From positions 1,054,001 to 1,118,000 of the forward strand of contig OZ024742.1 of NCBI GenBank assembly GCA_964016885.1: a stretch of 64,000 nucleotides of DNA. Reading direction: 5' to 3'. This DNA is from Eledone cirrhosa. Lineage: Eukaryota. The notes under the pieces were generated by a model. It saw only the letters and a program-made list of their open reading frames with translations. It had not been told where the DNA came from and made no database searches. Of the stretch, positions 1 to 64,000 are shown in pieces. Position numbers and translations under genes: made by a program. Each line of letters opens with the position of its first letter. The first letter of the stretch is position 1.

Positions 1-359
1 AGTGACAAGGCTTTACACTGGATCAATCCCACTCTCTGACCAACAGTGACAAGGCCTTACATTGGACCAATCCCACTCTCTGACCAACAGTGACAAGGCC
101 TTACACTGGACCAATCCTACTCTCTGACCAACAGTGACAAGGCCTTACATTGGACCAATCCTACTCTCTGACCAACAGTGACAAGGCCTTACATTGGACC
201 AATCCTACTCTCTGACCAACAGTGACAAGGCCTTACATTGGACCAATCCTACTCTCTGACCAACAGTGACAAGGCCTTACACTGGATCAATCCTACTCTC
301 TGACCAACAGTGACAAGGCCTTACACTGGACCAATCCCAGTCTCTGACCAACAGTGACA
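1..359. repeat. 44-bp minisatellite, ~8 copies
   Basis: The unit AGTGACAAGGCCTTACAYTGGACCAATCCYACTCTCTGACCAAC is repeated head-to-tail from the window start. Confidence 0.95.
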
Positions 360-511
360 GGTATCAAGGTCAACATCATTGGTTGCCATCGCGTCACATC
401 AGTTTTCCTTCTAGAATGTCTTAACAATAACTAGGGGTCGTTCAGTGGGGTAACCCGCGGTCTCACACCAAACCAAATATTTCCATGTCCCCACACATAC
501 ATCAGTATCGC

Positions 512-688
512 CATTTAATGTTCATTTTTCTACGCTAGCATGGCTTAGGCAAGTTGTTTTGTTGTGATACAAGCCAGATCAGGTGACGATGTCTTTCTCA
601 TACAGAACTAATTTGGGCTTGGTTTCTACAGCTGGATGCCCTTCCTAATGCCAACCACATTTACAGTGTGTACTGGGTGTTTTTGCTG
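512..688 (-). mobile_element. Old degenerate RTE-type/SINE 3' tail
   Basis: It contains tttctacagctggatgcccttcctaatgccaaccacatttacagtgtg, matching the 3' UTR of the RTE copies and SINEs in this window. Confidence 0.7.
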
Positions 689-1033
689 TCCTAAATATAT
701 ATACATATATACAAAAATATATGTAACTGTATATTCATATATACACACACACATATACAAAAATATATCTAACTGTATATACATATACACACACACACAT
801 AAGATCATTGAAAATGATTTTATAGGACTTACCCATGAACCATTCCATATTCTTTATAATTAACTTGGATAAATTTCCCAAATCGACTAGAATTATTGTT
901 ATGTACCGTTTTTGCATTTCCAAATGCCTGAAAAGTACAGAAAATTAAACAATTATAACAACATTTTAATACATATTAAATAATCTAATATAACACACAC
1001 TTAGTATGGTTGTGTGTGTGTATGTATGTGTAT

Positions 1034-1082
<49 letters not shown>

Positions 1083-2172
1083 GGGAGGGCACAAAGACAA
1101 ACTCAACGGAAAAACGAAGCATCTCTTCTCTTCAGTCAACCTCTGGAAATCATTATAGTATCAGTACATTAAGGTTGATACTATCCATTCCAATGCACAT
1201 TGGAACCCAACAAAACAGGGAGACACAGGACAAGTTTTACCTTTCAGCAAATTACACAAACACAAAGAAATGTGACAAACCAATGTGCTTCAACTGAAAG
1301 AGTTAGAAGTGTCGTGCACCGTAGCTTAGGGGAAAATAGAAAAATATATTTAGACTTCAGTTTTACTTACAAAGACATAGAGGAATGACAGGGAGGCAGA
1401 GGATGGGGAGGGAGAGAGAGAGAGAGAGATATCGGAAGTCTATTGTTGATAGGTGTGTGTGTGCTACAGAGACATTGCCATTCAACTACATCAGAGTCTG
1501 ACACACTTCACTATCTTCATACATTCACAGTTTTGAACAAACAAACATTCTAACCCTTCCATGTTTATCTCTTTTCCTATCTCCTTCTGACATACAACTT
1601 TCCAAAATGGCTGGCTAACTATACATGTGTTTCCCTTCTGGAAAAAGTTTTTTTTTCTGTTTTTATTTCTTTGCTTACTCTCATATATATCTCTCTCATT
1701 CTACCTTCCAATAAAGGACTAATGTCCGAAACATAAAGAAACTGATCCTACTCTATAAAGCACTAAACTATATACAGATCTAAACTAGCCCAAATCCCAC
1801 CACACAAAATACAGTTACCCATTATAACTGAAACTCACCCACAATACAGGTAGTATGAGGACAAATATCATCAGATCACAATCACACTTCATTCCTGCTA
1901 AGTTGTGGTAACCAGATAAATTAGTACCGTTGCCCAACCAATGGCAGTATGATAATGATGATGATGTTTATATATATAACCCAACAACACAAATATAATT
2001 AACTAATTAAATTAAACCCACAAGAGAAAAACCCTTGGTCCCATTCAACAGAAACATTCCTGCACATTACTGATAAGACCCTTACACACCACTCCATTCC
2101 TCAATAGTTGTCTAACCCCTTCCCTTTCTAAACATTCCCATCCAATCAAGAGAAGGGAGGATATGTCCCTTA

Positions 2173-2623
<451 letters not shown>

Positions 2624-2971
2624 ATCATCATCATCATCAACGTTTAACGTCCGTGTTCCACGCTTGCATGGGTTTGGACGGGGGTAGTCCCACTTGAGGC
2701 AAGAGTGATTGTCTTGCTCGCATAGGACTGTCTGGCAGGTTTTCTACAGTTGGATACCCTTCCTAACACCAACCACATTTACAGTGTGGGTCTGGGAGGT
2801 TTTTACCGTGTTGCCTACACGGCCACATTACAACGTGGACTGTGTTTTTTTTGTCGTGACACCTACACGATCTCATTTGTTTCGGCCTGGAAGGCGCGGC
2901 ACCAACATAACTTTACATAGAACGGGGTGGTGTGGATGGGGTGGGGGTGGTGGTGGTGGGACGGGGTGTAT
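2624..2971 (-). mobile_element. RTE LINE subfamily A, 3' UTR-only fragment
   Basis: It has a (GAT)n tail and a 3' UTR nearly identical to that of the copies at 5313 and 10707, with TA-rich sequence on both sides. Confidence 0.9.
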
Positions 2972-3090
2972 ATAAATATATATAATAGAGTATATGTTCC
3001 TACACGCACAATGCGCTAAGGGACACATGTATTGTCCAACCATATGCCAATGTGGTTCAATCGCAGGTTAATAAATTAACAAACCAGAAC

Positions 3091-3444
3091 ATATATAATC
3101 AAGGTTTAGCAAATAAGAAAAAGTTTCAAAATAAATTTTTAAAAATTAACTTTACTTACTATGGTTACCTTTACCGAATCGGTTTCGAGTCTCAAAAATA
3201 AACGGAGTCCATACGGCATCCATTGCAAAGTAGCGCCAGTTCGTAATTTGAACTCGGGAATTTTATATTCTCCGAGTGAAAAGATCCTTCTGACGAGAGT
3301 TTATCTTTGCAACGGATGCCGTATGGACTCCGTTTATTTTTGAGACTCGAAACCGATTCGGTAAAGGTAACCATAGTAAGTAAAGTTAATTTTTTAAAAT
3401 TTATTTTGAAACTTTTTCTTATTTGCTAAACCTTGATTATATAT
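3091..3444 (+). mobile_element. Palindromic PLE pseudo-LTR remnant (140-bp inverted arms)
   Basis: 3091-3230 is the reverse complement of 3305-3444. The remnant contains an HHR, and both arms end in TA repeats. Confidence 0.75.
3286..3367 (+). ncRNA. Type I hammerhead ribozyme
   Basis: CCTT-CTGACGA-GAGT(long stem II)ACTC-GAAA-CCG att CGG-TA-AAGG. All three stems pair and the cleavage triplet is GUA. Confidence 0.85.
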
Positions 3445-3561
3445 ATATATACACACATATGTATGTATATATATATACACACATATGCATGTATGTGTAT
3501 ATATATATATACGCATGTATGTATATATATATACACATATGTATGTATATATACACATATG

Positions 3562-3618
<57 letters not shown>

Positions 3619-4109
3619 GTATGTATATATATTGTTATACTTGGGGAGGGTCATATTTGTGTAATATTGCCAGAATTAATAACAGAACACACTCACTGTT
3701 TGGTTGGTTTTCGCTTCTCGCTGTCTTTTATATCTGCGATGTAACTTACTCGGTCCTCAATGTTGCCATTGACTGATCGACGGTCAAAAATAATACAGAT
3801 ACAATATAGACACAAACACATATATATAGTTTATCATAAGTCTTTTGTTGCACATCTGCAACATCGTCAGTGGTGTTATATTTTTTCCTCCTGTTGTGTT
3901 GTATGTCTACGCCATTTTTTATTCAGTCTGTCTATATATTTATTTATTTATTTGTTTGTTTGTTTATTTTATTTTGTCTTCTTTGCGCATGCGTTTGCGT
4001 GTGTGTATAGTGTTATGTTTGCTGTGTGATGGGTGACTAGTGTGTGTTTATGTGCTTGTTGTTATTGTGCTTGTGTATGTATTTATTTATCTTATTTTAT
4101 TTACTTATT

Positions 4110-4988
4110 TATACTTCTCTTAGGTCAGTGTTGTTTGTTTGGGTGTTGTTATTCCATTCATTCTTTCCGTTTAGCTTTGGTCTTCTAATTTCTATTTCAC
4201 TGGCCTCTCTGATTTGCCTATCTGCTGGGTCATTTCTATGTTTAGATATTATTCTAATTTCTATGTTGTCTATGTTACCATCATGTTGTTGTCTAGCATG
4301 TTCGTATAGTACTGACCCGTTTTTTTCGTCCTTTTAGTTCCCCCCAGTGTTGGTCTAGCCCTATCTAAGCTATTCCATGATTTGCTCCTGTATAATGGGC
4401 AAATTCCTTTCATGTCCAGTTCTATGAGGGTCTTATACTTTTCCATGGCTCCTTCGTATACTCTGACTCTGTCTCTTTGGTTGTAGCCAGAGAACTGCAT
4501 GCGGTTGATGAAGTGTTGGATGTGTCTTTCCATTTCTGTTGGGTCGCACATGCGGGACACATTCTTCATCACTCGTACCAAATCTGCGATCAGAATATTA
4601 AACTTAGCACTACTGGACATTGCTGAGTTTTTGAGTATCAGGTATTTGGAGGCCATGGGTTTAGCATAGTGTGAGTGGGGAATTTGGGCTCTCTCGTCTA
4701 TAGTGTTAATCCAGAGTTCTGTGTCTAATACAGGTAGTCTATTGTTAGGGTGTTTGGAAGGGAAGTCGATAGTTACAGTTATACTCTGGTGTATGGAATT
4801 AGCTATCTGCTGGATGCTTTCCATTGTGCTACGTTCTAAATCAAACTTGTTAGTGCTCTCTAGTGGGGGTGTTCTTATAACTATATTGATATCGTCTACA
4901 TAACGAGAGTACATGATGAGGTCTATGGAGCTTTCATTAAGGAGATCTTTAAGTCTCCTTTCCCATCATACCATGAAAAGGTTGGCAA
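4110..4988 (-). pseudogene. PLE RT fragment fused to the C-terminal half of a GIY-YIG endonuclease
   Basis: The RT part reads VANLFMV*WE...YSRYVDD...LPVLDTELW...HYAKPMAS...MQFSGY. After a deletion and frameshift it reads SVLYEHARQQH...DRQIREASEIEIRRPKLNGKNEW. Confidence 0.8.
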
Positions 4989-5028
4989 CACTGACGATGT
5001 TGCAGATGTGCAACGAAAGATTTATGAT
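4989..5028 (+). ncRNA. Minimal hammerhead ribozyme (imperfect)
   Basis: CA-CTGACGA-T-GTTGCA gatg TGCAAC-GAAA-GATT-TA-TG. The mirror copy at ~3835-3872 (-) has GAAA mutated to AAAA. Confidence 0.6.
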
Positions 5029-5312
5029 AAACTATATATATGTGTTTGTGTCTATATTGTATCTGTATTATTTTTGACCGTCGGTCAGTCAATGGCAACA
5101 TTGAGGACCGAGTAAGTTAGATTACCGATATAAAAGACAGCGAGAAGCGAAAACCAACCAAACAGTGAGTGTGTTCTGTTATTAATTCTGGCAATATTAC
5201 ACAAATATGACCCTCCCCAAGTATAACAATATTTGTTTCAACACACGATTTCATATAAAAAACCTCGCAAAACTAATTCATCGCCGCTATGTATATATAT
5301 ATATACACATAT

Positions 5313-7018
5313 ATCATCATCATCATCATCATCAACGTTTAACGTCCGTGTTCCACGCTTGCATGGGTTTGGACGGGGGTAGTCCCACTTGAGGCAAGAG
5401 TGATTGTCTTGCTCGCATAGGACTGTCTGGCAGGTTTTCTACAGTTGGATGCCCTTCCTAACACCAACCACATTTACAGTGTGGGTCTGGGAGGTTTTTA
5501 CCGTGTTGCCTACACGGCCACATTACAGCGTGGACTGTGTGTTTTTTTGTCGTGACACCTACACGATCTCATTTGTTTCGGCCTCGATGGCGCGGCACCA
5601 ACATAACTTTACATAGAACGGGGTGGTGTGGATGGGGTGGGGGTGGTGGTGGTGGTGGGACGGGGTGTATTTTGTTAGAGATGCCTACTGGCTGGAGTAG
5701 GTTTTACTATATATTTAGGTAAGGCGGGTCTTCTCTGTTACTGAGTACCGCCAAAGGTCTCGGTCCAGTGACATTGTCTTGGAGAGGTGTAAGTGTGTGA
5801 TGTCGGAGTTTATCAGCTCGTCCCAGGTTTTTCTAGGTCTGCCTATTCCGTGACTACCGTCTATCTTTATTGCCCTGCACTTTGTTATACAGCTATCGAC
5901 TTTCATGCGCATCACGTGTCCATACCAACGTAGCCTTCTCTCGAGTAAACAACATCTGATCCCTCTTATCTCTAATTTTTTCCTTAGTTCGTTTATGCTT
6001 TGCCGTTCACGTATATTACTGTTACACATCCAGCGGAGCATGCAAGCTTCGTTCCTCTCTAGTCTGCGTATATCCTCTGCACACAATGCCCAGGTCTCAC
6101 TGCCATGCAGCATTGCTGTTCGTATGCAGGCATCGTACAACCTGCCTTTCATTTTTAGTGAGAACCCTTTAGCAGCTAATAGTGGTATAAGCTCTCTGAA
6201 CTTTTTCCAACCAGTTCTGACTCTAGCTACAGTACTTTCAGAGCACCCTCCCCCACTGCTGATTTTATCGCCCAGGTAACGGAAGCTGTCCACTATTTCT
6301 ATAGAACCCTCTGCGCAATTGAAAGAGCTAGTAGTTTGTGGGCACTTGCTGCTACTTATTGCACCAGAGCACCGGCCACATGTAAAATCTATGTTCTTAG
6401 TTAGCTTACCTGTGATCCCACTACATCTTTTATGCACCCATACTTTGCATTTAGGACATAAAATGGAGTTTCTACCTACGCCTTTCCTACACACCGAGCA
6501 CGACCATTTCCCAGAAGGGACCGCCGCCTTGTTTTCTTTCCTACAAACTAGTACTTTGGTCTTAGCCAGGTTAATTTTAAGTCCTTTTGACTCTAGGCCG
6601 TGCTTCCATGTTTGGAATTTCTTCTCTAGCTCGGCCATTGATTCCGCTATGAGTGTCAGGTCGTCTGCGTATAGGAGTTCCCATGGGCAGCCTGTCTTGA
6701 ACTCCTCTGTTATAGCCTGAAGGGCAATAATAAATAGTAGTGGACTGAGAACAGAGCCCTGATGGATGCCAACTTTTACGCTAAACTCTTCACTATATTC
6801 GTTGTTAATTCTAACCTTGCTGACTGTTTCTTTATACATGGCTTGTATAGCCCTCACAAGCCATTCGTCAACGCCTAGTTTTCTAAGAGCCCACCAGATA
6901 ATGGAGCGGGGGACTCTGTCGAAGGCTTTCTCCAAGTCGACAAAAGCTAAGTAGAGGGGTTTACCTTTAGCTAGGTACTTCTCCTGTAGTTGTCGTACTA
7001 TGAAAAGAGCGTCTGTGG
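5313..7018 (-). mobile_element. RTE LINE subfamily A, 5'-truncated (RT C-half, ORF 5715-7018)
   Basis: Motifs [41 protein letters not shown] and GRPRKTW. It has a (GAT)n tail and (TA)n flanks. Confidence 0.95.
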
Positions 7019-7052
<34 letters not shown>

Positions 7053-7082
7053 GTATATATATATATATATATATATACATAC

Positions 7083-7118
<36 letters not shown>

Positions 7119-7120
<2 letters not shown>

Positions 7121-7435
7121 CATCATCATCATCATCACCGTTTTACGTCCGTTCTTCCACGCTACCATGGGTTAGACGGGTTGTCCTGTTGTGGGCAGTG
7201 TGTGGTTGGATGACCATGCCTTGCTCATACAGGAACTGATTTGGCTTGATTTCTACAGCTGGATGCCCTTCCTAACACCAACCTCATTTACAGTGAGTGC
7301 TGGGTGCTTTTTCGTGGCGCCTACACGTCCACTTTACAGTGTGGGCTGGGTGTTTTTTTGCCGTGGCACCTCCACGACCACCTTGCAGTGGGTGGGTGTG
7401 GGGGATATTGTACCCATGGGAGGTCGGGTACTCTG

Positions 7436-7438
<3 letters not shown>
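7119..7438 (-). mobile_element. RTE LINE subfamily B, 3' fragment
   Basis: It matches the 3' UTR of the copy at 14492 and has (TA)n flanks. Confidence 0.9.
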
Positions 7439-7516
<78 letters not shown>

Positions 7517-7519
7517 ATG

Positions 7520-7563
<44 letters not shown>

Positions 7564-7713
7564 TACATAGAATTGAAATACTAGAGTGTGTTGGAGTTAA
7601 ACACCCTCTTCGTATTATAGAAATGACAGTAAAGGTATAGCTCAATGTAATTAAACAGAGCCGAAGAATTATGAAAATAAACCAAAGAAGTCTTCAATAC
7701 ATCAAAAGTCTTT

Positions 7714-7759
7714 ATTAGCCAACAATGTTTCGTCCTATTAAGGACTCATCAGGGCAATT
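7714..7759 (-). ncRNA. Minimal hammerhead ribozyme in a probable PLE pseudo-LTR
   Basis: The minus strand reads attGCC-CTGATGA-GTCC ttaata GGAC-GAAA-C att G-TT-GGC, followed by AATAAA. Confidence 0.75.
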
Positions 7760-9404
7760 AAAGCTATAAGAAGCACTATCAGCCAATACAAGCCGAAAAC
7801 TCAGAAGAATATGGAGTGTACATAGATTAAATCATAGGAAAATAATCGGGTAAAAATTAAGTAAAAAATTATCAAGTGAAAATTGCTAAGGAAGTAAGTA
7901 ACATTTTGAACCATATTACAAATATAGTCCAATGCAAAAACTAGAGCTAAAACAGAGGTGGTGATATAGAGCGGGAATTATTGTACTATATATAATATAA
8001 TATAATATAATTAATAATGATAATAATAATAATGTTAAAATAATGTACACATATATACATATATATCAATACACATTTCCATCAATAGAAGCACAAACTA
8101 ACCCTTATTAAGAGTTTAAATATAAATAAGAATAATAAAAATAAAAATAAAAAAAAAAATAAAAATACAAATGAAAATAAAATTAAAATATAATACATAT
8201 AATATTTACAGTATAAAATGAAGAATAAATGATTAAAAGTAAGCATAAAATATATAATAAACTATATAATTATATAATAGATAATCTCCGGTTAATTTGC
8301 ACAAACAATATAAATGTTACAATAACACTAAAATCACAATATTACAATATAATGGCATATAACTTAACAAATCATATAGAGTTACAGACCGGGTGAGAAA
8401 AAATATTGTACAGAACTAAATTATATTGGAAAAATTATGTTGGAAAAATATCAAAACCATTGCAAGAAAATAGATCAAATTTCTATACAGTTGGTGTAAA
8501 TAAATAGTATCCGAACATTACAAGAATGATAAAAATATAAACATATTACAGGATTTGCAAAATTTAACATAACATAATGGTACATTTAATAATCGGTAAA
8601 TAATAATGATCAGTAGTACGTTTACAAAGAGTGGAATGATATAAAATTTCAATATAAAATATTGAACATAGTATAATATACATAATTACATGGTTGGTGG
8701 AGAGACATTTGTGAATAAGTGAATGAGAGCCAGACAGACAGACTACGCACGGAAGTATATATAAATAAATACAATCAATCGAAAAACAAAAACAAAAGTA
8801 TTTACTTAGGTGTCGCATGCAGTTAAGTAAAAAATTTAGGAAACAAACCCGGATAAATGACTAGAAAACCCTATTAAATTAATTAATATTGAAAGTACTT
8901 AAAATACATAAGTCCATACAAAATTAGCTATGGTTTAAGTAATCAAAATCCCCTAATTTAAAGATATCACTATAAAAATATATCTGGAAAAAATGAAATA
9001 TTCAACTATCAGTTGAATAACGTTATGTAATAAACAGACTTTAAATAGAGTTATGGTAGGCCAATGGGGACAGAAAAAAGAAATGTATGGAGGATATGAA
9101 AGAGCATAAAATCATAATCAACATACTGTATTATACAATAGAAAGGAGCGTAAAAGGGAATTGGATATAATTATAGTATATTTGCTGGGGGGAGTGACAA
9201 GTATGTATGTATGTGTGGGGGGGGGGTAGTTATCCAAAGAAGAATCCAAATAAAATAAAATAGAATAATATAATAAAAATAAAATAAAATATATAATCAG
9301 ATATAAACTCATAAGGTGTTAATAGTGAAAATATAATATTTAAGAAGATAGAAATGGTATGGTAGCCAAAAGATTATGAAAGCTATAATGAAAAGCTGTC
9401 AAAA

Positions 9405-9556
9405 GCTTACAAATGTTTCCACGGTGGTACTACAGCCTAGTTATGCTATGTGCAGATACAGTGGTCACAGCATTGGATATTTGAGTTCTGCAAATAGTTG
9501 TAAATTTGCACATAGCATAACTAGGCTGTAGTACCACTGTGGAAACATTTGTAAGC
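9405..9556. repeat. 53-bp inverted repeat, probably a truncated PLE pseudo-LTR with a half HHR
   Basis: 9405-9457 is inverted relative to 9504-9556. The right part ends in GAAAC attt GTA, followed by AATAAA. Confidence 0.6.
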
Positions 9557-9643
9557 ACACGGAATAAATTACCTTTTTATGATGTCTACCTGTTATTATT
9601 CATTCTTTATATACACTCCGGAATATATATATATATACATATG

Positions 9644-9712
<69 letters not shown>

Positions 9713-10189
9713 GTATGTATATATATATATATACATATATATATACACATATGTATATATATATATATATATATATATGGTGGCTGCCAACTCGTTTTCG
9801 AGTACGGCCATTACTTTATATCCATGTAGGAGAACCCCTACCGATGCGTTGAACGAGTTTGACTTTTCAGTCCAGCCAGCGACTTGAAAAGTCTGGTAGA
9901 AACACTACACTTGTGACAATTATTGACACATAGTGCTTGGCCCATGGTACCATGTGACGACAAGTGCAGAGAGATCTCCAGATATAAAGCAATGCCTGTG
10001 CCGTGAAGCTGTTATAGAGAGCAAAGGCACTGCACAAAGCCAGTCCCACTCTCTTAACCAAGATGATATTTACTAAAAAGAAGAACAAGTCAACATCATT
10101 GGATACCATCAGGGTTGCAGGTGTTATATCAGAGTTTTCCTTCTCCTAGAATTTTGCCTTGACAAAAGCTAAGGGGTCATCTCTCCCAG

Positions 10190-10225
10190 GTATATATATA
10201 TACATATACACATATGTATGTATAT

Positions 10226-10257
<32 letters not shown>

Positions 10258-10338
10258 GTATACATATACATATACACATATGTATGTATATATATATATA
10301 TATATATACATACATATACATATATATATACACATATG

Positions 10339-10374
<36 letters not shown>

Positions 10375-10404
10375 CATATACATATATATATACACATATG
10401 TATG

Positions 10405-10437
<33 letters not shown>

Positions 10438-10465
10438 ATACACATATGTATGTATATATATATAC

Positions 10466-10510
<45 letters not shown>

Positions 10511-10637
10511 TATATATATACATATATATATACATATATACATATATATATATATACATATATATATACACACATGTATGTATACATATATATATACATA
10601 TATATATATATACATATATATATACACATATGTATGT

Positions 10638-10686
<49 letters not shown>

Positions 10687-10706
10687 TACATATATATATA
10701 TATACA
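10190..10706. repeat. Complex (TA)n tract
   Basis: TA repeats punctuated by CACATATGTATG and TACA variants. Confidence 0.95.
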
Positions 10707-13303
10707 TCTTGATGCTTTCGACAGTAAGGAAGAGCATTTAGAGTCGGACAATATAGAGGAATAGTGGGAATTTCTGAAAGCAAACCTGCTGATGGCGACA
10801 GACGAAGTCTGTGGCTGGAGCAGGCCTGTAGGCAGGAGGAGAGTAACATGGTGGTGGAACAGTAAGGTGGAGGGATCAATTAAGGCCAAAAAGCAGGCTT
10901 GGAAAGTATGGCGGGATGGGGGAAGTAGAGAAGACTATCAAGTGGCCAGGAGGGAAGCTAGGAGACAAGTGTACTTAGCAAGAAGGGAAGCAGAGGAAAG
11001 AAAGTTCAAGCATGTTCTACAACGCGAGGACCAAAAACGTGAGGTGTTCAGGATTGCTAGGCAATGCGTCAAGGAAAACCCTGATATTGTCGGGGAGAAG
11101 TGTGTACTTAATGATGACAGCGTACTTGCCATCACCGACGCTGATAAGAAGGTAGCTTGGAAGTGTCACTATGAAAGGCTACTAAATTAGGAGAATAAAT
11201 GGGAGAAAGACAGTCTCCCCCATATCGACCCAATAGAGGGACCAGCAGTGTTAGTCGAGGGGAGTATAATAAGTAAGGCAATCAAGGATATGAAGACGGG
11301 TAAGGCGGCTGGGCCTTCGGAAATAGTTGCTGAGATGCTGAAGGCATCTGGCACGGTGGGACACACCATGGTCACCCGCATAGTTAACCAAGTCGTACAG
11401 AATGGGGTTGTTCCGAAGGACTGGCATAGCAGCATCATCGTTAACTGTTATAAGGGTAAAGGAGACGCCCTAGATAGGAGTAACTATAGAGGCATTAAAT
11501 TAATCGACCAGGTCATGAAGATCACGGAAAAAGTAATAGCGCAACTAATCAGAGAGAGAATTGACCTAGATGAAATGCAGTTCGGGTTTGTGTCAGGCAA
11601 AAGTACCACAGACGCTCTTTTCATAGTACGACAACTACAGGAGAAGTACCTAGCTAAAGGTAAACCCCTCTACTTAGCTTTTGTCGACTTGGAGAAAGCC
11701 TTCGACAGAGTCCCCCGCTCCATTATCTGGTGGGCTCTTAGAAAACTAGGCGTTGACGAATGGCTTGTGAGGGCTATACAAGCCATGTATAAAGAAACAG
11801 TCAGCAAGGTTAGAATTAACAACGAATATAGTGAAGAGTTTAGCGTAAAAGTTGGCGTCCATCAGGGCTCTGTTCTCAGCCCACTACTATTTATTATTGC
11901 CCTTCAGGCTATAACAGAGGAGTTCAAGACAGGCTGCCCATGGGAACTCCTATACGCAGACGACCTGACACTCATAGCGGAATCAATGGCCGAGCTAGAG
12001 AAGAAATTCCAAACATGGAAGCACGGCCTAGAGTCAAAAGGACTTAAAATTAACCTGGCTAAGACCAAAGTACTAGTTTGTAGGAAAGAAAACAAGGCGG
12101 CGGTCCCTTCTGGGAAATGGTCGTGCTCGGTGTGTAGGAAAGGCGTAGGTAGAAACTCCATTTTATGTCCTAAATGCAAAGTATGGGTGCATAAAAGATG
12201 TAGTGGGATCACAGGTAAGCTAACTAAGAACATAGATTTTACATGTGGCCGGTGCTCTGGTGCAATAAGTAGTAGCAAGTGCCCACAAAATACTAGCTCT
12301 TTCAATTGCGCAGAGGGTTCTATAGAAATAGTGGACAGCTTCCGTTACCTGGGCGATAAAATCAGCAGTGGGGGAGGGTGCTCTGAAAGTACTGTAGCTA
12401 GAGTCAGAACTGGTTGGAAAAAGTTCAGAGAGCTTATACCACTATTAGCTGCTAAAGGGTTCTCCCTAAAAATGAAAGGCAGGTTGTACGATGCCTGCAT
12501 ACGAACAGCAATGCTGCATGGCAGTGAGACCTGGGCATTGTGTGCAGAGGATATACGCAGACTAGAGAGGAACGAAGCTTGCATGCTCCGCTGGATGTGT
12601 AACAGTAATATACGTGAACGGCAAAGCATAAACGAACTAAGGAAAAAATTAGAGATAAGAGGGATCAGATGTTGTTTACTCGAGAGAAGGCTACGTTGGT
12701 ATGGACACGTGATGCGCATGAAAGTCGATAGCTGTATAACAAAGTGCAGGGCAATAAAGATAGACGGTAGTCACGGAATAGGCAGACCTAGAAAAACCTG
12801 GGACGAGCTGATAAACTCCGACATCACACACTTACACCTCTCCAAGACAATGTCACTGGACCGAGACCTTTGGCGGTACTCAGTAACAGAGAAGACCCGC
12901 CTTACCTAAATATATAGTAAAACCTACTCCAGCCAGTAGGCATCTCTAACAAAATACACCCCGTCCCACCACCACCACCCCCACCCCATCCACACCACCC
13001 CGTTCTATGTAAAGTTATGTTGGTGCCGCGCCATCGAGGCCGAAACAAATGAGATCGTGTAGGTGTCACGACAAAAAAACACACAGTCCACGCTGTAATG
13101 TGGCCGTGTAGGCAACACGGTAAAAACCTCCCAGACCCACACTGTAAATGTGGTTGGTGTTAGGAAGGGCATCCAACTGTAGAAAACCTGCCAGACAGTC
13201 CTATGCGAGCAAGACAATCACTCTTGCCTCAAGTGGGACTACCCCCGTCCAAACCCATGCAAGCGTGGAACACGGACGTTAAACGTTGATGATGATGATG
13301 ATG
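10707..13303 (+). mobile_element. RTE LINE subfamily A, 5'-truncated; RT ORF 11248-12909, with two upstream premature stops
   Basis: It has the WWWN linker and the full set of RT motifs with YADD. TAG stops lie at ~10762 and ~11188, and it ends in a (GAT)n tail. Confidence 0.95.
11248..12909 (+). CDS. RTE reverse transcriptase with internal PHD finger (truncated ORF)
   Basis: [40 protein letters not shown]-x10-CPKC-x4-H-x2-C-x14-CGRC and FRYLG. Confidence 0.9.
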   Translation: MLVEGSIISKAIKDMKTGKAAGPSEIVAEMLKASGTVGHTMVTRIVNQVVQNGVVPKDWHSSIIVNCYKGKGDALDRSNYRGIKLIDQVMKITEKVIAQLIRERIDLDEMQFGFVSGKSTTDALFIVRQLQEKYLAKGKPLYLAFVDLEKAFDRVPRSIIWWALRKLGVDEWLVRAIQAMYKETVSKVRINNEYSEEFSVKVGVHQGSVLSPLLFIIALQAITEEFKTGCPWELLYADDLTLIAESMAELEKKFQTWKHGLESKGLKINLAKTKVLVCRKENKAAVPSGKWSCSVCRKGVGRNSILCPKCKVWVHKRCSGITGKLTKNIDFTCGRCSGAISSSKCPQNTSSFNCAEGSIEIVDSFRYLGDKISSGGGCSESTVARVRTGWKKFRELIPLLAAKGFSLKMKGRLYDACIRTAMLHGSETWALCAEDIRRLERNEACMLRWMCNSNIRERQSINELRKKLEIRGIRCCLLERRLRWYGHVMRMKVDSCITKCRAIKIDGSHGIGRPRKTWDELINSDITHLHLSKTMSLDRDLWRYSVTEKTRLT

Positions 13304-13355
13304 TATATATATATATATGTATATATATGTATATATATATATATGTATATATATG

Positions 13356-13424
<69 letters not shown>

Positions 13425-13445
13425 CTATATATATGTATATATATA

Positions 13446-13520
<75 letters not shown>

Positions 13521-13541
13521 GTATATATATTTCTATATATA

Positions 13542-13574
<33 letters not shown>

Positions 13575-13579
13575 ATATG

Positions 13580-13612
<33 letters not shown>

Positions 13613-13623
13613 GTATATATATG

Positions 13624-13670
<47 letters not shown>

Positions 13671-13671
13671 G

Positions 13672-13750
<79 letters not shown>

Positions 13751-13775
13751 GTATATATATATGTATATATATATG

Positions 13776-13814
<39 letters not shown>

Positions 13815-13998
13815 GTATATATATATGTATATATATATGTATATATATATGTGTATATATATATATATATGTATATATATATGTATATATATATGTATAT
13901 ATATATGTATATATATATGTATATATGTATGTATATATATATATATGTATATATATATGTATATGTATATATATATGTATATATATATGTATATATGT
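13304..13998. repeat. Complex (TA)n tract between two tail-to-tail RTE ends
   Basis: Directly visible. Confidence 0.95.
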
Positions 13999-14220
13999 AT
14001 CATCATCATCGTCATCAGGTTTAGCATCCGTGTTCCACGCTTGCATGGGTTTGGACGGGGGTTTTCCCACTTGAGGCAAGAGTGGTTGTCTTGCTCGCAT
14101 AGGACAGTCTGGCGGGTTTTCTACAGTTGGATGCCCTTCCTAACACCAACCACATTTACAGTGTGGGGCTGGGAGGTTTTTACCGTGTTGCCTACACGGC
14201 CACATTACAGCGTGGACTGT
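13999..14220 (-). mobile_element. RTE subfamily A variant, 3' UTR fragment
   Basis: A (GAT)n tail plus ~200 bp of A-type 3' UTR. Confidence 0.85.
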
Positions 14221-14491
14221 CTGGCGTCTATGTATATATATATGTATATATATATATATACATATATATATACATATGTATATATGTATATATATATATA
14301 TGTATATATATATGTATATATAATATATAAGAACAAAAGATGGTTAAAAGAGTTCCATGTATTTTATTATGCGCATTTCAAAAACAAATATCATCATGCA
14401 ATAATATTTGTGTTTTCATCAGATAAAACAGGAGGACATGATATGAAGGTTAAAAAACACTTGTGGATAGTTCAGTTTTAAATCAACATAT

Positions 14492-17400
14492 ATCATCATC
14501 ATCATCATCACCGTTTTACGTCCGTTCTTCCACTCTAGCATGGGTTAGACGGGTTGTCCTGTTGTGGGCAGTGTCTGGTCGGCTGACCATGCCTTGCTCA
14601 TACAGGAACTGATCTGGCTTGATTTCTACAGCTGGATGCCCTTCCTAACACCAACCTCATTTACAGTGAGTGCTGGGTGCTTTTTCGTGGCGCCTACACG
14701 TCCACTTTACAGTGTGGGCTGGGTGCTTTTTTGCCGTGGGGGGGGGGGGGGGGCATATTGTTTATATGCTTCAGCATGTACCCATGGGAGGTCGGGTACC
14801 CTGTATTACTGCGTGACGCCAGAAGTCACGGTCGTGTGTCATTGACTTTGAGAGGTGTAGTTGGGTAAGGTCGGCTTTTATCACCTCATCCCAAGTCATC
14901 TTGGGTCTCCCCACTCCGCGGTTTCCATCAACTTCTAGTGCTCTGCACCTTTTTATGCAGCTGTCATCCTTCATACGCATTACATGTCCATACCAGCGTA
15001 ACCGCCTCTCCTGCACGCAGCATTTGATTCCTCTTATGCTCAGTCTCTCTCTCAATTCCTTTATGCTTTGTCGTTCACGTATATTACTGTTACACATCCA
15101 TCGGAGCATGCAGGCTTCGTTTCTCTCTAATCTACGTAAGTCTTCCACCTTCAGCGCCCAGGTCTCACTACCATGCAACATCGCTGTTCGGATACACGCA
15201 TCATACAGTCTGCCTTTCATTCTGAGGGAGAAGCCTTTTGCAGCTAGCAGTGGTAGTAGTTCCCTAAACTTCTTCCATCCCGTTCTTACCCTAGTTATTG
15301 TACTTTCTGAGCACCCACCTCCGTTGCTAATTCGGTCACCTAGGTAGCAGAAGCTGTCTACTGTTTCTACAGGGCCCTCCCAGAGATTGGTGGTACTTGT
15401 TTCCTGTGGCTGTTTGCTTGCTGTTTCAGCACAGCTGCTGCATGTGAATCCTACATTCTTAATTAAGCTTCCTGAGATCCCGCTACATCTCTTGTGTACC
15501 CATTGTTTGCATTTGGGGCAGAGAATGGAGTTCCTACCTACACCTTTCCTACATACTGAGCAAGGCCATTTCCCTGAGGGGATCTGGGTTCTGTTTTCTC
15601 GTCTACTTATAAGGACCTTAGTCTTTGTCATGTTGACTTTGAGGCCCTTTCTCTCTAGTCCCTGCTTCCAGGTTTGGAATTTATTCTCTAGTTCTACCAT
15701 AGATTCAGCTATGAGTGCGAGGTCATCAGCATACAGGAGTTCCCATGGGCATCCGGTCTTAAACTCCTCCGTTATTGCCTGCAGGACTATGATGAACAGG
15801 AGAGGGCTAAGAACAGAGCCCTGGTGGACCCCAACCTGTACGCTAAATTCCTCGCTATACTCATTACCAATCCTAACTTTGCTGACTGCTCCCCTATACA
15901 TGGCTTGTACCGCTTTCACAAGCCATTCATCTACTCCTAGTTTTCTAAGAGCCCACCAGATTACTGCACGTGGAACTCTGTCAAAGGCTTTCTCAAGGTC
16001 GACAAATGCCAAGTAGAGTGGCTTACTTTTAGCTAGGTACTTTTCCTGTAATTGCCTCACAAGGAAGAGGGCATCAGTGGTGCCTTTCCCTGGTACAAAC
16101 CCAAATTGCATCTCGTCTATATTCACCCGGTCCCTAATCAGCTGTGCTATAACTCTTTCTGTTACTTTCATGACCTGGTCCATCAACTTTATACCTCTAT
16201 AGTTTCCTCTATCTAGTGCATCGCCTTTACCTTTGTAGCAGTTGACAATGATGCTACTGCACCAATCTTTTGGTATGGCCCCCTCTAGTATTACCTGGTT
16301 AACGATACATGTGGTTATAGTGTGACCTACAGACCCAGATGCCTTCAGCATCTCGGCAGCTATACCCGATGGACCGGTTGCCTTCCCTATCTTCATATAT
16401 CTGATTGCCTTACTTACTACGCTGCCGCTGACTTGTACTGCTGGTCCCTCTATAGGGTCTACGTGGGGTAAGGTCTCTTCTTCCCATGCATTCTCCTCAT
16501 TTAGTAATCTATCATAATGACTCTTCCATGCATCTTTCTTCTCAGCACTTGTGAGGGCAAGCTCACCTTTATCATTCCGGATACACTTCTCTCCAATGAC
16601 ATCACAACTATCTCTGACACACTGCCTCGCAATCTTGAATACCTCCTGTTTCTGGTCCTCACGTTGTAAAACATGCTTGAATTTTCTATCCTCTGCTTCC
16701 CTCCTAGCTAAGTATACTTGTCGCCTAGCTTCCCTCTTGGTCTCTATGTAATGTACCCTGCTCCCCCCGTTCTTCCATTCTTTCCATGCCTGTCTCTTGG
16801 CCTTGACTGCTTCATCTACCTTATTGTTCCACCACCAAGTCACTCTCCTCCTGCTTGAGGTCTTACGACAGCCACAAACCTCATCCGTCGCCTCTAGTAA
16901 GTTATTTTTTAGGAACTCCCAGTTCTCTTCTACGTTAAATGTCTCTATCTGTTCTTCTTTACTGTCGTAGGCGTTGAGTAAAATATCTTTAAATCTGTTA
17001 CTGGTTGAGGGGACTTTCAGCTTCCAGATCTTTCTTCTCCAGGTTGGCCTCTGTTTCAGGGCTCGTCTAGTTCTGACCGTGAGGTCGCTGACAACTAAGC
17101 TATGTTGGGATGTACATTCCTCACTAGGGAAGGCTTTTGTGTTTACGACCGTCCATCTGTCACGTCCTCTGATGAGGATAAAATCTAACTGACTAGAGTG
17201 CTCCCCTGATCTATAGGTGATCAGGTGGTTGTCGGGTTTTTTAAAGTTTGTGTTACATATCGACATGTCATTGGCGTCGCAGAATTCTAGAAGTCTGAAT
17301 CCTTCCTCATTCCTTGTGCCAACTCCATGGCCTCCATGTACTCTATTGAAGCCATCGCAGTGTTTACCTACGTGTCCGTTAAAATCTCCTGCAATGATTA

Positions 17401-17494
17401 GGAAGTCCTTGTCGTCTGTTAGAGCAGTAGTGTGTATTAGGGACTCGTAAAACCTATCCTTAAGTTCGTCTGGCAGCCCCGATTGGGGTGCATA
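14492..17494 (-). mobile_element. RTE LINE subfamily B, longest copy (~3 kb), 5'-truncated within the endonuclease
   Basis: An open frame with APE motifs and RT, a (GAT)n tail, and a 5' end in (TA)n. Confidence 0.95.
14771..17494 (-). CDS. RTE ORF: APE endonuclease (partial) + RT + PHD finger
   Basis: [38 protein letters not shown] and C4HC3. The N-terminal residues in the ORF track are translated microsatellite. Confidence 0.9.
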
Positions 17495-17568
17495 ATATAT
17501 GTATATATATGTATATATATATGTATATGTATATATATATATGTATATATATATATGTATATGTATAT

Positions 17569-17602
<34 letters not shown>

Positions 17603-17654
17603 ATGTATATGTATATATGTATATATACATATGTGTATATATACATATGTATAT

Positions 17655-17963
17655 ATCATCATCATCATCATCACCGTTTTACGTCCGTTCTTCCACGCTA
17701 GCATGGGTTAGACGGGTTGTCCTGTTGTGGGCAGTGTCTGGTCGGCTGACCATGCCTTGCTCATACAGGAACTGATCTGGCTTGATTTCTACAGCTGGAT
17801 GCCCTTCCTAACACCAACCTCATTTACAGTGAGTGCTGGGTGCTTTTTCGTGGCGCCTACACGTCCACTTTACAGTGTGGGCTGGGTGCTTTTTTGCCGT
17901 GGCACCTCCACGACCACCTTGCGGTGGGGGGGGGGGGGGCATATTGTTTATATGCTTCAGCAT
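17655..17963 (-). mobile_element. RTE subfamily B, 3' UTR fragment
   Basis: Near-identical to the B 3' UTR, with (TA)n flanks. Confidence 0.9.
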
Positions 17964-18122
17964 ATGTATATGTATATATATACATATGTATATATATACA
18001 TATGTATATATGTATATATATACATATGTATATATGTATATATATACATATGTATATATGTATATATATACATATGTATATATGTATATATATACATATG
18101 TATATATATATATGTATATATG

Positions 18123-19955
18123 TCATCATCATCATCATCATCAACGTTTAACGTCCGTGTTCCACGCTTGCATGGGTTTGGACGGGGGTAGTCCCACTTG
18201 AGGCAAGAGTGATTGTCTTGCTCGCATAGGACTGTCTGGCAGGATTTCTACAGTTGTATGCCCTTCCTAACACCAACCACATTTACAGTGTGGGTCTGGG
18301 AGGTTTTTACCGTGTTGCCTACACGGCCACATTACAGCGTGGACTGTGTGTTTTTTTGTCGTGACACCTACACGATCTCATTTGATTCGGCCTCGATGGC
18401 GCGGTGCCAACATAACTTTACATAGAACGGGGTGGTGTGGATCGGGTGGGGGTGGTGGTGGTGGGACGGGGTGTATTTTGTTAGAGATGCCTACTGGCTG
18501 TAGTAGGTTTTACTATGTATTTAAGTAAGGCGGGTCTTCTCTGTTACTGAGTACCGCCAAAGGTCTCGGTCCAGTGACATTGTCTTGGAGAGGTGTAAGT
18601 GTGTGAGGTCGGAGTTTATCAGCTCGTCCCAGGTTTTTCTAGGTCTGCCTATTCCGTGGCTACCGTCTATCTTTATTGCCCTGCACTTTGTTATACAGCT
18701 ATCGACTTTCATGCGCATCACGTGTCCATACCAACGTAGCCTTCTCTCGAGTAAACAACATCTGATCCCTCTTATTTCTTTTTTCCTTAGTTCGTTTATG
18801 CTTTGCCGTTCACGTATATTACTGTTACACATCCAGCGGAGCATGCAAGCTTCGTTCCTCTCTAGTCTGCGTATATCCTCTGCACACAATGCCCAGGTCT
18901 CACTGCCATGCAACATTGCTGTTCGTATGCAGGCATCGTACAACCTGCCTTTCATTTTTAGGGAGAACCCTTTAGCAGCTAATAGTGGTATAAGCTCTCT
19001 GAACTTTTTCCAACCAGTTCTGACTCTAGCTACTGTACTTTCAGAGCACCCTCCCCCACTGCTGATTTTATCGCCCAGGTAACGGAAGCTGTCCACTATT
19101 TCTATAGAACCCTCTGCGCAATTGAAAGAGCTAGTATTCTGTGGGCACTTGCTGCTACTTATTGCACCAGAGCACTGGCCACATTTAAAATCTATGTTCT
19201 TAGTTAGCTTACCTGTGATCCCACTACATCTTTTATGCACCCATACTTTGCATTTAGGACATAAAATGGAGTTTCTACCTACGCCTTTCCTACACACTGA
19301 GCATGACCATTTCCCAGAAGGGACCGCCGCCTTATTTTCTTTCCTACAAACTAGAAATTTAGTCTTAGCCAGGTTAATTTTAAGTCCTTTTGATTCTAGG
19401 CCGTGCTTCCATGTTTGGAATTTCTTCTCTAGCTCGGCCATTGATTCAGCTATGAGTGTCAGGTCGTCTGCGTATAGGAGTTCCCATGGGCAGCCGGTCT
19501 TGAACTCCTCTGTTATAGCCTGAAGGGCAATAATAAATAGTAGGGGGCTGAGAACAGAGCCCTGATGGACGCCAACTTTTACGCTAAACTCTTCACTATA
19601 TTCGTTGTTAATTCTAACCTTGCTGACTGTTTCTTTATACATGGCTTGTATAGCTCTCACAAGCCATTCGTTAACACCTAGTTTTCTAAGAGCCCACCAG
19701 ATAATGGAGCGGGGGACTCTGTCGAAGGCTTTCTCCACGTCGACAAAAGCTAAGTAGAGGGGTTTACCTTTAGCTAGGTACTTCTCCTGTAGTTGTCGTA
19801 CAATGAAAAGTGTGTCTGTGGTACTTTTGCCCGACACAAACCCAAACTGCATTTCATCTAGGTCAATTCTCTCTCTGATTAGTTGCGCTATTACTTTTTC
19901 CGTGACCTTCATGACCTGGTCGATTAATTTAATGCCTCTATAGTTACTCCTATCT
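18123..19955 (-). mobile_element. RTE subfamily A, 5'-truncated (RT, 18521-19955)
   Basis: RT motifs with YADD. The 5' end is fused to a PLE hairpin. Confidence 0.95.
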
Positions 19956-20264
19956 GTGCCTTTCCTTTCTTCTATCCTACGCCATTTTGTTTGTGTGACA
20001 CACAAACAAAATGGCGTAGGATAGAAGAAAGGAAAGGCACAGAAACGAAGAAAGAAATCCCCAGTCACTGAAGAGGTCACAGAGTGTGTGACGAAAGAAC
20101 TATGACTATATATATATAAACAACTATCTGGTTGTGGAACCAACCAACCAACCAGAAATTTATAAATTTGTAAATTTATAAATATATATTAAATTAAATT
20201 GAAGTGAAAGCAACTGGTGCGTGTGTTTCTTATTGGCAACATGACCCTCCCAAAGTATAACAAT
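19953..20264 (+). mobile_element. PLE pseudo-LTR with a 45-bp 5' fold-back
   Basis: A perfect palindrome at 19953-20043 centred on 19998, then an HHR. The terminus ATGACCCTCCCAAAGTATAACAAT is shared with the element at 3631-5230. Confidence 0.8.
20063..20107 (+). ncRNA. Minimal type I hammerhead ribozyme
   Basis: AGTCA-CTGAAGA-G-GTCAC agagtgt GTGAC-GAAA-G aa C-TA-TGACT. Confidence 0.8.
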
Positions 20265-21064
<800 letters not shown>

Positions 21065-23182
21065 CTAAATGAGGAGAATAATTGGGAGAAAGGCAGTCTC
21101 CCCCATATCGACCCAATAGAGGGACCAGCAGTGTTAGTCGAGGGGAGTATAATAAGTAAGGCAATCAAGGATATGAAGACTGGTAAGGCGGCTGGGCCTT
21201 CGGAAATAGTTGCTGAGATGCTGAAGGCATCTGGCACGGTGGGACACACCATGGTCACCCGCATAGTTAACCAAGTCGTACAAAACGGGGTTGTTCCGAA
21301 GGACTGGCATAGCAGCATCATCGTTAACTGTTATAAGGGTAAAGGAGACGCCCTAGATAGGAGTAACTATAGAGGCATTAAATTAATCGACCAGGTCATG
21401 AAGGTCACGGAAAGAGTAATAGCGCAACTAATCAGAGAGAGAATTGACCTAGATGAAATGCAGTTCGGGTTTGTGTCAGGCAAAAGTACCACAGACGCTC
21501 TTTTCATAGTACGACAACTACAAGAGAAGTACCTAGCTAAAGGTAAACCCCTCTACTTAGCTTTTGTCGACTTGGAGAAAGCCTTCGACAGAGTCCCCCG
21601 CTCCATTATCTGGTGGGCTCTTAGAAAACTGGGCGTTGACGAATGGCTTGTGAGGGCTATACAAGCCATGTATAAAGAAACAGTCAGCAAGGTTAGAATT
21701 AACAACGAATATAGTGAAGAGTTTAGCGTAAAAGTCGGCGTCCATCAGGGCTCTGTTCTCAGTCCACTACTATTTATTATTGCCCTTCAGGCCATAACAG
21801 AGGAGTTCAAGACAGGCTGCCCATGGGAACTCCTATACGCAGACGACCTGACACTCATAGCGGAATCAATGGCCGAGCTAGAGAAGAAATTCCAAACATG
21901 GAAGCACGGCCTAGAGTCAAAAGGACTTAAAATTAACCTGGCTAAGACCAAAGTACTAGTTTGTAGGAAAGAAAACAAGGCGGCGGTCCCTTCTGGGAAA
22001 TGGTCGTGCTCGGTGTGTAGGAAAGGCGTAGGTAGAAACTCCATTTTATGTCCTAAATGCAAAGTATGGGTGCATAAAAGATGTAGTGGGATCACAGGTA
22101 GGCTAACTAAGAACATAGATTTTACATGTGGCCGGTGCTCTGGTGCAATAAGTAGCAGCAAGTGCCCACAAACTACTAGCTCTTTCAATTGCGCAGAGGG
22201 TTCTATAGAAATAGTGGACAGCTTCCGTTACCTGGGCGATAAAATCAGCAGTGGGGGAGGGTGCTCTGAAAGTACTGTAGCTAGAGTCAGAACTGGTTGG
22301 AAAAAGTTCAGAGAGCTTATACCACTATTAGCTGCTAAAGGGTTCTCACTAAAAATGAAAGGCAGGTTGTACGATGCCTGCATACGAACAGCAATGCTGC
22401 ATGGCAGTGAGACCTGGGCATTGTGTGCAGAGGATATACGCAGACTAGAGAGGAACGAAGCTTGCATGCTCCGCTGGATGTGTAACAGTAATATACGTGA
22501 ACGGCAAAGCATAAACGAACTAAGGAATAAATTAGAGATAAGAGGGATCAGATGTTGTTTACTCGAGAGAAGGCTACGTTGGTATGGACACGTGATGCGC
22601 ATGAAAGTCGATAGCTGTATAACAAAGTGCAGGGCAATAAAGATAGACGGTAGTCACGGAATAGGCAGACCTAGAAAAACCTGGGACGAGCTGATAAACT
22701 CCGACATCACACACTTACACCTCTCCAAGACAATGTCACTGGACCGAGACCTTTGGCGGTACTCAGTAACAGAGAAGACCCGCCTTACCTAAATATATAG
22801 TAAAACCTACTCCAGCCAGTAGGCATCTCTAACAAATACACCCCGTCCCACCACCCCCACCCCATCCACACCACCCCGTTCTATGTAAAGTTATGTTGGT
22901 GCCGCGCCATCGAGGCCGAAACAAATGAGATCGTGTAGGTGTCACGACAAAAAAACACACAGTCCACGCTGTAATGTGGCCGTGTAGGCAACACGGTAAA
23001 AACCTCCCAGACCCACACTGTAAATGTGGTTGGTGTTAGGAAGGGCATCCAACTGTAGAAAACCTGCCAGACAGTCCTATGCGAGCAAGACAATCACTCT
23101 TGCCTCAAGTGGGACTACCCCCGTCCAAACCCATGCAAGCGTGGAACACGGACGTTAAACGTTGATGATGATGATGATGATG

Positions 23183-23184
<2 letters not shown>
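21065..23184 (+). mobile_element. RTE subfamily A, 5'-truncated, open RT frame to 22792
   Basis: RT motifs, PHD finger, (GAT)n tail and (TA)n flanks. Confidence 0.95.
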
Positions 23185-23273
<89 letters not shown>

Positions 23274-23310
23274 CATGTGAGAAAAACCACAGACCCTCCA
23301 TCTCAACTCA

Positions 23311-23348
23311 CCTTTTGAAAAGCAGAAGAACTGCGAAACCGGTAAAGG
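23311..23348 (+). ncRNA. Minimal hammerhead, U3-A8 core variant
   Basis: CCTT-TTGAAAA-GCAG aagaa CTGC-GAAA-CCGG-TA-AAGG, then AATAAA. It lies in a ~200-bp island between TA tracts. Confidence 0.7.
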
Positions 23349-23484
23349 AACCAAATAAATATATATATTTTTAAAAAAATAAGACTTCAGTTGCATTTTC
23401 GATTTCATCCCTTTTTCTTTATACTTCCACTCGTGTAGGACACCTCGGTTATTTTTCATTTTGTAAAAAAAACCTCACTTTCTA

Positions 23485-23501
23485 ATATATATATACATAT
23501 A

Positions 23502-23533
<32 letters not shown>

Positions 23534-23534
23534 C

Positions 23535-23567
<33 letters not shown>

Positions 23568-23826
23568 CATACATACATATATATATATATATACATACAT
23601 ACATATATATATACATACATACATATATATATATATATACATACATACATATATATATACATACATACATATATATATATATATACATACATACATATAT
23701 ATATACATACATACATATATATATATATATACATACATACATATATATACATACATACATATATATATACATACATACATATATATATATATATACATAC
23801 ATACATACATATATATATATATATAC

Positions 23827-23898
<72 letters not shown>
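23485..23898. repeat. (TA)n/(TACA)n tract
   Basis: Directly visible. Confidence 0.95.
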
Positions 23899-23900
<2 letters not shown>

Positions 23901-24059
23901 TATTTACGTATCGAGAAAGAGAAAAAAACGGGAGGATAGGTGATACATATAGTTATTTGCCAAGTAGCGTATGCCAAAGGTGCTCGATACTAGTGCCGGC
24001 AGTATTAAATATTCGAAGTGTTAATATTTAGTGGGCTAGAGAGTTAGCAGAGCGTAAGC

Positions 24060-24270
24060 ACGTGGGAAAGTAAAAATTCGGAGAATAGACCGTTAAAACA
24101 TGTTTATTTAAAACAGCAAATGTTCCTTATATTGCTCGGAAAGAGCAATATAAGGAACACTTGTGATTATTTATGCCCTTGAGAAGCCCAACTGGGTGAA
24201 ACGTACGTAGGTGCTGTTTTAAATAAACATGTTTTAACGGTCTATTCTCCGATTTTTTACTTTCCCACGT
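24060..24270 (+). mobile_element. Palindromic PLE pseudo-LTR remnant with nested hairpin
   Basis: 59-bp inverted arms at 24060-24118 and 24212-24270, an inner 17-bp hairpin at 24121-24159, and an HHR. Confidence 0.7.
24175..24214 (+). ncRNA. Minimal hammerhead, U3-A8 core variant
   Basis: GCCC-TTGAGAA-GCCC aact GGGT-GAAA-CGTACG-TA-GG(t)GC, then AATAAA. Confidence 0.65.
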
Positions 24271-24282
24271 ATATATATATAT

Positions 24283-25547
24283 AAACATGGAAGCATGGCC
24301 TAGAATCAAAAGGCCTTAAAATTAACCTGTCTAAGACTAAAGTTCTAGTTTGTAGGAAGGAAAATAGGGCGCCGGTCCCATCCGGGAAATGGCCATGCTC
24401 AGTGTGTAGGAAAGGGGTAGGTAGAAACTCCATTTTATGTCCAAATGCAAAGTATGGGTGCATAAAAGATGTAGTGGGATCACAGGTAAGCTAACTAAGA
24501 ACATAGATTTTATATGTGGCCGGTGCTCTGGTGCAATAAGTAGCAGCAAGTGCCCACAGAATACTAGCTCTTTCAATTGCACAGATGGTTCTATAGAAAT
24601 AGTGGACAGCTTCTGTTACCTGGGTGACAAAATCAGGGTGCTCTGAAAGTACAGTAGCTAGAGTCAGAACTGGATGGAAAAAGATCAGAGAGCTTATACC
24701 ACTATTAGCCGCTAAAGGGTTCTCCCTAAAAATGAAAGGCAGGCTGTATGATGCCTGCATACGAACAGCAATGTTGCATGGCAGTGAGACCTGGGCATTG
24801 TGTGCAGAGGATATACGCAGACTAGAGAGGAACGAAGCTTGCATGCTCCGCTGGATGTGTAATAGTAATATACGTGAACGGCAAAGCATAAATGAACTAA
24901 GGGAAAAATTAGAAATAAGAGGGATCAGATGTTGTTTACTCGAGAGAAGGCTATGTTGGTATGGTCACGTGATGCGCATGAAAGACGACAGCTGTATAAC
25001 AAAGTGCAGGGCAGTAAAAATAGACGGTAGCCACGGAGTAGGCAGATCCAGAAAAACCTGGGACGACTTGATAAATTCCGACCTCACACACTTACACCTC
25101 TCCAAGACAATGTCACTGGACCGAGATCTTTGGCGCTACACAGTAATAGAGAAGACCCGCCTTACCTAAGTGCAAAATGAAACCTACTACAGTCAGTAGG
25201 CACCTCTAACAAAATACACCCCCGTCCCACTACCCCCACCCCATCCAGACCCTTTCAATGTAAAGTTATGTTGGTACCACAAATCCAGCCCGAAACAAAC
25301 GAGGTCATGTAGGTGTCACGACAAAAAAACACACAGTCCACGCTGTAATGTGGCCGTGTAGGTAACACGGTAAAAACCTCCCAGTTCCACACTGTAAATG
25401 TGGTTGGTGTTAGGAAGGACATCCAGCCGTAGAAAACCCGCCAGACAGTCCTGTGCGAGCAAGACAACCACTCTTGCCTCAAGTGGGAAAACTCCCGTCC
25501 AAACCCATGCGAGCGTGGAATATGGACATTAAACGATGATGATGATG

Positions 25548-25549
<2 letters not shown>
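24283..25549 (+). mobile_element. RTE subfamily A variant, truncated and frameshifted
   Basis: RT C-terminal part with frameshifts at ~24441 and ~24636, and a (GAT)n tail. Confidence 0.9.
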
Positions 25550-25579
<30 letters not shown>

Positions 25580-25819
25580 GTAAGTATATTCTTTCTTTCT
25601 TTCTTTTTTTTTTCTTGTGGCATGATATTAACGCTGACTTATGTTCCTATCCCTTTCTGTTTTCTTTTATTTGACCAGTAGTAAGTTGACCTGTAAGCTT
25701 TGGCCACGTCACTTGAGGGCGACCGGCAAAGGTGGAAGATGCTGGATGGCGGTCGTCCTCAGGTCTTTGATTTTCAGCCCCATGGATTTTATCTATTACA
25801 TTCACTTATTATATTTCGA

Positions 25820-25877
25820 ATACCTGATGATATCACCGGATTCATACGGAACCCGGTCATTGAAATGATCATAGTAT
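25820..25877 (+). ncRNA. Type I hammerhead ribozyme
   Basis: ATAC-CTGATGA-tatcACCGG...CCGGTcatt-GAAA-TGATCA-TA-GTAT, then AATAAA. The base of stem II is imperfect. Confidence 0.7.
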
Positions 25878-28440
25878 AATAAACCTTTCAAGGATTTACA
25901 TAAGTCCAGCCTCCTGTCATTTCATTATAATATTTAACTCCATACTAGCACCACCAACTACAAAAACAAAGACGGTTGAACTGCTTTACGTTGAATACTC
26001 TCCATATTATTACATTAAGATTGACCATACGGAATTGACCAGCTCTATCCAGTGGTGAACCTCAAACCTGAATAAATAATGCTCCTGAAATGTTGAACAC
26101 TTCCAAATCTAATAATGAACAGCGGCATGGTACTTAATATATCTAACCACCATTCGGATTTTGTCTACTCAGTGTTTTTGCCTACCGCCCACCTGGCCCA
26201 TTGCTACTTCCCTCTCCAAATATTCAGACTTCGACGAAATTCTACGGATTATACCATAACCTGTATTGTACTGTACTGTATTGACTAAATTCGCTACCCT
26301 ATACTTCAGGGCCTGTGTAACTCACACTGAATTCTCAGACTCGAACACACACTGATTCCATTTCCGCATCTATATGCATTATCTGACTGCAACTTGAACT
26401 ATATTGTATTTCTCCTGTGTCTTGATCTCTCCATTTACTCACCACCACTCTTGTTTGTTTATTTATATCTTTATATCTTTCTACCTTTGCTGTATTAATG
26501 TTTTTTCCACGTATTCTACTTCTATACATCCATGTACTTTTTACTCCTCTTATTCGGACTTTTACTCGCGTGTACCCATTAGCACACGACACTAGAATGT
26601 CGCCCCCTGGGAACATAAATACTGCAACCTGAACTATATTGTATTTCTCCTATGTCTTGATTTCTCCATCTTACTCTACCACAACTCTTGTTGGTTTATT
26701 TATATATTTATACCTTTGCTTTATTAATGTGCTTTTCCACGTATTCTACTTCTATGTGTCCATATATTTCTACTCCTCTTATTGGGACTTTTACTCACTT
26801 GTACCCATTAGCACACGACACTAGAATGTCTCCCCCTGAGAACAAAAATAAATATTACCCGATTATATCCCTTACTCTACATCCCACTAGGATAACTTAT
26901 GGAGGATCTATATAATACAATTAACGTTTCTTCATAAAAGACTCTCTTTAACTAAACCCCGCAACCCAAAACCTTAAAAAAATTTTTTAAATGTTTAATT
27001 TTCAATTTTCTATTTGTTCAATTCTCAATCTTCTTACTCTTTAATTTTATAATGTTATTCTGAATTCTTTCAACTTCATCCTATAAATCTAAACAATATT
27101 TTAACGTTCCAACTTTCTGTTGGACTGTTGGGTTGGTTTTCCTGGCGGCGGGACCGGCCCCCTGGCGCATAGGCCTACCTTGAGTGCTTGGAAAAATAAA
27201 TTTCCCATTCTTTCGGTAAATGAAACTACTCAGAGTGGCTTGATTCGCCCCGGGGGCCCGGCGCGCAGCCGGTTTTTTGACCGCCATATAGTACCTTTAA
27301 ATTACAGATCAAATCAGAACTATTAGATGTATCACGCCTCCCTCTACTTAAGTAAATCCCCCTCCTGGGTAAAGGAATAGTACTGGTTTTGTACAAGGAT
27401 GGCCTAACGATGCGAGCTGACTTCCTGCTCTGCGCACCTGAAGCCTGTTATACATTCCTAGAGAGCTCGGAAAAATCGATTTCCATATCTTTCGCTAGGC
27501 GATATCACTCAGAGTGATGGGCTGCGCAAGCTTGTGGTCGCCGCATGCTGTTTGATGGCTAAACAAAGACAATCTTTACTCTATAATAAAAGTTTCTTCA
27601 TAAAAGACTCTTTCTTTGCTTAAACCTCGCAACCTTAAAAATGTTAAACTGTTTAACTTGCAATTTTCTAATTTCTTTAATTTTATAATGTTAATATTAA
27701 ATATTAATCTTTAACTTCATCCTATAAATCTAAACAAAAATGTAATGTTCCAATCTTCTGCTCACATATTATAACATACAGACCCCCACTATATTTACCT
27801 CTGCTAACATACGGGTCCCTTTAAAAATATTTTTTCGTGCCATTCCTGGCCTGACTGTAGTCTGACATTAATATTGACCTTTCTTCCTCTTTCTTTCTAT
27901 CTTTCTTCTTGTCGCCATCAACCCTGACTTTTCTTTTTCTTCCTTCTCTTCCCCCTTCTTTCTGTCTTTCTCCTTGTGGCATGATATTAACGCTGACTTA
28001 TCTTCCTCCTCCTTTTTGTTTGCCTATATTTGACTGGTAGTAGTTGTTAAGATATGGGTCCCTTAGAATATTTTTTTTTCGCGACATTCCTGGCCTGACT
28101 GTAATACCGACCTTTCCTCCTCTTTCTGTCTTTCTTTTTATAGCTGACATTAACCCTGACTTCTCTTCCTTTTCTTCCTTCCCCCTTCTCTCTTCTTTCT
28201 TTCTTTTTCCTTGCCCCTTCTTCTCAATTCTTTCTTTCTTCTTGTGGCATGATATTAACGCTGACATGTTCCTATCCCTTTGTTTTCCTTTATTTGACCG
28301 GTAGTAGCACACTGTAAGCTTTAGCCACGTCACTTGAGGGCGACCGGCAAAGGTGGAAGATGCTGGATGGCGGTGGTCCTTGGGTCTTTGATTTTCAGCC
28401 CCATGGATTTTATCTATTACATTCACTTATTATATTTCGA

Positions 28441-28498
28441 ATACCTGATGATATCACCGGATTCATACGGAACCCGGTCATTGAAATGATCATAGTAT
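28441..28498 (+). ncRNA. Type I hammerhead ribozyme (second copy)
   Basis: Identical to 25820-25877. Confidence 0.7.
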
Positions 28499-28599
28499 AA
28501 TAAACCTTTCAAGGATTTACACAAGGCCAGCCTCCTGTCATTTCATTATAATATATATATATATATATACATATGTATATATATATATATATATACATA

Positions 28600-28940
28600 C
28601 ATCATCATCATCATCATTTCATTTTACGTCCACTTTTCCCTGCTTGCAAGGGTGGGATGGGAACTGATTCTGGCTTGATTTCTACAGCTGGATGCCCTTC
28701 CTAACACCAACCTCATTTACAGTGAGTGCTGGGTGCTTTTTTGCCGTGGCACCTCCACGACCACTTTGCAGTGGATAGGGACCCCAGTTCCTATCATCTC
28801 ATTTCTACAGCTGAGTAAACTGGAGCAATGTGAAATAAAGTGTCTTGCTCAAGGAAACAACACATCGCCCGGTCTGAGAATTGAACTCACAACCTTTCGA
28901 TTGCAAGGCCAATGCTCTAAACACTAAGCCATGTGCCTCC
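28600..28940 (-). mobile_element. tRNA-derived SINE with RTE-type tail
   Basis: A box TGGCTTAGTG, B box GAGTTCAATTC, CORE-like CCTTGAGCAAGACACTT, a tail shared with RTE-B, and (GAT)n. Confidence 0.9.
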
Positions 28941-29857
28941 ATATAAATACATATATATAATGAATAAACAAAGAAACAGTTCCTTATATTAAAGAAAATT
29001 CATCATTTTACGATTGTTTCTAGGATATATATTTGTTAGAGTTGGTATGCATATTCTATAGATCTATGTACAATATTTATACAAACTATCAGAGGGAATA
29101 TACATACCTACACATATATATGCTGTCTTCAGAAATAATGATATTTGTTTATTGAAAAAACAAAGATTCAATACAATAGGTCTGTTTGGGAACAGGTTTT
29201 GAATTGACCAATAGAGAGATAGTGAGGGTCAAGGTAGTAATATAGTAGTAGAAGAACCTTAAATTATGGGTAGAGGAAGGTAGATTTCAGTTTTGGATGG
29301 AAAAGAATATTATGGATGAAGGATTATTTTAGGGAAGAAATAGGTCTTATGCTGACCTCAGAAATAATTTTATTTGTTCATTGAATAAAACCAACAAAGA
29401 TCTAATATATTCTGTCTGTTTGGTAAGAGGTTTAGAATTAACCAATAGAAAGTTAATAATTGGCCAAATGGTAAAATAGTAGTAATTGAAGCTTATTTTA
29501 GGGGTGAAAATAGGTCAGGTGGTCAGTAAAAGGTATACAAGCAGTTGCTGTTATAAAATAGTAATGCCAATACAAATATCTAAGGAGACTAAAATTTTAC
29601 GATAAGAATGTTAGTGAAAAAAATACATCTATGAAAAGAATATAAATTAATTTAATTGATGGGTATATTTATATTGATAAAATTATACTAATACATATAG
29701 ATATGATAAATAAGAGTTAGATGCAGTTGAAAAGTGCTGTTAAAGATGAGGGGAAATTAAAAGAATATAAAAATAATATATATATATACTTATATATATA
29801 TATATATATACAGAAAGATCTAATATATTCTGTCTGTTTGGTCAGAGGTTTAGAATT

Positions 29858-31383
29858 AAAGCCTTTGACAGAGTTCCACGTGCTGTAATCTGGTGGGCTC
29901 TTAGAAGACTAGGAGTAGATGAATGGCTTGTGAAAGCGGTACAAGCCATGTATAGGGGAGCAGTCAGCAAAGTTAGGATTAGCAATGAGTATAGCGAGGA
30001 ATTTAGCGTACAGGTTGGGGTCCACCAGGGCTCTGTTCTTAGCCCTCTCCTGTTCATCATAGTCCTGCAGGCAATAACGGAGGAGTTTAAGACCGGATGC
30101 CCATGGGAACTCCTGTATGCTGATGACCTCGCACTCATAGCTGAATCTATGGTAGAACTAGAGAATAAATTCCAAACCTGGAAGCAGGGACTAGAGAGAA
30201 AGGGTCTCAAAGTCAACATGACAAAGACTAAGGTCCTTGTAAGTAGACGAGAAAACAGAACCCAGATCCCCTCAGGGAAATGGCCTTGCTCAGTATGTAG
30301 GAAAGGTGTAGGTAGGAACTCCATTCTCTGCCCCAAATGCAAACAATGGGTACACAAGAGATGTAGCGGGATCTCAGGAAGCTTAATTAAGAATGTAGGA
30401 TTCACATGCAGCAGCTGTGCTGAAACAGCAAGCAGCAAACAGCCACAGGAAACAAGTACCACCAATCTCTGGGAGGGCCCTGTAGAAACAGTAGACAGCT
30501 TCTGCTACCTAGGTGACCGAATTAGCAACGGAGGTGGGTGTTCATAAAGTACAATAACTAGGGTAAGAACGGGATGGAAGAAGTTTAGGGAACTACTACC
30601 ACTGCTAGCTGCAAAAGGCTTCTCCCTCAGAATGAAAGGCAGACTGTATGATGCGTGTATCCGAACAGCGATGTTGCATGGTAGTGAGACCTGGGCGCTG
30701 AAGGTGGAAGACTTACGTAGATTAGAGAGAAACGAAGCCTGCATGCTCCGATGGATGTGTAACAGTAATATACGTGAACGACAAAGCATAAATGAATTGA
30801 GAGAGAGACTGAGCATAAGAGGAATCAAATGCTGTGTGCAGGAGAGGCGGTTGCGCTGGTATGGACATGTGATGTGTATGAAGGATGACAGCTGCATAAA
30901 AAGGTGAAGAGCACTAGAAGTTGATGGAAACCGCGGAGTGGGGAGACCCAAGATGACCTGGGATGAGGTGATAAAAGCCGACCTTACCCAATTACACCTC
31001 TCAAAGACAATGACACACGACCGTGACTTCTGGCGTCACGCAGTAATACAGAGTACCCGACCTCCCATGGGTACATGCTGAAGCATATAAACAATATGCC
31101 CCCACACCCCCCACCGCAAGGTGGTCGTGGAGGTGCCACGGCAAAAAAGCACCCAGCCCACACTGTAAAGTGGACGTGTAGGCGCCACGAAAAAGCACCC
31201 AGCACTCACTGTAAATGAGGTTGGTGTTAGGAAGGGCATCCAGCTGTAGAAATCAAGCCAGATCAGTTCCTGTATGAGCAAGGCATGGTCAGCCGACCAG
31301 ACACTGCACACAACAGGACAACCCGTCTAACCCATGCTAGCGTGGAAGAACGGACGTAAAACGGTGATGATTATGATGATGAT
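29858..31383 (+). mobile_element. RTE subfamily B, truncated, with premature stops
   Basis: RT motifs, stops at ~30545 and ~30905, and a (GAT)n tail. Confidence 0.95.
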
Positions 31384-31519
31384 ACACATATATATACACA
31401 TACACACACACATATACACACATATATATACACATATATACACATATACATATATATATATATACATATACACATACATACATATATATACACACATACA
31501 CACTTACATATACATATAA

Positions 31520-34138
31520 TTATTGGGGGGGGGGAGGGAATTAAATTTATTAGTGAGAAATAATAAATATATATAGTTTTCAAGGAACAGAGTCATAACC
31601 TGAAGTTAAAGCATTATATATGTTTACTTAATGGTATCAGTTTTAGGAAATGATATTTGTAAGAAGGAAAGCAAAATTATGTAGTTCATCAGTAGTAGAA
31701 TATTAATTATAGGTTAACTAAATTAAAAATAGTTTATATATTAATTTCTAAAGTGTATATTAATTAGGTTTATAATATTTAAAGCAGAATTATGTAGTTC
31801 ATCAGTAGTAGAATATTAATTATAGGTTAACTAAATTAAAAATAGTTTATATATTAATTTCTAAAGTGTATATTAATTAGGTTTATAATATTTAAAGGTT
31901 TTTCTCAGTTTATGATTACACGATATTATTAATTCCTGTCGCTTATTTAATAGGATATCCTTAGATTTCATTATTTCAAAAAGTTCTTGGGAACATAATC
32001 TACATTCATATCTACTATTTTGATAAGGGGTGGCCCTTTTGAGCACACTCCAGGTCAGGTCATAATCTATATTCCTCTTTCTATAACTATTAATTATTTC
32101 AGCTAGAGATGTTGTATTAGCTAGTGCGGCATTTTTAAAACTATGTTTGTGGGTATTAAATCTTACCTTAAACTTGTTAGAGGTAGCTCCTATATATGAA
32201 TAAATTGAGTCCTTAATATTAACTTTACATTTATATACTATGTTATTAACAAGGCAATTTCCTTTTAATGGACAGTTTGCCTTGTTTCTACAGTTACAAC
32301 TTTTCGTGAATCTTGTATCTGAGGAGATATTATGGTTAGTTTGATGTACTGGTGGTATACTCATGGTTTTTTTACATTTATATGCATTATAGGCACTTAT
32401 ATTTTGTTTTATGTTTTTGGTTGTTGAGTAGGAGAATTTAACCATTGATCTATTTAAGATTTGATGGTATTTGTGGTTTGGCGGGAAGTTTTTCTCTAGG
32501 ATATTAAAGAATTTTTTAGGTATATTATCCTTAATTTGTAAATTAAATGGAGCATTATACCAAGTAACTCGTCTATTACGGTTTCGATGTTGTTTATTGT
32601 TTTTATAGGATGCATCCTGATGTTTATTAAGAGAATTATTGTTAATGACCTCACCACACACATTTTTAGTTAGATTTATTGATTTAGGTGTTTTAGCTTG
32701 TTTATTAGGAGTTTTATTATTAACATTTATTAGAGTTGTAGGATGAGTAGTTTTTTGAGAGTTACTATACTGTATATTAGAAGAGTTAGAGAAATTTGGT
32801 TTTATGTTGGTGTTTTGGGGTATAGTGTGAGTGGCATTTAGGTGTGTATGTTTCATTTGGTGTTTGTTGGTAATATTAGGTTGTATGTTTGTAGTGTTAT
32901 TGGTAGAAGGTATATATACTAATCTATTTTTGTGGCCACTTCTAGCTAGAGCTTCGTTATAAAAGGTCGCATTTTTATCAAATATATCTTGGTTAGATGA
33001 AAGGTTAGAAATTCTAAGTGATATATTATATGCAAGGTTTTTAAGGATAGATTTAGGGTGATTAGATTGTGAGTGTATGTAGTGTAAATTTTGGTTGGGT
33101 TTATGGTATGGTTGGTAGATACCCGTAGATAAGTCTAATGTTATAACTAGGAAATTAACTACTTTACTTGTGTTTTCAAATGTAATATCTAGACTATAAT
33201 AGTCTTTAAGGAAAGTTCTAATAAGCTTTTTATTTTTTTCTATCTCTGAGAGGCTAAGGTTATTGGAAAGAAGAAGACAGTCGTCACGATATAAACCACC
33301 TTTAAGGTGGGGAAAGGAAGCATTTATGTTAAAAAGAAGAAAGAGGCCCACAAGATCAGTAATTTGGGCAGAATCGCTTGAGCCCATAGTAATATCGAAT
33401 AGATTACTATGTGTGTTTCTGGTCCAGTATTCATTCTGAAATTCCAATAGTGTTAGTCTAGCATGTGTAATAATATTAATGTCATCCAAAGTTAAGTTAG
33501 ATCTATTTTTAGCAAATATCAAGGCTTTGTTCAGGAGTATAGATGATATAGAAGAATAATAATTATCTATATCAAATTGTAGAAATGAAGCAGAGGATTT
33601 ATTTCTAATATTATTAAACCAGTTAATTACCTGGGATGTGTTTTCCCAGAGTGGTAAATTAACATGTTTTCTTAGTTGTGGGATGACTCTATCTAAAAAT
33701 TTTTTACTAATTATTCCAATATCAGATTTGGAAGGGCATATAAGCCTTATAGAAGGATTAGAGTTAAAGTTAGATTTATGATCTTTCAGGTTGAAGTGTG
33801 GTCTTTTCAATGCCAAAGGTTCAGTTCTATCTTCAATATTAAGACTATTCACTATGCTGTGTGTTTTGTTGTTGATGTTGGTAAGTCACGCATTGTTTGT
33901 TTTTCTATAATTTTTCATGAGTTCTTTATATATGAACTCATTGTAATTTTCAATATCCATGTGATATAGATTTCCAGTTTTGTCCGAGTGGACATGGATT
34001 TTTATCTTGACTCTGTTTTCCGTTTATTTTTCACCGAAAGTAGTTTTTGAATGCATCTTCTCTTTTCATGATATCCGGATTACATTGAGTTCTTCATACG
34101 GATTGGACATTACCGTAAACTTTTGGTAGATTTATCTA
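31520..34138 (-). mobile_element. Penelope-like element, 5'-truncated
   Basis: An RT + GIY-YIG ORF, a frameshifted upstream SDKTGNLY motif, and a ~116-bp tandem duplication at the 3' end. The 5' flank is (TA)n. Confidence 0.85.
31873..33852 (-). CDS. PLE reverse transcriptase + C-terminal GIY-YIG endonuclease (N-terminally frameshifted)
   Basis: LKDHK, IRLI, FDIDNYY, TMGS, LYRDD, YHKP, SNHP; CNC-x5-CPL-x3-C; NIVY...YIG...RF..H; E...LLNKR. Confidence 0.9.
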   Translation of the reverse strand: MNSLNIEDRTEPLALKRPHFNLKDHKSNFNSNPSIRLICPSKSDIGIISKKFLDRVIPQLRKHVNLPLWENTSQVINWFNNIRNKSSASFLQFDIDNYYSSISSILLNKALIFAKNRSNLTLDDINIITHARLTLLEFQNEYWTRNTHSNLFDITMGSSDSAQITDLVGLFLLFNINASFPHLKGGLYRDDCLLLSNNLSLSEIEKNKKLIRTFLKDYYSLDITFENTSKVVNFLVITLDLSTGIYQPYHKPNQNLHYIHSQSNHPKSILKNLAYNISLRISNLSSNQDIFDKNATFYNEALARSGHKNRLVYIPSTNNTTNIQPNITNKHQMKHTHLNATHTIPQNTNIKPNFSNSSNIQYSNSQKTTHPTTLINVNNKTPNKQAKTPKSINLTKNVCGEVINNNSLNKHQDASYKNNKQHRNRNRRVTWYNAPFNLQIKDNIPKKFFNILEKNFPPNHKYHQILNRSMVKFSYSTTKNIKQNISAYNAYKCKKTMSIPPVHQTNHNISSDTRFTKSCNCRNKANCPLKGNCLVNNIVYKCKVNIKDSIYSYIGATSNKFKVRFNTHKHSFKNAALANTTSLAEIINSYRKRNIDYDLTWSVLKRATPYQNSRYECRLCSQELFEIMKSKDILLNKRQELIISCNHKLRKTFKYYKPN

Positions 34139-34792
34139 CATATATGTATATATATATATATATATCTGTCGTATTTTTCAAAACAAAACTTCTGATATAT
34201 TTTTAAATATATTTTGTTATGCTGGCTAAATTAGGCACCAAATTCGAGGACTTTATTTAAACTCTTAACCTCTGCTCCCTCCTATCTTCACCCCCCCCCC
34301 CTCTATATCATGCTGGTTCGCCGCCAACCCCTTCCTCTCTCTCCAAATATAAAATAAATCCTGCAAGTACGAAACCTCAAAAATCGCCAACCCTATTCAG
34401 GAAAGGCTGCTATCATGGTGTAATGTAACGTACAAATATTTCTTCACTCTTCTCACCATTTTAATTCCTTAGTCCATTCATCATTCTATATCATTTCTCC
34501 CCGAATCCAATCTTTGCTTTTCTATTCAATAATTCTAGCGTAGTTTTCAAAACAAATCTTGTATTATTGTTTTATGCTTGTTAAATTATGCCCAAAATAC
34601 AGGGATCTTATTTAAACCTTAACCTTCTCGCTAACTACCCAATATCCCTCCCACCCTCCCCCACGCACCACCATTATTACGTGGGCCAATCATAAGTCAG
34701 CGGCCTATGCTATCGCTTACCTGGTTGCCTTTCGATATGATGGATGGTCTACGGAATTCTGGAGAGTTGAAAAGAAAAAATCTGGACGCTCA

Positions 34793-35633
34793 GTGACAAT
34801 GCCAAAGATAAAGACAAATTCACCTCATCGACGAGAATGCAAGGACTCCTCCTCTTTGTTTCGGCCGCGGATGGCTAACATAACCCTATCTCCGACATCC
34901 CCCCTCCCTGCGCCCCACCGCTCCCACCCTCCAAACGCAATCCAAAACTTCAGAGTTGGTACCATGAATGGTACAACAAGGTTATAGAAATGCTTGAACG
35001 TAAGGAGGTCTATGTTTGTTGTATTCAAGAGACCAGGTGGAGGGGTGGGTCTGCTAGATTCATCGTGGGTAAAGAACGATGCTATAAGCTTTTCTGGGTG
35101 GGAAATGACAATGGGCTGGGTGGAGTAGGAATCATGGTAACAGAAAGCCTTCCATGCTAGTCTTTTGTCTCTAATGGCCTTATCTACTGTGCTGTTCCAC
35201 CACCAGGTCACTCTCTGTCTGGTTGGCGCTCTGCTCCAGCCACAAGTTTCATCAGTAGCCTGAAGAAAGTTGTCACATAAGAAATTCCAGTTATTATCTA
35301 TGTCATACGTCTCTAAATCGTCTTCTTTTTCGTCATACACATCTTGAAGGGCTTTCCTAAATTTGTATTTTAGTGAAAGGTCTTTTAGCTTCCAGACCTT
35401 TCTTCTCCACACCTTCCTGTATGTCTCATTCCATCTCTTGCTTACTGAGATATTACTAACGACTAACCTATGCTGTGGGGTACATTCTTCCCCAGGGTAT
35501 GCCTTGGTATTAGACACTATCTGCCTGTCCCTCTGCCTAACTAGTAAGAAGTCAATCTGGCTTAAGTGCTCGCCTGATTTGTAGGTTATTAGGTGGTTGG
35601 CTGGTTTCTGGAAGTTAGTGTTGCAAATAGTCA

Positions 35634-35634
<1 letters not shown>
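34793..35634. mobile_element. Third RTE subfamily, rearranged endonuclease region
   Basis: The + strand (to ~35145) encodes CIQETRWRG...LFWVG...GGVGIMV. The - strand (35634 to ~35146) encodes ICNTNF...QIDFLL...QHRLVV...WWWN. Confidence 0.85.
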
Positions 35635-35681
<47 letters not shown>

Positions 35682-35718
35682 AACAAAGAATCAGTGTTGC
35701 ATCATATACATATTTATT

Positions 35719-35810
35719 ACATATTACATATGTTTCACTGTCGATCAGCGCGAGGTACGATCTATTAATGATTGAACCTGACTCAGGAATCAGAAGCTCT
35801 TCAGATATGT
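35719..35810 (-). ncRNA. Type I hammerhead ribozyme in a solo PLE pseudo-LTR
   Basis: The minus strand reads ACATAT-CTGAAGA-GCT...AGT-GAAA-CATATG-TA-ATATGT, then AATAAA. Confidence 0.8.
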
Positions 35811-36019
35811 TTTAATGTGCAGAAAGCTGAACTGGAAGATATGCTTTAAAATTTTAATCCTGTTATATATGTGTATACACACATCATCATCATCGTTGTT
35901 TTAATATCCACATTCCCTGGTTCTACATAGACCAAGTCAATACTGAAGTGGTGGCTACTGACATCCCAGACAAGCCAGGGATCTGTTGTCTCACCTATAT
36001 TTCCTTCTAACAAGGGTTA

Positions 36020-36212
36020 GACAGTTCTACAGGTGGTGGTGGTGGTGATGTGTAGTGGTGGTTTTGGTGGTGGTGGTGGTGTGTAGTGGTGGGGGTGATG
36101 GTGGTATTGGTGGTGGTGGTACTGGTGGTGCGTAGTGGTAGAGGTGGTGGTATTGATGGAGGTGATGTTAATGATCATGGTGGAGGTAGTGGTAGGGATG
36201 GTGGTGTCATCA
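36020..36212. repeat. (GGT)n-rich low complexity
   Basis: Directly visible. Confidence 0.85.
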
Positions 36213-36765
36213 TGCATCTAACCAAACCTCCCCTATCTTTACCATAGGCCCAAGTTGGCCATGTAATTAGAGAGAGTGCTTCCCAGTCACATGGTTTCAG
36301 GTTCACTCCCATTGTGTGGCACTGATCAAATGACAAGGGATCTATATATATAGAACTCATCAAAGACCAAAGAAACAATTGCTGATACTATCTACTAGTC
36401 ATAACCCTTGGCAGAAAGACCAACACAAAAAGTGTCTTGCTCAAGGACATAACACAATGCCTGGTCTGGGAATTGAACTTGTAACCTCCAAATTGCAAAT
36501 CCAACTATCCAACCACTACGAAAATGATAGGCCATGTAATTAAGAAATATGGTAATGAAAGGGTTAAAATGTTTTCAAAATGAGTCATGACAAAATGTTG
36601 AGATTCTCTGAGTATATAAGTATTGCTACTTAGACATGAAATATTAGAGTTCTTGTTAAGTGCATCAGAAGAGCAACATATAATAAAGTGGTGAATAGTT
36701 TTAACTAAGTATTGGAACTGGGTCATCAAACTTTCTACATTTCTTGTATAATCAACAACCAAACG

Positions 36766-37035
36766 TTAACCATTTCATTATCATTTTTCTACTGAAGACA
36801 GTCTGTCATTAACCCTTTCATTACCATATTTCTAATGAAGACACTGTCTATATCATTAACCCTTTCATTACCATATTTCTAATGAAGACACTGTCTATGT
36901 CATTAACCCTTTCATTACCATATTTCTAATGAAGACACTGTCTATGTCATTAACCCTTTCATTACCATATTTCTAATGAAGACACTGTCTGTCTTTAACC
37001 CTTCTGTTAGCATATTTCTAATGAAAACACTGTAT
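36766..37035. repeat. 47-bp minisatellite, ~5-6 copies
   Basis: Unit TTAACCCTTTCATTACCATATTTCTAATGAAGACACTGTCTATGTCA. Confidence 0.9.
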
Positions 37036-37039
37036 CTTA

Positions 37040-37215
37040 TACCCGAGGCTCATATATATAGTCACACACACTCAAAATGTGGCAACTCCTGACACCAAGG
37101 GCCCACAACAGGAGATTTCTGCACTTGGCTATCAACATATGGAAGAAACTTCCAGAAACCAATGTTGGAATGATTACAGCAGATGGGGTTACACACTTTC
37201 TAAAAAACAGTAGAG
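37040..37215 (+). mobile_element. Degenerate CR1-like LINE 3' end
   Basis: HTLK...RRF..LAINIWKKLPE...F resembles the CR1 ORF2 C-terminal RGH.LK...R.IN.WN.LP motif. Confidence 0.5.
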
Positions 37216-37229
37216 TGTACACACACATA

Positions 37230-38839
37230 CATCATCATCATCGTCATCATCATCATCGTTTAACGTCCGTGTTCCATGCTTGCATGGGTTTGGACGGGAG
37301 TTTTCCCACTTGAGGCAAGAGTGGTCGTCTTGCTCGCATAGGACTGTCTGGCGGGTTTTCTACAGTTGGATGCCCTTCCTAACACCAACCACATTTACAG
37401 TGTGGAACTGGGACGTTTTTACCGTGTTGCCTACACGGTCACATTACAGCGTGGACTGTGTGTTTTTTTTTCGTGACACCTACACGATCTCATTTGTTTC
37501 AGCCTGGATTTTGTGGCACCAACATAACTTTACATTGAAAGGGGCGGTGTGGATAGGGTGGGGGTGGTGGGACGGGGGTGTATTTTGTTAGAGATGCCTA
37601 CTGACTGTAGTAGGTTTTACTTTGTATTTAGGTAACGCGGGTCTTCTCTGTTACTGAGTACCGCCAAAGGTCTCGGTCCAGTGACATTGTCTTGGAGAGG
37701 TGTAAGTGTGTGAGGTCGGAATTTATCAGCTCGTCCCAGGTTTTTCTGGGTCTGCCTACTCCGTGGCTACCATCTATCTTTATTGCCCTGCACTTTGTTA
37801 TACAGCTGTCGTCTTTCATGCGCATCACGTGACCATACCAACGTAGCCTTCTCTCGAGTAAACAACATCTGATCCCTCTTATTTCTAATTTTTTCCTTAG
37901 TTCGTTTATGCTTTGCCGTTCGCGTATATTACTATTACACATCCAGCGGAGCATGCAAGCTTCGTTCCTCTCTAGTCTGCGTATATCCTCTGCACACAAT
38001 GCCCAGGTCTCACTGCCATGCAACATTGCTGTTCGTATGCAGGCATCATACAACCTACCTTTCACTTTTAGGGAGAACCCTTTAGCGGCTAATAGTGGTA
38101 TAAGCTCTCTGAACTTTTTCCATCCAGTTCTGACTCTAGCTACTGTACTTTCGGAGCACCCTCCCCCACTGCTGATTTTGTCACCCATGTAACGGAAGCT
38201 GTCCACTATTTCTATAGAACCCTCTGCGCAGTTGAAAGAGCTAGTATTTTGTGGGCACTTGCTGCTACTTATTGCACCAGAGCACCGGCCACATGTAAAA
38301 TCTGTGTTCTTAGTTAGCCTACCTGTGATCCCACTACATCTTTTATGCACCCATACTTTGCATTTGGGACATAAAATGGAGTTTCTACCTACGCCTTTCC
38401 TACACACTGAGCATGGCCATTTCCCGGAAGGGACCGGCGCCTTATTTTCTTTCCTACAAACTAGAACTTTAGTCTTAGCCATGTTAATTTTAAGGCCTTT
38501 TGATTCTAGGCCGTGCTTCCATGTTTGGAATTTCTTCTCTAGCTCGGCCATTGATTCAGCTATGAGCGTTAGGTCATCTGCGTATAGGAGTTCCCATGGG
38601 CAGCCGATCTTGAACTCCTCTGTTATAGCCTGAAGAGCAATAATGAATAGTAGGGGGCTAAGAACAGAGCCCTGATGGACACCAACTTTTACGCTAAACT
38701 CTTCACTATATTCGTGAAGAGTTTAGCGTAAAAGTTGGTGTCCATCAGGGCTCTGTTCTTAGCCCCCTACTATTCATTATTGCTCTTCAGGCTATAACAG
38801 AGGAGTTCAAGACCGGCTGCCCATGGGAACTCCTATACG
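37230..38839 (-). mobile_element. RTE subfamily A variant with 126-bp fold-back 5' end
   Basis: RT C-half at 37628-38713. 38581-38706 is duplicated in inverted form at 38714-38839. Confidence 0.95.
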
Positions 38840-38959
38840 TACACAGATACACATAGACACACAAACACATATATATATATATACACACACATACACACTC
38901 ACACACAGGCTTGTGTGATTTAACCTGCTAGAAATAGATGTTAAATTTCCCTCTAAAAG

Positions 38960-39320
38960 GCTAAAGTCTGTCTCAAGCTCAGGTGCTCATCAGGCCAGAA
39001 TTTATCCTGGTTTCTGTGCCACTAAGGAACTGAGAGTATAAGACTTTTCCCTGGACAGGACACTAGTTCATCACAGGGTTATGTAGAGTGTATATATATA
39101 TAATGTTAAATAAAACTCTGTCTTGAGCCCAAATGATGCTATTCTATTTCAGGGTTAAACCCACAGCTATTGCTGGTACTCATTTTCAACTGAGTATACT
39201 GGAACAACCCGAAATGAAGTGTTTTGCCCAAGAACACAACACAAAACCCAGTCTAGGGCTCAAACCCTCGACATTATGATCAAAGTCCAACACCCTTACC
39301 ACTAGGTCACACACCTCCAC
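38960..39320 (-). mobile_element. Old tRNA-SINE (Meta/V-type body), interrupted
   Basis: The minus strand shows a tRNA-like head, cttgggcaaaacactt, accctgtgatgaactagtgtcctgtccaggg and gaaaccaggataa...ggcctgatgagc. A short insert is flanked by duplicated CAGGGTTA. Confidence 0.55.
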
Positions 39321-39926
39321 AAATCTCCCTCACTCTCTTGAGATATAAAGGAAAACTTATTACTATTAACTCTGAAAACAATCTATGACTTGAGGGGGGG
39401 GGGGGGTATTTAGTAGCAAAACAACCATTCTGCTACTAAAACTAATATTTGGAACATAATTAAAAGATCTTAAACATTATGGAGGAAGGTTTTCATTTCA
39501 AATATGAACATTATAAGACATGAGTTGGTCTTTATATTATTGGTAAGACAACATAGCAAGTTAGTAGGGTAGGAAGGGAGGGTGGCTGGGAATTAAGGAG
39601 GTTCATAAAATAACAAACCCCCTTTTCATTCCTGTAGCCCTAAAAATCAATATTTAGATTAGCCAAATTTCATGCATTATTGACCTATTTTACTGTGTGG
39701 CTTAGTGGTTAGGGTATTGGGCTTGTGGTTTTCGATTTCTAGAGCATGTAGTGTGTTGTATCCTTCAGTATGACACTTTTCATTGCTCCAATTGACCTGT
39801 GACACGGTGCCAGGTTAAGACATTGGTGGACATCAGTGGACAGGTGAAGCTTGCAGACATGGGGGGAGCTGCTGGTCTTACACACAATTCCCTGTCCAGG
39901 CTTGCACCTTAGAGAGGAAATGTTTA

Positions 39927-40201
39927 TGGTGGTGGTGGTGGTGATGATGGTGGTGGTGATGGTGGTGATGATGATGGTGATGGTAGTGATGATGGTGATG
40001 GTGATGATGGTTGATGGTGGTGGTGATAATGATGATAGTGATGGTGATGATGATGGTGATGGTGGTGATAGTGGTGGTGATGATGGTAGTGGTGGTGATG
40101 ATGGTGATGGTGATGGTGGTGGTGATGGTGGTGGTGATAATGATGATAGTGATGGTGATGATGATGGTGATGGTAGTGGTGGTGATGATGGTGGTGATGA
40201 T
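39927..40201. repeat. (GGT/GAT)n low complexity
   Basis: Directly visible. Confidence 0.9.
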
Positions 40202-40621
40202 AAAGTGGAGCAACATGAAATGAAGTACTTTCCTCCAGGATAGATGACACCACCTTATTTGGAATTGAAAGTACAGATCACCAACACCCTAACAATGAAG
40301 CCAGATTTCTTTATTTTATAAACATTGTAAGACACGAGGATTAACATACTAGAAGGTAATCTGTCAGCAGAGTTGGTTATTTAGGCTGCTGAGAAAATAA
40401 TAAAACCCCTTCACACAGATATCACTGAAAAAAATATTTACACTAGCCTAGTTACATGTTTTAATTACCTATTTCCTACTGGTGGTATCTGACTATATCA
40501 ATAAATTCCATATAGAGCCAGGCCCTGCTGGGGCAACTGATCAAACCACTACAATTACTGATCTACATATCATGAGAGCAGAGGTCAAACTATGCCCTAA
40601 ATATTGTGTCATATCATGAGA

Positions 40622-40915
40622 GGTGGTGGTGGTGGTGGTGGTGCTAGTGGTGGTGGTGGTGGTAGTGGTGGTGGTAGTGGTGGTGGTGGTGGTGTTGAAG
40701 ATGGTAGTGGTGGTGATGGTGGTGTTGAAGGTGGTAGAGGTGGTGAAGTTGGTAGTGGTGGTGGTGTTGAAGGTGGTATTGGTGGTATGGTGGTGGTGTC
40801 CAGTGGTTGGGTGGTGGTGGGGTGAGGCAGTGGTTGGGTGGTGGTGGAGCATGTGTATGGGGTGGTGGTTGGGCGAGGCAGGTGGGGTGGTGGTGGATTA
40901 TGAGGTGGGGGGAGG
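40622..40915. repeat. (GGT)n low complexity
   Basis: Directly visible. Confidence 0.9.
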
Positions 40916-41044
40916 TACAAACCATTAACGCACAATAGAAAGAGCAATATTAGTGTTATGGGGTGAAGGAGGGAAACAAGTGATCCTTTCTAATTTATAC
41001 ACTAACATAATATTGCTACACACATACTCTCTCGTTACCGACAT

Positions 41045-43912
41045 GCAAAGCCTAAAGTAGACGGATTAGCAGTTTAGTTAAACAGCACTTGACAGGGGCC
41101 ATTGTCAACAACAGATGGTGGTACTCTCCCAAGAGGGCAGTTAGATTAGACTTGTTAGTTTTTAGTAAAGAATTAGCATTAAATAGAAATAGGACCGAGA
41201 AAGAAGTGATAGATAAAGTAGAAGAGGCAATTAGAAGTGGCAACGTAGCCAGCGTGCTAGCAACGAGAACGGCCTTGGACCAGTTCTTCGACGCAAGGCA
41301 CGAGGGCTGCGTTGTCAGAAGCAAAATACGTGCTCTGGGCAACGAGGGAGCCAAAGCTGTTAGCTGGGCCCGGATGACGGAGGCAAAAAGTGGCAACAAG
41401 TCCACGATTCGGTCTTTGAAGGACCAAGACGGACGCGTGATACGTGAGCCAAAGCAGATGTGCGCGGCCTTTCAGCAGCACTTTGCTCAGCTGTTAGGGC
41501 AGGGCGGCGCGCCGGGAGGGGCTATGCATTTCGGTCCATACCTCGACGGCCTACCACGACTCTCGGACAGCGAGGCGAAGTTCTGCGAAAAGCCGATTTC
41601 AGCCGCTGAGATAGGGGACGCGCTGAGCCAATGCGGCAAACGCAAATCTCCAGGTCTCGACGGTCTACCCTACAAATTTTACGTAGCAATGCCGGACTTG
41701 TTCTCCGGTCTCCTGGAAGCGGTCTACTGCAACTGGCAGCAGAACGGGAGAATTCCCAGTTCTGTGACCAGGGGTGTAGTCACACTAGTAAGGAAGGACA
41801 AGAATAAAGGGGATGACATAGGAAACTTCCGGCCCATAACTCTGCTAAACACAGAGTTACAGATTTTGGCCAAGGTGTTGGCAAAAAGGCTGGCGCTTGT
41901 CAAAAACCTGGTGAGAGAAGCGCAGACATGCGCAATCCCGACCAGGTCCATACACGACAACCTCCACCCCATGCAATACATCATGGAGAGGGTAGGGTGT
42001 AAACCCGGCTTCGGTGGGGCCCTGATCAACTTGGATCCCTCTAAGGCTTTTGATAGGGTTGACCATCATTACCTGGATGCAGTGCTCGAGGCAGCAGGCT
42101 TCTGACCCGTATTCTGGGGCTGGATTGCTGCAATGCACAACAGCAACATCTGCTCAAGGGTCAAGGTGAACGGCTACCTCTCAGAGCCGTTCCATATCAC
42201 CCGATCCATTCCACAGGGATGCCCTCTCTCTTCCCTTCTGTACGTACTGACTCTCGAGCCACTACTGCGGAAGTTGGAGCTATTGCAGGGCATCCCTTTG
42301 GAACCGGGATTGCGGAAAGCGGCATCGGCCTACGCCGACGACGTGACAGTAATGGTGTCGAGCACCTCGCAAATCGAGGAAGTTGGCACCTTACTGAAGG
42401 AATACAAAGGTTCACAGGAGCGAAGCTGAACCGGGACAAGTCCATCGGTTTGCAACTCGGATCGTGGAGAGGCAAACCAATGCCTTCTGATGGCGTCGTC
42501 GGATGCTGGACGGAAGGGCCGGTAAAGATGCTCGGGGTCTGGTTTGGTCCGGACCTCCAGGTGGAGAAGAACTGGAACGAGGTGACGGCCAAGGTGTTTC
42601 ACTCACCCAGAAGTGGGCCGAGTGCAAACTATCCTTGAAAGGTCGAGCGGAGGTGGCGAACACTTTTATAGCGTCCGTCATCTACTACCGCTTGACCGTC
42701 GTACCTTGTCCAGCCAAAACGCTCACCAAAATGGAGCGCGCGCTCTTCCAATTCCTTTGGAAGAAGCGGGCTCCTTTGGTGAGAAGATCCATCTGCTGCC
42801 AACACCCTTCAAACGGAGGGCTGGGGATGCCGTGGCTGACGATGCGCAAACACATGCTCAGGCTGCGGCACCTCCACATATTCCTCACCGGACAACCAGT
42901 GTGGGCCCCGTTTGTGAGGCGAGCATTCCCACGACTCGTCTCGCTGACCGAGCTGCAGTCCTGGGTCAAGCAAGGACCGAGGAAAATGGGCGACTGGCAC
43001 ATCGAATGTGCTCAGGCGCTCACAGCCCTCTGGCAGGCGGACCCGGCAATCAGTGGAGACTCCACTTCGTCATTCTGTAGAGGGTTGGTCAGCAAGTGCG
43101 ACGAGGTGCTCAGAGAAACTCTGGGCGTAGAGGAGGACGAACTGGCCAGTCTGTTCGGTAGAACCTTCCGCCCGGGACCGATGGACAACTTCCAAAAGTC
43201 CCTGACCTGGCAGTACTACTAAGGAGCTCTACCAGTTCGAGACAAGCTCTACAGACATGGGCGCCCGGGCAGGGACCCTGCAAAAAAGATCTGTCCAAGG
43301 TGCGTGCGAGACGAAGAAACCGTCGCACACGCATTCATACACTGCCCGGGCGTTACCAACCTGTGAGGCTATGTAGAACGACTATTGTCGCGGGTGGGAC
43401 CAATCCGGTTGACCACCAAGTCCATTGTCATGATCAAACCGCCACCCTCCTTCAAAAACGAAGGAGAGGCGGATTTCCTTTGTGTGATAGCTATGGCGAA
43501 AGAGGTTGTATGGTGGACAAGGTTGAAAGGACTGAGGTCAGACACCTTTCTCTCCGGCCAACAACTGATTCTTTTTTTCAAATACCACTTTGGAAGAAGA
43601 ATCAGGATGGAGAGAGAGGGGCTGTACCCCAGCAAGTATTATGAAAGGTGGGTGAAAGTGGCGAGAATGGCCCGAGTAAATGGGCCAGAGGAGGAGAAGA
43701 AAGGGGTACAAACTCTTCGTACTCCTGGAGATGAGGGTTGCACATTTTTTTCGGGGTATGTGTTACCCATATGTAATGTCTCCCCCTATTGGGGAAAATC
43801 GACTAATTTTTAAATTGCATTTGTGATAATATTTTACATGTTTTTATTGTATGTAAACTTCCCCCTTTGTATTTGTCCCCTTCTTCTGTGCCCCTGTGGC
43901 TAATAAAGAAAC
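41045..43912 (+). mobile_element. L1/Tx1-clade LINE, degenerate copy
   Basis: KSPGLDGLP, NFRPITLLN, KAFDRV, QGCPLS, YADD and GGLGMP, with several stops and frameshifts. It ends in AATAAAGAAAC then ATCT repeats. Confidence 0.9.
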
Positions 43913-43929
43913 ATATCTATCTATCAAAC

Positions 43930-44205
43930 ACAGCTAGGAAACTAAATGAGAAGAGACAGACTGTTGTGACTATAAGAAAGTGAAAGGCTACAATAGTTTG
44001 TCCATGTCTTCAGGGCCCAGAACCTCTCTAACCACAACCTGGAGGGTCACATCAATGGGAGAAGATCCAGATGTTGGAGTGATGACATCCAAGATTGGAC
44101 AGGAAGAACACTGACAGAGTACACCTCAGTTATGGTGAGTGAGAGAAGCCAGTGGAGAGCATTGGTGCAGTTGTCCTTGGTCCTCAAACCTCTATTGAGG
44201 ATGGC
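43930..44205 (+). mobile_element. Old RTE (BovB-like) 3' end
   Basis: It translates to LEGHINGRRSR...WSDDIQDWTG...ERSQWRALV. Confidence 0.55.
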
Positions 44206-44312
44206 AAATTAATATATATATATAGCAATAATAAATGTGAAGACTAAAATCCAAAGAAGGCTCGATAAGGATAAATATATATCAAATATATAAGAACCCT
44301 AGAGCAAATATT

Positions 44313-44429
44313 TATTAAAATAACAAATTAAAGTTTAAGCAAAGAATCGTTGCTTTCACCCTTAACGGGAAGATCTCGTTAAGGGTGAAAGCAGCGATTC
44401 TTTGCTTAAACTTTAATCTGTTATTTTAA

Positions 44430-44431
<2 letters not shown>
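44313..44431. repeat. ~57-bp-arm fold-back palindrome
   Basis: TATTAAAATAACA...CCCTTAACG / CGTTAAGGG...TGTTATTTTAATA with few mismatches. Confidence 0.85.
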
Positions 44432-44462
<31 letters not shown>

Positions 44463-44464
<2 letters not shown>

Positions 44465-47400
44465 AGGTTGGTAGCCGCCTACGGCCCTTTCGGGTCAATG
44501 CGGCCGGACTTCTTCCATCGTCTGGAGACTTTTCTAGGGACGTCCCGCTCCTTGCTATTAGTGGGGGACTGGAATGGTATCCTAGATGCACGCTGGGACT
44601 ACGTAGGGGCCTGCCCCGATAGAGAGGGGTGTAATAGCCTCAAAGGGTTAATCGGTCGATTTGACCTGGCCGATAGATATCGACTAGATTTTCCGACTGC
44701 GCCAACCTGGACTTGGGCAAATCGTAGCGGATCATCTAGGTCGTACCTAGATAGGTTCTTAGTTAGAATTAAGGATAAGGACTTTTTAAGTTGTCCAAAA
44801 ATGCGCATGGTTGGCTATTCAGACCACAAATTAGTGACCTGCATGGTCAACCTTGACAGAACTCATAGACAGGGCCCCGGTTACTGGAAGCTCAACTTGT
44901 CCTTGCCGGCAAGTAGAGCCTACAGGAATCGGATTAGTACGTTAGTTAAGGAACGGTTGACTGGAGCGATCGTCAACAGCAGGTGGTGGGTATCTCTAAA
45001 GAGAGAGATTAGAGTAGTCTCGATTGAATTTAGTAAGGTTCTAGCTGCGGATAGGAATAGGAAGGAAAGGGAGCTAATAGATAGAGTAGAAGAGGCAATT
45101 AGAAGCGGCGACGTGGCCAGAGTGCTAGCGTCGAGAACAGCTTTGAGCCAGTTTTTCGACGCGAAGCACGAAGGCTGCGTTGTCCGAAGTAAAATACGTG
45201 CTCTAGGGAACGAGGGGACCAAAGCTGTTAGCTGGGCCCGCGTGACAGAGGCCAACAGTGGAACTAAATCCACCATCCGGTCTTTGCGAGACCTGGATGG
45301 ACGGGCGAATGTTGAGCCTAAGCAGATGTGTGAGGCCTTTGAAAGGCACTTTGCCCGACTGTTCGGGAGGGGCGGGGAGCCGGTTGGGAACGTGGACTTC
45401 GGTCCATACCTCGACGGCCTGCCGCGCCTCTCGGACAGGGAGGCGAAGTCCTGCGAGGAGCCGATTTCGGCCGCTGAGATAGAGGACGTGCTGAGCCAAT
45501 GCGGCAAACGCAAATCCCCGGGTGTCGATGGTCTTCCTTACGAATTATATCTAGCTATGCCGGACTTGTTCCCCGATCTCCTCGAGGCGGTCTACTGCAA
45601 CTGGCAACAGAACGGGAGAATTCCCTGTACTGTGACCAAGGGCGTAGTCACGCTAGTGAGGAAGGACGAGAACAAGGGGGACGAAATAAGTAACTTCAGG
45701 CCCATAACACTGCTAAATACAGAGTTACAGATTTTGGCCAAGGTGCTAGCAAAGAGGTTGGCGCTTGTCGTGGGCAACCTGGTGGGAGATGCGCAGACAT
45801 GCGCTATCCCGTCCAGGTCCATCCATGACAACCTCCACCTCATGCGATACATCATAGAGAGGGTTGGGAACGAACCCGGCTTTGGTGGGGCTCTGATCAA
45901 CTTGGATCAATCTAAGGCGTTCGATAGGGTCGACCATGGTTACCTGGATGCGGTGCTAGCGGCGGCAGGCTTCGGACCCGTTTTCAGGGGCTGGATCACT
46001 GCTATGCACAGCAGCCGCATCTGCTCTGGGGTCAAGGTGAACGGCTACCTCTCGGAGCCGTTCAAAATCGCGCGGTCCATCCGACAAGGGTGCCCTCTCT
46101 CCTCCCTTCTGTATGTGTTGACTCTCGAGCCACTACTGCGGAAGTTGGAGTTGTTTCAGGGCATCCCTTTGGAACCGGGATTGCGGAAAGCGGTGTCGGC
46201 CTACGCTGATGACGTGACAGTAATGGTGTCGACGGCCTCCGAAATCGAAGCGGTCGGCACCTTACTGGAGGAGTACGAAAAGTTCACAGGGGCTAAGCTG
46301 AACCGGGACAAGTCGATCGGTTTGCAACTCGGCACGTGGAGGGGCAGACCGATGCCCTCCGATAGCGTCGTCGGACGGAGGGCCCGGTGAAGTTGCTCGG
46401 GGTCTGGTTCGGACCGGACCTCCAGGTGGAGAAAAACTGGGCGGAGGTTACGAACAGGGTGTTTGCACTAACCCAGAAGTGGGCCAGTTGCAAACTATCC
46501 CTGAAAGGTCGGGCGGAGGTGGCGAACACCTACATAGCGTCCGTCATCTACTACCGCCTGACCGTAGTGCCCTGCCCAAGGGAAACCCTCACCAAGATGG
46601 AGCGCGCGCTCTTCCAATTCCTTTGGAAGAGGCGGGCTCCTATGGTGAGGAGATCCATCTGCTGTCAACACCCTTCGAAAGGAGGGCTGGGGATGCCGTG
46701 GCTAATGATGCGTAAACACGCATTAAGGCTACGGCACCTCTACGTATTCCTCACCGGACAACCGGTGTGGGCCTCGTTTGTGAGACGAACCTTTCCCAGA
46801 CTCGTCTCACTCACCGAGCTGCAATCCTGGGTCAAGCAAAGACCGAGAAAACTGGGCGCCTGGCACACTGAGTGTGCCCAGGCGCTCACCGCCTTCTGGC
46901 AGGCGGATCCGGTTATCAGTGGAGACTCCACCGCAACATTCTATAGAGGGCTGGTACGCAGCAGGTGCGACGACGCCCTCGGAGAAGCCCTAGACATGGA
47001 GGAGGACGAACTGGCCAGCCTGTTCGGTAGGACATTCAGCCCGGGACCTATGGACAACTTCCAGAAGTCCCTGGCCTGGCAGTGCTACCGAGGGGCTTTA
47101 CCCGTTCGAGAAAGGCTCTACAGACACGGGCGCCCGGGTAGGGACCCCGACAAAAAGATCTGTCCCAGATGCGTGTGCGACGAGGAAACCGTTGCACACG
47201 CATTGGTACACTGCTCGGGCGTAGCCGATCTGTGGGGCTATGTCGAACAACTGCTGTCAAGGGTGGGACCGATCCGGTTGACCACCGAGTCTATTGTAAT
47301 GATCAAGCCGCCTCCCCCCTTCAAAGATGAAGCAGAGGTGGTGTTTCTGTGCGTAATAGCCATGGTGAAAGAGGTTGTATGGTGGACGCGTCTGAAAGGA

Positions 47401-47840
47401 CTGAGGTCGGGCACCTTTCTCTCTGGTCAACAACTGGTCCGTTTCTTCCGATATCATTTCGGAAGAAGGATCAGGATGGAGAGAGAGGTGCTGCACCCCA
47501 GCCGTTTCTATGAAAGATGGGTGAAAGTGGCGAGAATGGCCCGTGTGAATGGGCCTTCACTCTACATCAGACTATAGGTGAGGAAGATGAAAGACCAAGG
47601 GAGCACCCCTTCTCTGTGCTCCTGAGGAGAATGGTTGCACACTTTTTTCGGGGGTGTGTGCGACCCCCCAAGGCGCCTCCTCTCTATTGAGGATTTTGTT
47701 AAAAATTTTATTTTTTGTTATATCTTATTTTATTTTTAGATTTTGTTATTGCCTCCTCCTTATTGAGGACGCCTTTTTGTGTAAACTCCCCCCTTTGTAC
47801 TTGTCCCACTTTTGATGCCCTAGTGGCAAATAAAAGAAAC
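44463..47840 (+). mobile_element. L1/Tx1-clade LINE, 5'-truncated, flanked by (ATCT)n
   Basis: ORF2 with EN, RT and CCHC, a poly(A) signal, and (ATCT)n at 44431-44462 and 47843-47882. Confidence 0.92.
44468..47577 (+). pseudogene. Tx1 ORF2 (APE endonuclease-RT-zinc knuckle), one frameshift at ~46380
   Basis: VGDWN, SYLDRF, SDH, GYWKLN, RQGCPLS, YADD and CPRC-x8-H-x4-C. A short deletion relative to copy 1 splits it into ORFs 44468-46390 and 46387-47577. Confidence 0.9.
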
Positions 47841-47841
47841 A

Positions 47842-47884
<43 letters not shown>

Positions 47885-47902
47885 ATATATATATATATAT
47901 AT

Positions 47903-48253
47903 GGAGGCACATGGCTTAATGGTTAGAGCATTGGGCTTGCAATCGAAAGGTTGTGAGTTCAATTCTCTGACCGGGTGATGTGTTGTTTCCTTGAGCAAGA
48001 CACTTTATTTCACATTGCTCCAGTTTACTCAGCTGTAGAAATGAGATGATAGGGACTGGGGTCCCTATCATTCCACTGCAAAGTGGTCGTGGAGGTGCCA
48101 CGCCAAAAAAGCACCCAGCACTCACTGTAAATGAGGTTGGTGTTAGGAAGGGCATCCAGCTGTAGAAATCAAGCCAGAATCAGTTCCCGTCCTACCCTTG
48201 CAAGCAGGGAAAAGCGGACGTAAAATGAAATGATGATGATGATGAATGATGAT
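47903..48253 (+). mobile_element. tRNA-derived SINE with RTE-type tail
   Basis: Same family as 28600-28940, with TA flanks. Confidence 0.9.
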
Positions 48254-49451
48254 ATATATATACATATATATATGTAGCAAAATCTGTCCACGCCTTGAAC
48301 CTTGGGTGACACCTAGAAGTCAAATTCTAGGTCACCATCCTTTTCAGCGTGGACAGGTTCATGCGTGGGCGATCCCTGGAGGTAGGAAACAGAAAGCGAC
48401 AGGTATATACAGCCTGTATTTTCCCACGTTTTACACAGAGAGATCGGCACCATACTCTATAGACAAGCTATGTAAAGATTCACCACCTACTACAGGCCGC
48501 TGAGGGCTACAGTCAACCACAGACCATTACTCTCTCTCTCTCTCTTGGTCTCAGACTACACCAGCCTCATGAACCAACAACAGAATAACATTGTCAACCT
48601 TCGCAACTCGTGGTAACTTGTTTATTGTTCTTTTTGACTGAAGTGAAGTAAACCTTTATATATATAAAGTAAATCAGCCATTCTTGTTATTTCATCTAAA
48701 CAACAAGTACTAATACCCTTCGTTACACATATACATATTCTCTATTACTCTACTTGTTCCAGTCGACAGGCTAGGGCCATGCTGGGGTATCACAATCATA
48801 TATATATAAGATGATGATGATTGTAACACTGTGTCGGCTGGAGACATTTGTTTGTGTCCTGTATAAGCAATATGTCCTGCAGCAAAATGCTTGTGGGAAG
48901 ATTAGTACCTTGTGGGGATGGTGGTAATGAAACTGATGACAGTGGTGATGATGAAGTAGAGTTAGATATAACAAGGTGATATGTAAGCTGTGAACACTTG
49001 TGACTGTCATCAACACTTCCAACATTTTAACCTGATAGTTATTGGGGAGTAGTGAGAGAGAGGAGTGTGTATGTGTGTGTATGTAAGTGTTGGTGTATGT
49101 GAGTATGTATGTGCATGAGAGTATGTGAGTTTGTGAGTATGTATGTGTGTTGTATGTATGTGTGTTGTATGTATGTGTGTGAGTATGTATGTGTGTATGA
49201 GAGTATATATGTGAATATGTATGCGTGTTGTGAGTTCATGTGTGTGTGTGTGTGTGTGTGTTAGCATGTGTGTGTATGTAAGAAACTTTACACCTTACAT
49301 TGTCATCTAGTTTCTATATTTAACCAAGATGAGGAACAAATAGTAGCGGGGGGGGGGGGCTATTTTGTATTTTGGGAGGATAAAACATGGACACATTCAT
49401 ATATATATATATATACTCACATAAATACATACACACACGTACACATATACA

Positions 49452-49796
49452 CATCATTTCATCATCATTTCATTTTACATCCGCTTTTTCCCTGCTTGCA
49501 AGGGTGGGACGGGAACTGATTGTGGCTTGATTTCTACAGCTGGATGCCCTTCCTAACACCAACCTCATTTACAGTGAGTGCTGGGTGCTTTTTTGCCGTG
49601 GCACCTGCACGACCACTTTGCAGTGGAATGATATGGACCCCAGTCCCTATCATCTCATTTCTACAGCTGAGTAAACTGGAGCAATGTGAAATAAAGTGTC
49701 TTGCTCAAGGAAACAACACATCACCCGGTCTGAGAATTGAACTCACAACCTTTCGATTGCAAGGCCAATGCTCTAACCACTAAGCCATGTGCCTCC
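49452..49796 (-). mobile_element. tRNA-derived SINE with RTE-type tail
   Basis: Same family. Confidence 0.9.
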
Positions 49797-50589
49797 ATAT
49801 ATGCACATATACACATATATGCACATATACAGAAACATATATACATATACACAAATTTATTAAATTACTCAACTAAGCATATACACACATATACACACAT
49901 ACCTACAGACACACATAGACACACAGACATTATGACACATACTTACACAAACACACACACACAGAGACACACACACACACAGATACACATACATATAGAG
50001 ACACACATACACACACAGAGACACAGACATACATTCACACACATAGAGACACAGAGACACACATAGAGACACAGAGACACACATAGAGACACACATATAG
50101 ACAGACAGACATACACACACATAGAGACACAGAGACACTAGCTGTTGCAGAACCGGTAAGACAAGAACTGAAACTAAAAATAAAATTAATTTAGAAATCA
50201 AATGTTTTTTTACAACTTTCCATGAGAGAGTCTAATATTGCTGCTGTCTAAATAGACATTTCTTACTCAGCAGAGGCAACAGAGAAAACTACTGTTGTGG
50301 TTGTTGTTAACTCCAGGTCAACTCAGAATTCCAGTCGTGATAATCCTGCCTTTCATGTGTGTCAGTGTGTGTGTCAGTGTGTGTGTCAGTGTGTGTGTCA
50401 GTGTGTGTGTCAGTGTGTGTGTGTGTGTGTGTGTGTCAGTGGGTGTGTAACCAGCTCTGTATCTCACATATACGAAATCTGTTGGAAAAGTGTGTTTTAT
50501 TTGTTTCCGTGTGGGATGTAATGACATTAGGGAGAAAAGGTAGAGAAGTGACTCCTATATTTCTGTACATTCCTATATGTTGGTGACCT

Positions 50590-50856
50590 TGTTGGATGTG
50601 TCACTGTCAACCAATGTGGCCGGTTCTGTTCTACGTATTCATCAAATTATCATTTCACTTGGTATTGCCAACAACGATCCTGAGTCTGTGACTATTGTAA
50701 TACCTGGAGGTGATGGGTGTCTAGGTATAACTTGGACACCACAGCTCAATGTCCCATCACAGCTGATCCAAGCTTTCTTGCTAAACAACAGCATATTGCT
50801 CATTGGCCAGGCTCGTCTCCAGACATGGCTTCTTCTCATTTCTGGTTCCTAAAACT
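50590..50856 (+). pseudogene. Mariner transposase relic
   Basis: FLAK...SSPDMASSHFWFLKL resembles the mariner YSPDLAP.DF.LF..LK motif. Confidence 0.55.
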
Positions 50857-50857
50857 T

Positions 50858-51266
50858 TGTGTGTGTGTCCCCATGTCCCCGTGTATGTGTGTGTCCCCGT
50901 GTGTGTGTCCCCATGTCCCCATGTGTGTGTGTGTCTATGTCCCCGTGTGTGTGTGTGTGTGTCTATGTCCCCGTGTGTGTGTGTGTCTATGCCCCCGTGT
51001 GTGTGTGTCTATGCCCCCGTGTGTGTGTGTCCATGTCCCCGTGTGTGTGTGTCCATGTCCCCGTGTGTGTGTGTCCATGTCCCCGTGTGTGTGTGTGTGT
51101 GTGTGATGTCCCCGTGTGTGTGTCCATGTCCCCGTGTGTGTGTCCATGTCCCCATGTGTGTGTGTGTCCATGTCCCCGTGTGTGTGTGTGTGTGTGTCCA
51201 TGTCCCCATGTGTGTGTGTGTCCATGTCCCCGCGCGTGTGTGTGTGTGTGTGTGTGTGTCCATGTC

Positions 51267-51301
<35 letters not shown>

Positions 51302-51385
51302 ATGTCCCCGTGTGTGTGTGTGTGTGATGTCCCCCCGCGTGTGTGTCCATGTTCCTGTGTGTGTGTGTGTGTCCATGTCCCCGTG
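50858..51385. repeat. Composite minisatellite CCATGTCCCC + variable (GT)n
   Basis: Directly visible. Confidence 0.9.
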
Positions 51386-52299
51386 TTTTGAGGTTTTAAC
51401 TCGTTTCTTCTCATATTTCAAACAATTGAAGGGGAGGGGGGGAGCTTACTTCCACATACACACACACATATATACTACCTTACACACACACATGTACTAC
51501 CTTACACACACACACACATTAATACACACATATATACTACCTTACACACACACACATTAATACACACACATATAAACTACCTTACACACACACACATTTT
51601 ACACACAAACTTCCTCTCCACATTCTATACCCCACACCAAACATCCTCTTCATACCCAGTACCCCACACCACACTTCCTCTCCACACATCTATACCCACA
51701 CACCACACACAAATATATATATATACTACCTCACATATACACTTCCACCCATCTATACCCACCTCCACCCATCTATACCCTCCTCCACCCACCTCCTCCA
51801 CCACCCTCCTCCTCCACCCATCTATACCCACCTCCACACATACCCAACATCAGCCGTTCACTTTAGTCCAAGATGGAATCTTAGAAAAATTACTTTAGAT
51901 ATTTTCTTATCAATCTGTTTGTTATTACAGTTTTATATAAAAGTTGTTAACTCTTCAAACTAGACATATTTAGATAGTGTGTTTAAGTATGTTTAGAAGT
52001 GTTTAGGTGTGTTTAGAAGTGTTTAGGGGACTTTAGAAGTGTTTAGGTGTGTTTCGAAGTGTTTAGATGTTCTGTGGAGATTAGAATGGGAATCTATTTC
52101 TAATCATTACAAACTCTGGTCAAATTTCTCAGTTCTCTCCACAATGTGAAATCCCACAAAGGTCAACTTTGCCTTTCATCATTTTGAATGCAAAAAAAGG
52201 TAAAATAAAGAAATTAAATTTATAGCTCACACCTACACAGATCTAGCTGGCTTCCTACATGGTTGTAACTCATAGGTTTCTCTGGTGTTTTAATGATAG

Positions 52300-52447
52300 T
52301 TTAACAGATATAGCACCAACATAGCTACATGTTTAACAGATATCGTACCAACATAGTTACATGTTTAACAGATATTGTACCAAATAGCTACATGTCTAAC
52401 AGCTATAGTACCAACATAGCTACATGTTGAACAGATATAGTACCAAC
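52300..52447. repeat. ~32-bp minisatellite, ~4.5 copies
   Basis: Unit TTTAACAGATATAGTACCAACATAGCTACATG. Confidence 0.85.
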
Positions 52448-52848
52448 AACTGCTGAACCCACATTTATAAAATTCAAACAAAATATTTACAATAAATCAA
52501 CACCAAAGATGCAGAATAAATTAGATTTCTCTCTCTATCCCTCAGCCCCTCCCTCTATCTCTCCCTCCCTCTCCATCAGCCAAGATAAAAGCTGATTCAA
52601 ATCAAAGTAAAAAACAACAAATATATGAATAATCATTAAATAAATAATTAGCAAACAATTTTAATTAGTTTCAAATGAAAGATCAATTCAGTTAAAGAAA
52701 ACAAACGACTTTAAAATCAACACGAGACAACATGTCTAGGTTTTCAATTGAAATAGAATTTGTTTAAAGTTACAGTCTGTGTTTGGAAACCCACAAACTC
52801 ACTAAAAACCCTAACAATAGTTTGCCTGTGTTCATTATTTTAAAGTTA

Positions 52849-53015
52849 CCATATTTCCCGGTGCCGGAGACACTTTGTCCTCGAGAACCCACCCTAATTT
52901 AGACAACCCAAAATTTGAAGAAAAAAAATAAACAACCTTCGGCCTCCAGGACACATGGTAGATTGTTGAGACTTATTTTAGGAAGAAATAGCGTCTCTGA
53001 CGCCGGGCAATATGG
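52849..53015. mobile_element. MITE, pogo/Tc2-like
   Basis: Imperfect ~27-bp TIRs CCATATTTCCCGGTGCCGGAGACACT / AGCGTCTCTGACGCCGGGCAATATGG, flanked by TA. Confidence 0.7.
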
Positions 53016-53842
53016 TAATTTAAATAAAGATTATTAATATTTCAAACCCCTTGATTGTTGGGACATTCTGTACCAGGTGCCAAATTGATAAGAGTCATCA
53101 GAGCTTCACATTACCATGGTAGGTGTCCTGGTTCATTACACTCTGAGGTAAAATCCCGCTAAGGTCAAACTTTGTTTTTCCTCCCTTTCAAGGTCAAATT
53201 GTTAATGAGTTGTTGGCCAGTTTTGTACAATCTTAGCTCAAATCCCTCCTACTACTACTACAAGGAGTTGTGACTAATAGTATTAGCAATGGAAAGATTA
53301 ATGGAAAGAACACGTTTCTATTGATCTGATTTGAAGATCAGCCCTTTTTTTAGATGAATGTCACCCCAAGTCTGGGATCCATCACCTACACAATTGAAGA
53401 CATAATATACACACTATTGACATCTCGTCTCTATATACACTATTGACATCTAGTCTCTATATATACTATTGACATCTAGTCTATATATATACACTATTGA
53501 CATCTAGTCTATATATATACACTATTGACATCTAGTCTATATATATACACTATTGACATCTAGTCTATATGTACACTATTGACATCTAGTATATATATAT
53601 ATACACTATTGACATCTAGTCTATATGTACACTATTGACATCTAGTATATATATATATACACTATTGACATCTAGTCTATATATACACTATTGACATCTA
53701 GTCTATATATACACTATTGACATCTAGTCTATATATATACACTATTGACATCCAGTCTATATATACACTATTGACATCTAGTCTATAAATACACTATTGA
53801 CATCTAGTCTATAAATACACTATTGACATCTAGAATATATAT

Positions 53843-54174
53843 GGAGGCACATGTGTTAGTGGTTAGAGCATTGGCCTTGCAATCGAAAGGTTGTAAGTTC
53901 AATTCTCAGACCGGGTGATGTGTTATTCCTTGAGCAAGACACTTTATTTCACATTGCTCCAGTTTACTCAGCTGTAGAAATAAGATGATAGGGACTGGAG
54001 TCCCTAGCATTCCACTGCAAAGTGGTCATGGAGGTGCCACGGCAAAAAAGCCCCCAGCACTCACTGTAAATGATGTTGGTGTTAGAAAGGGCATCCAGCT
54101 GTAGAAATCAAGCCAGAATCAGTTCCTGCCTCATCCTTGCAAGCAGGGTAAAGTGGATGTTAAATGAAGATGAT
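53843..54174 (+). mobile_element. tRNA-SINE inside satellite
   Basis: Same family as 47903. Confidence 0.9.
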
Positions 54175-54690
54175 ATACTATTGACATCTAGTCTATATAT
54201 ACACTATTGACATCTAGTCTATATATACACTATTGACATCTAGTATATGTATACACTTGACATCTCGTCTGTATATACACTATTGACATCTAGTATATAT
54301 ACACACTATTGACATCTAGTATATATACACTATTGACATCTAGTATATATACACTATTGACATCTAGTATATATACACTATTGACATCTAGTATATATAC
54401 ACTATTGACATCTAGTATATATACACTATTGACATCTAGTATATATACACTATTGACATCTAGTATATATACACTATTGACATCTAGTAAATATATATAT
54501 ATACACTATTGACATCTAGTCTATATATACACACTATTGACATCTAGTATATATACACTATTGACATCTAGTCTATATATACACACTATTGACATCTAGT
54601 ATATATATATATACACCATTGACATCTAGTATATATACACCATTGACATCTAGTTTATATATACACACTATTGACATCTGGTCTATATAT

Positions 54691-55607
54691 ATCATCATCA
54701 CCATCATCATCATCACCGTTTTACGTCCGTTCTTCCACGCTAGCATGGGTTAGACGGGTTGTCCTGTTGTGGGCAGTGTCTGGTCGGCTGACCATGCCTT
54801 GCTCATACAGGAACTGATCTGGCTTGATTTCTACAGCTGGATGCCCTTCCTAACACCAACCTCATTTACAGTGAGTGCTGGGTGCTTTTTCGTGGCGCCT
54901 ACACGTCCACTTTACAGTGTGGGCTGGGTGCTTTTTTGCCGTGGCACCTCCACGACCACCTTGCGGTGGGGGGGGGGCATATTGTTTATATGCTTCAGCA
55001 TGTACCCATGGGAGGTCGGGTACCCTGTATTACTGCGTGACGCCAGAAGTCACGGTCGTGTGTCATTGACTTTGAGAGGTGTAGTTGGGTAAGGTCGGCT
55101 TTTATCACCTCATCCCAAGTCATCTTGGGTCTCCCCACTCCGCGGTTTCCATCAACTTCTAGTGCTCTGCACCTTTTTATGCAGCTGTCATCCTTCATAC
55201 GCATCACATGTCCATACCAGCGTAACCGCCTCTCCTGCACGCAGCATTTGATTCCTCTTATGCTCAGTCTCTCTCTCAATTCATTTATGCTTTGTCGTTC
55301 ACGTATATTACTGTTACACATCCATCGGAGCATGCAGGCTTCGTTTCTCTCTAATCTACGTAAGTCTTCCACCTTCAGCGCCCAGGTCTCACTACCATGC
55401 AACATCGCTGTTCGGATACACGCATCATACAGTCTGCCTTTCATTCTGAGGGAGAAGCCTTTTGCAGCTAGCAGTGGTAGTAGTTCCCTAAACTTCTTCC
55501 ATCCCGTTCTTACCCTAGTTATTGTACTTTCTGAGCACCCACCTCCGTTGCTAATTCGGTCACCTAGGTAGCAGAAGCTGTCTACTGTTTCTACAGGGCC
55601 CTCCCAG
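54691..55607 (-). mobile_element. RTE subfamily B 3' fragment inside satellite
   Basis: Near-identical to the 3' part of the 14492 copy, inserted at a TA linker. Confidence 0.95.
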
Positions 55608-56394
55608 TGTATATATATATATATACACTATTGACATCTAGTCTATATATACACTATTGACATCTAGTCTATATATACACTATTGACATCTAGTCTATAT
55701 ACACTATTGACATCTAGTCAATATATACACTTATGACATCTAGTCTATATATACACTATTGACATCTAGTCTATATATATATACACGATTGACATCTAGT
55801 CTATATATACACTATTGACATCTAGTCTATATATACACTATTGACATCTAGTCTATAAATACACTACTGACATCTAGTCTATATATATACACTATTGACA
55901 TCCAGTCTATATATACACTATTGACATCTAGTCTCTATATAGACTATTGACATCTAGTCTATATACACTATTGACATCTAGTCTATATATATACACTATT
56001 GACATCTAGTCTATATATATACACTATTGACATCTAGTCTTTAAATACACTATTGATATCTAGTCTATATATATATACACTATTGACATCTAGTCTATAT
56101 ATATATACACTATTGACATCTAGTCTATATATACACTATTGACATCTAGTCTATATATACACTATTGACATCTAGTCTATAAATACACTGTTGACATCTA
56201 GTCTATATATATATACTATTGACATCCAGTCTATATATACACTATTGACATCCAGTCTATATATACACTATTGACATCCAGTCTATATATACACTATTGA
56301 CATCTAGTCTATATACACTATTGACATCTAGTCTATATACAGACACTATTGACATCTAGTCTATAAATACACTATTGACATCTAGAATATATAT

Positions 56395-56709
56395 GGAGGC
56401 ACATGGCTTAGTGGTTAGAGCATTGGCCTTGCAATCGAAAGGTTGTGAGTTCAATTCTCAGACCAGGTGATGTGTTGTTTCCTTGAGCAAGACACTTTAT
56501 TTCACATTGCTCCAGTTTACTGAGCTGTAGATATGAGATGATATGGAGTCCCTAGCATTCCACTGCAAAGTGGTCGTGGAGGTGGCACGGCAAAAAAGCC
56601 CCCAGCACACACTGTAAATGATGCTGGAAGGGCATCCAGCTGTAGAAATCAAGCCAGTTCCTGTCTCATCCTTGCAAGCAGGGTAAAGTGGATGTTAAAT
56701 GAAGATGAT
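56395..56709 (+). mobile_element. tRNA-SINE inside satellite
   Basis: Same family, with small deletions. Confidence 0.9.
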
Positions 56710-57009
56710 ACACTATTGACATCTAGTATATATATATACACTATTGACATCTAGTCTATATGTACACTATTGACATCTAGTATATATATATATACACTAT
56801 TGACATCTAGTCTATATATACACTATTGACATCTAGTCTATATATACACTATTGACATCTAGTCTATATATATACACTATTGACATCTAGTCTATATATA
56901 CACTATTGACATCTAGTCTATATATATATATACACTATTGACATCCAGTCTATATATACACTATTGACATCTAGTCTATAAATACACTATTGACATCTAG
57001 AATATATAT

Positions 57010-57341
57010 GGAGGCACATGTGTTAGTGGTTAGAGCATTGGCCTTGCAATCGAAAGGTTGTGAGTTCAATTCTCAGACCGGGTGATTTGTTATTCCTTGA
57101 GCAAGACACTTTATTTCACGTTGCTCCAGTTTACTCAGCTGTAGAAATAAGATGATAGGGACTGGAGTCCCTAGCATTCCACTGCAAAGTGGTCATGGAG
57201 GTGCCACGGCAAAAAAGCCCCCAGCACTCACTGTAAATCATGTTGGTGTTAGGAAGGGCATCCAGCTGTAGAAATCAAGCCAGAATCAGTTCCTGCCTCA
57301 TCCTTGCAAGCAGGGTAAAGTGGATGTTAAATGAAGATGAT
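57010..57341 (+). mobile_element. tRNA-SINE inside satellite
   Basis: Near-identical to 53843-54174. Confidence 0.9.
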
Positions 57342-60017
57342 ATACTATTGACATCTAGTCTATATATACACTAATGACATCTAGTCTATATATACACTAT
57401 TGACATCTAGTTATATATACACTATTGACATCTAGTCTATATATACACTATTGACATCTAGTCTATATATACACTATTGACATCTAGTCTATATATATAC
57501 ACTATTGACATCTAGTCTATATATACACTATTGACATCTAGTATATGTATACACTTGACATCTCGTCTGTATATACACTATTGACATCTAGTCTATATAT
57601 ATACACTATTGACATCTAGTCTATATATATACACTATTGACATCTAGTATATATATACACTATTGACATCTAGTATATATATACACACTATTGACATCTA
57701 GTATATATACACTATTGACATCTAGTATATATACACTATTGACATATAGTATATATATACTATTGACATATAGTATATATACACTATTGACATCTAGTAT
57801 ATATATACTATTGACATCTAGTATATATACACTATTGACATCTAGTATATATACACTATTGACATCTAGTATATATATATATATACACTATTGACATCTG
57901 GTATATATATATATACACTATTGACATCTAGTATATATATATATACACTATTGACATCTAGTATATATATATATATATACACTATTGACATCTAGTATAT
58001 ATATATATACACTATTGACATCTAGTATATATATACACACTATTGACATCTAGTATATATATATATATATACACCATTGACATCTAGTATATATACACTA
58101 TTGACATCTAGTTTATATATACACACTATTGACATCTAGTCTATATATACACTATTGACATCTAGTATATATACACTATTGACATCTAGTATATATACAC
58201 TATTGACATCTAGTCTATATACACTATTGACATTTAGTTTATATATACACTATTGACATTTAGTTTATATATACACTATTGACATCTAGTCTATATATAT
58301 ACACTATTGACATCTAGTATATATACACTATTGACATCTAGTATATATATATACACACTATTGACATCTAGTATATATATATACACTATTGACTTCTAGT
58401 CTATATACACTATTGGCATCTAGTATATATATACACTATTGACATTTGGTCTATATACACTATTGACATCTAGTATATATACACTATTGACATCTAGTAT
58501 ATATACACTATTGACATCTAGTATATATACACTATTGACATCTAGTATATATATACACTATTGACATTTGGTCTATATACACTATTGACATCTAGTATAT
58601 ATACACTATTGACATCTAGTATATATATACACTATTGACATTTGGTCTATATACACTATTGACATTTGGTCTATATACACTATTGACATCTAGTATATAT
58701 ACACTATTGACATCTAGTATATATACACTATTGACATCTAGTATATATACACTATTGACATCTAGTATATATATATATATATATATATACACTATTGACA
58801 TCTAGTCTATATATACACACTATTGACATCTAGTATATATATATATATACACTATTGACATCTAGTATATATATATATATATACACTATTGACATCTAGT
58901 ATATATATACACACTATTGACATCTAGTATATATATATATATACACCATTGACATCTAGTATATATACACTATTGACATCTAGTATATATATATACACAC
59001 TATTGACATCTAGTCTATATATACACTATTGACATCTAGTCTATATATACACTATTGACATCTAGTCTATATACACTATTGACATCTAGTCTATATACAC
59101 TATTGACATCTAGTCTATATACACTATTGACATCTAGTCTATATATACACTATTGACATCTAGTATATATACACTATTGACATCTAGTATATATACACTA
59201 TTGACATCTAGTATATATACACTATTGACATCTAGTATATATACACTATTGACATCTAGTATATATATATACACACTATTGACATCTAGTATATATATAT
59301 ATACACTATTGACTTCTAGTCTATATACACTATTGGCATCTAGTATATATATACTATTGACATCTAGTATATATATACACTATTGACATTTGGTCTATAT
59401 ACACTATTGACATCTAGTCTATATATATACACTATTGACATCTAGTCTATATATATACACTATTGACATCTAGTCTATATATATACACTATTGACATCTA
59501 GTCTATACATACACTATTGACATCTAGTCTATATATACACTATTGACATCTAGTCTATATATACACTATTGACATCTAGTCTATATATACACTATTGACA
59601 TCTAGTCTATATATACACTATTGACATCTAGTCTATATATACACTATTGACATCTAGTCTATATATATACACTATTGACATCTAGTCTATATACACTATT
59701 GACATCTTGTCTTCTCTATAAATACTTTTGATCCTTATTATAGATATATAGCAATACAGGGGTTATAGTGGGGAGGTATAGCTGGGGGAGAGCAGTTCGT
59801 ATAACTGGCGAAGGGGAATTATAGCTGGGGGAGGGGGGGTATTATAGCTGGGGGAGGTGAGTTCTTATAACTGGGGGAGGGGAGTTATAGCTGGAGGTAT
59901 GACTATCTGGGGGAGGGCGAAGTAATAATTATAGTTTAAAAAGAGCACTGACGTCAATATATCTTCACAGTTGTAGATAGTGTGACATGTGATTGGAGGG
60001 TAATGTTGCTATTGCTA

Positions 60018-63000
60018 GCAACAATACTGCACAACTAGAGATAAAACTGGGCTCACAACAACATTACCGTACAACTAGAGATAAAACTAGGCCCACAACA
60101 ACATTACTGTACAACTAGAGATAAAACTGGGCTCACAACAACATTACTGTAGAGCTAGAGATAAAACTAGGCTCACAACAACATTACTGTACAACTAGAG
60201 ATAAAACTGGTCTCACATCAACATTACTGTACAACTAGAGATAAAACTGGGCTCACATCAACATTACTGTACAACTAGAGATAAAACTGGGCTCACATCA
60301 ACATTACTGTACAACTAGAGATGAAACTAGGCTCACATTCACATTACTGTACAGCTAGAGATAAACTAGGCTCACATCAACATTACTGTATAGCTAGAGA
60401 TAAAACTAGGCTCACAACAACATTACGGTACAACTAGAGATAAAACTAGGCTCACATCAACATTACTATAGAGCTAGAGATAAAACAAGGCTCACATGAA
60501 CATCACTGTAGAGCCGGAGATAAAACTAGGCTCACAACAACATTACTGTAGAGCTAGAGATAAAACTAGGCTCACATCAACATTAATATAGAGCTATAGA
60601 TAAAGCTAGTCTCACAACAACATTACTGTACAACTAGCAATAAAACTAGGCTAACAACAACATTACTGTAGAGCTAGAGATAAAACTAGGCTCACATGAA
60701 CATCACTGTAGAGCCGGAGATAAAACAAGGCTCACAACGACATTACTGTACAGCTATAGATAAAACTAGGCTCACATCAACATTACTGTACAGCTAGAGA
60801 TAAAACTATGCTCACATCAACATTACTGTAGAGCTAGAGATAAAACTAGGCTCACATCAACATTACTGTAGAGCTAGAGATAAAACTAGTCTCACAACAT
60901 TACTGTAGAGCTAGAGATAAAACTAGGCTCATATCAACATTACTGTAGAGCTAGAGATGAAACTAGTCTCACAACATTACTGTACAGCTAGAGATAAAAC
61001 TAGGCTCATATCAACATTACTGTACAGCTAGAGATACAACTAGGCTCACATCAACATTACTGTAGAGCTAGAGATAAAACTAGTCTCACAACATTACTGT
61101 ACAGCTAGAGATAAAACTAGGCTCACATCAACATTACTGTACAACTAGAGACAAAACTAGGGTCACAACAACATTACTGTACAGCTAAAGATAAAACTAG
61201 GCTCACATCATAATTACTGTACAGCTAGAGATAAAACTGGGTTCACTTCAACATTACTGTCGAGCTAGACATAAAACTAGGCTCACATCAACATTACTGT
61301 AGAGCTAGAGATAAAACTAGGCTCACATCAACATTACTGTAGAGCTAGAGATAAAACTAGGCTCCCATCAACATTACTGTACAGCTAGAGATAACACAAG
61401 ATTCCCATCAACATTACTGTAGAGCTAGAGATAAAACAAAACTCACATCAACATTACTGTAGAGCTATAGATAAAACTAGGCTCACATCAACATTACTAT
61501 AGAGATAGAGATAAAACTAGGCTCACATAAACATTACTGTAGAGATAAGACTAGGCTCACAACAACATTACAGTACAGTCAGAGATAAAACTAGGCTCAC
61601 ATCAACATTACTGAAGGGCTAGAGATAAAACTAGGCTCACATCAACATTACTGTAGAGCTAGTGATAAAACTAGGCTCACATCAACATTACTGTATAGCT
61701 ATAGATAAAACTAGGCTCACAACAACATTACTGAAGAGCTAGAGATACAACTAGGATCACATCAACATTACTGTAGAGCTAGAGATAAATCTAGGCTCAC
61801 AACAACATTACTGTAAAGCTAGAGATAAAACTAGGTTCACATCAACATTACTGTACAGCTATAGATAAAACTAGGCTCACATCAACATTGCTGTACAGCT
61901 AGAGATAAAACTAGGCTCACATCAACATTACTGTACAACTAAAGATAAAACTAGGCTCACATCATCATTACTGTACAGCTAGAGATAAAACTAGGTTCAC
62001 ATCAACATTACTGTAGGGCTAGAGATAAAACTAGGTTCATATCAACATTAATGGAGAGCTAGATATAAAACTAGGCTCACAACAACATTACTGTACAACT
62101 AGAGATAAAACTAGGCTCACAACATTACAGTACAGCTAGAGATAAAACTAGGCTCAGATTCACGTTACTGTACAGCTAGAGATAAAACTAGGCTCACAAC
62201 AACATTACTGTACAACCAGAGATAATACTAGGCACACATCAACATTACTGTAGGGCTAGAGATAAAACTAGGCTCACATCAACATTACTGTACAGCGATA
62301 GATAAAACTAGGCTCACAACAACATTACTGTAGAGCTAGAGATAAAACTAGGCTCACATCAACATTACTGTAGAGCTAGAGATAAAACTAGGCTCACATC
62401 AACATTACTGTATAGCTAGAGATAAAACAAGGCTCACATCAAATTTACTGTATAGCTAGAGATAAAACTAGGCTCACAACAACATTCCTGTAGAACTAGA
62501 GATAAAACTAGGCTCACATCAACATTACTGTAGAGCTAGAGATAAAACTAGGCTCACATCAACATTACTGTATAGCTAGAGATAAAACAAGGCTCACATC
62601 AACATTACTGTATAGCTAGAGATAAAACTAGGCTCACAACAACATTCCTGTAGAAATAGAGATAAAACTATGCTCACATCAACATTACTGTAGAGCTAGT
62701 GATAAAACTAGGCTCACATCAACATTACTGTATAGCTATAGATAAAACGAGGCTCACAACAACGTTACTGTAGAGCTAGAGATAAAACTAGGCTCACAAC
62801 AACATTACTGAAGAGCTAGAGATACAACTAGGATCACATCAACATTACTGTAGAGCTAGAGATAAATCTAGGCTCACAACAACATTACTGTAAAGCTAGA
62901 GATAAAACTAGGCTCACATCAACATTACTGTAGAGCTAGAGATAAAACTAGGCTCACATCAACATTACTGTATAGCTATAGATAAAACTAGGCTCACAAC

Positions 63001-64000
63001 AACATTACTGTACAACTAAAGATAAAACTAGAATCACAACAACATTATTGAAGAGCTAGAGATAAAACTAGGCTCACATCAACATTACTGTAGAGCTAGA
63101 GAGAAATCTAGGCTCACAACAACATTACTGTAAATCTAGAGATAAAACTAGGCTCATATCAACATTACTGTAGAGCTAGAGATAAAACTAGGCTCACATC
63201 AACATTACTGTACAGCGATAGATAAAACTAGGCTCACAACAACATTACTGTAGAGCTAGAGATAAAACTAGGCTCACATCAACATTACTGTAGAGCTAGA
63301 GATAAAATTAGGCTCACATCAACCTTACTGTAGAGCTAGACATAAAACTAGGCTCACATCAACATTACTGTAGAGATAAAACTAGGCTCACATCAACATT
63401 ACTGTAGAGCTAGAGATAAAACTAGGCTCACAACAACATTACTGTACAGTCAGAGATAAAACTAGGCTCACATCAACATTACTGTAGAGCTAGAGATAAA
63501 ACTAAGCTCACAACATTACTGTACAGCTATAGATAAAAGTAGGCTCACATAAACATTACTGTAAAGCTAGAGATGAAACTAGGCTCACATCAACATTACT
63601 GTACAGCTAGAAATAAAACTAGGCTCACATCAACATTACTGTAGAGCTAGAGATATAACTAGGCTCACATCAACATTACTGTAGAGCTAGAGATAAAACT
63701 AGGCTCACAGCATTACTGTAAAGGTAGAGATAAAACTAGGCTCACATTCACATTACTGTACAGCTAGAGATGAACTAGGCTCACAACAACATTACTGTAC
63801 AGCCAGAGATAAAACTAGGCTCACATCAACATTACTGTATAGCTAGAGATAAAACTAGGGTCACAACAACATTACGGTACAACTAGAGATAAAACTAGTT
63901 TCACATCAACATTAATATAGAGCTATAGATAAAGCTAGGCTCACAACAACATTACTGTACAACTAGAGATAAAACTAGGCTCACAACAACATTACTGTAG
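60018..64000. repeat. 40-bp satellite, ~100 copies, running off the window
   Basis: Consensus AGCTAGAGATAAAACTAGGCTCACATCAACATTACTGTAG. Confidence 0.97.

What the first reader, a model, noticed from the sequence alone, without database searches (positions are those of the whole stretch)
27140..27560. Duplicated unknown structured-RNA core on two unrelated GC-rich stems
Seen: 27178-27237 (CCTtGAGtGCTtGGAAAAATaaATTTCCcattCTTTCGgTAaatGAaActACTCAGAGTG) and 27457-27516 (CCTaGAGaGCTcGGAAAAATcgATTTCCatatCTTTCGcTAggcGAtAtcACTCAGAGTG) align without gaps. Both can form a junction from GAG/CTC, GGAAA/TTTCC and a TTCG hairpin. The flanks share no obvious sequence, yet each pairs into a long stem (CCGGCCCC..GGCG..AGGCC / GGCTT..CGCC..GGGGGCCCGG; TGCGCA..GCCTGTTA / TGATGGGC.TGCGCA). 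Inference: keeping the structure while the sequence diverges suggests a functional RNA motif, such as an RT-binding or priming signal, a ribozyme or an IRES-like element. I do not recognise it.
Basis: partly seen in the sequence, partly recalled or inferred. Interest (0 to 1): 0.75.

Follow-up and report, generated by a model that had tools for sequence, protein, structure and literature searches.

The report
TAR-like enzyme bait in Penelope parasite
The two look-alike stretches sit in a protein-free jumping element with many copies in this animal genome, and each is predicted to fold into a Y-shaped tip whose neck repeats the small bulged helix found beside the places where Penelope-type insertions end, so it likely works as an extra landing site that captures the copying enzyme the element borrows.

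Summary
The duplication is real (45/60 identical). It lies inside a 2.6-kb non-coding Penelope-like element (PLE) with a hammerhead, two fixed insertion ends and (TA)n targets. The core pattern has 805 exact genomic matches and no Rfam match.

The "unrelated" stems are diverged paralogues of one ~200-nt module. Across subfamilies the core is far more conserved than the stems (41/57 versus 27/148 invariant columns). Base-pair covariation is not significant, and this copy folds barely better than shuffles.

The neck of the core (CC-UN-GAGU-GCU / ACUC-GG) is a circular permutation of the bulged hairpin lying just past both fixed ends of this element and in published Hydra-clade PLEs. It has the layout of the HIV TAR arginine-sandwich bulge, and Hydra proteins carry an arginine-rich stretch. 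One two-armed insertion ends 5 nt before a rod's ACUC, as if copying began there.

Best reading (0.5): extra, normally non-priming docking sites for a Hydra-clade RT-endonuclease. There are no expression or binding data. The scan reported these rods and the docking idea before on other DNA (e1-10309240, e1-8838466, e1-9541804). I did not see the TAR match or the rod-tip start in the summaries shown.

The parts
25601..28557 (+). One insertion (about 1.13 units; unit about 2.62 kb) of a non-coding Penelope-like element, between (TA)n tracts
   Evidence: longest stop-free frame 142 codons
25819..25878 (+). Type I hammerhead motif, upstream copy (CUGAUGA at 25824)
   Evidence: sequence read directly; not detected by Rfam
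25937..25999 (+). End hairpin 1: ACUC-CGU ... ACG-UU-GAGU-ACU in the family (A for G at 25942 and 25995 in this copy); one class of insertion arms stops a few nt before it
26081..26101 (+). End hairpin 2: GCUC-C ... G-UU-GAGC-ACU in the family (A for G at 26097 here); the other class of arms stops before it
27117..27290 (+). Module 1: predicted GC-rich rod carrying core 1
27178..27233 (+). Core 1: CC 27178-9, bulge UU 27180-1, GAGUG 27182-6, CUU, P2 27190-27205, 5-nt linker, P3 27211-27225, UACUC 27227-31, GG (A,G in this copy) 27232-3
27385..27565 (+). Module 2: paralogous rod, shortened by deletion in this subfamily, weakly folding
   Evidence: (z -0.49 for its majority)
27457..27512 (+). 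Core 2: same layout at +279; bulge UA; family has GAGUG and CACUCGG (this copy carries private changes at 27464 and 27511)
28440..28499 (+). Type I hammerhead motif with palindromic stem III (CUGAUGA 28445, GAAA 28483, predicted cut after 28494)
   Evidence: cleavage not tested
28552..28557 (+). Fixed 3' end of this insertion (end 1), joined to (TA)n
31873..33885 (-). Neighbouring Hydra-clade PLE reading frame (670 aa; GLYRDD, Arg-rich stretch before WYNAPF, CxCX5C); an example of the likely enzyme class, not shown to be this family's partner
   Evidence: compared by eye with the alignment

Best explanation
The two cores are conserved modules inside a non-coding Penelope-like element; each is predicted to form a Y-shaped tip whose neck repeats the bulged helix found beside the element's insertion ends, and it likely serves as an extra, normally non-priming docking site for a borrowed Hydra-clade RT-endonuclease. 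SHOWN: the element anatomy (hammerhead motif, two fixed ends, inverted arms, (TA)n target); selective conservation of the core across subfamilies; identity of the neck (U-N bulge, GAGY/RCUC, unpaired RCU) with the end hairpins, strand order swapped. INFERRED: the bulge U forms a triple with the A-U pair two steps up, as in the TAR arginine sandwich, and is read by the Arg-rich stretch before W[FY]NPP in Hydra proteins. At true ends the 5' flank of the hairpin is single-stranded and AT-rich and can be primed by nicked (TA)n DNA. At the rod tips the same positions (-7 to -3) are locked in helix P3, so the enzyme would bind without usually starting. Bound enzyme would then be handed to the two true start hairpins, letting the parasite compete with the enzyme's own RNA.
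For: Constraint: 41/57 invariant core columns versus 15/76 and 12/72 in the arms over 14 module majorities, with congruent module-1 and module-2 trees, so no gene conversion. Against the oldest subfamily only the cores, hammerhead and tail stay alignable. Inserted copies decay evenly, so the constraint acts on master elements. Motif: among 52 distinct GAGYRCY contexts with an upstream RCUC, 13 close a 3-bp helix across a 2-nt bulge versus 2, 1, 2 and 0 for bulges of 0, 1, 3 and 4 nt; 12 of the 13 bulges start with U. The permuted form is in 10 of 10 module majorities versus 0.07-0.23% of shuffles (one ancestral event). In 293 modules anchored only on P2/P3, bulge U is 94%, the second bulge base is free, GAGU is 95-96% and ACUC 92-95%. 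Published Hydra consensi from coral and sea cucumber carry the hairpin. A genomic Hydra copy stops just before it while another runs through it (L266, L267). TAR layout (U23.A27-U38, Arg on G26 and G28) from PMC6189040 passages. Arg-rich stretch in the published alignment and in 4 of 4 Hydra frames checked here. One two-armed insertion has a short inverted arm from end 2 and a second arm ending 5 nt before rod-1's ACUC (L255/L269); the positional control gave 0. A variant that lost module 2 carries two or three tandem module-1 copies (L041-L043).
Against: Binding, structure and transcription are untested. Core pairs show no covariation. Rod-arm covariation: two-sided changes beat the null at p<0.05 in 3 of 39 comparisons and paired counts in 1 of 39. 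The arm-swap test was weak (native -43.2, distant chimeras -39.9, shuffles -37.5 +/- 6.4; native best in 2 of 39). The neck of module 2 is predicted unformed (P<=0.09) in 3 of 7 subfamily majorities. Rod-tip starting rests on 1 clear case among 4 places (1 ambiguous, 2 chance; reversed-pattern control 2 matches). Most inserted arms are short and never reach the rods, so the rods are not needed at the site of priming. No autonomous partner sharing this element's 3' end was found, and none of the 34 GIY-YIG loci examined has a rod. Subfamilies were first found through a core pattern, which inflates core conservation. The motif definition was written after seeing both forms.
Confidence: 0.5

Rival explanations
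1. The cores are binding sites for a host arginine-rich protein (HEXIM/P-TEFb-like elongation factor, export or stability factor) that raises the level or export of the element's RNA; the likeness to the end hairpins reflects origin or convergence.
For: The TAR/7SK-type bulge is a host-protein site in 7SK (PMC6189040 passages). In the rods the strand order is the same as in TAR. P2 and P3 are invariant but absent from the end hairpins, so they need a further explanation.
Against: It does not explain the shared unpaired RCU or the insertion ending at the homologous register. The modules lie about 1.1-1.6 kb into the unit, not near an evident 5' end.
Confidence: 0.17
2. The modules are relics of a captured 300-360-nt structured RNA or small retro-parasite that was duplicated early; they are now eroding, and the core looks conserved mainly through ascertainment.
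For: The twin region is a tandem duplication of a 300-360-nt unit. Folding z falls from -6.3 and -5.2 in ancestral-like modules to -0.5 to -2.4 in this subfamily. Arm covariation is not significant. Subfamilies were found with a core pattern.
Against: Majorities came from 500-600-nt DNA searches, and both paralogous lineages keep the same 41 columns while about 80% of arm columns changed. Neck conservation holds when anchoring only on P2/P3.
Confidence: 0.15
3. Two modules act together: ACUC of module 1 pairs with UN-GAGU-GCU of module 2 and rebuilds a start hairpin in the canonical order, an alternative internal priming site; this is why modules come in pairs.
For: It would give the canonical strand order and fits the L255 end equally well. 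In two subfamilies it is only 2-3 kcal/mol worse than the intra-module fold.
Against: Cross-pair probability is 0.00 in 7 of 7 majorities and the intra-module fold is better by 2-22 kcal/mol. Rod-tip ends are very rare.
Confidence: 0.1
4. The three-way junction is an undescribed self-cleaving or ligating ribozyme.
For: Invariant unpaired bases (CU, UC, loop UA), and the element already uses a hammerhead motif.
Against: No Rfam ribozyme match. No hammerhead core on either strand of the core (sequence). Copy breakpoints do not cluster at the core.
Confidence: 0.05

Closest known systems
Hydra clade of C-terminal EN+ Penelope-like elements (Craig et al. 2021, PMC8557442; passages, section 11, supplement parts 51, 53, 58 and search hits seen)
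   Same: (TA)n targeting, hammerhead motif, partial tandems, inverted arms and tail; the same bulged hairpin is in three published consensi.
   Different: No ORF here; tail about 142 nt rather than 30-40; internal permuted copies of the hairpin on long rods. The passages seen do not describe the hairpin. Hydra-1_Crog has only a variant, and the parts of Hydra-1_Obim seen lack it.
Animal non-LTR retrozymes as non-autonomous PLE derivatives (bioRxiv 10.64898/2026.07.22.740005, parts 1-2 of 5 read, supplements not seen; PMC7229834, search listing only)
   Same: Non-coding, type I hammerhead per unit, tandem or partial-tandem copies.
   Different: Unit 2.6 kb versus 51-972 bp in that survey; mostly truncated two-armed insertions; extra internal modules.
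Poseidon PAc internal initiation (Frangieh et al. 2024, PMC11167929; parts 1-2 of 4 read)
   Same: Two internal RT start points downstream of the hammerhead that match genomic copy ends; AT-rich target; predicted dimer.
   Different: Different clade; start in an AC-rich stem-loop inside the ORF; no bulge motif and no decoy sites described.
HIV TAR / 7SK arginine-sandwich motif (Pham et al. 2018, PMC6189040, passages; PMC7583470, passages)
   Same: Bulge U followed by a free base, then G-C, A-U and G-C pairs: the positions used for the U.A-U triple and the arginine contacts.
   Different: Apical part is a three-way junction, not a hexaloop; extra conserved RCU; no homology is claimed; triple and arginine binding are untested here.
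Stringent LINE/SINE 3' stem-loops, ZfL2/UnaL2 (PMC4176376, abstract only)
   Same: A parasite shares the RT-binding stem-loop of its partner.
   Different: Those are terminal and priming-coupled; here extra copies are internal, permuted and capped.

Membership tests
Non-autonomous Penelope-like element | pLTR/partial tandem with inverted 5'-truncated arm | tested here: met
Non-autonomous Penelope-like element | Two fixed 3' ends (tail) and microsatellite target | tested here: met
Non-autonomous Penelope-like element | Type I hammerhead motif in the pLTR | tested here: met
   motif read at 25824 and 28445; activity untested
Non-autonomous Penelope-like element | No RT/GIY-YIG ORF | tested here: met
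Non-autonomous Penelope-like element | 3' end homologous to an autonomous family | tested here: inconclusive
   no homology in 34 GIY-YIG loci or 4 Hydra loci; only the short hairpin motif is shared
Hydra-clade partner | (TA)n insertion and shared end hairpin with Hydra elements | tested here: met
Hydra-clade partner | Mobilisation by a Hydra RT-EN | not testable with these tools
   needs a trans-mobilisation assay
Non-LTR retrozyme | Short (<1 kb) tandem unit with one hammerhead per unit | tested here: not met
   unit 2.62 kb here
Non-LTR retrozyme | Circular RNA in cells | not testable with these tools
   no RNA run was available
Arginine-sandwich motif (TAR/7SK) | Invariant bulge pyrimidine, A-U pair two steps up, flanking G-C pairs | tested here: met
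   against PMC6189040
Arginine-sandwich motif (TAR/7SK) | Base triple and arginine intercalation | not testable with these tools
   needs NMR or binding assays
Known Rfam families (hammerhead, HDV-like, twister, SRP, telomerase RNA and others) | Covariance-model match of the core | tested here: not met
   E<=10, window; E<=10, old subfamily

The most novel reading that the evidence does not exclude
Hydra-clade Penelope enzymes, sisters of telomerase, read their RNA through a Tat-TAR-like code (Arg-rich peptide plus U-bulge triple), and this parasite evolved circularly permuted, start-blocked copies of that signal as natural RT aptamers that load the enzyme in trans.
Probability: 0.3. Interest if true: 0.8.

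Novelty: new variant of a known kind. Interest (0 to 1): 0.58.

Why it matters
How PLE reverse transcriptases pick their RNA and their internal start site is open: in the one reconstituted element the binding motif was only narrowed to 172 nt (PMC11167929). This motif gives a ~55-nt RNA, a candidate peptide and point mutants to test. If right, it shows a way for a non-coding parasite to beat cis-preference by adding non-priming docking sites, and it offers a portable tag for loading a PLE enzyme on a chosen RNA.

Tried and rejected
Rfam, three scans: nothing.

Outside the genome: viral contigs 0; metagenomes 0, then 1 sludge contig lacking P3 and the ACUC partner, judged chance.

Sequencing runs: no RNA holder listed. 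Three runs of one sample, kept as contigs, confirm the family letters only; their depth is no copy number.

ADAR-editing footprint: no A>G excess in the rods of 29 copies.

Gene conversion between modules: rejected by congruent trees.

Rod covariation: 14 two-sided pairs had no control; the controlled tests were mostly negative.

Autonomous partner: the GIY-YIG hits whose frames I read had a Neptune-like linker (by eye); none of 34 loci carries a rod; L168 holds only a separate short insertion of this family. The window's Hydra ORF shares no DNA with the element.

Resemblances to SRP/7SL, telomerase CR4/5, H/ACA and Pol III boxes were recalled from memory and dropped for lack of an Rfam hit or consistent boxes.

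Literature: nine searches listed no paper that describes this motif, judged from titles, abstract starts and the passages read. Subscription papers and Repbase/Dfam were not searchable, and the bioRxiv preprint's supplements were not seen.

Full report
OBSERVATION. The two 60-mers align without gaps at 45/60, well above anything else in the window (at most 33/60), and identity falls to background on both sides. Rfam gives no match at gathering thresholds over the window, or at E<=10 over 25500-28700 and over an old-subfamily copy. The stretch is not unique. A 441-nt query finds 1367 candidates in the 3.0-Gb genome, the best 40 at 93-100%, and a 34-place core pattern has 805 exact matches against 0 for its reversal. 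The window copy carries private changes, including A for G at 27232 and 27511, and folds only weakly better than shuffles (z -1.95 and -1.26).

THE HOST ELEMENT. Thirty loci show homology over 25601-28557, a unit of about 2.62 kb, with one end shared and the other variably truncated, often beside an inverted arm. Thirty loci found with the terminal part are mostly short two-armed insertions in (TA)n that stop at two fixed points about 142 nt apart. A type I hammerhead motif with palindromic stem III lies on the + strand at 25824 and 28445. The unit has no stop-free frame over 142 codons. These are the features described for Penelope-like elements (PMC8557442 passages), and the two ends correspond to the two internal RT start points shown for PAc (PMC11167929). 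The element is therefore a non-autonomous PLE; it resembles retrozymes (bioRxiv 10.64898/2026.07.22.740005) but has a longer unit.

THE MODULES. Twenty further loci chosen for variant cores and five subfamily searches show that each core tips a ~200-nt module and that the two modules are paralogues. Seven subfamily majorities were built from 158 of 161 twin regions; 3 singletons were dropped. Module-1 and module-2 trees mirror each other, so there was one duplication and no conversion. The core keeps 41 of 57 columns invariant versus 15/76 and 12/72 in the arms. Against the oldest subfamily only the two cores, the hammerhead and the tail still align. Inserted copies decay at the same rate inside and outside the core (1.3-1.9% non-CpG, 29 copies), so any selection acts on source elements. 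One caveat: subfamilies were first reached through a core pattern.

STRUCTURE, FOR AND AGAINST. In ten module majorities the three helices are mostly predicted (P1 >=0.9 in 8, P2 >=0.93 in 9, P3 >=0.7 in 7), z is <=-2 in 7 of 10, and the + strand folds better in all ten. But the pairs hardly vary: 93% of cells are paired, only 1 of 19 pairs has a two-sided change, and 214/500 shuffles reach that. In the long arms, two-sided changes beat a matched null in 3 of 39 comparisons and paired counts in 1 of 39, and the arm-swap test was weak.

THE LINK TO PRIMING SITES. Earlier scan notes mentioned bulged hairpins at Hydra-type PLE ends, so I tested this here. Just past both fixed ends the family has RCUC-NNN ... 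NNN-UN-GAGY-RCY, and so do many unrelated (TA)n-inserted repeats in the fetched loci, with differing NNN pairs. Without demanding pairing, 13 of 52 distinct contexts close a 3-bp helix across a 2-nt bulge versus 2, 1, 2 and 0 for other bulge sizes, and 12 of the 13 bulges begin with U. In all, 273 arms end 0-13 nt before RCUC; the anchors allowed only this range. Published autonomous Hydra consensi carry the hairpin: the record printed before Hydra-1_Obim (by file order Hydra-2_Amil), Hydra-1_Ajap twice and Hydra-2_Ajap. Hydra-1_Crog has a variant, and the parts of Hydra-1_Obim seen lack it. In this genome one Hydra copy stops just before such a hairpin and another runs through it.

THE NECK IS THE SAME HELIX. 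The neck of the core is this helix with the strands in swapped order: CC-UN-GAGU-GCU ... ACUC-GG. It is present in 10 of 10 module majorities versus 0.07-0.23% of shuffles; this is one ancestral event, and the motif was defined after seeing both forms. In 293 modules anchored only on P2/P3, the bulge U is 94%, the next base is free (A 26, G 32, U 39%), GAGU is 95-96% and ACUC 92-95%.

LIKELY CHEMISTRY (inferred). A bulge U, a free base, then G-C, A-U and G-C is the layout of the TAR/7SK arginine sandwich, in which U23 pairs with A27-U38 and arginines contact G26 and G28 (PMC6189040 passages). I recalled the likeness and then checked it there. Hydra proteins have an Arg-rich stretch before W[FY]NPP in the published alignment and in 4 of 4 frames checked here, including a 670-aa frame at window 31873-33885. 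At true ends the bases 5' of RCUC are AT-rich (85% over 37 hairpin types) and predicted free; at the tips positions -7 to -3 are the 3' strand of P3. The tips would therefore bind but seldom prime.

A RECORD OF PRIMING AT A TIP. Genome-wide patterns for arms ending at a tip found 4 places. One is clear: L255/L269, with a short inverted arm from end 2 plus an arm ending 5 nt before rod-1's ACUC, between (TA)n tracts. One is an ambiguous 30-nt match and two are chance; the reversed pattern gave 2 matches. A positional control about 60 nt downstream gave 0. This is suggestive only. A variant lacking module 2 has two or three tandem module-1 copies. A cross-module fold that would rebuild the canonical hairpin is disfavoured in 7 of 7 majorities, though by only 2-3 kcal/mol in two, and the module-2 neck is predicted unformed in 3 of 7.

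LIMITS. There are no RNA data. The partner family was not found. No homologue was found outside this genome, in collections that are mostly microbial or viral. The invariance of P2 is unexplained.

VERDICT. This is a real, uncatalogued, selectively conserved module in a non-autonomous PLE. It is most likely an internal, permuted, start-blocked copy of the Hydra-clade docking hairpin (0.5); rivals are a host-protein site (0.17), an eroding relic (0.15), a cross-module start site (0.1) and a ribozyme (0.05). Nine literature searches listed no description. The scan noted the rods and the docking reading before on other DNA, which is not independent support. New variant of a known kind; interest 0.58.

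Noticed in passing
window 31873-33885 (-): 670-aa Hydra-clade PLE frame with no Pfam hit, open through its stop codon but starting behind a stop, with a long Asn/Thr-rich stretch before the Arg-rich motif.
   Followed up: partly
window 5718-7142, 11191-12909, 14771-17707, 18521-20188, 20633-22792, 29777-30547, 37628-38722: Seven copies, several 95-99% alike, of a LINE whose single frame has a PHD finger directly after the RT domain.
   Followed up: no
window 26386-26850, 26916-27119 with 27582-27760, 27802-28307: The element grew by internal duplications (236-bp, ~190-bp and ~250-bp repeats) that are absent from older subfamilies.
   Followed up: partly
L041, L042, L043: Variant that deleted module 2 and carries two or three tandem copies of module 1.
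   Followed up: partly
L266 and L267, after the Hydra 3' UTR: Both copies have a hammerhead-like motif whose core reads CAGAAGA instead of CUGAAGA.
   Followed up: no
L162 and L077-L081 (G000:C4 77.58-77.61 Mb): Five near-identical old-subfamily copies 4-7 kb apart, within a larger tandem duplication that also holds an RT fragment.
   Followed up: no
window 23979-24053 (-): Another instance of the RCUC ... UN-GAGY-RCY hairpin pattern with a long loop, in a different repeat.
   Followed up: no
window 47910-47969 (+): Marginal Rfam tRNA hit (29.3 bits), possibly a SINE head.
   Followed up: no
core positions 27208/27224 and 27487/27503: In module 2 GAAA became GAUA, and later AUUUC became AUAUC, which would restore pairing in an alternative P3 register; a possible switch.
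   Followed up: no
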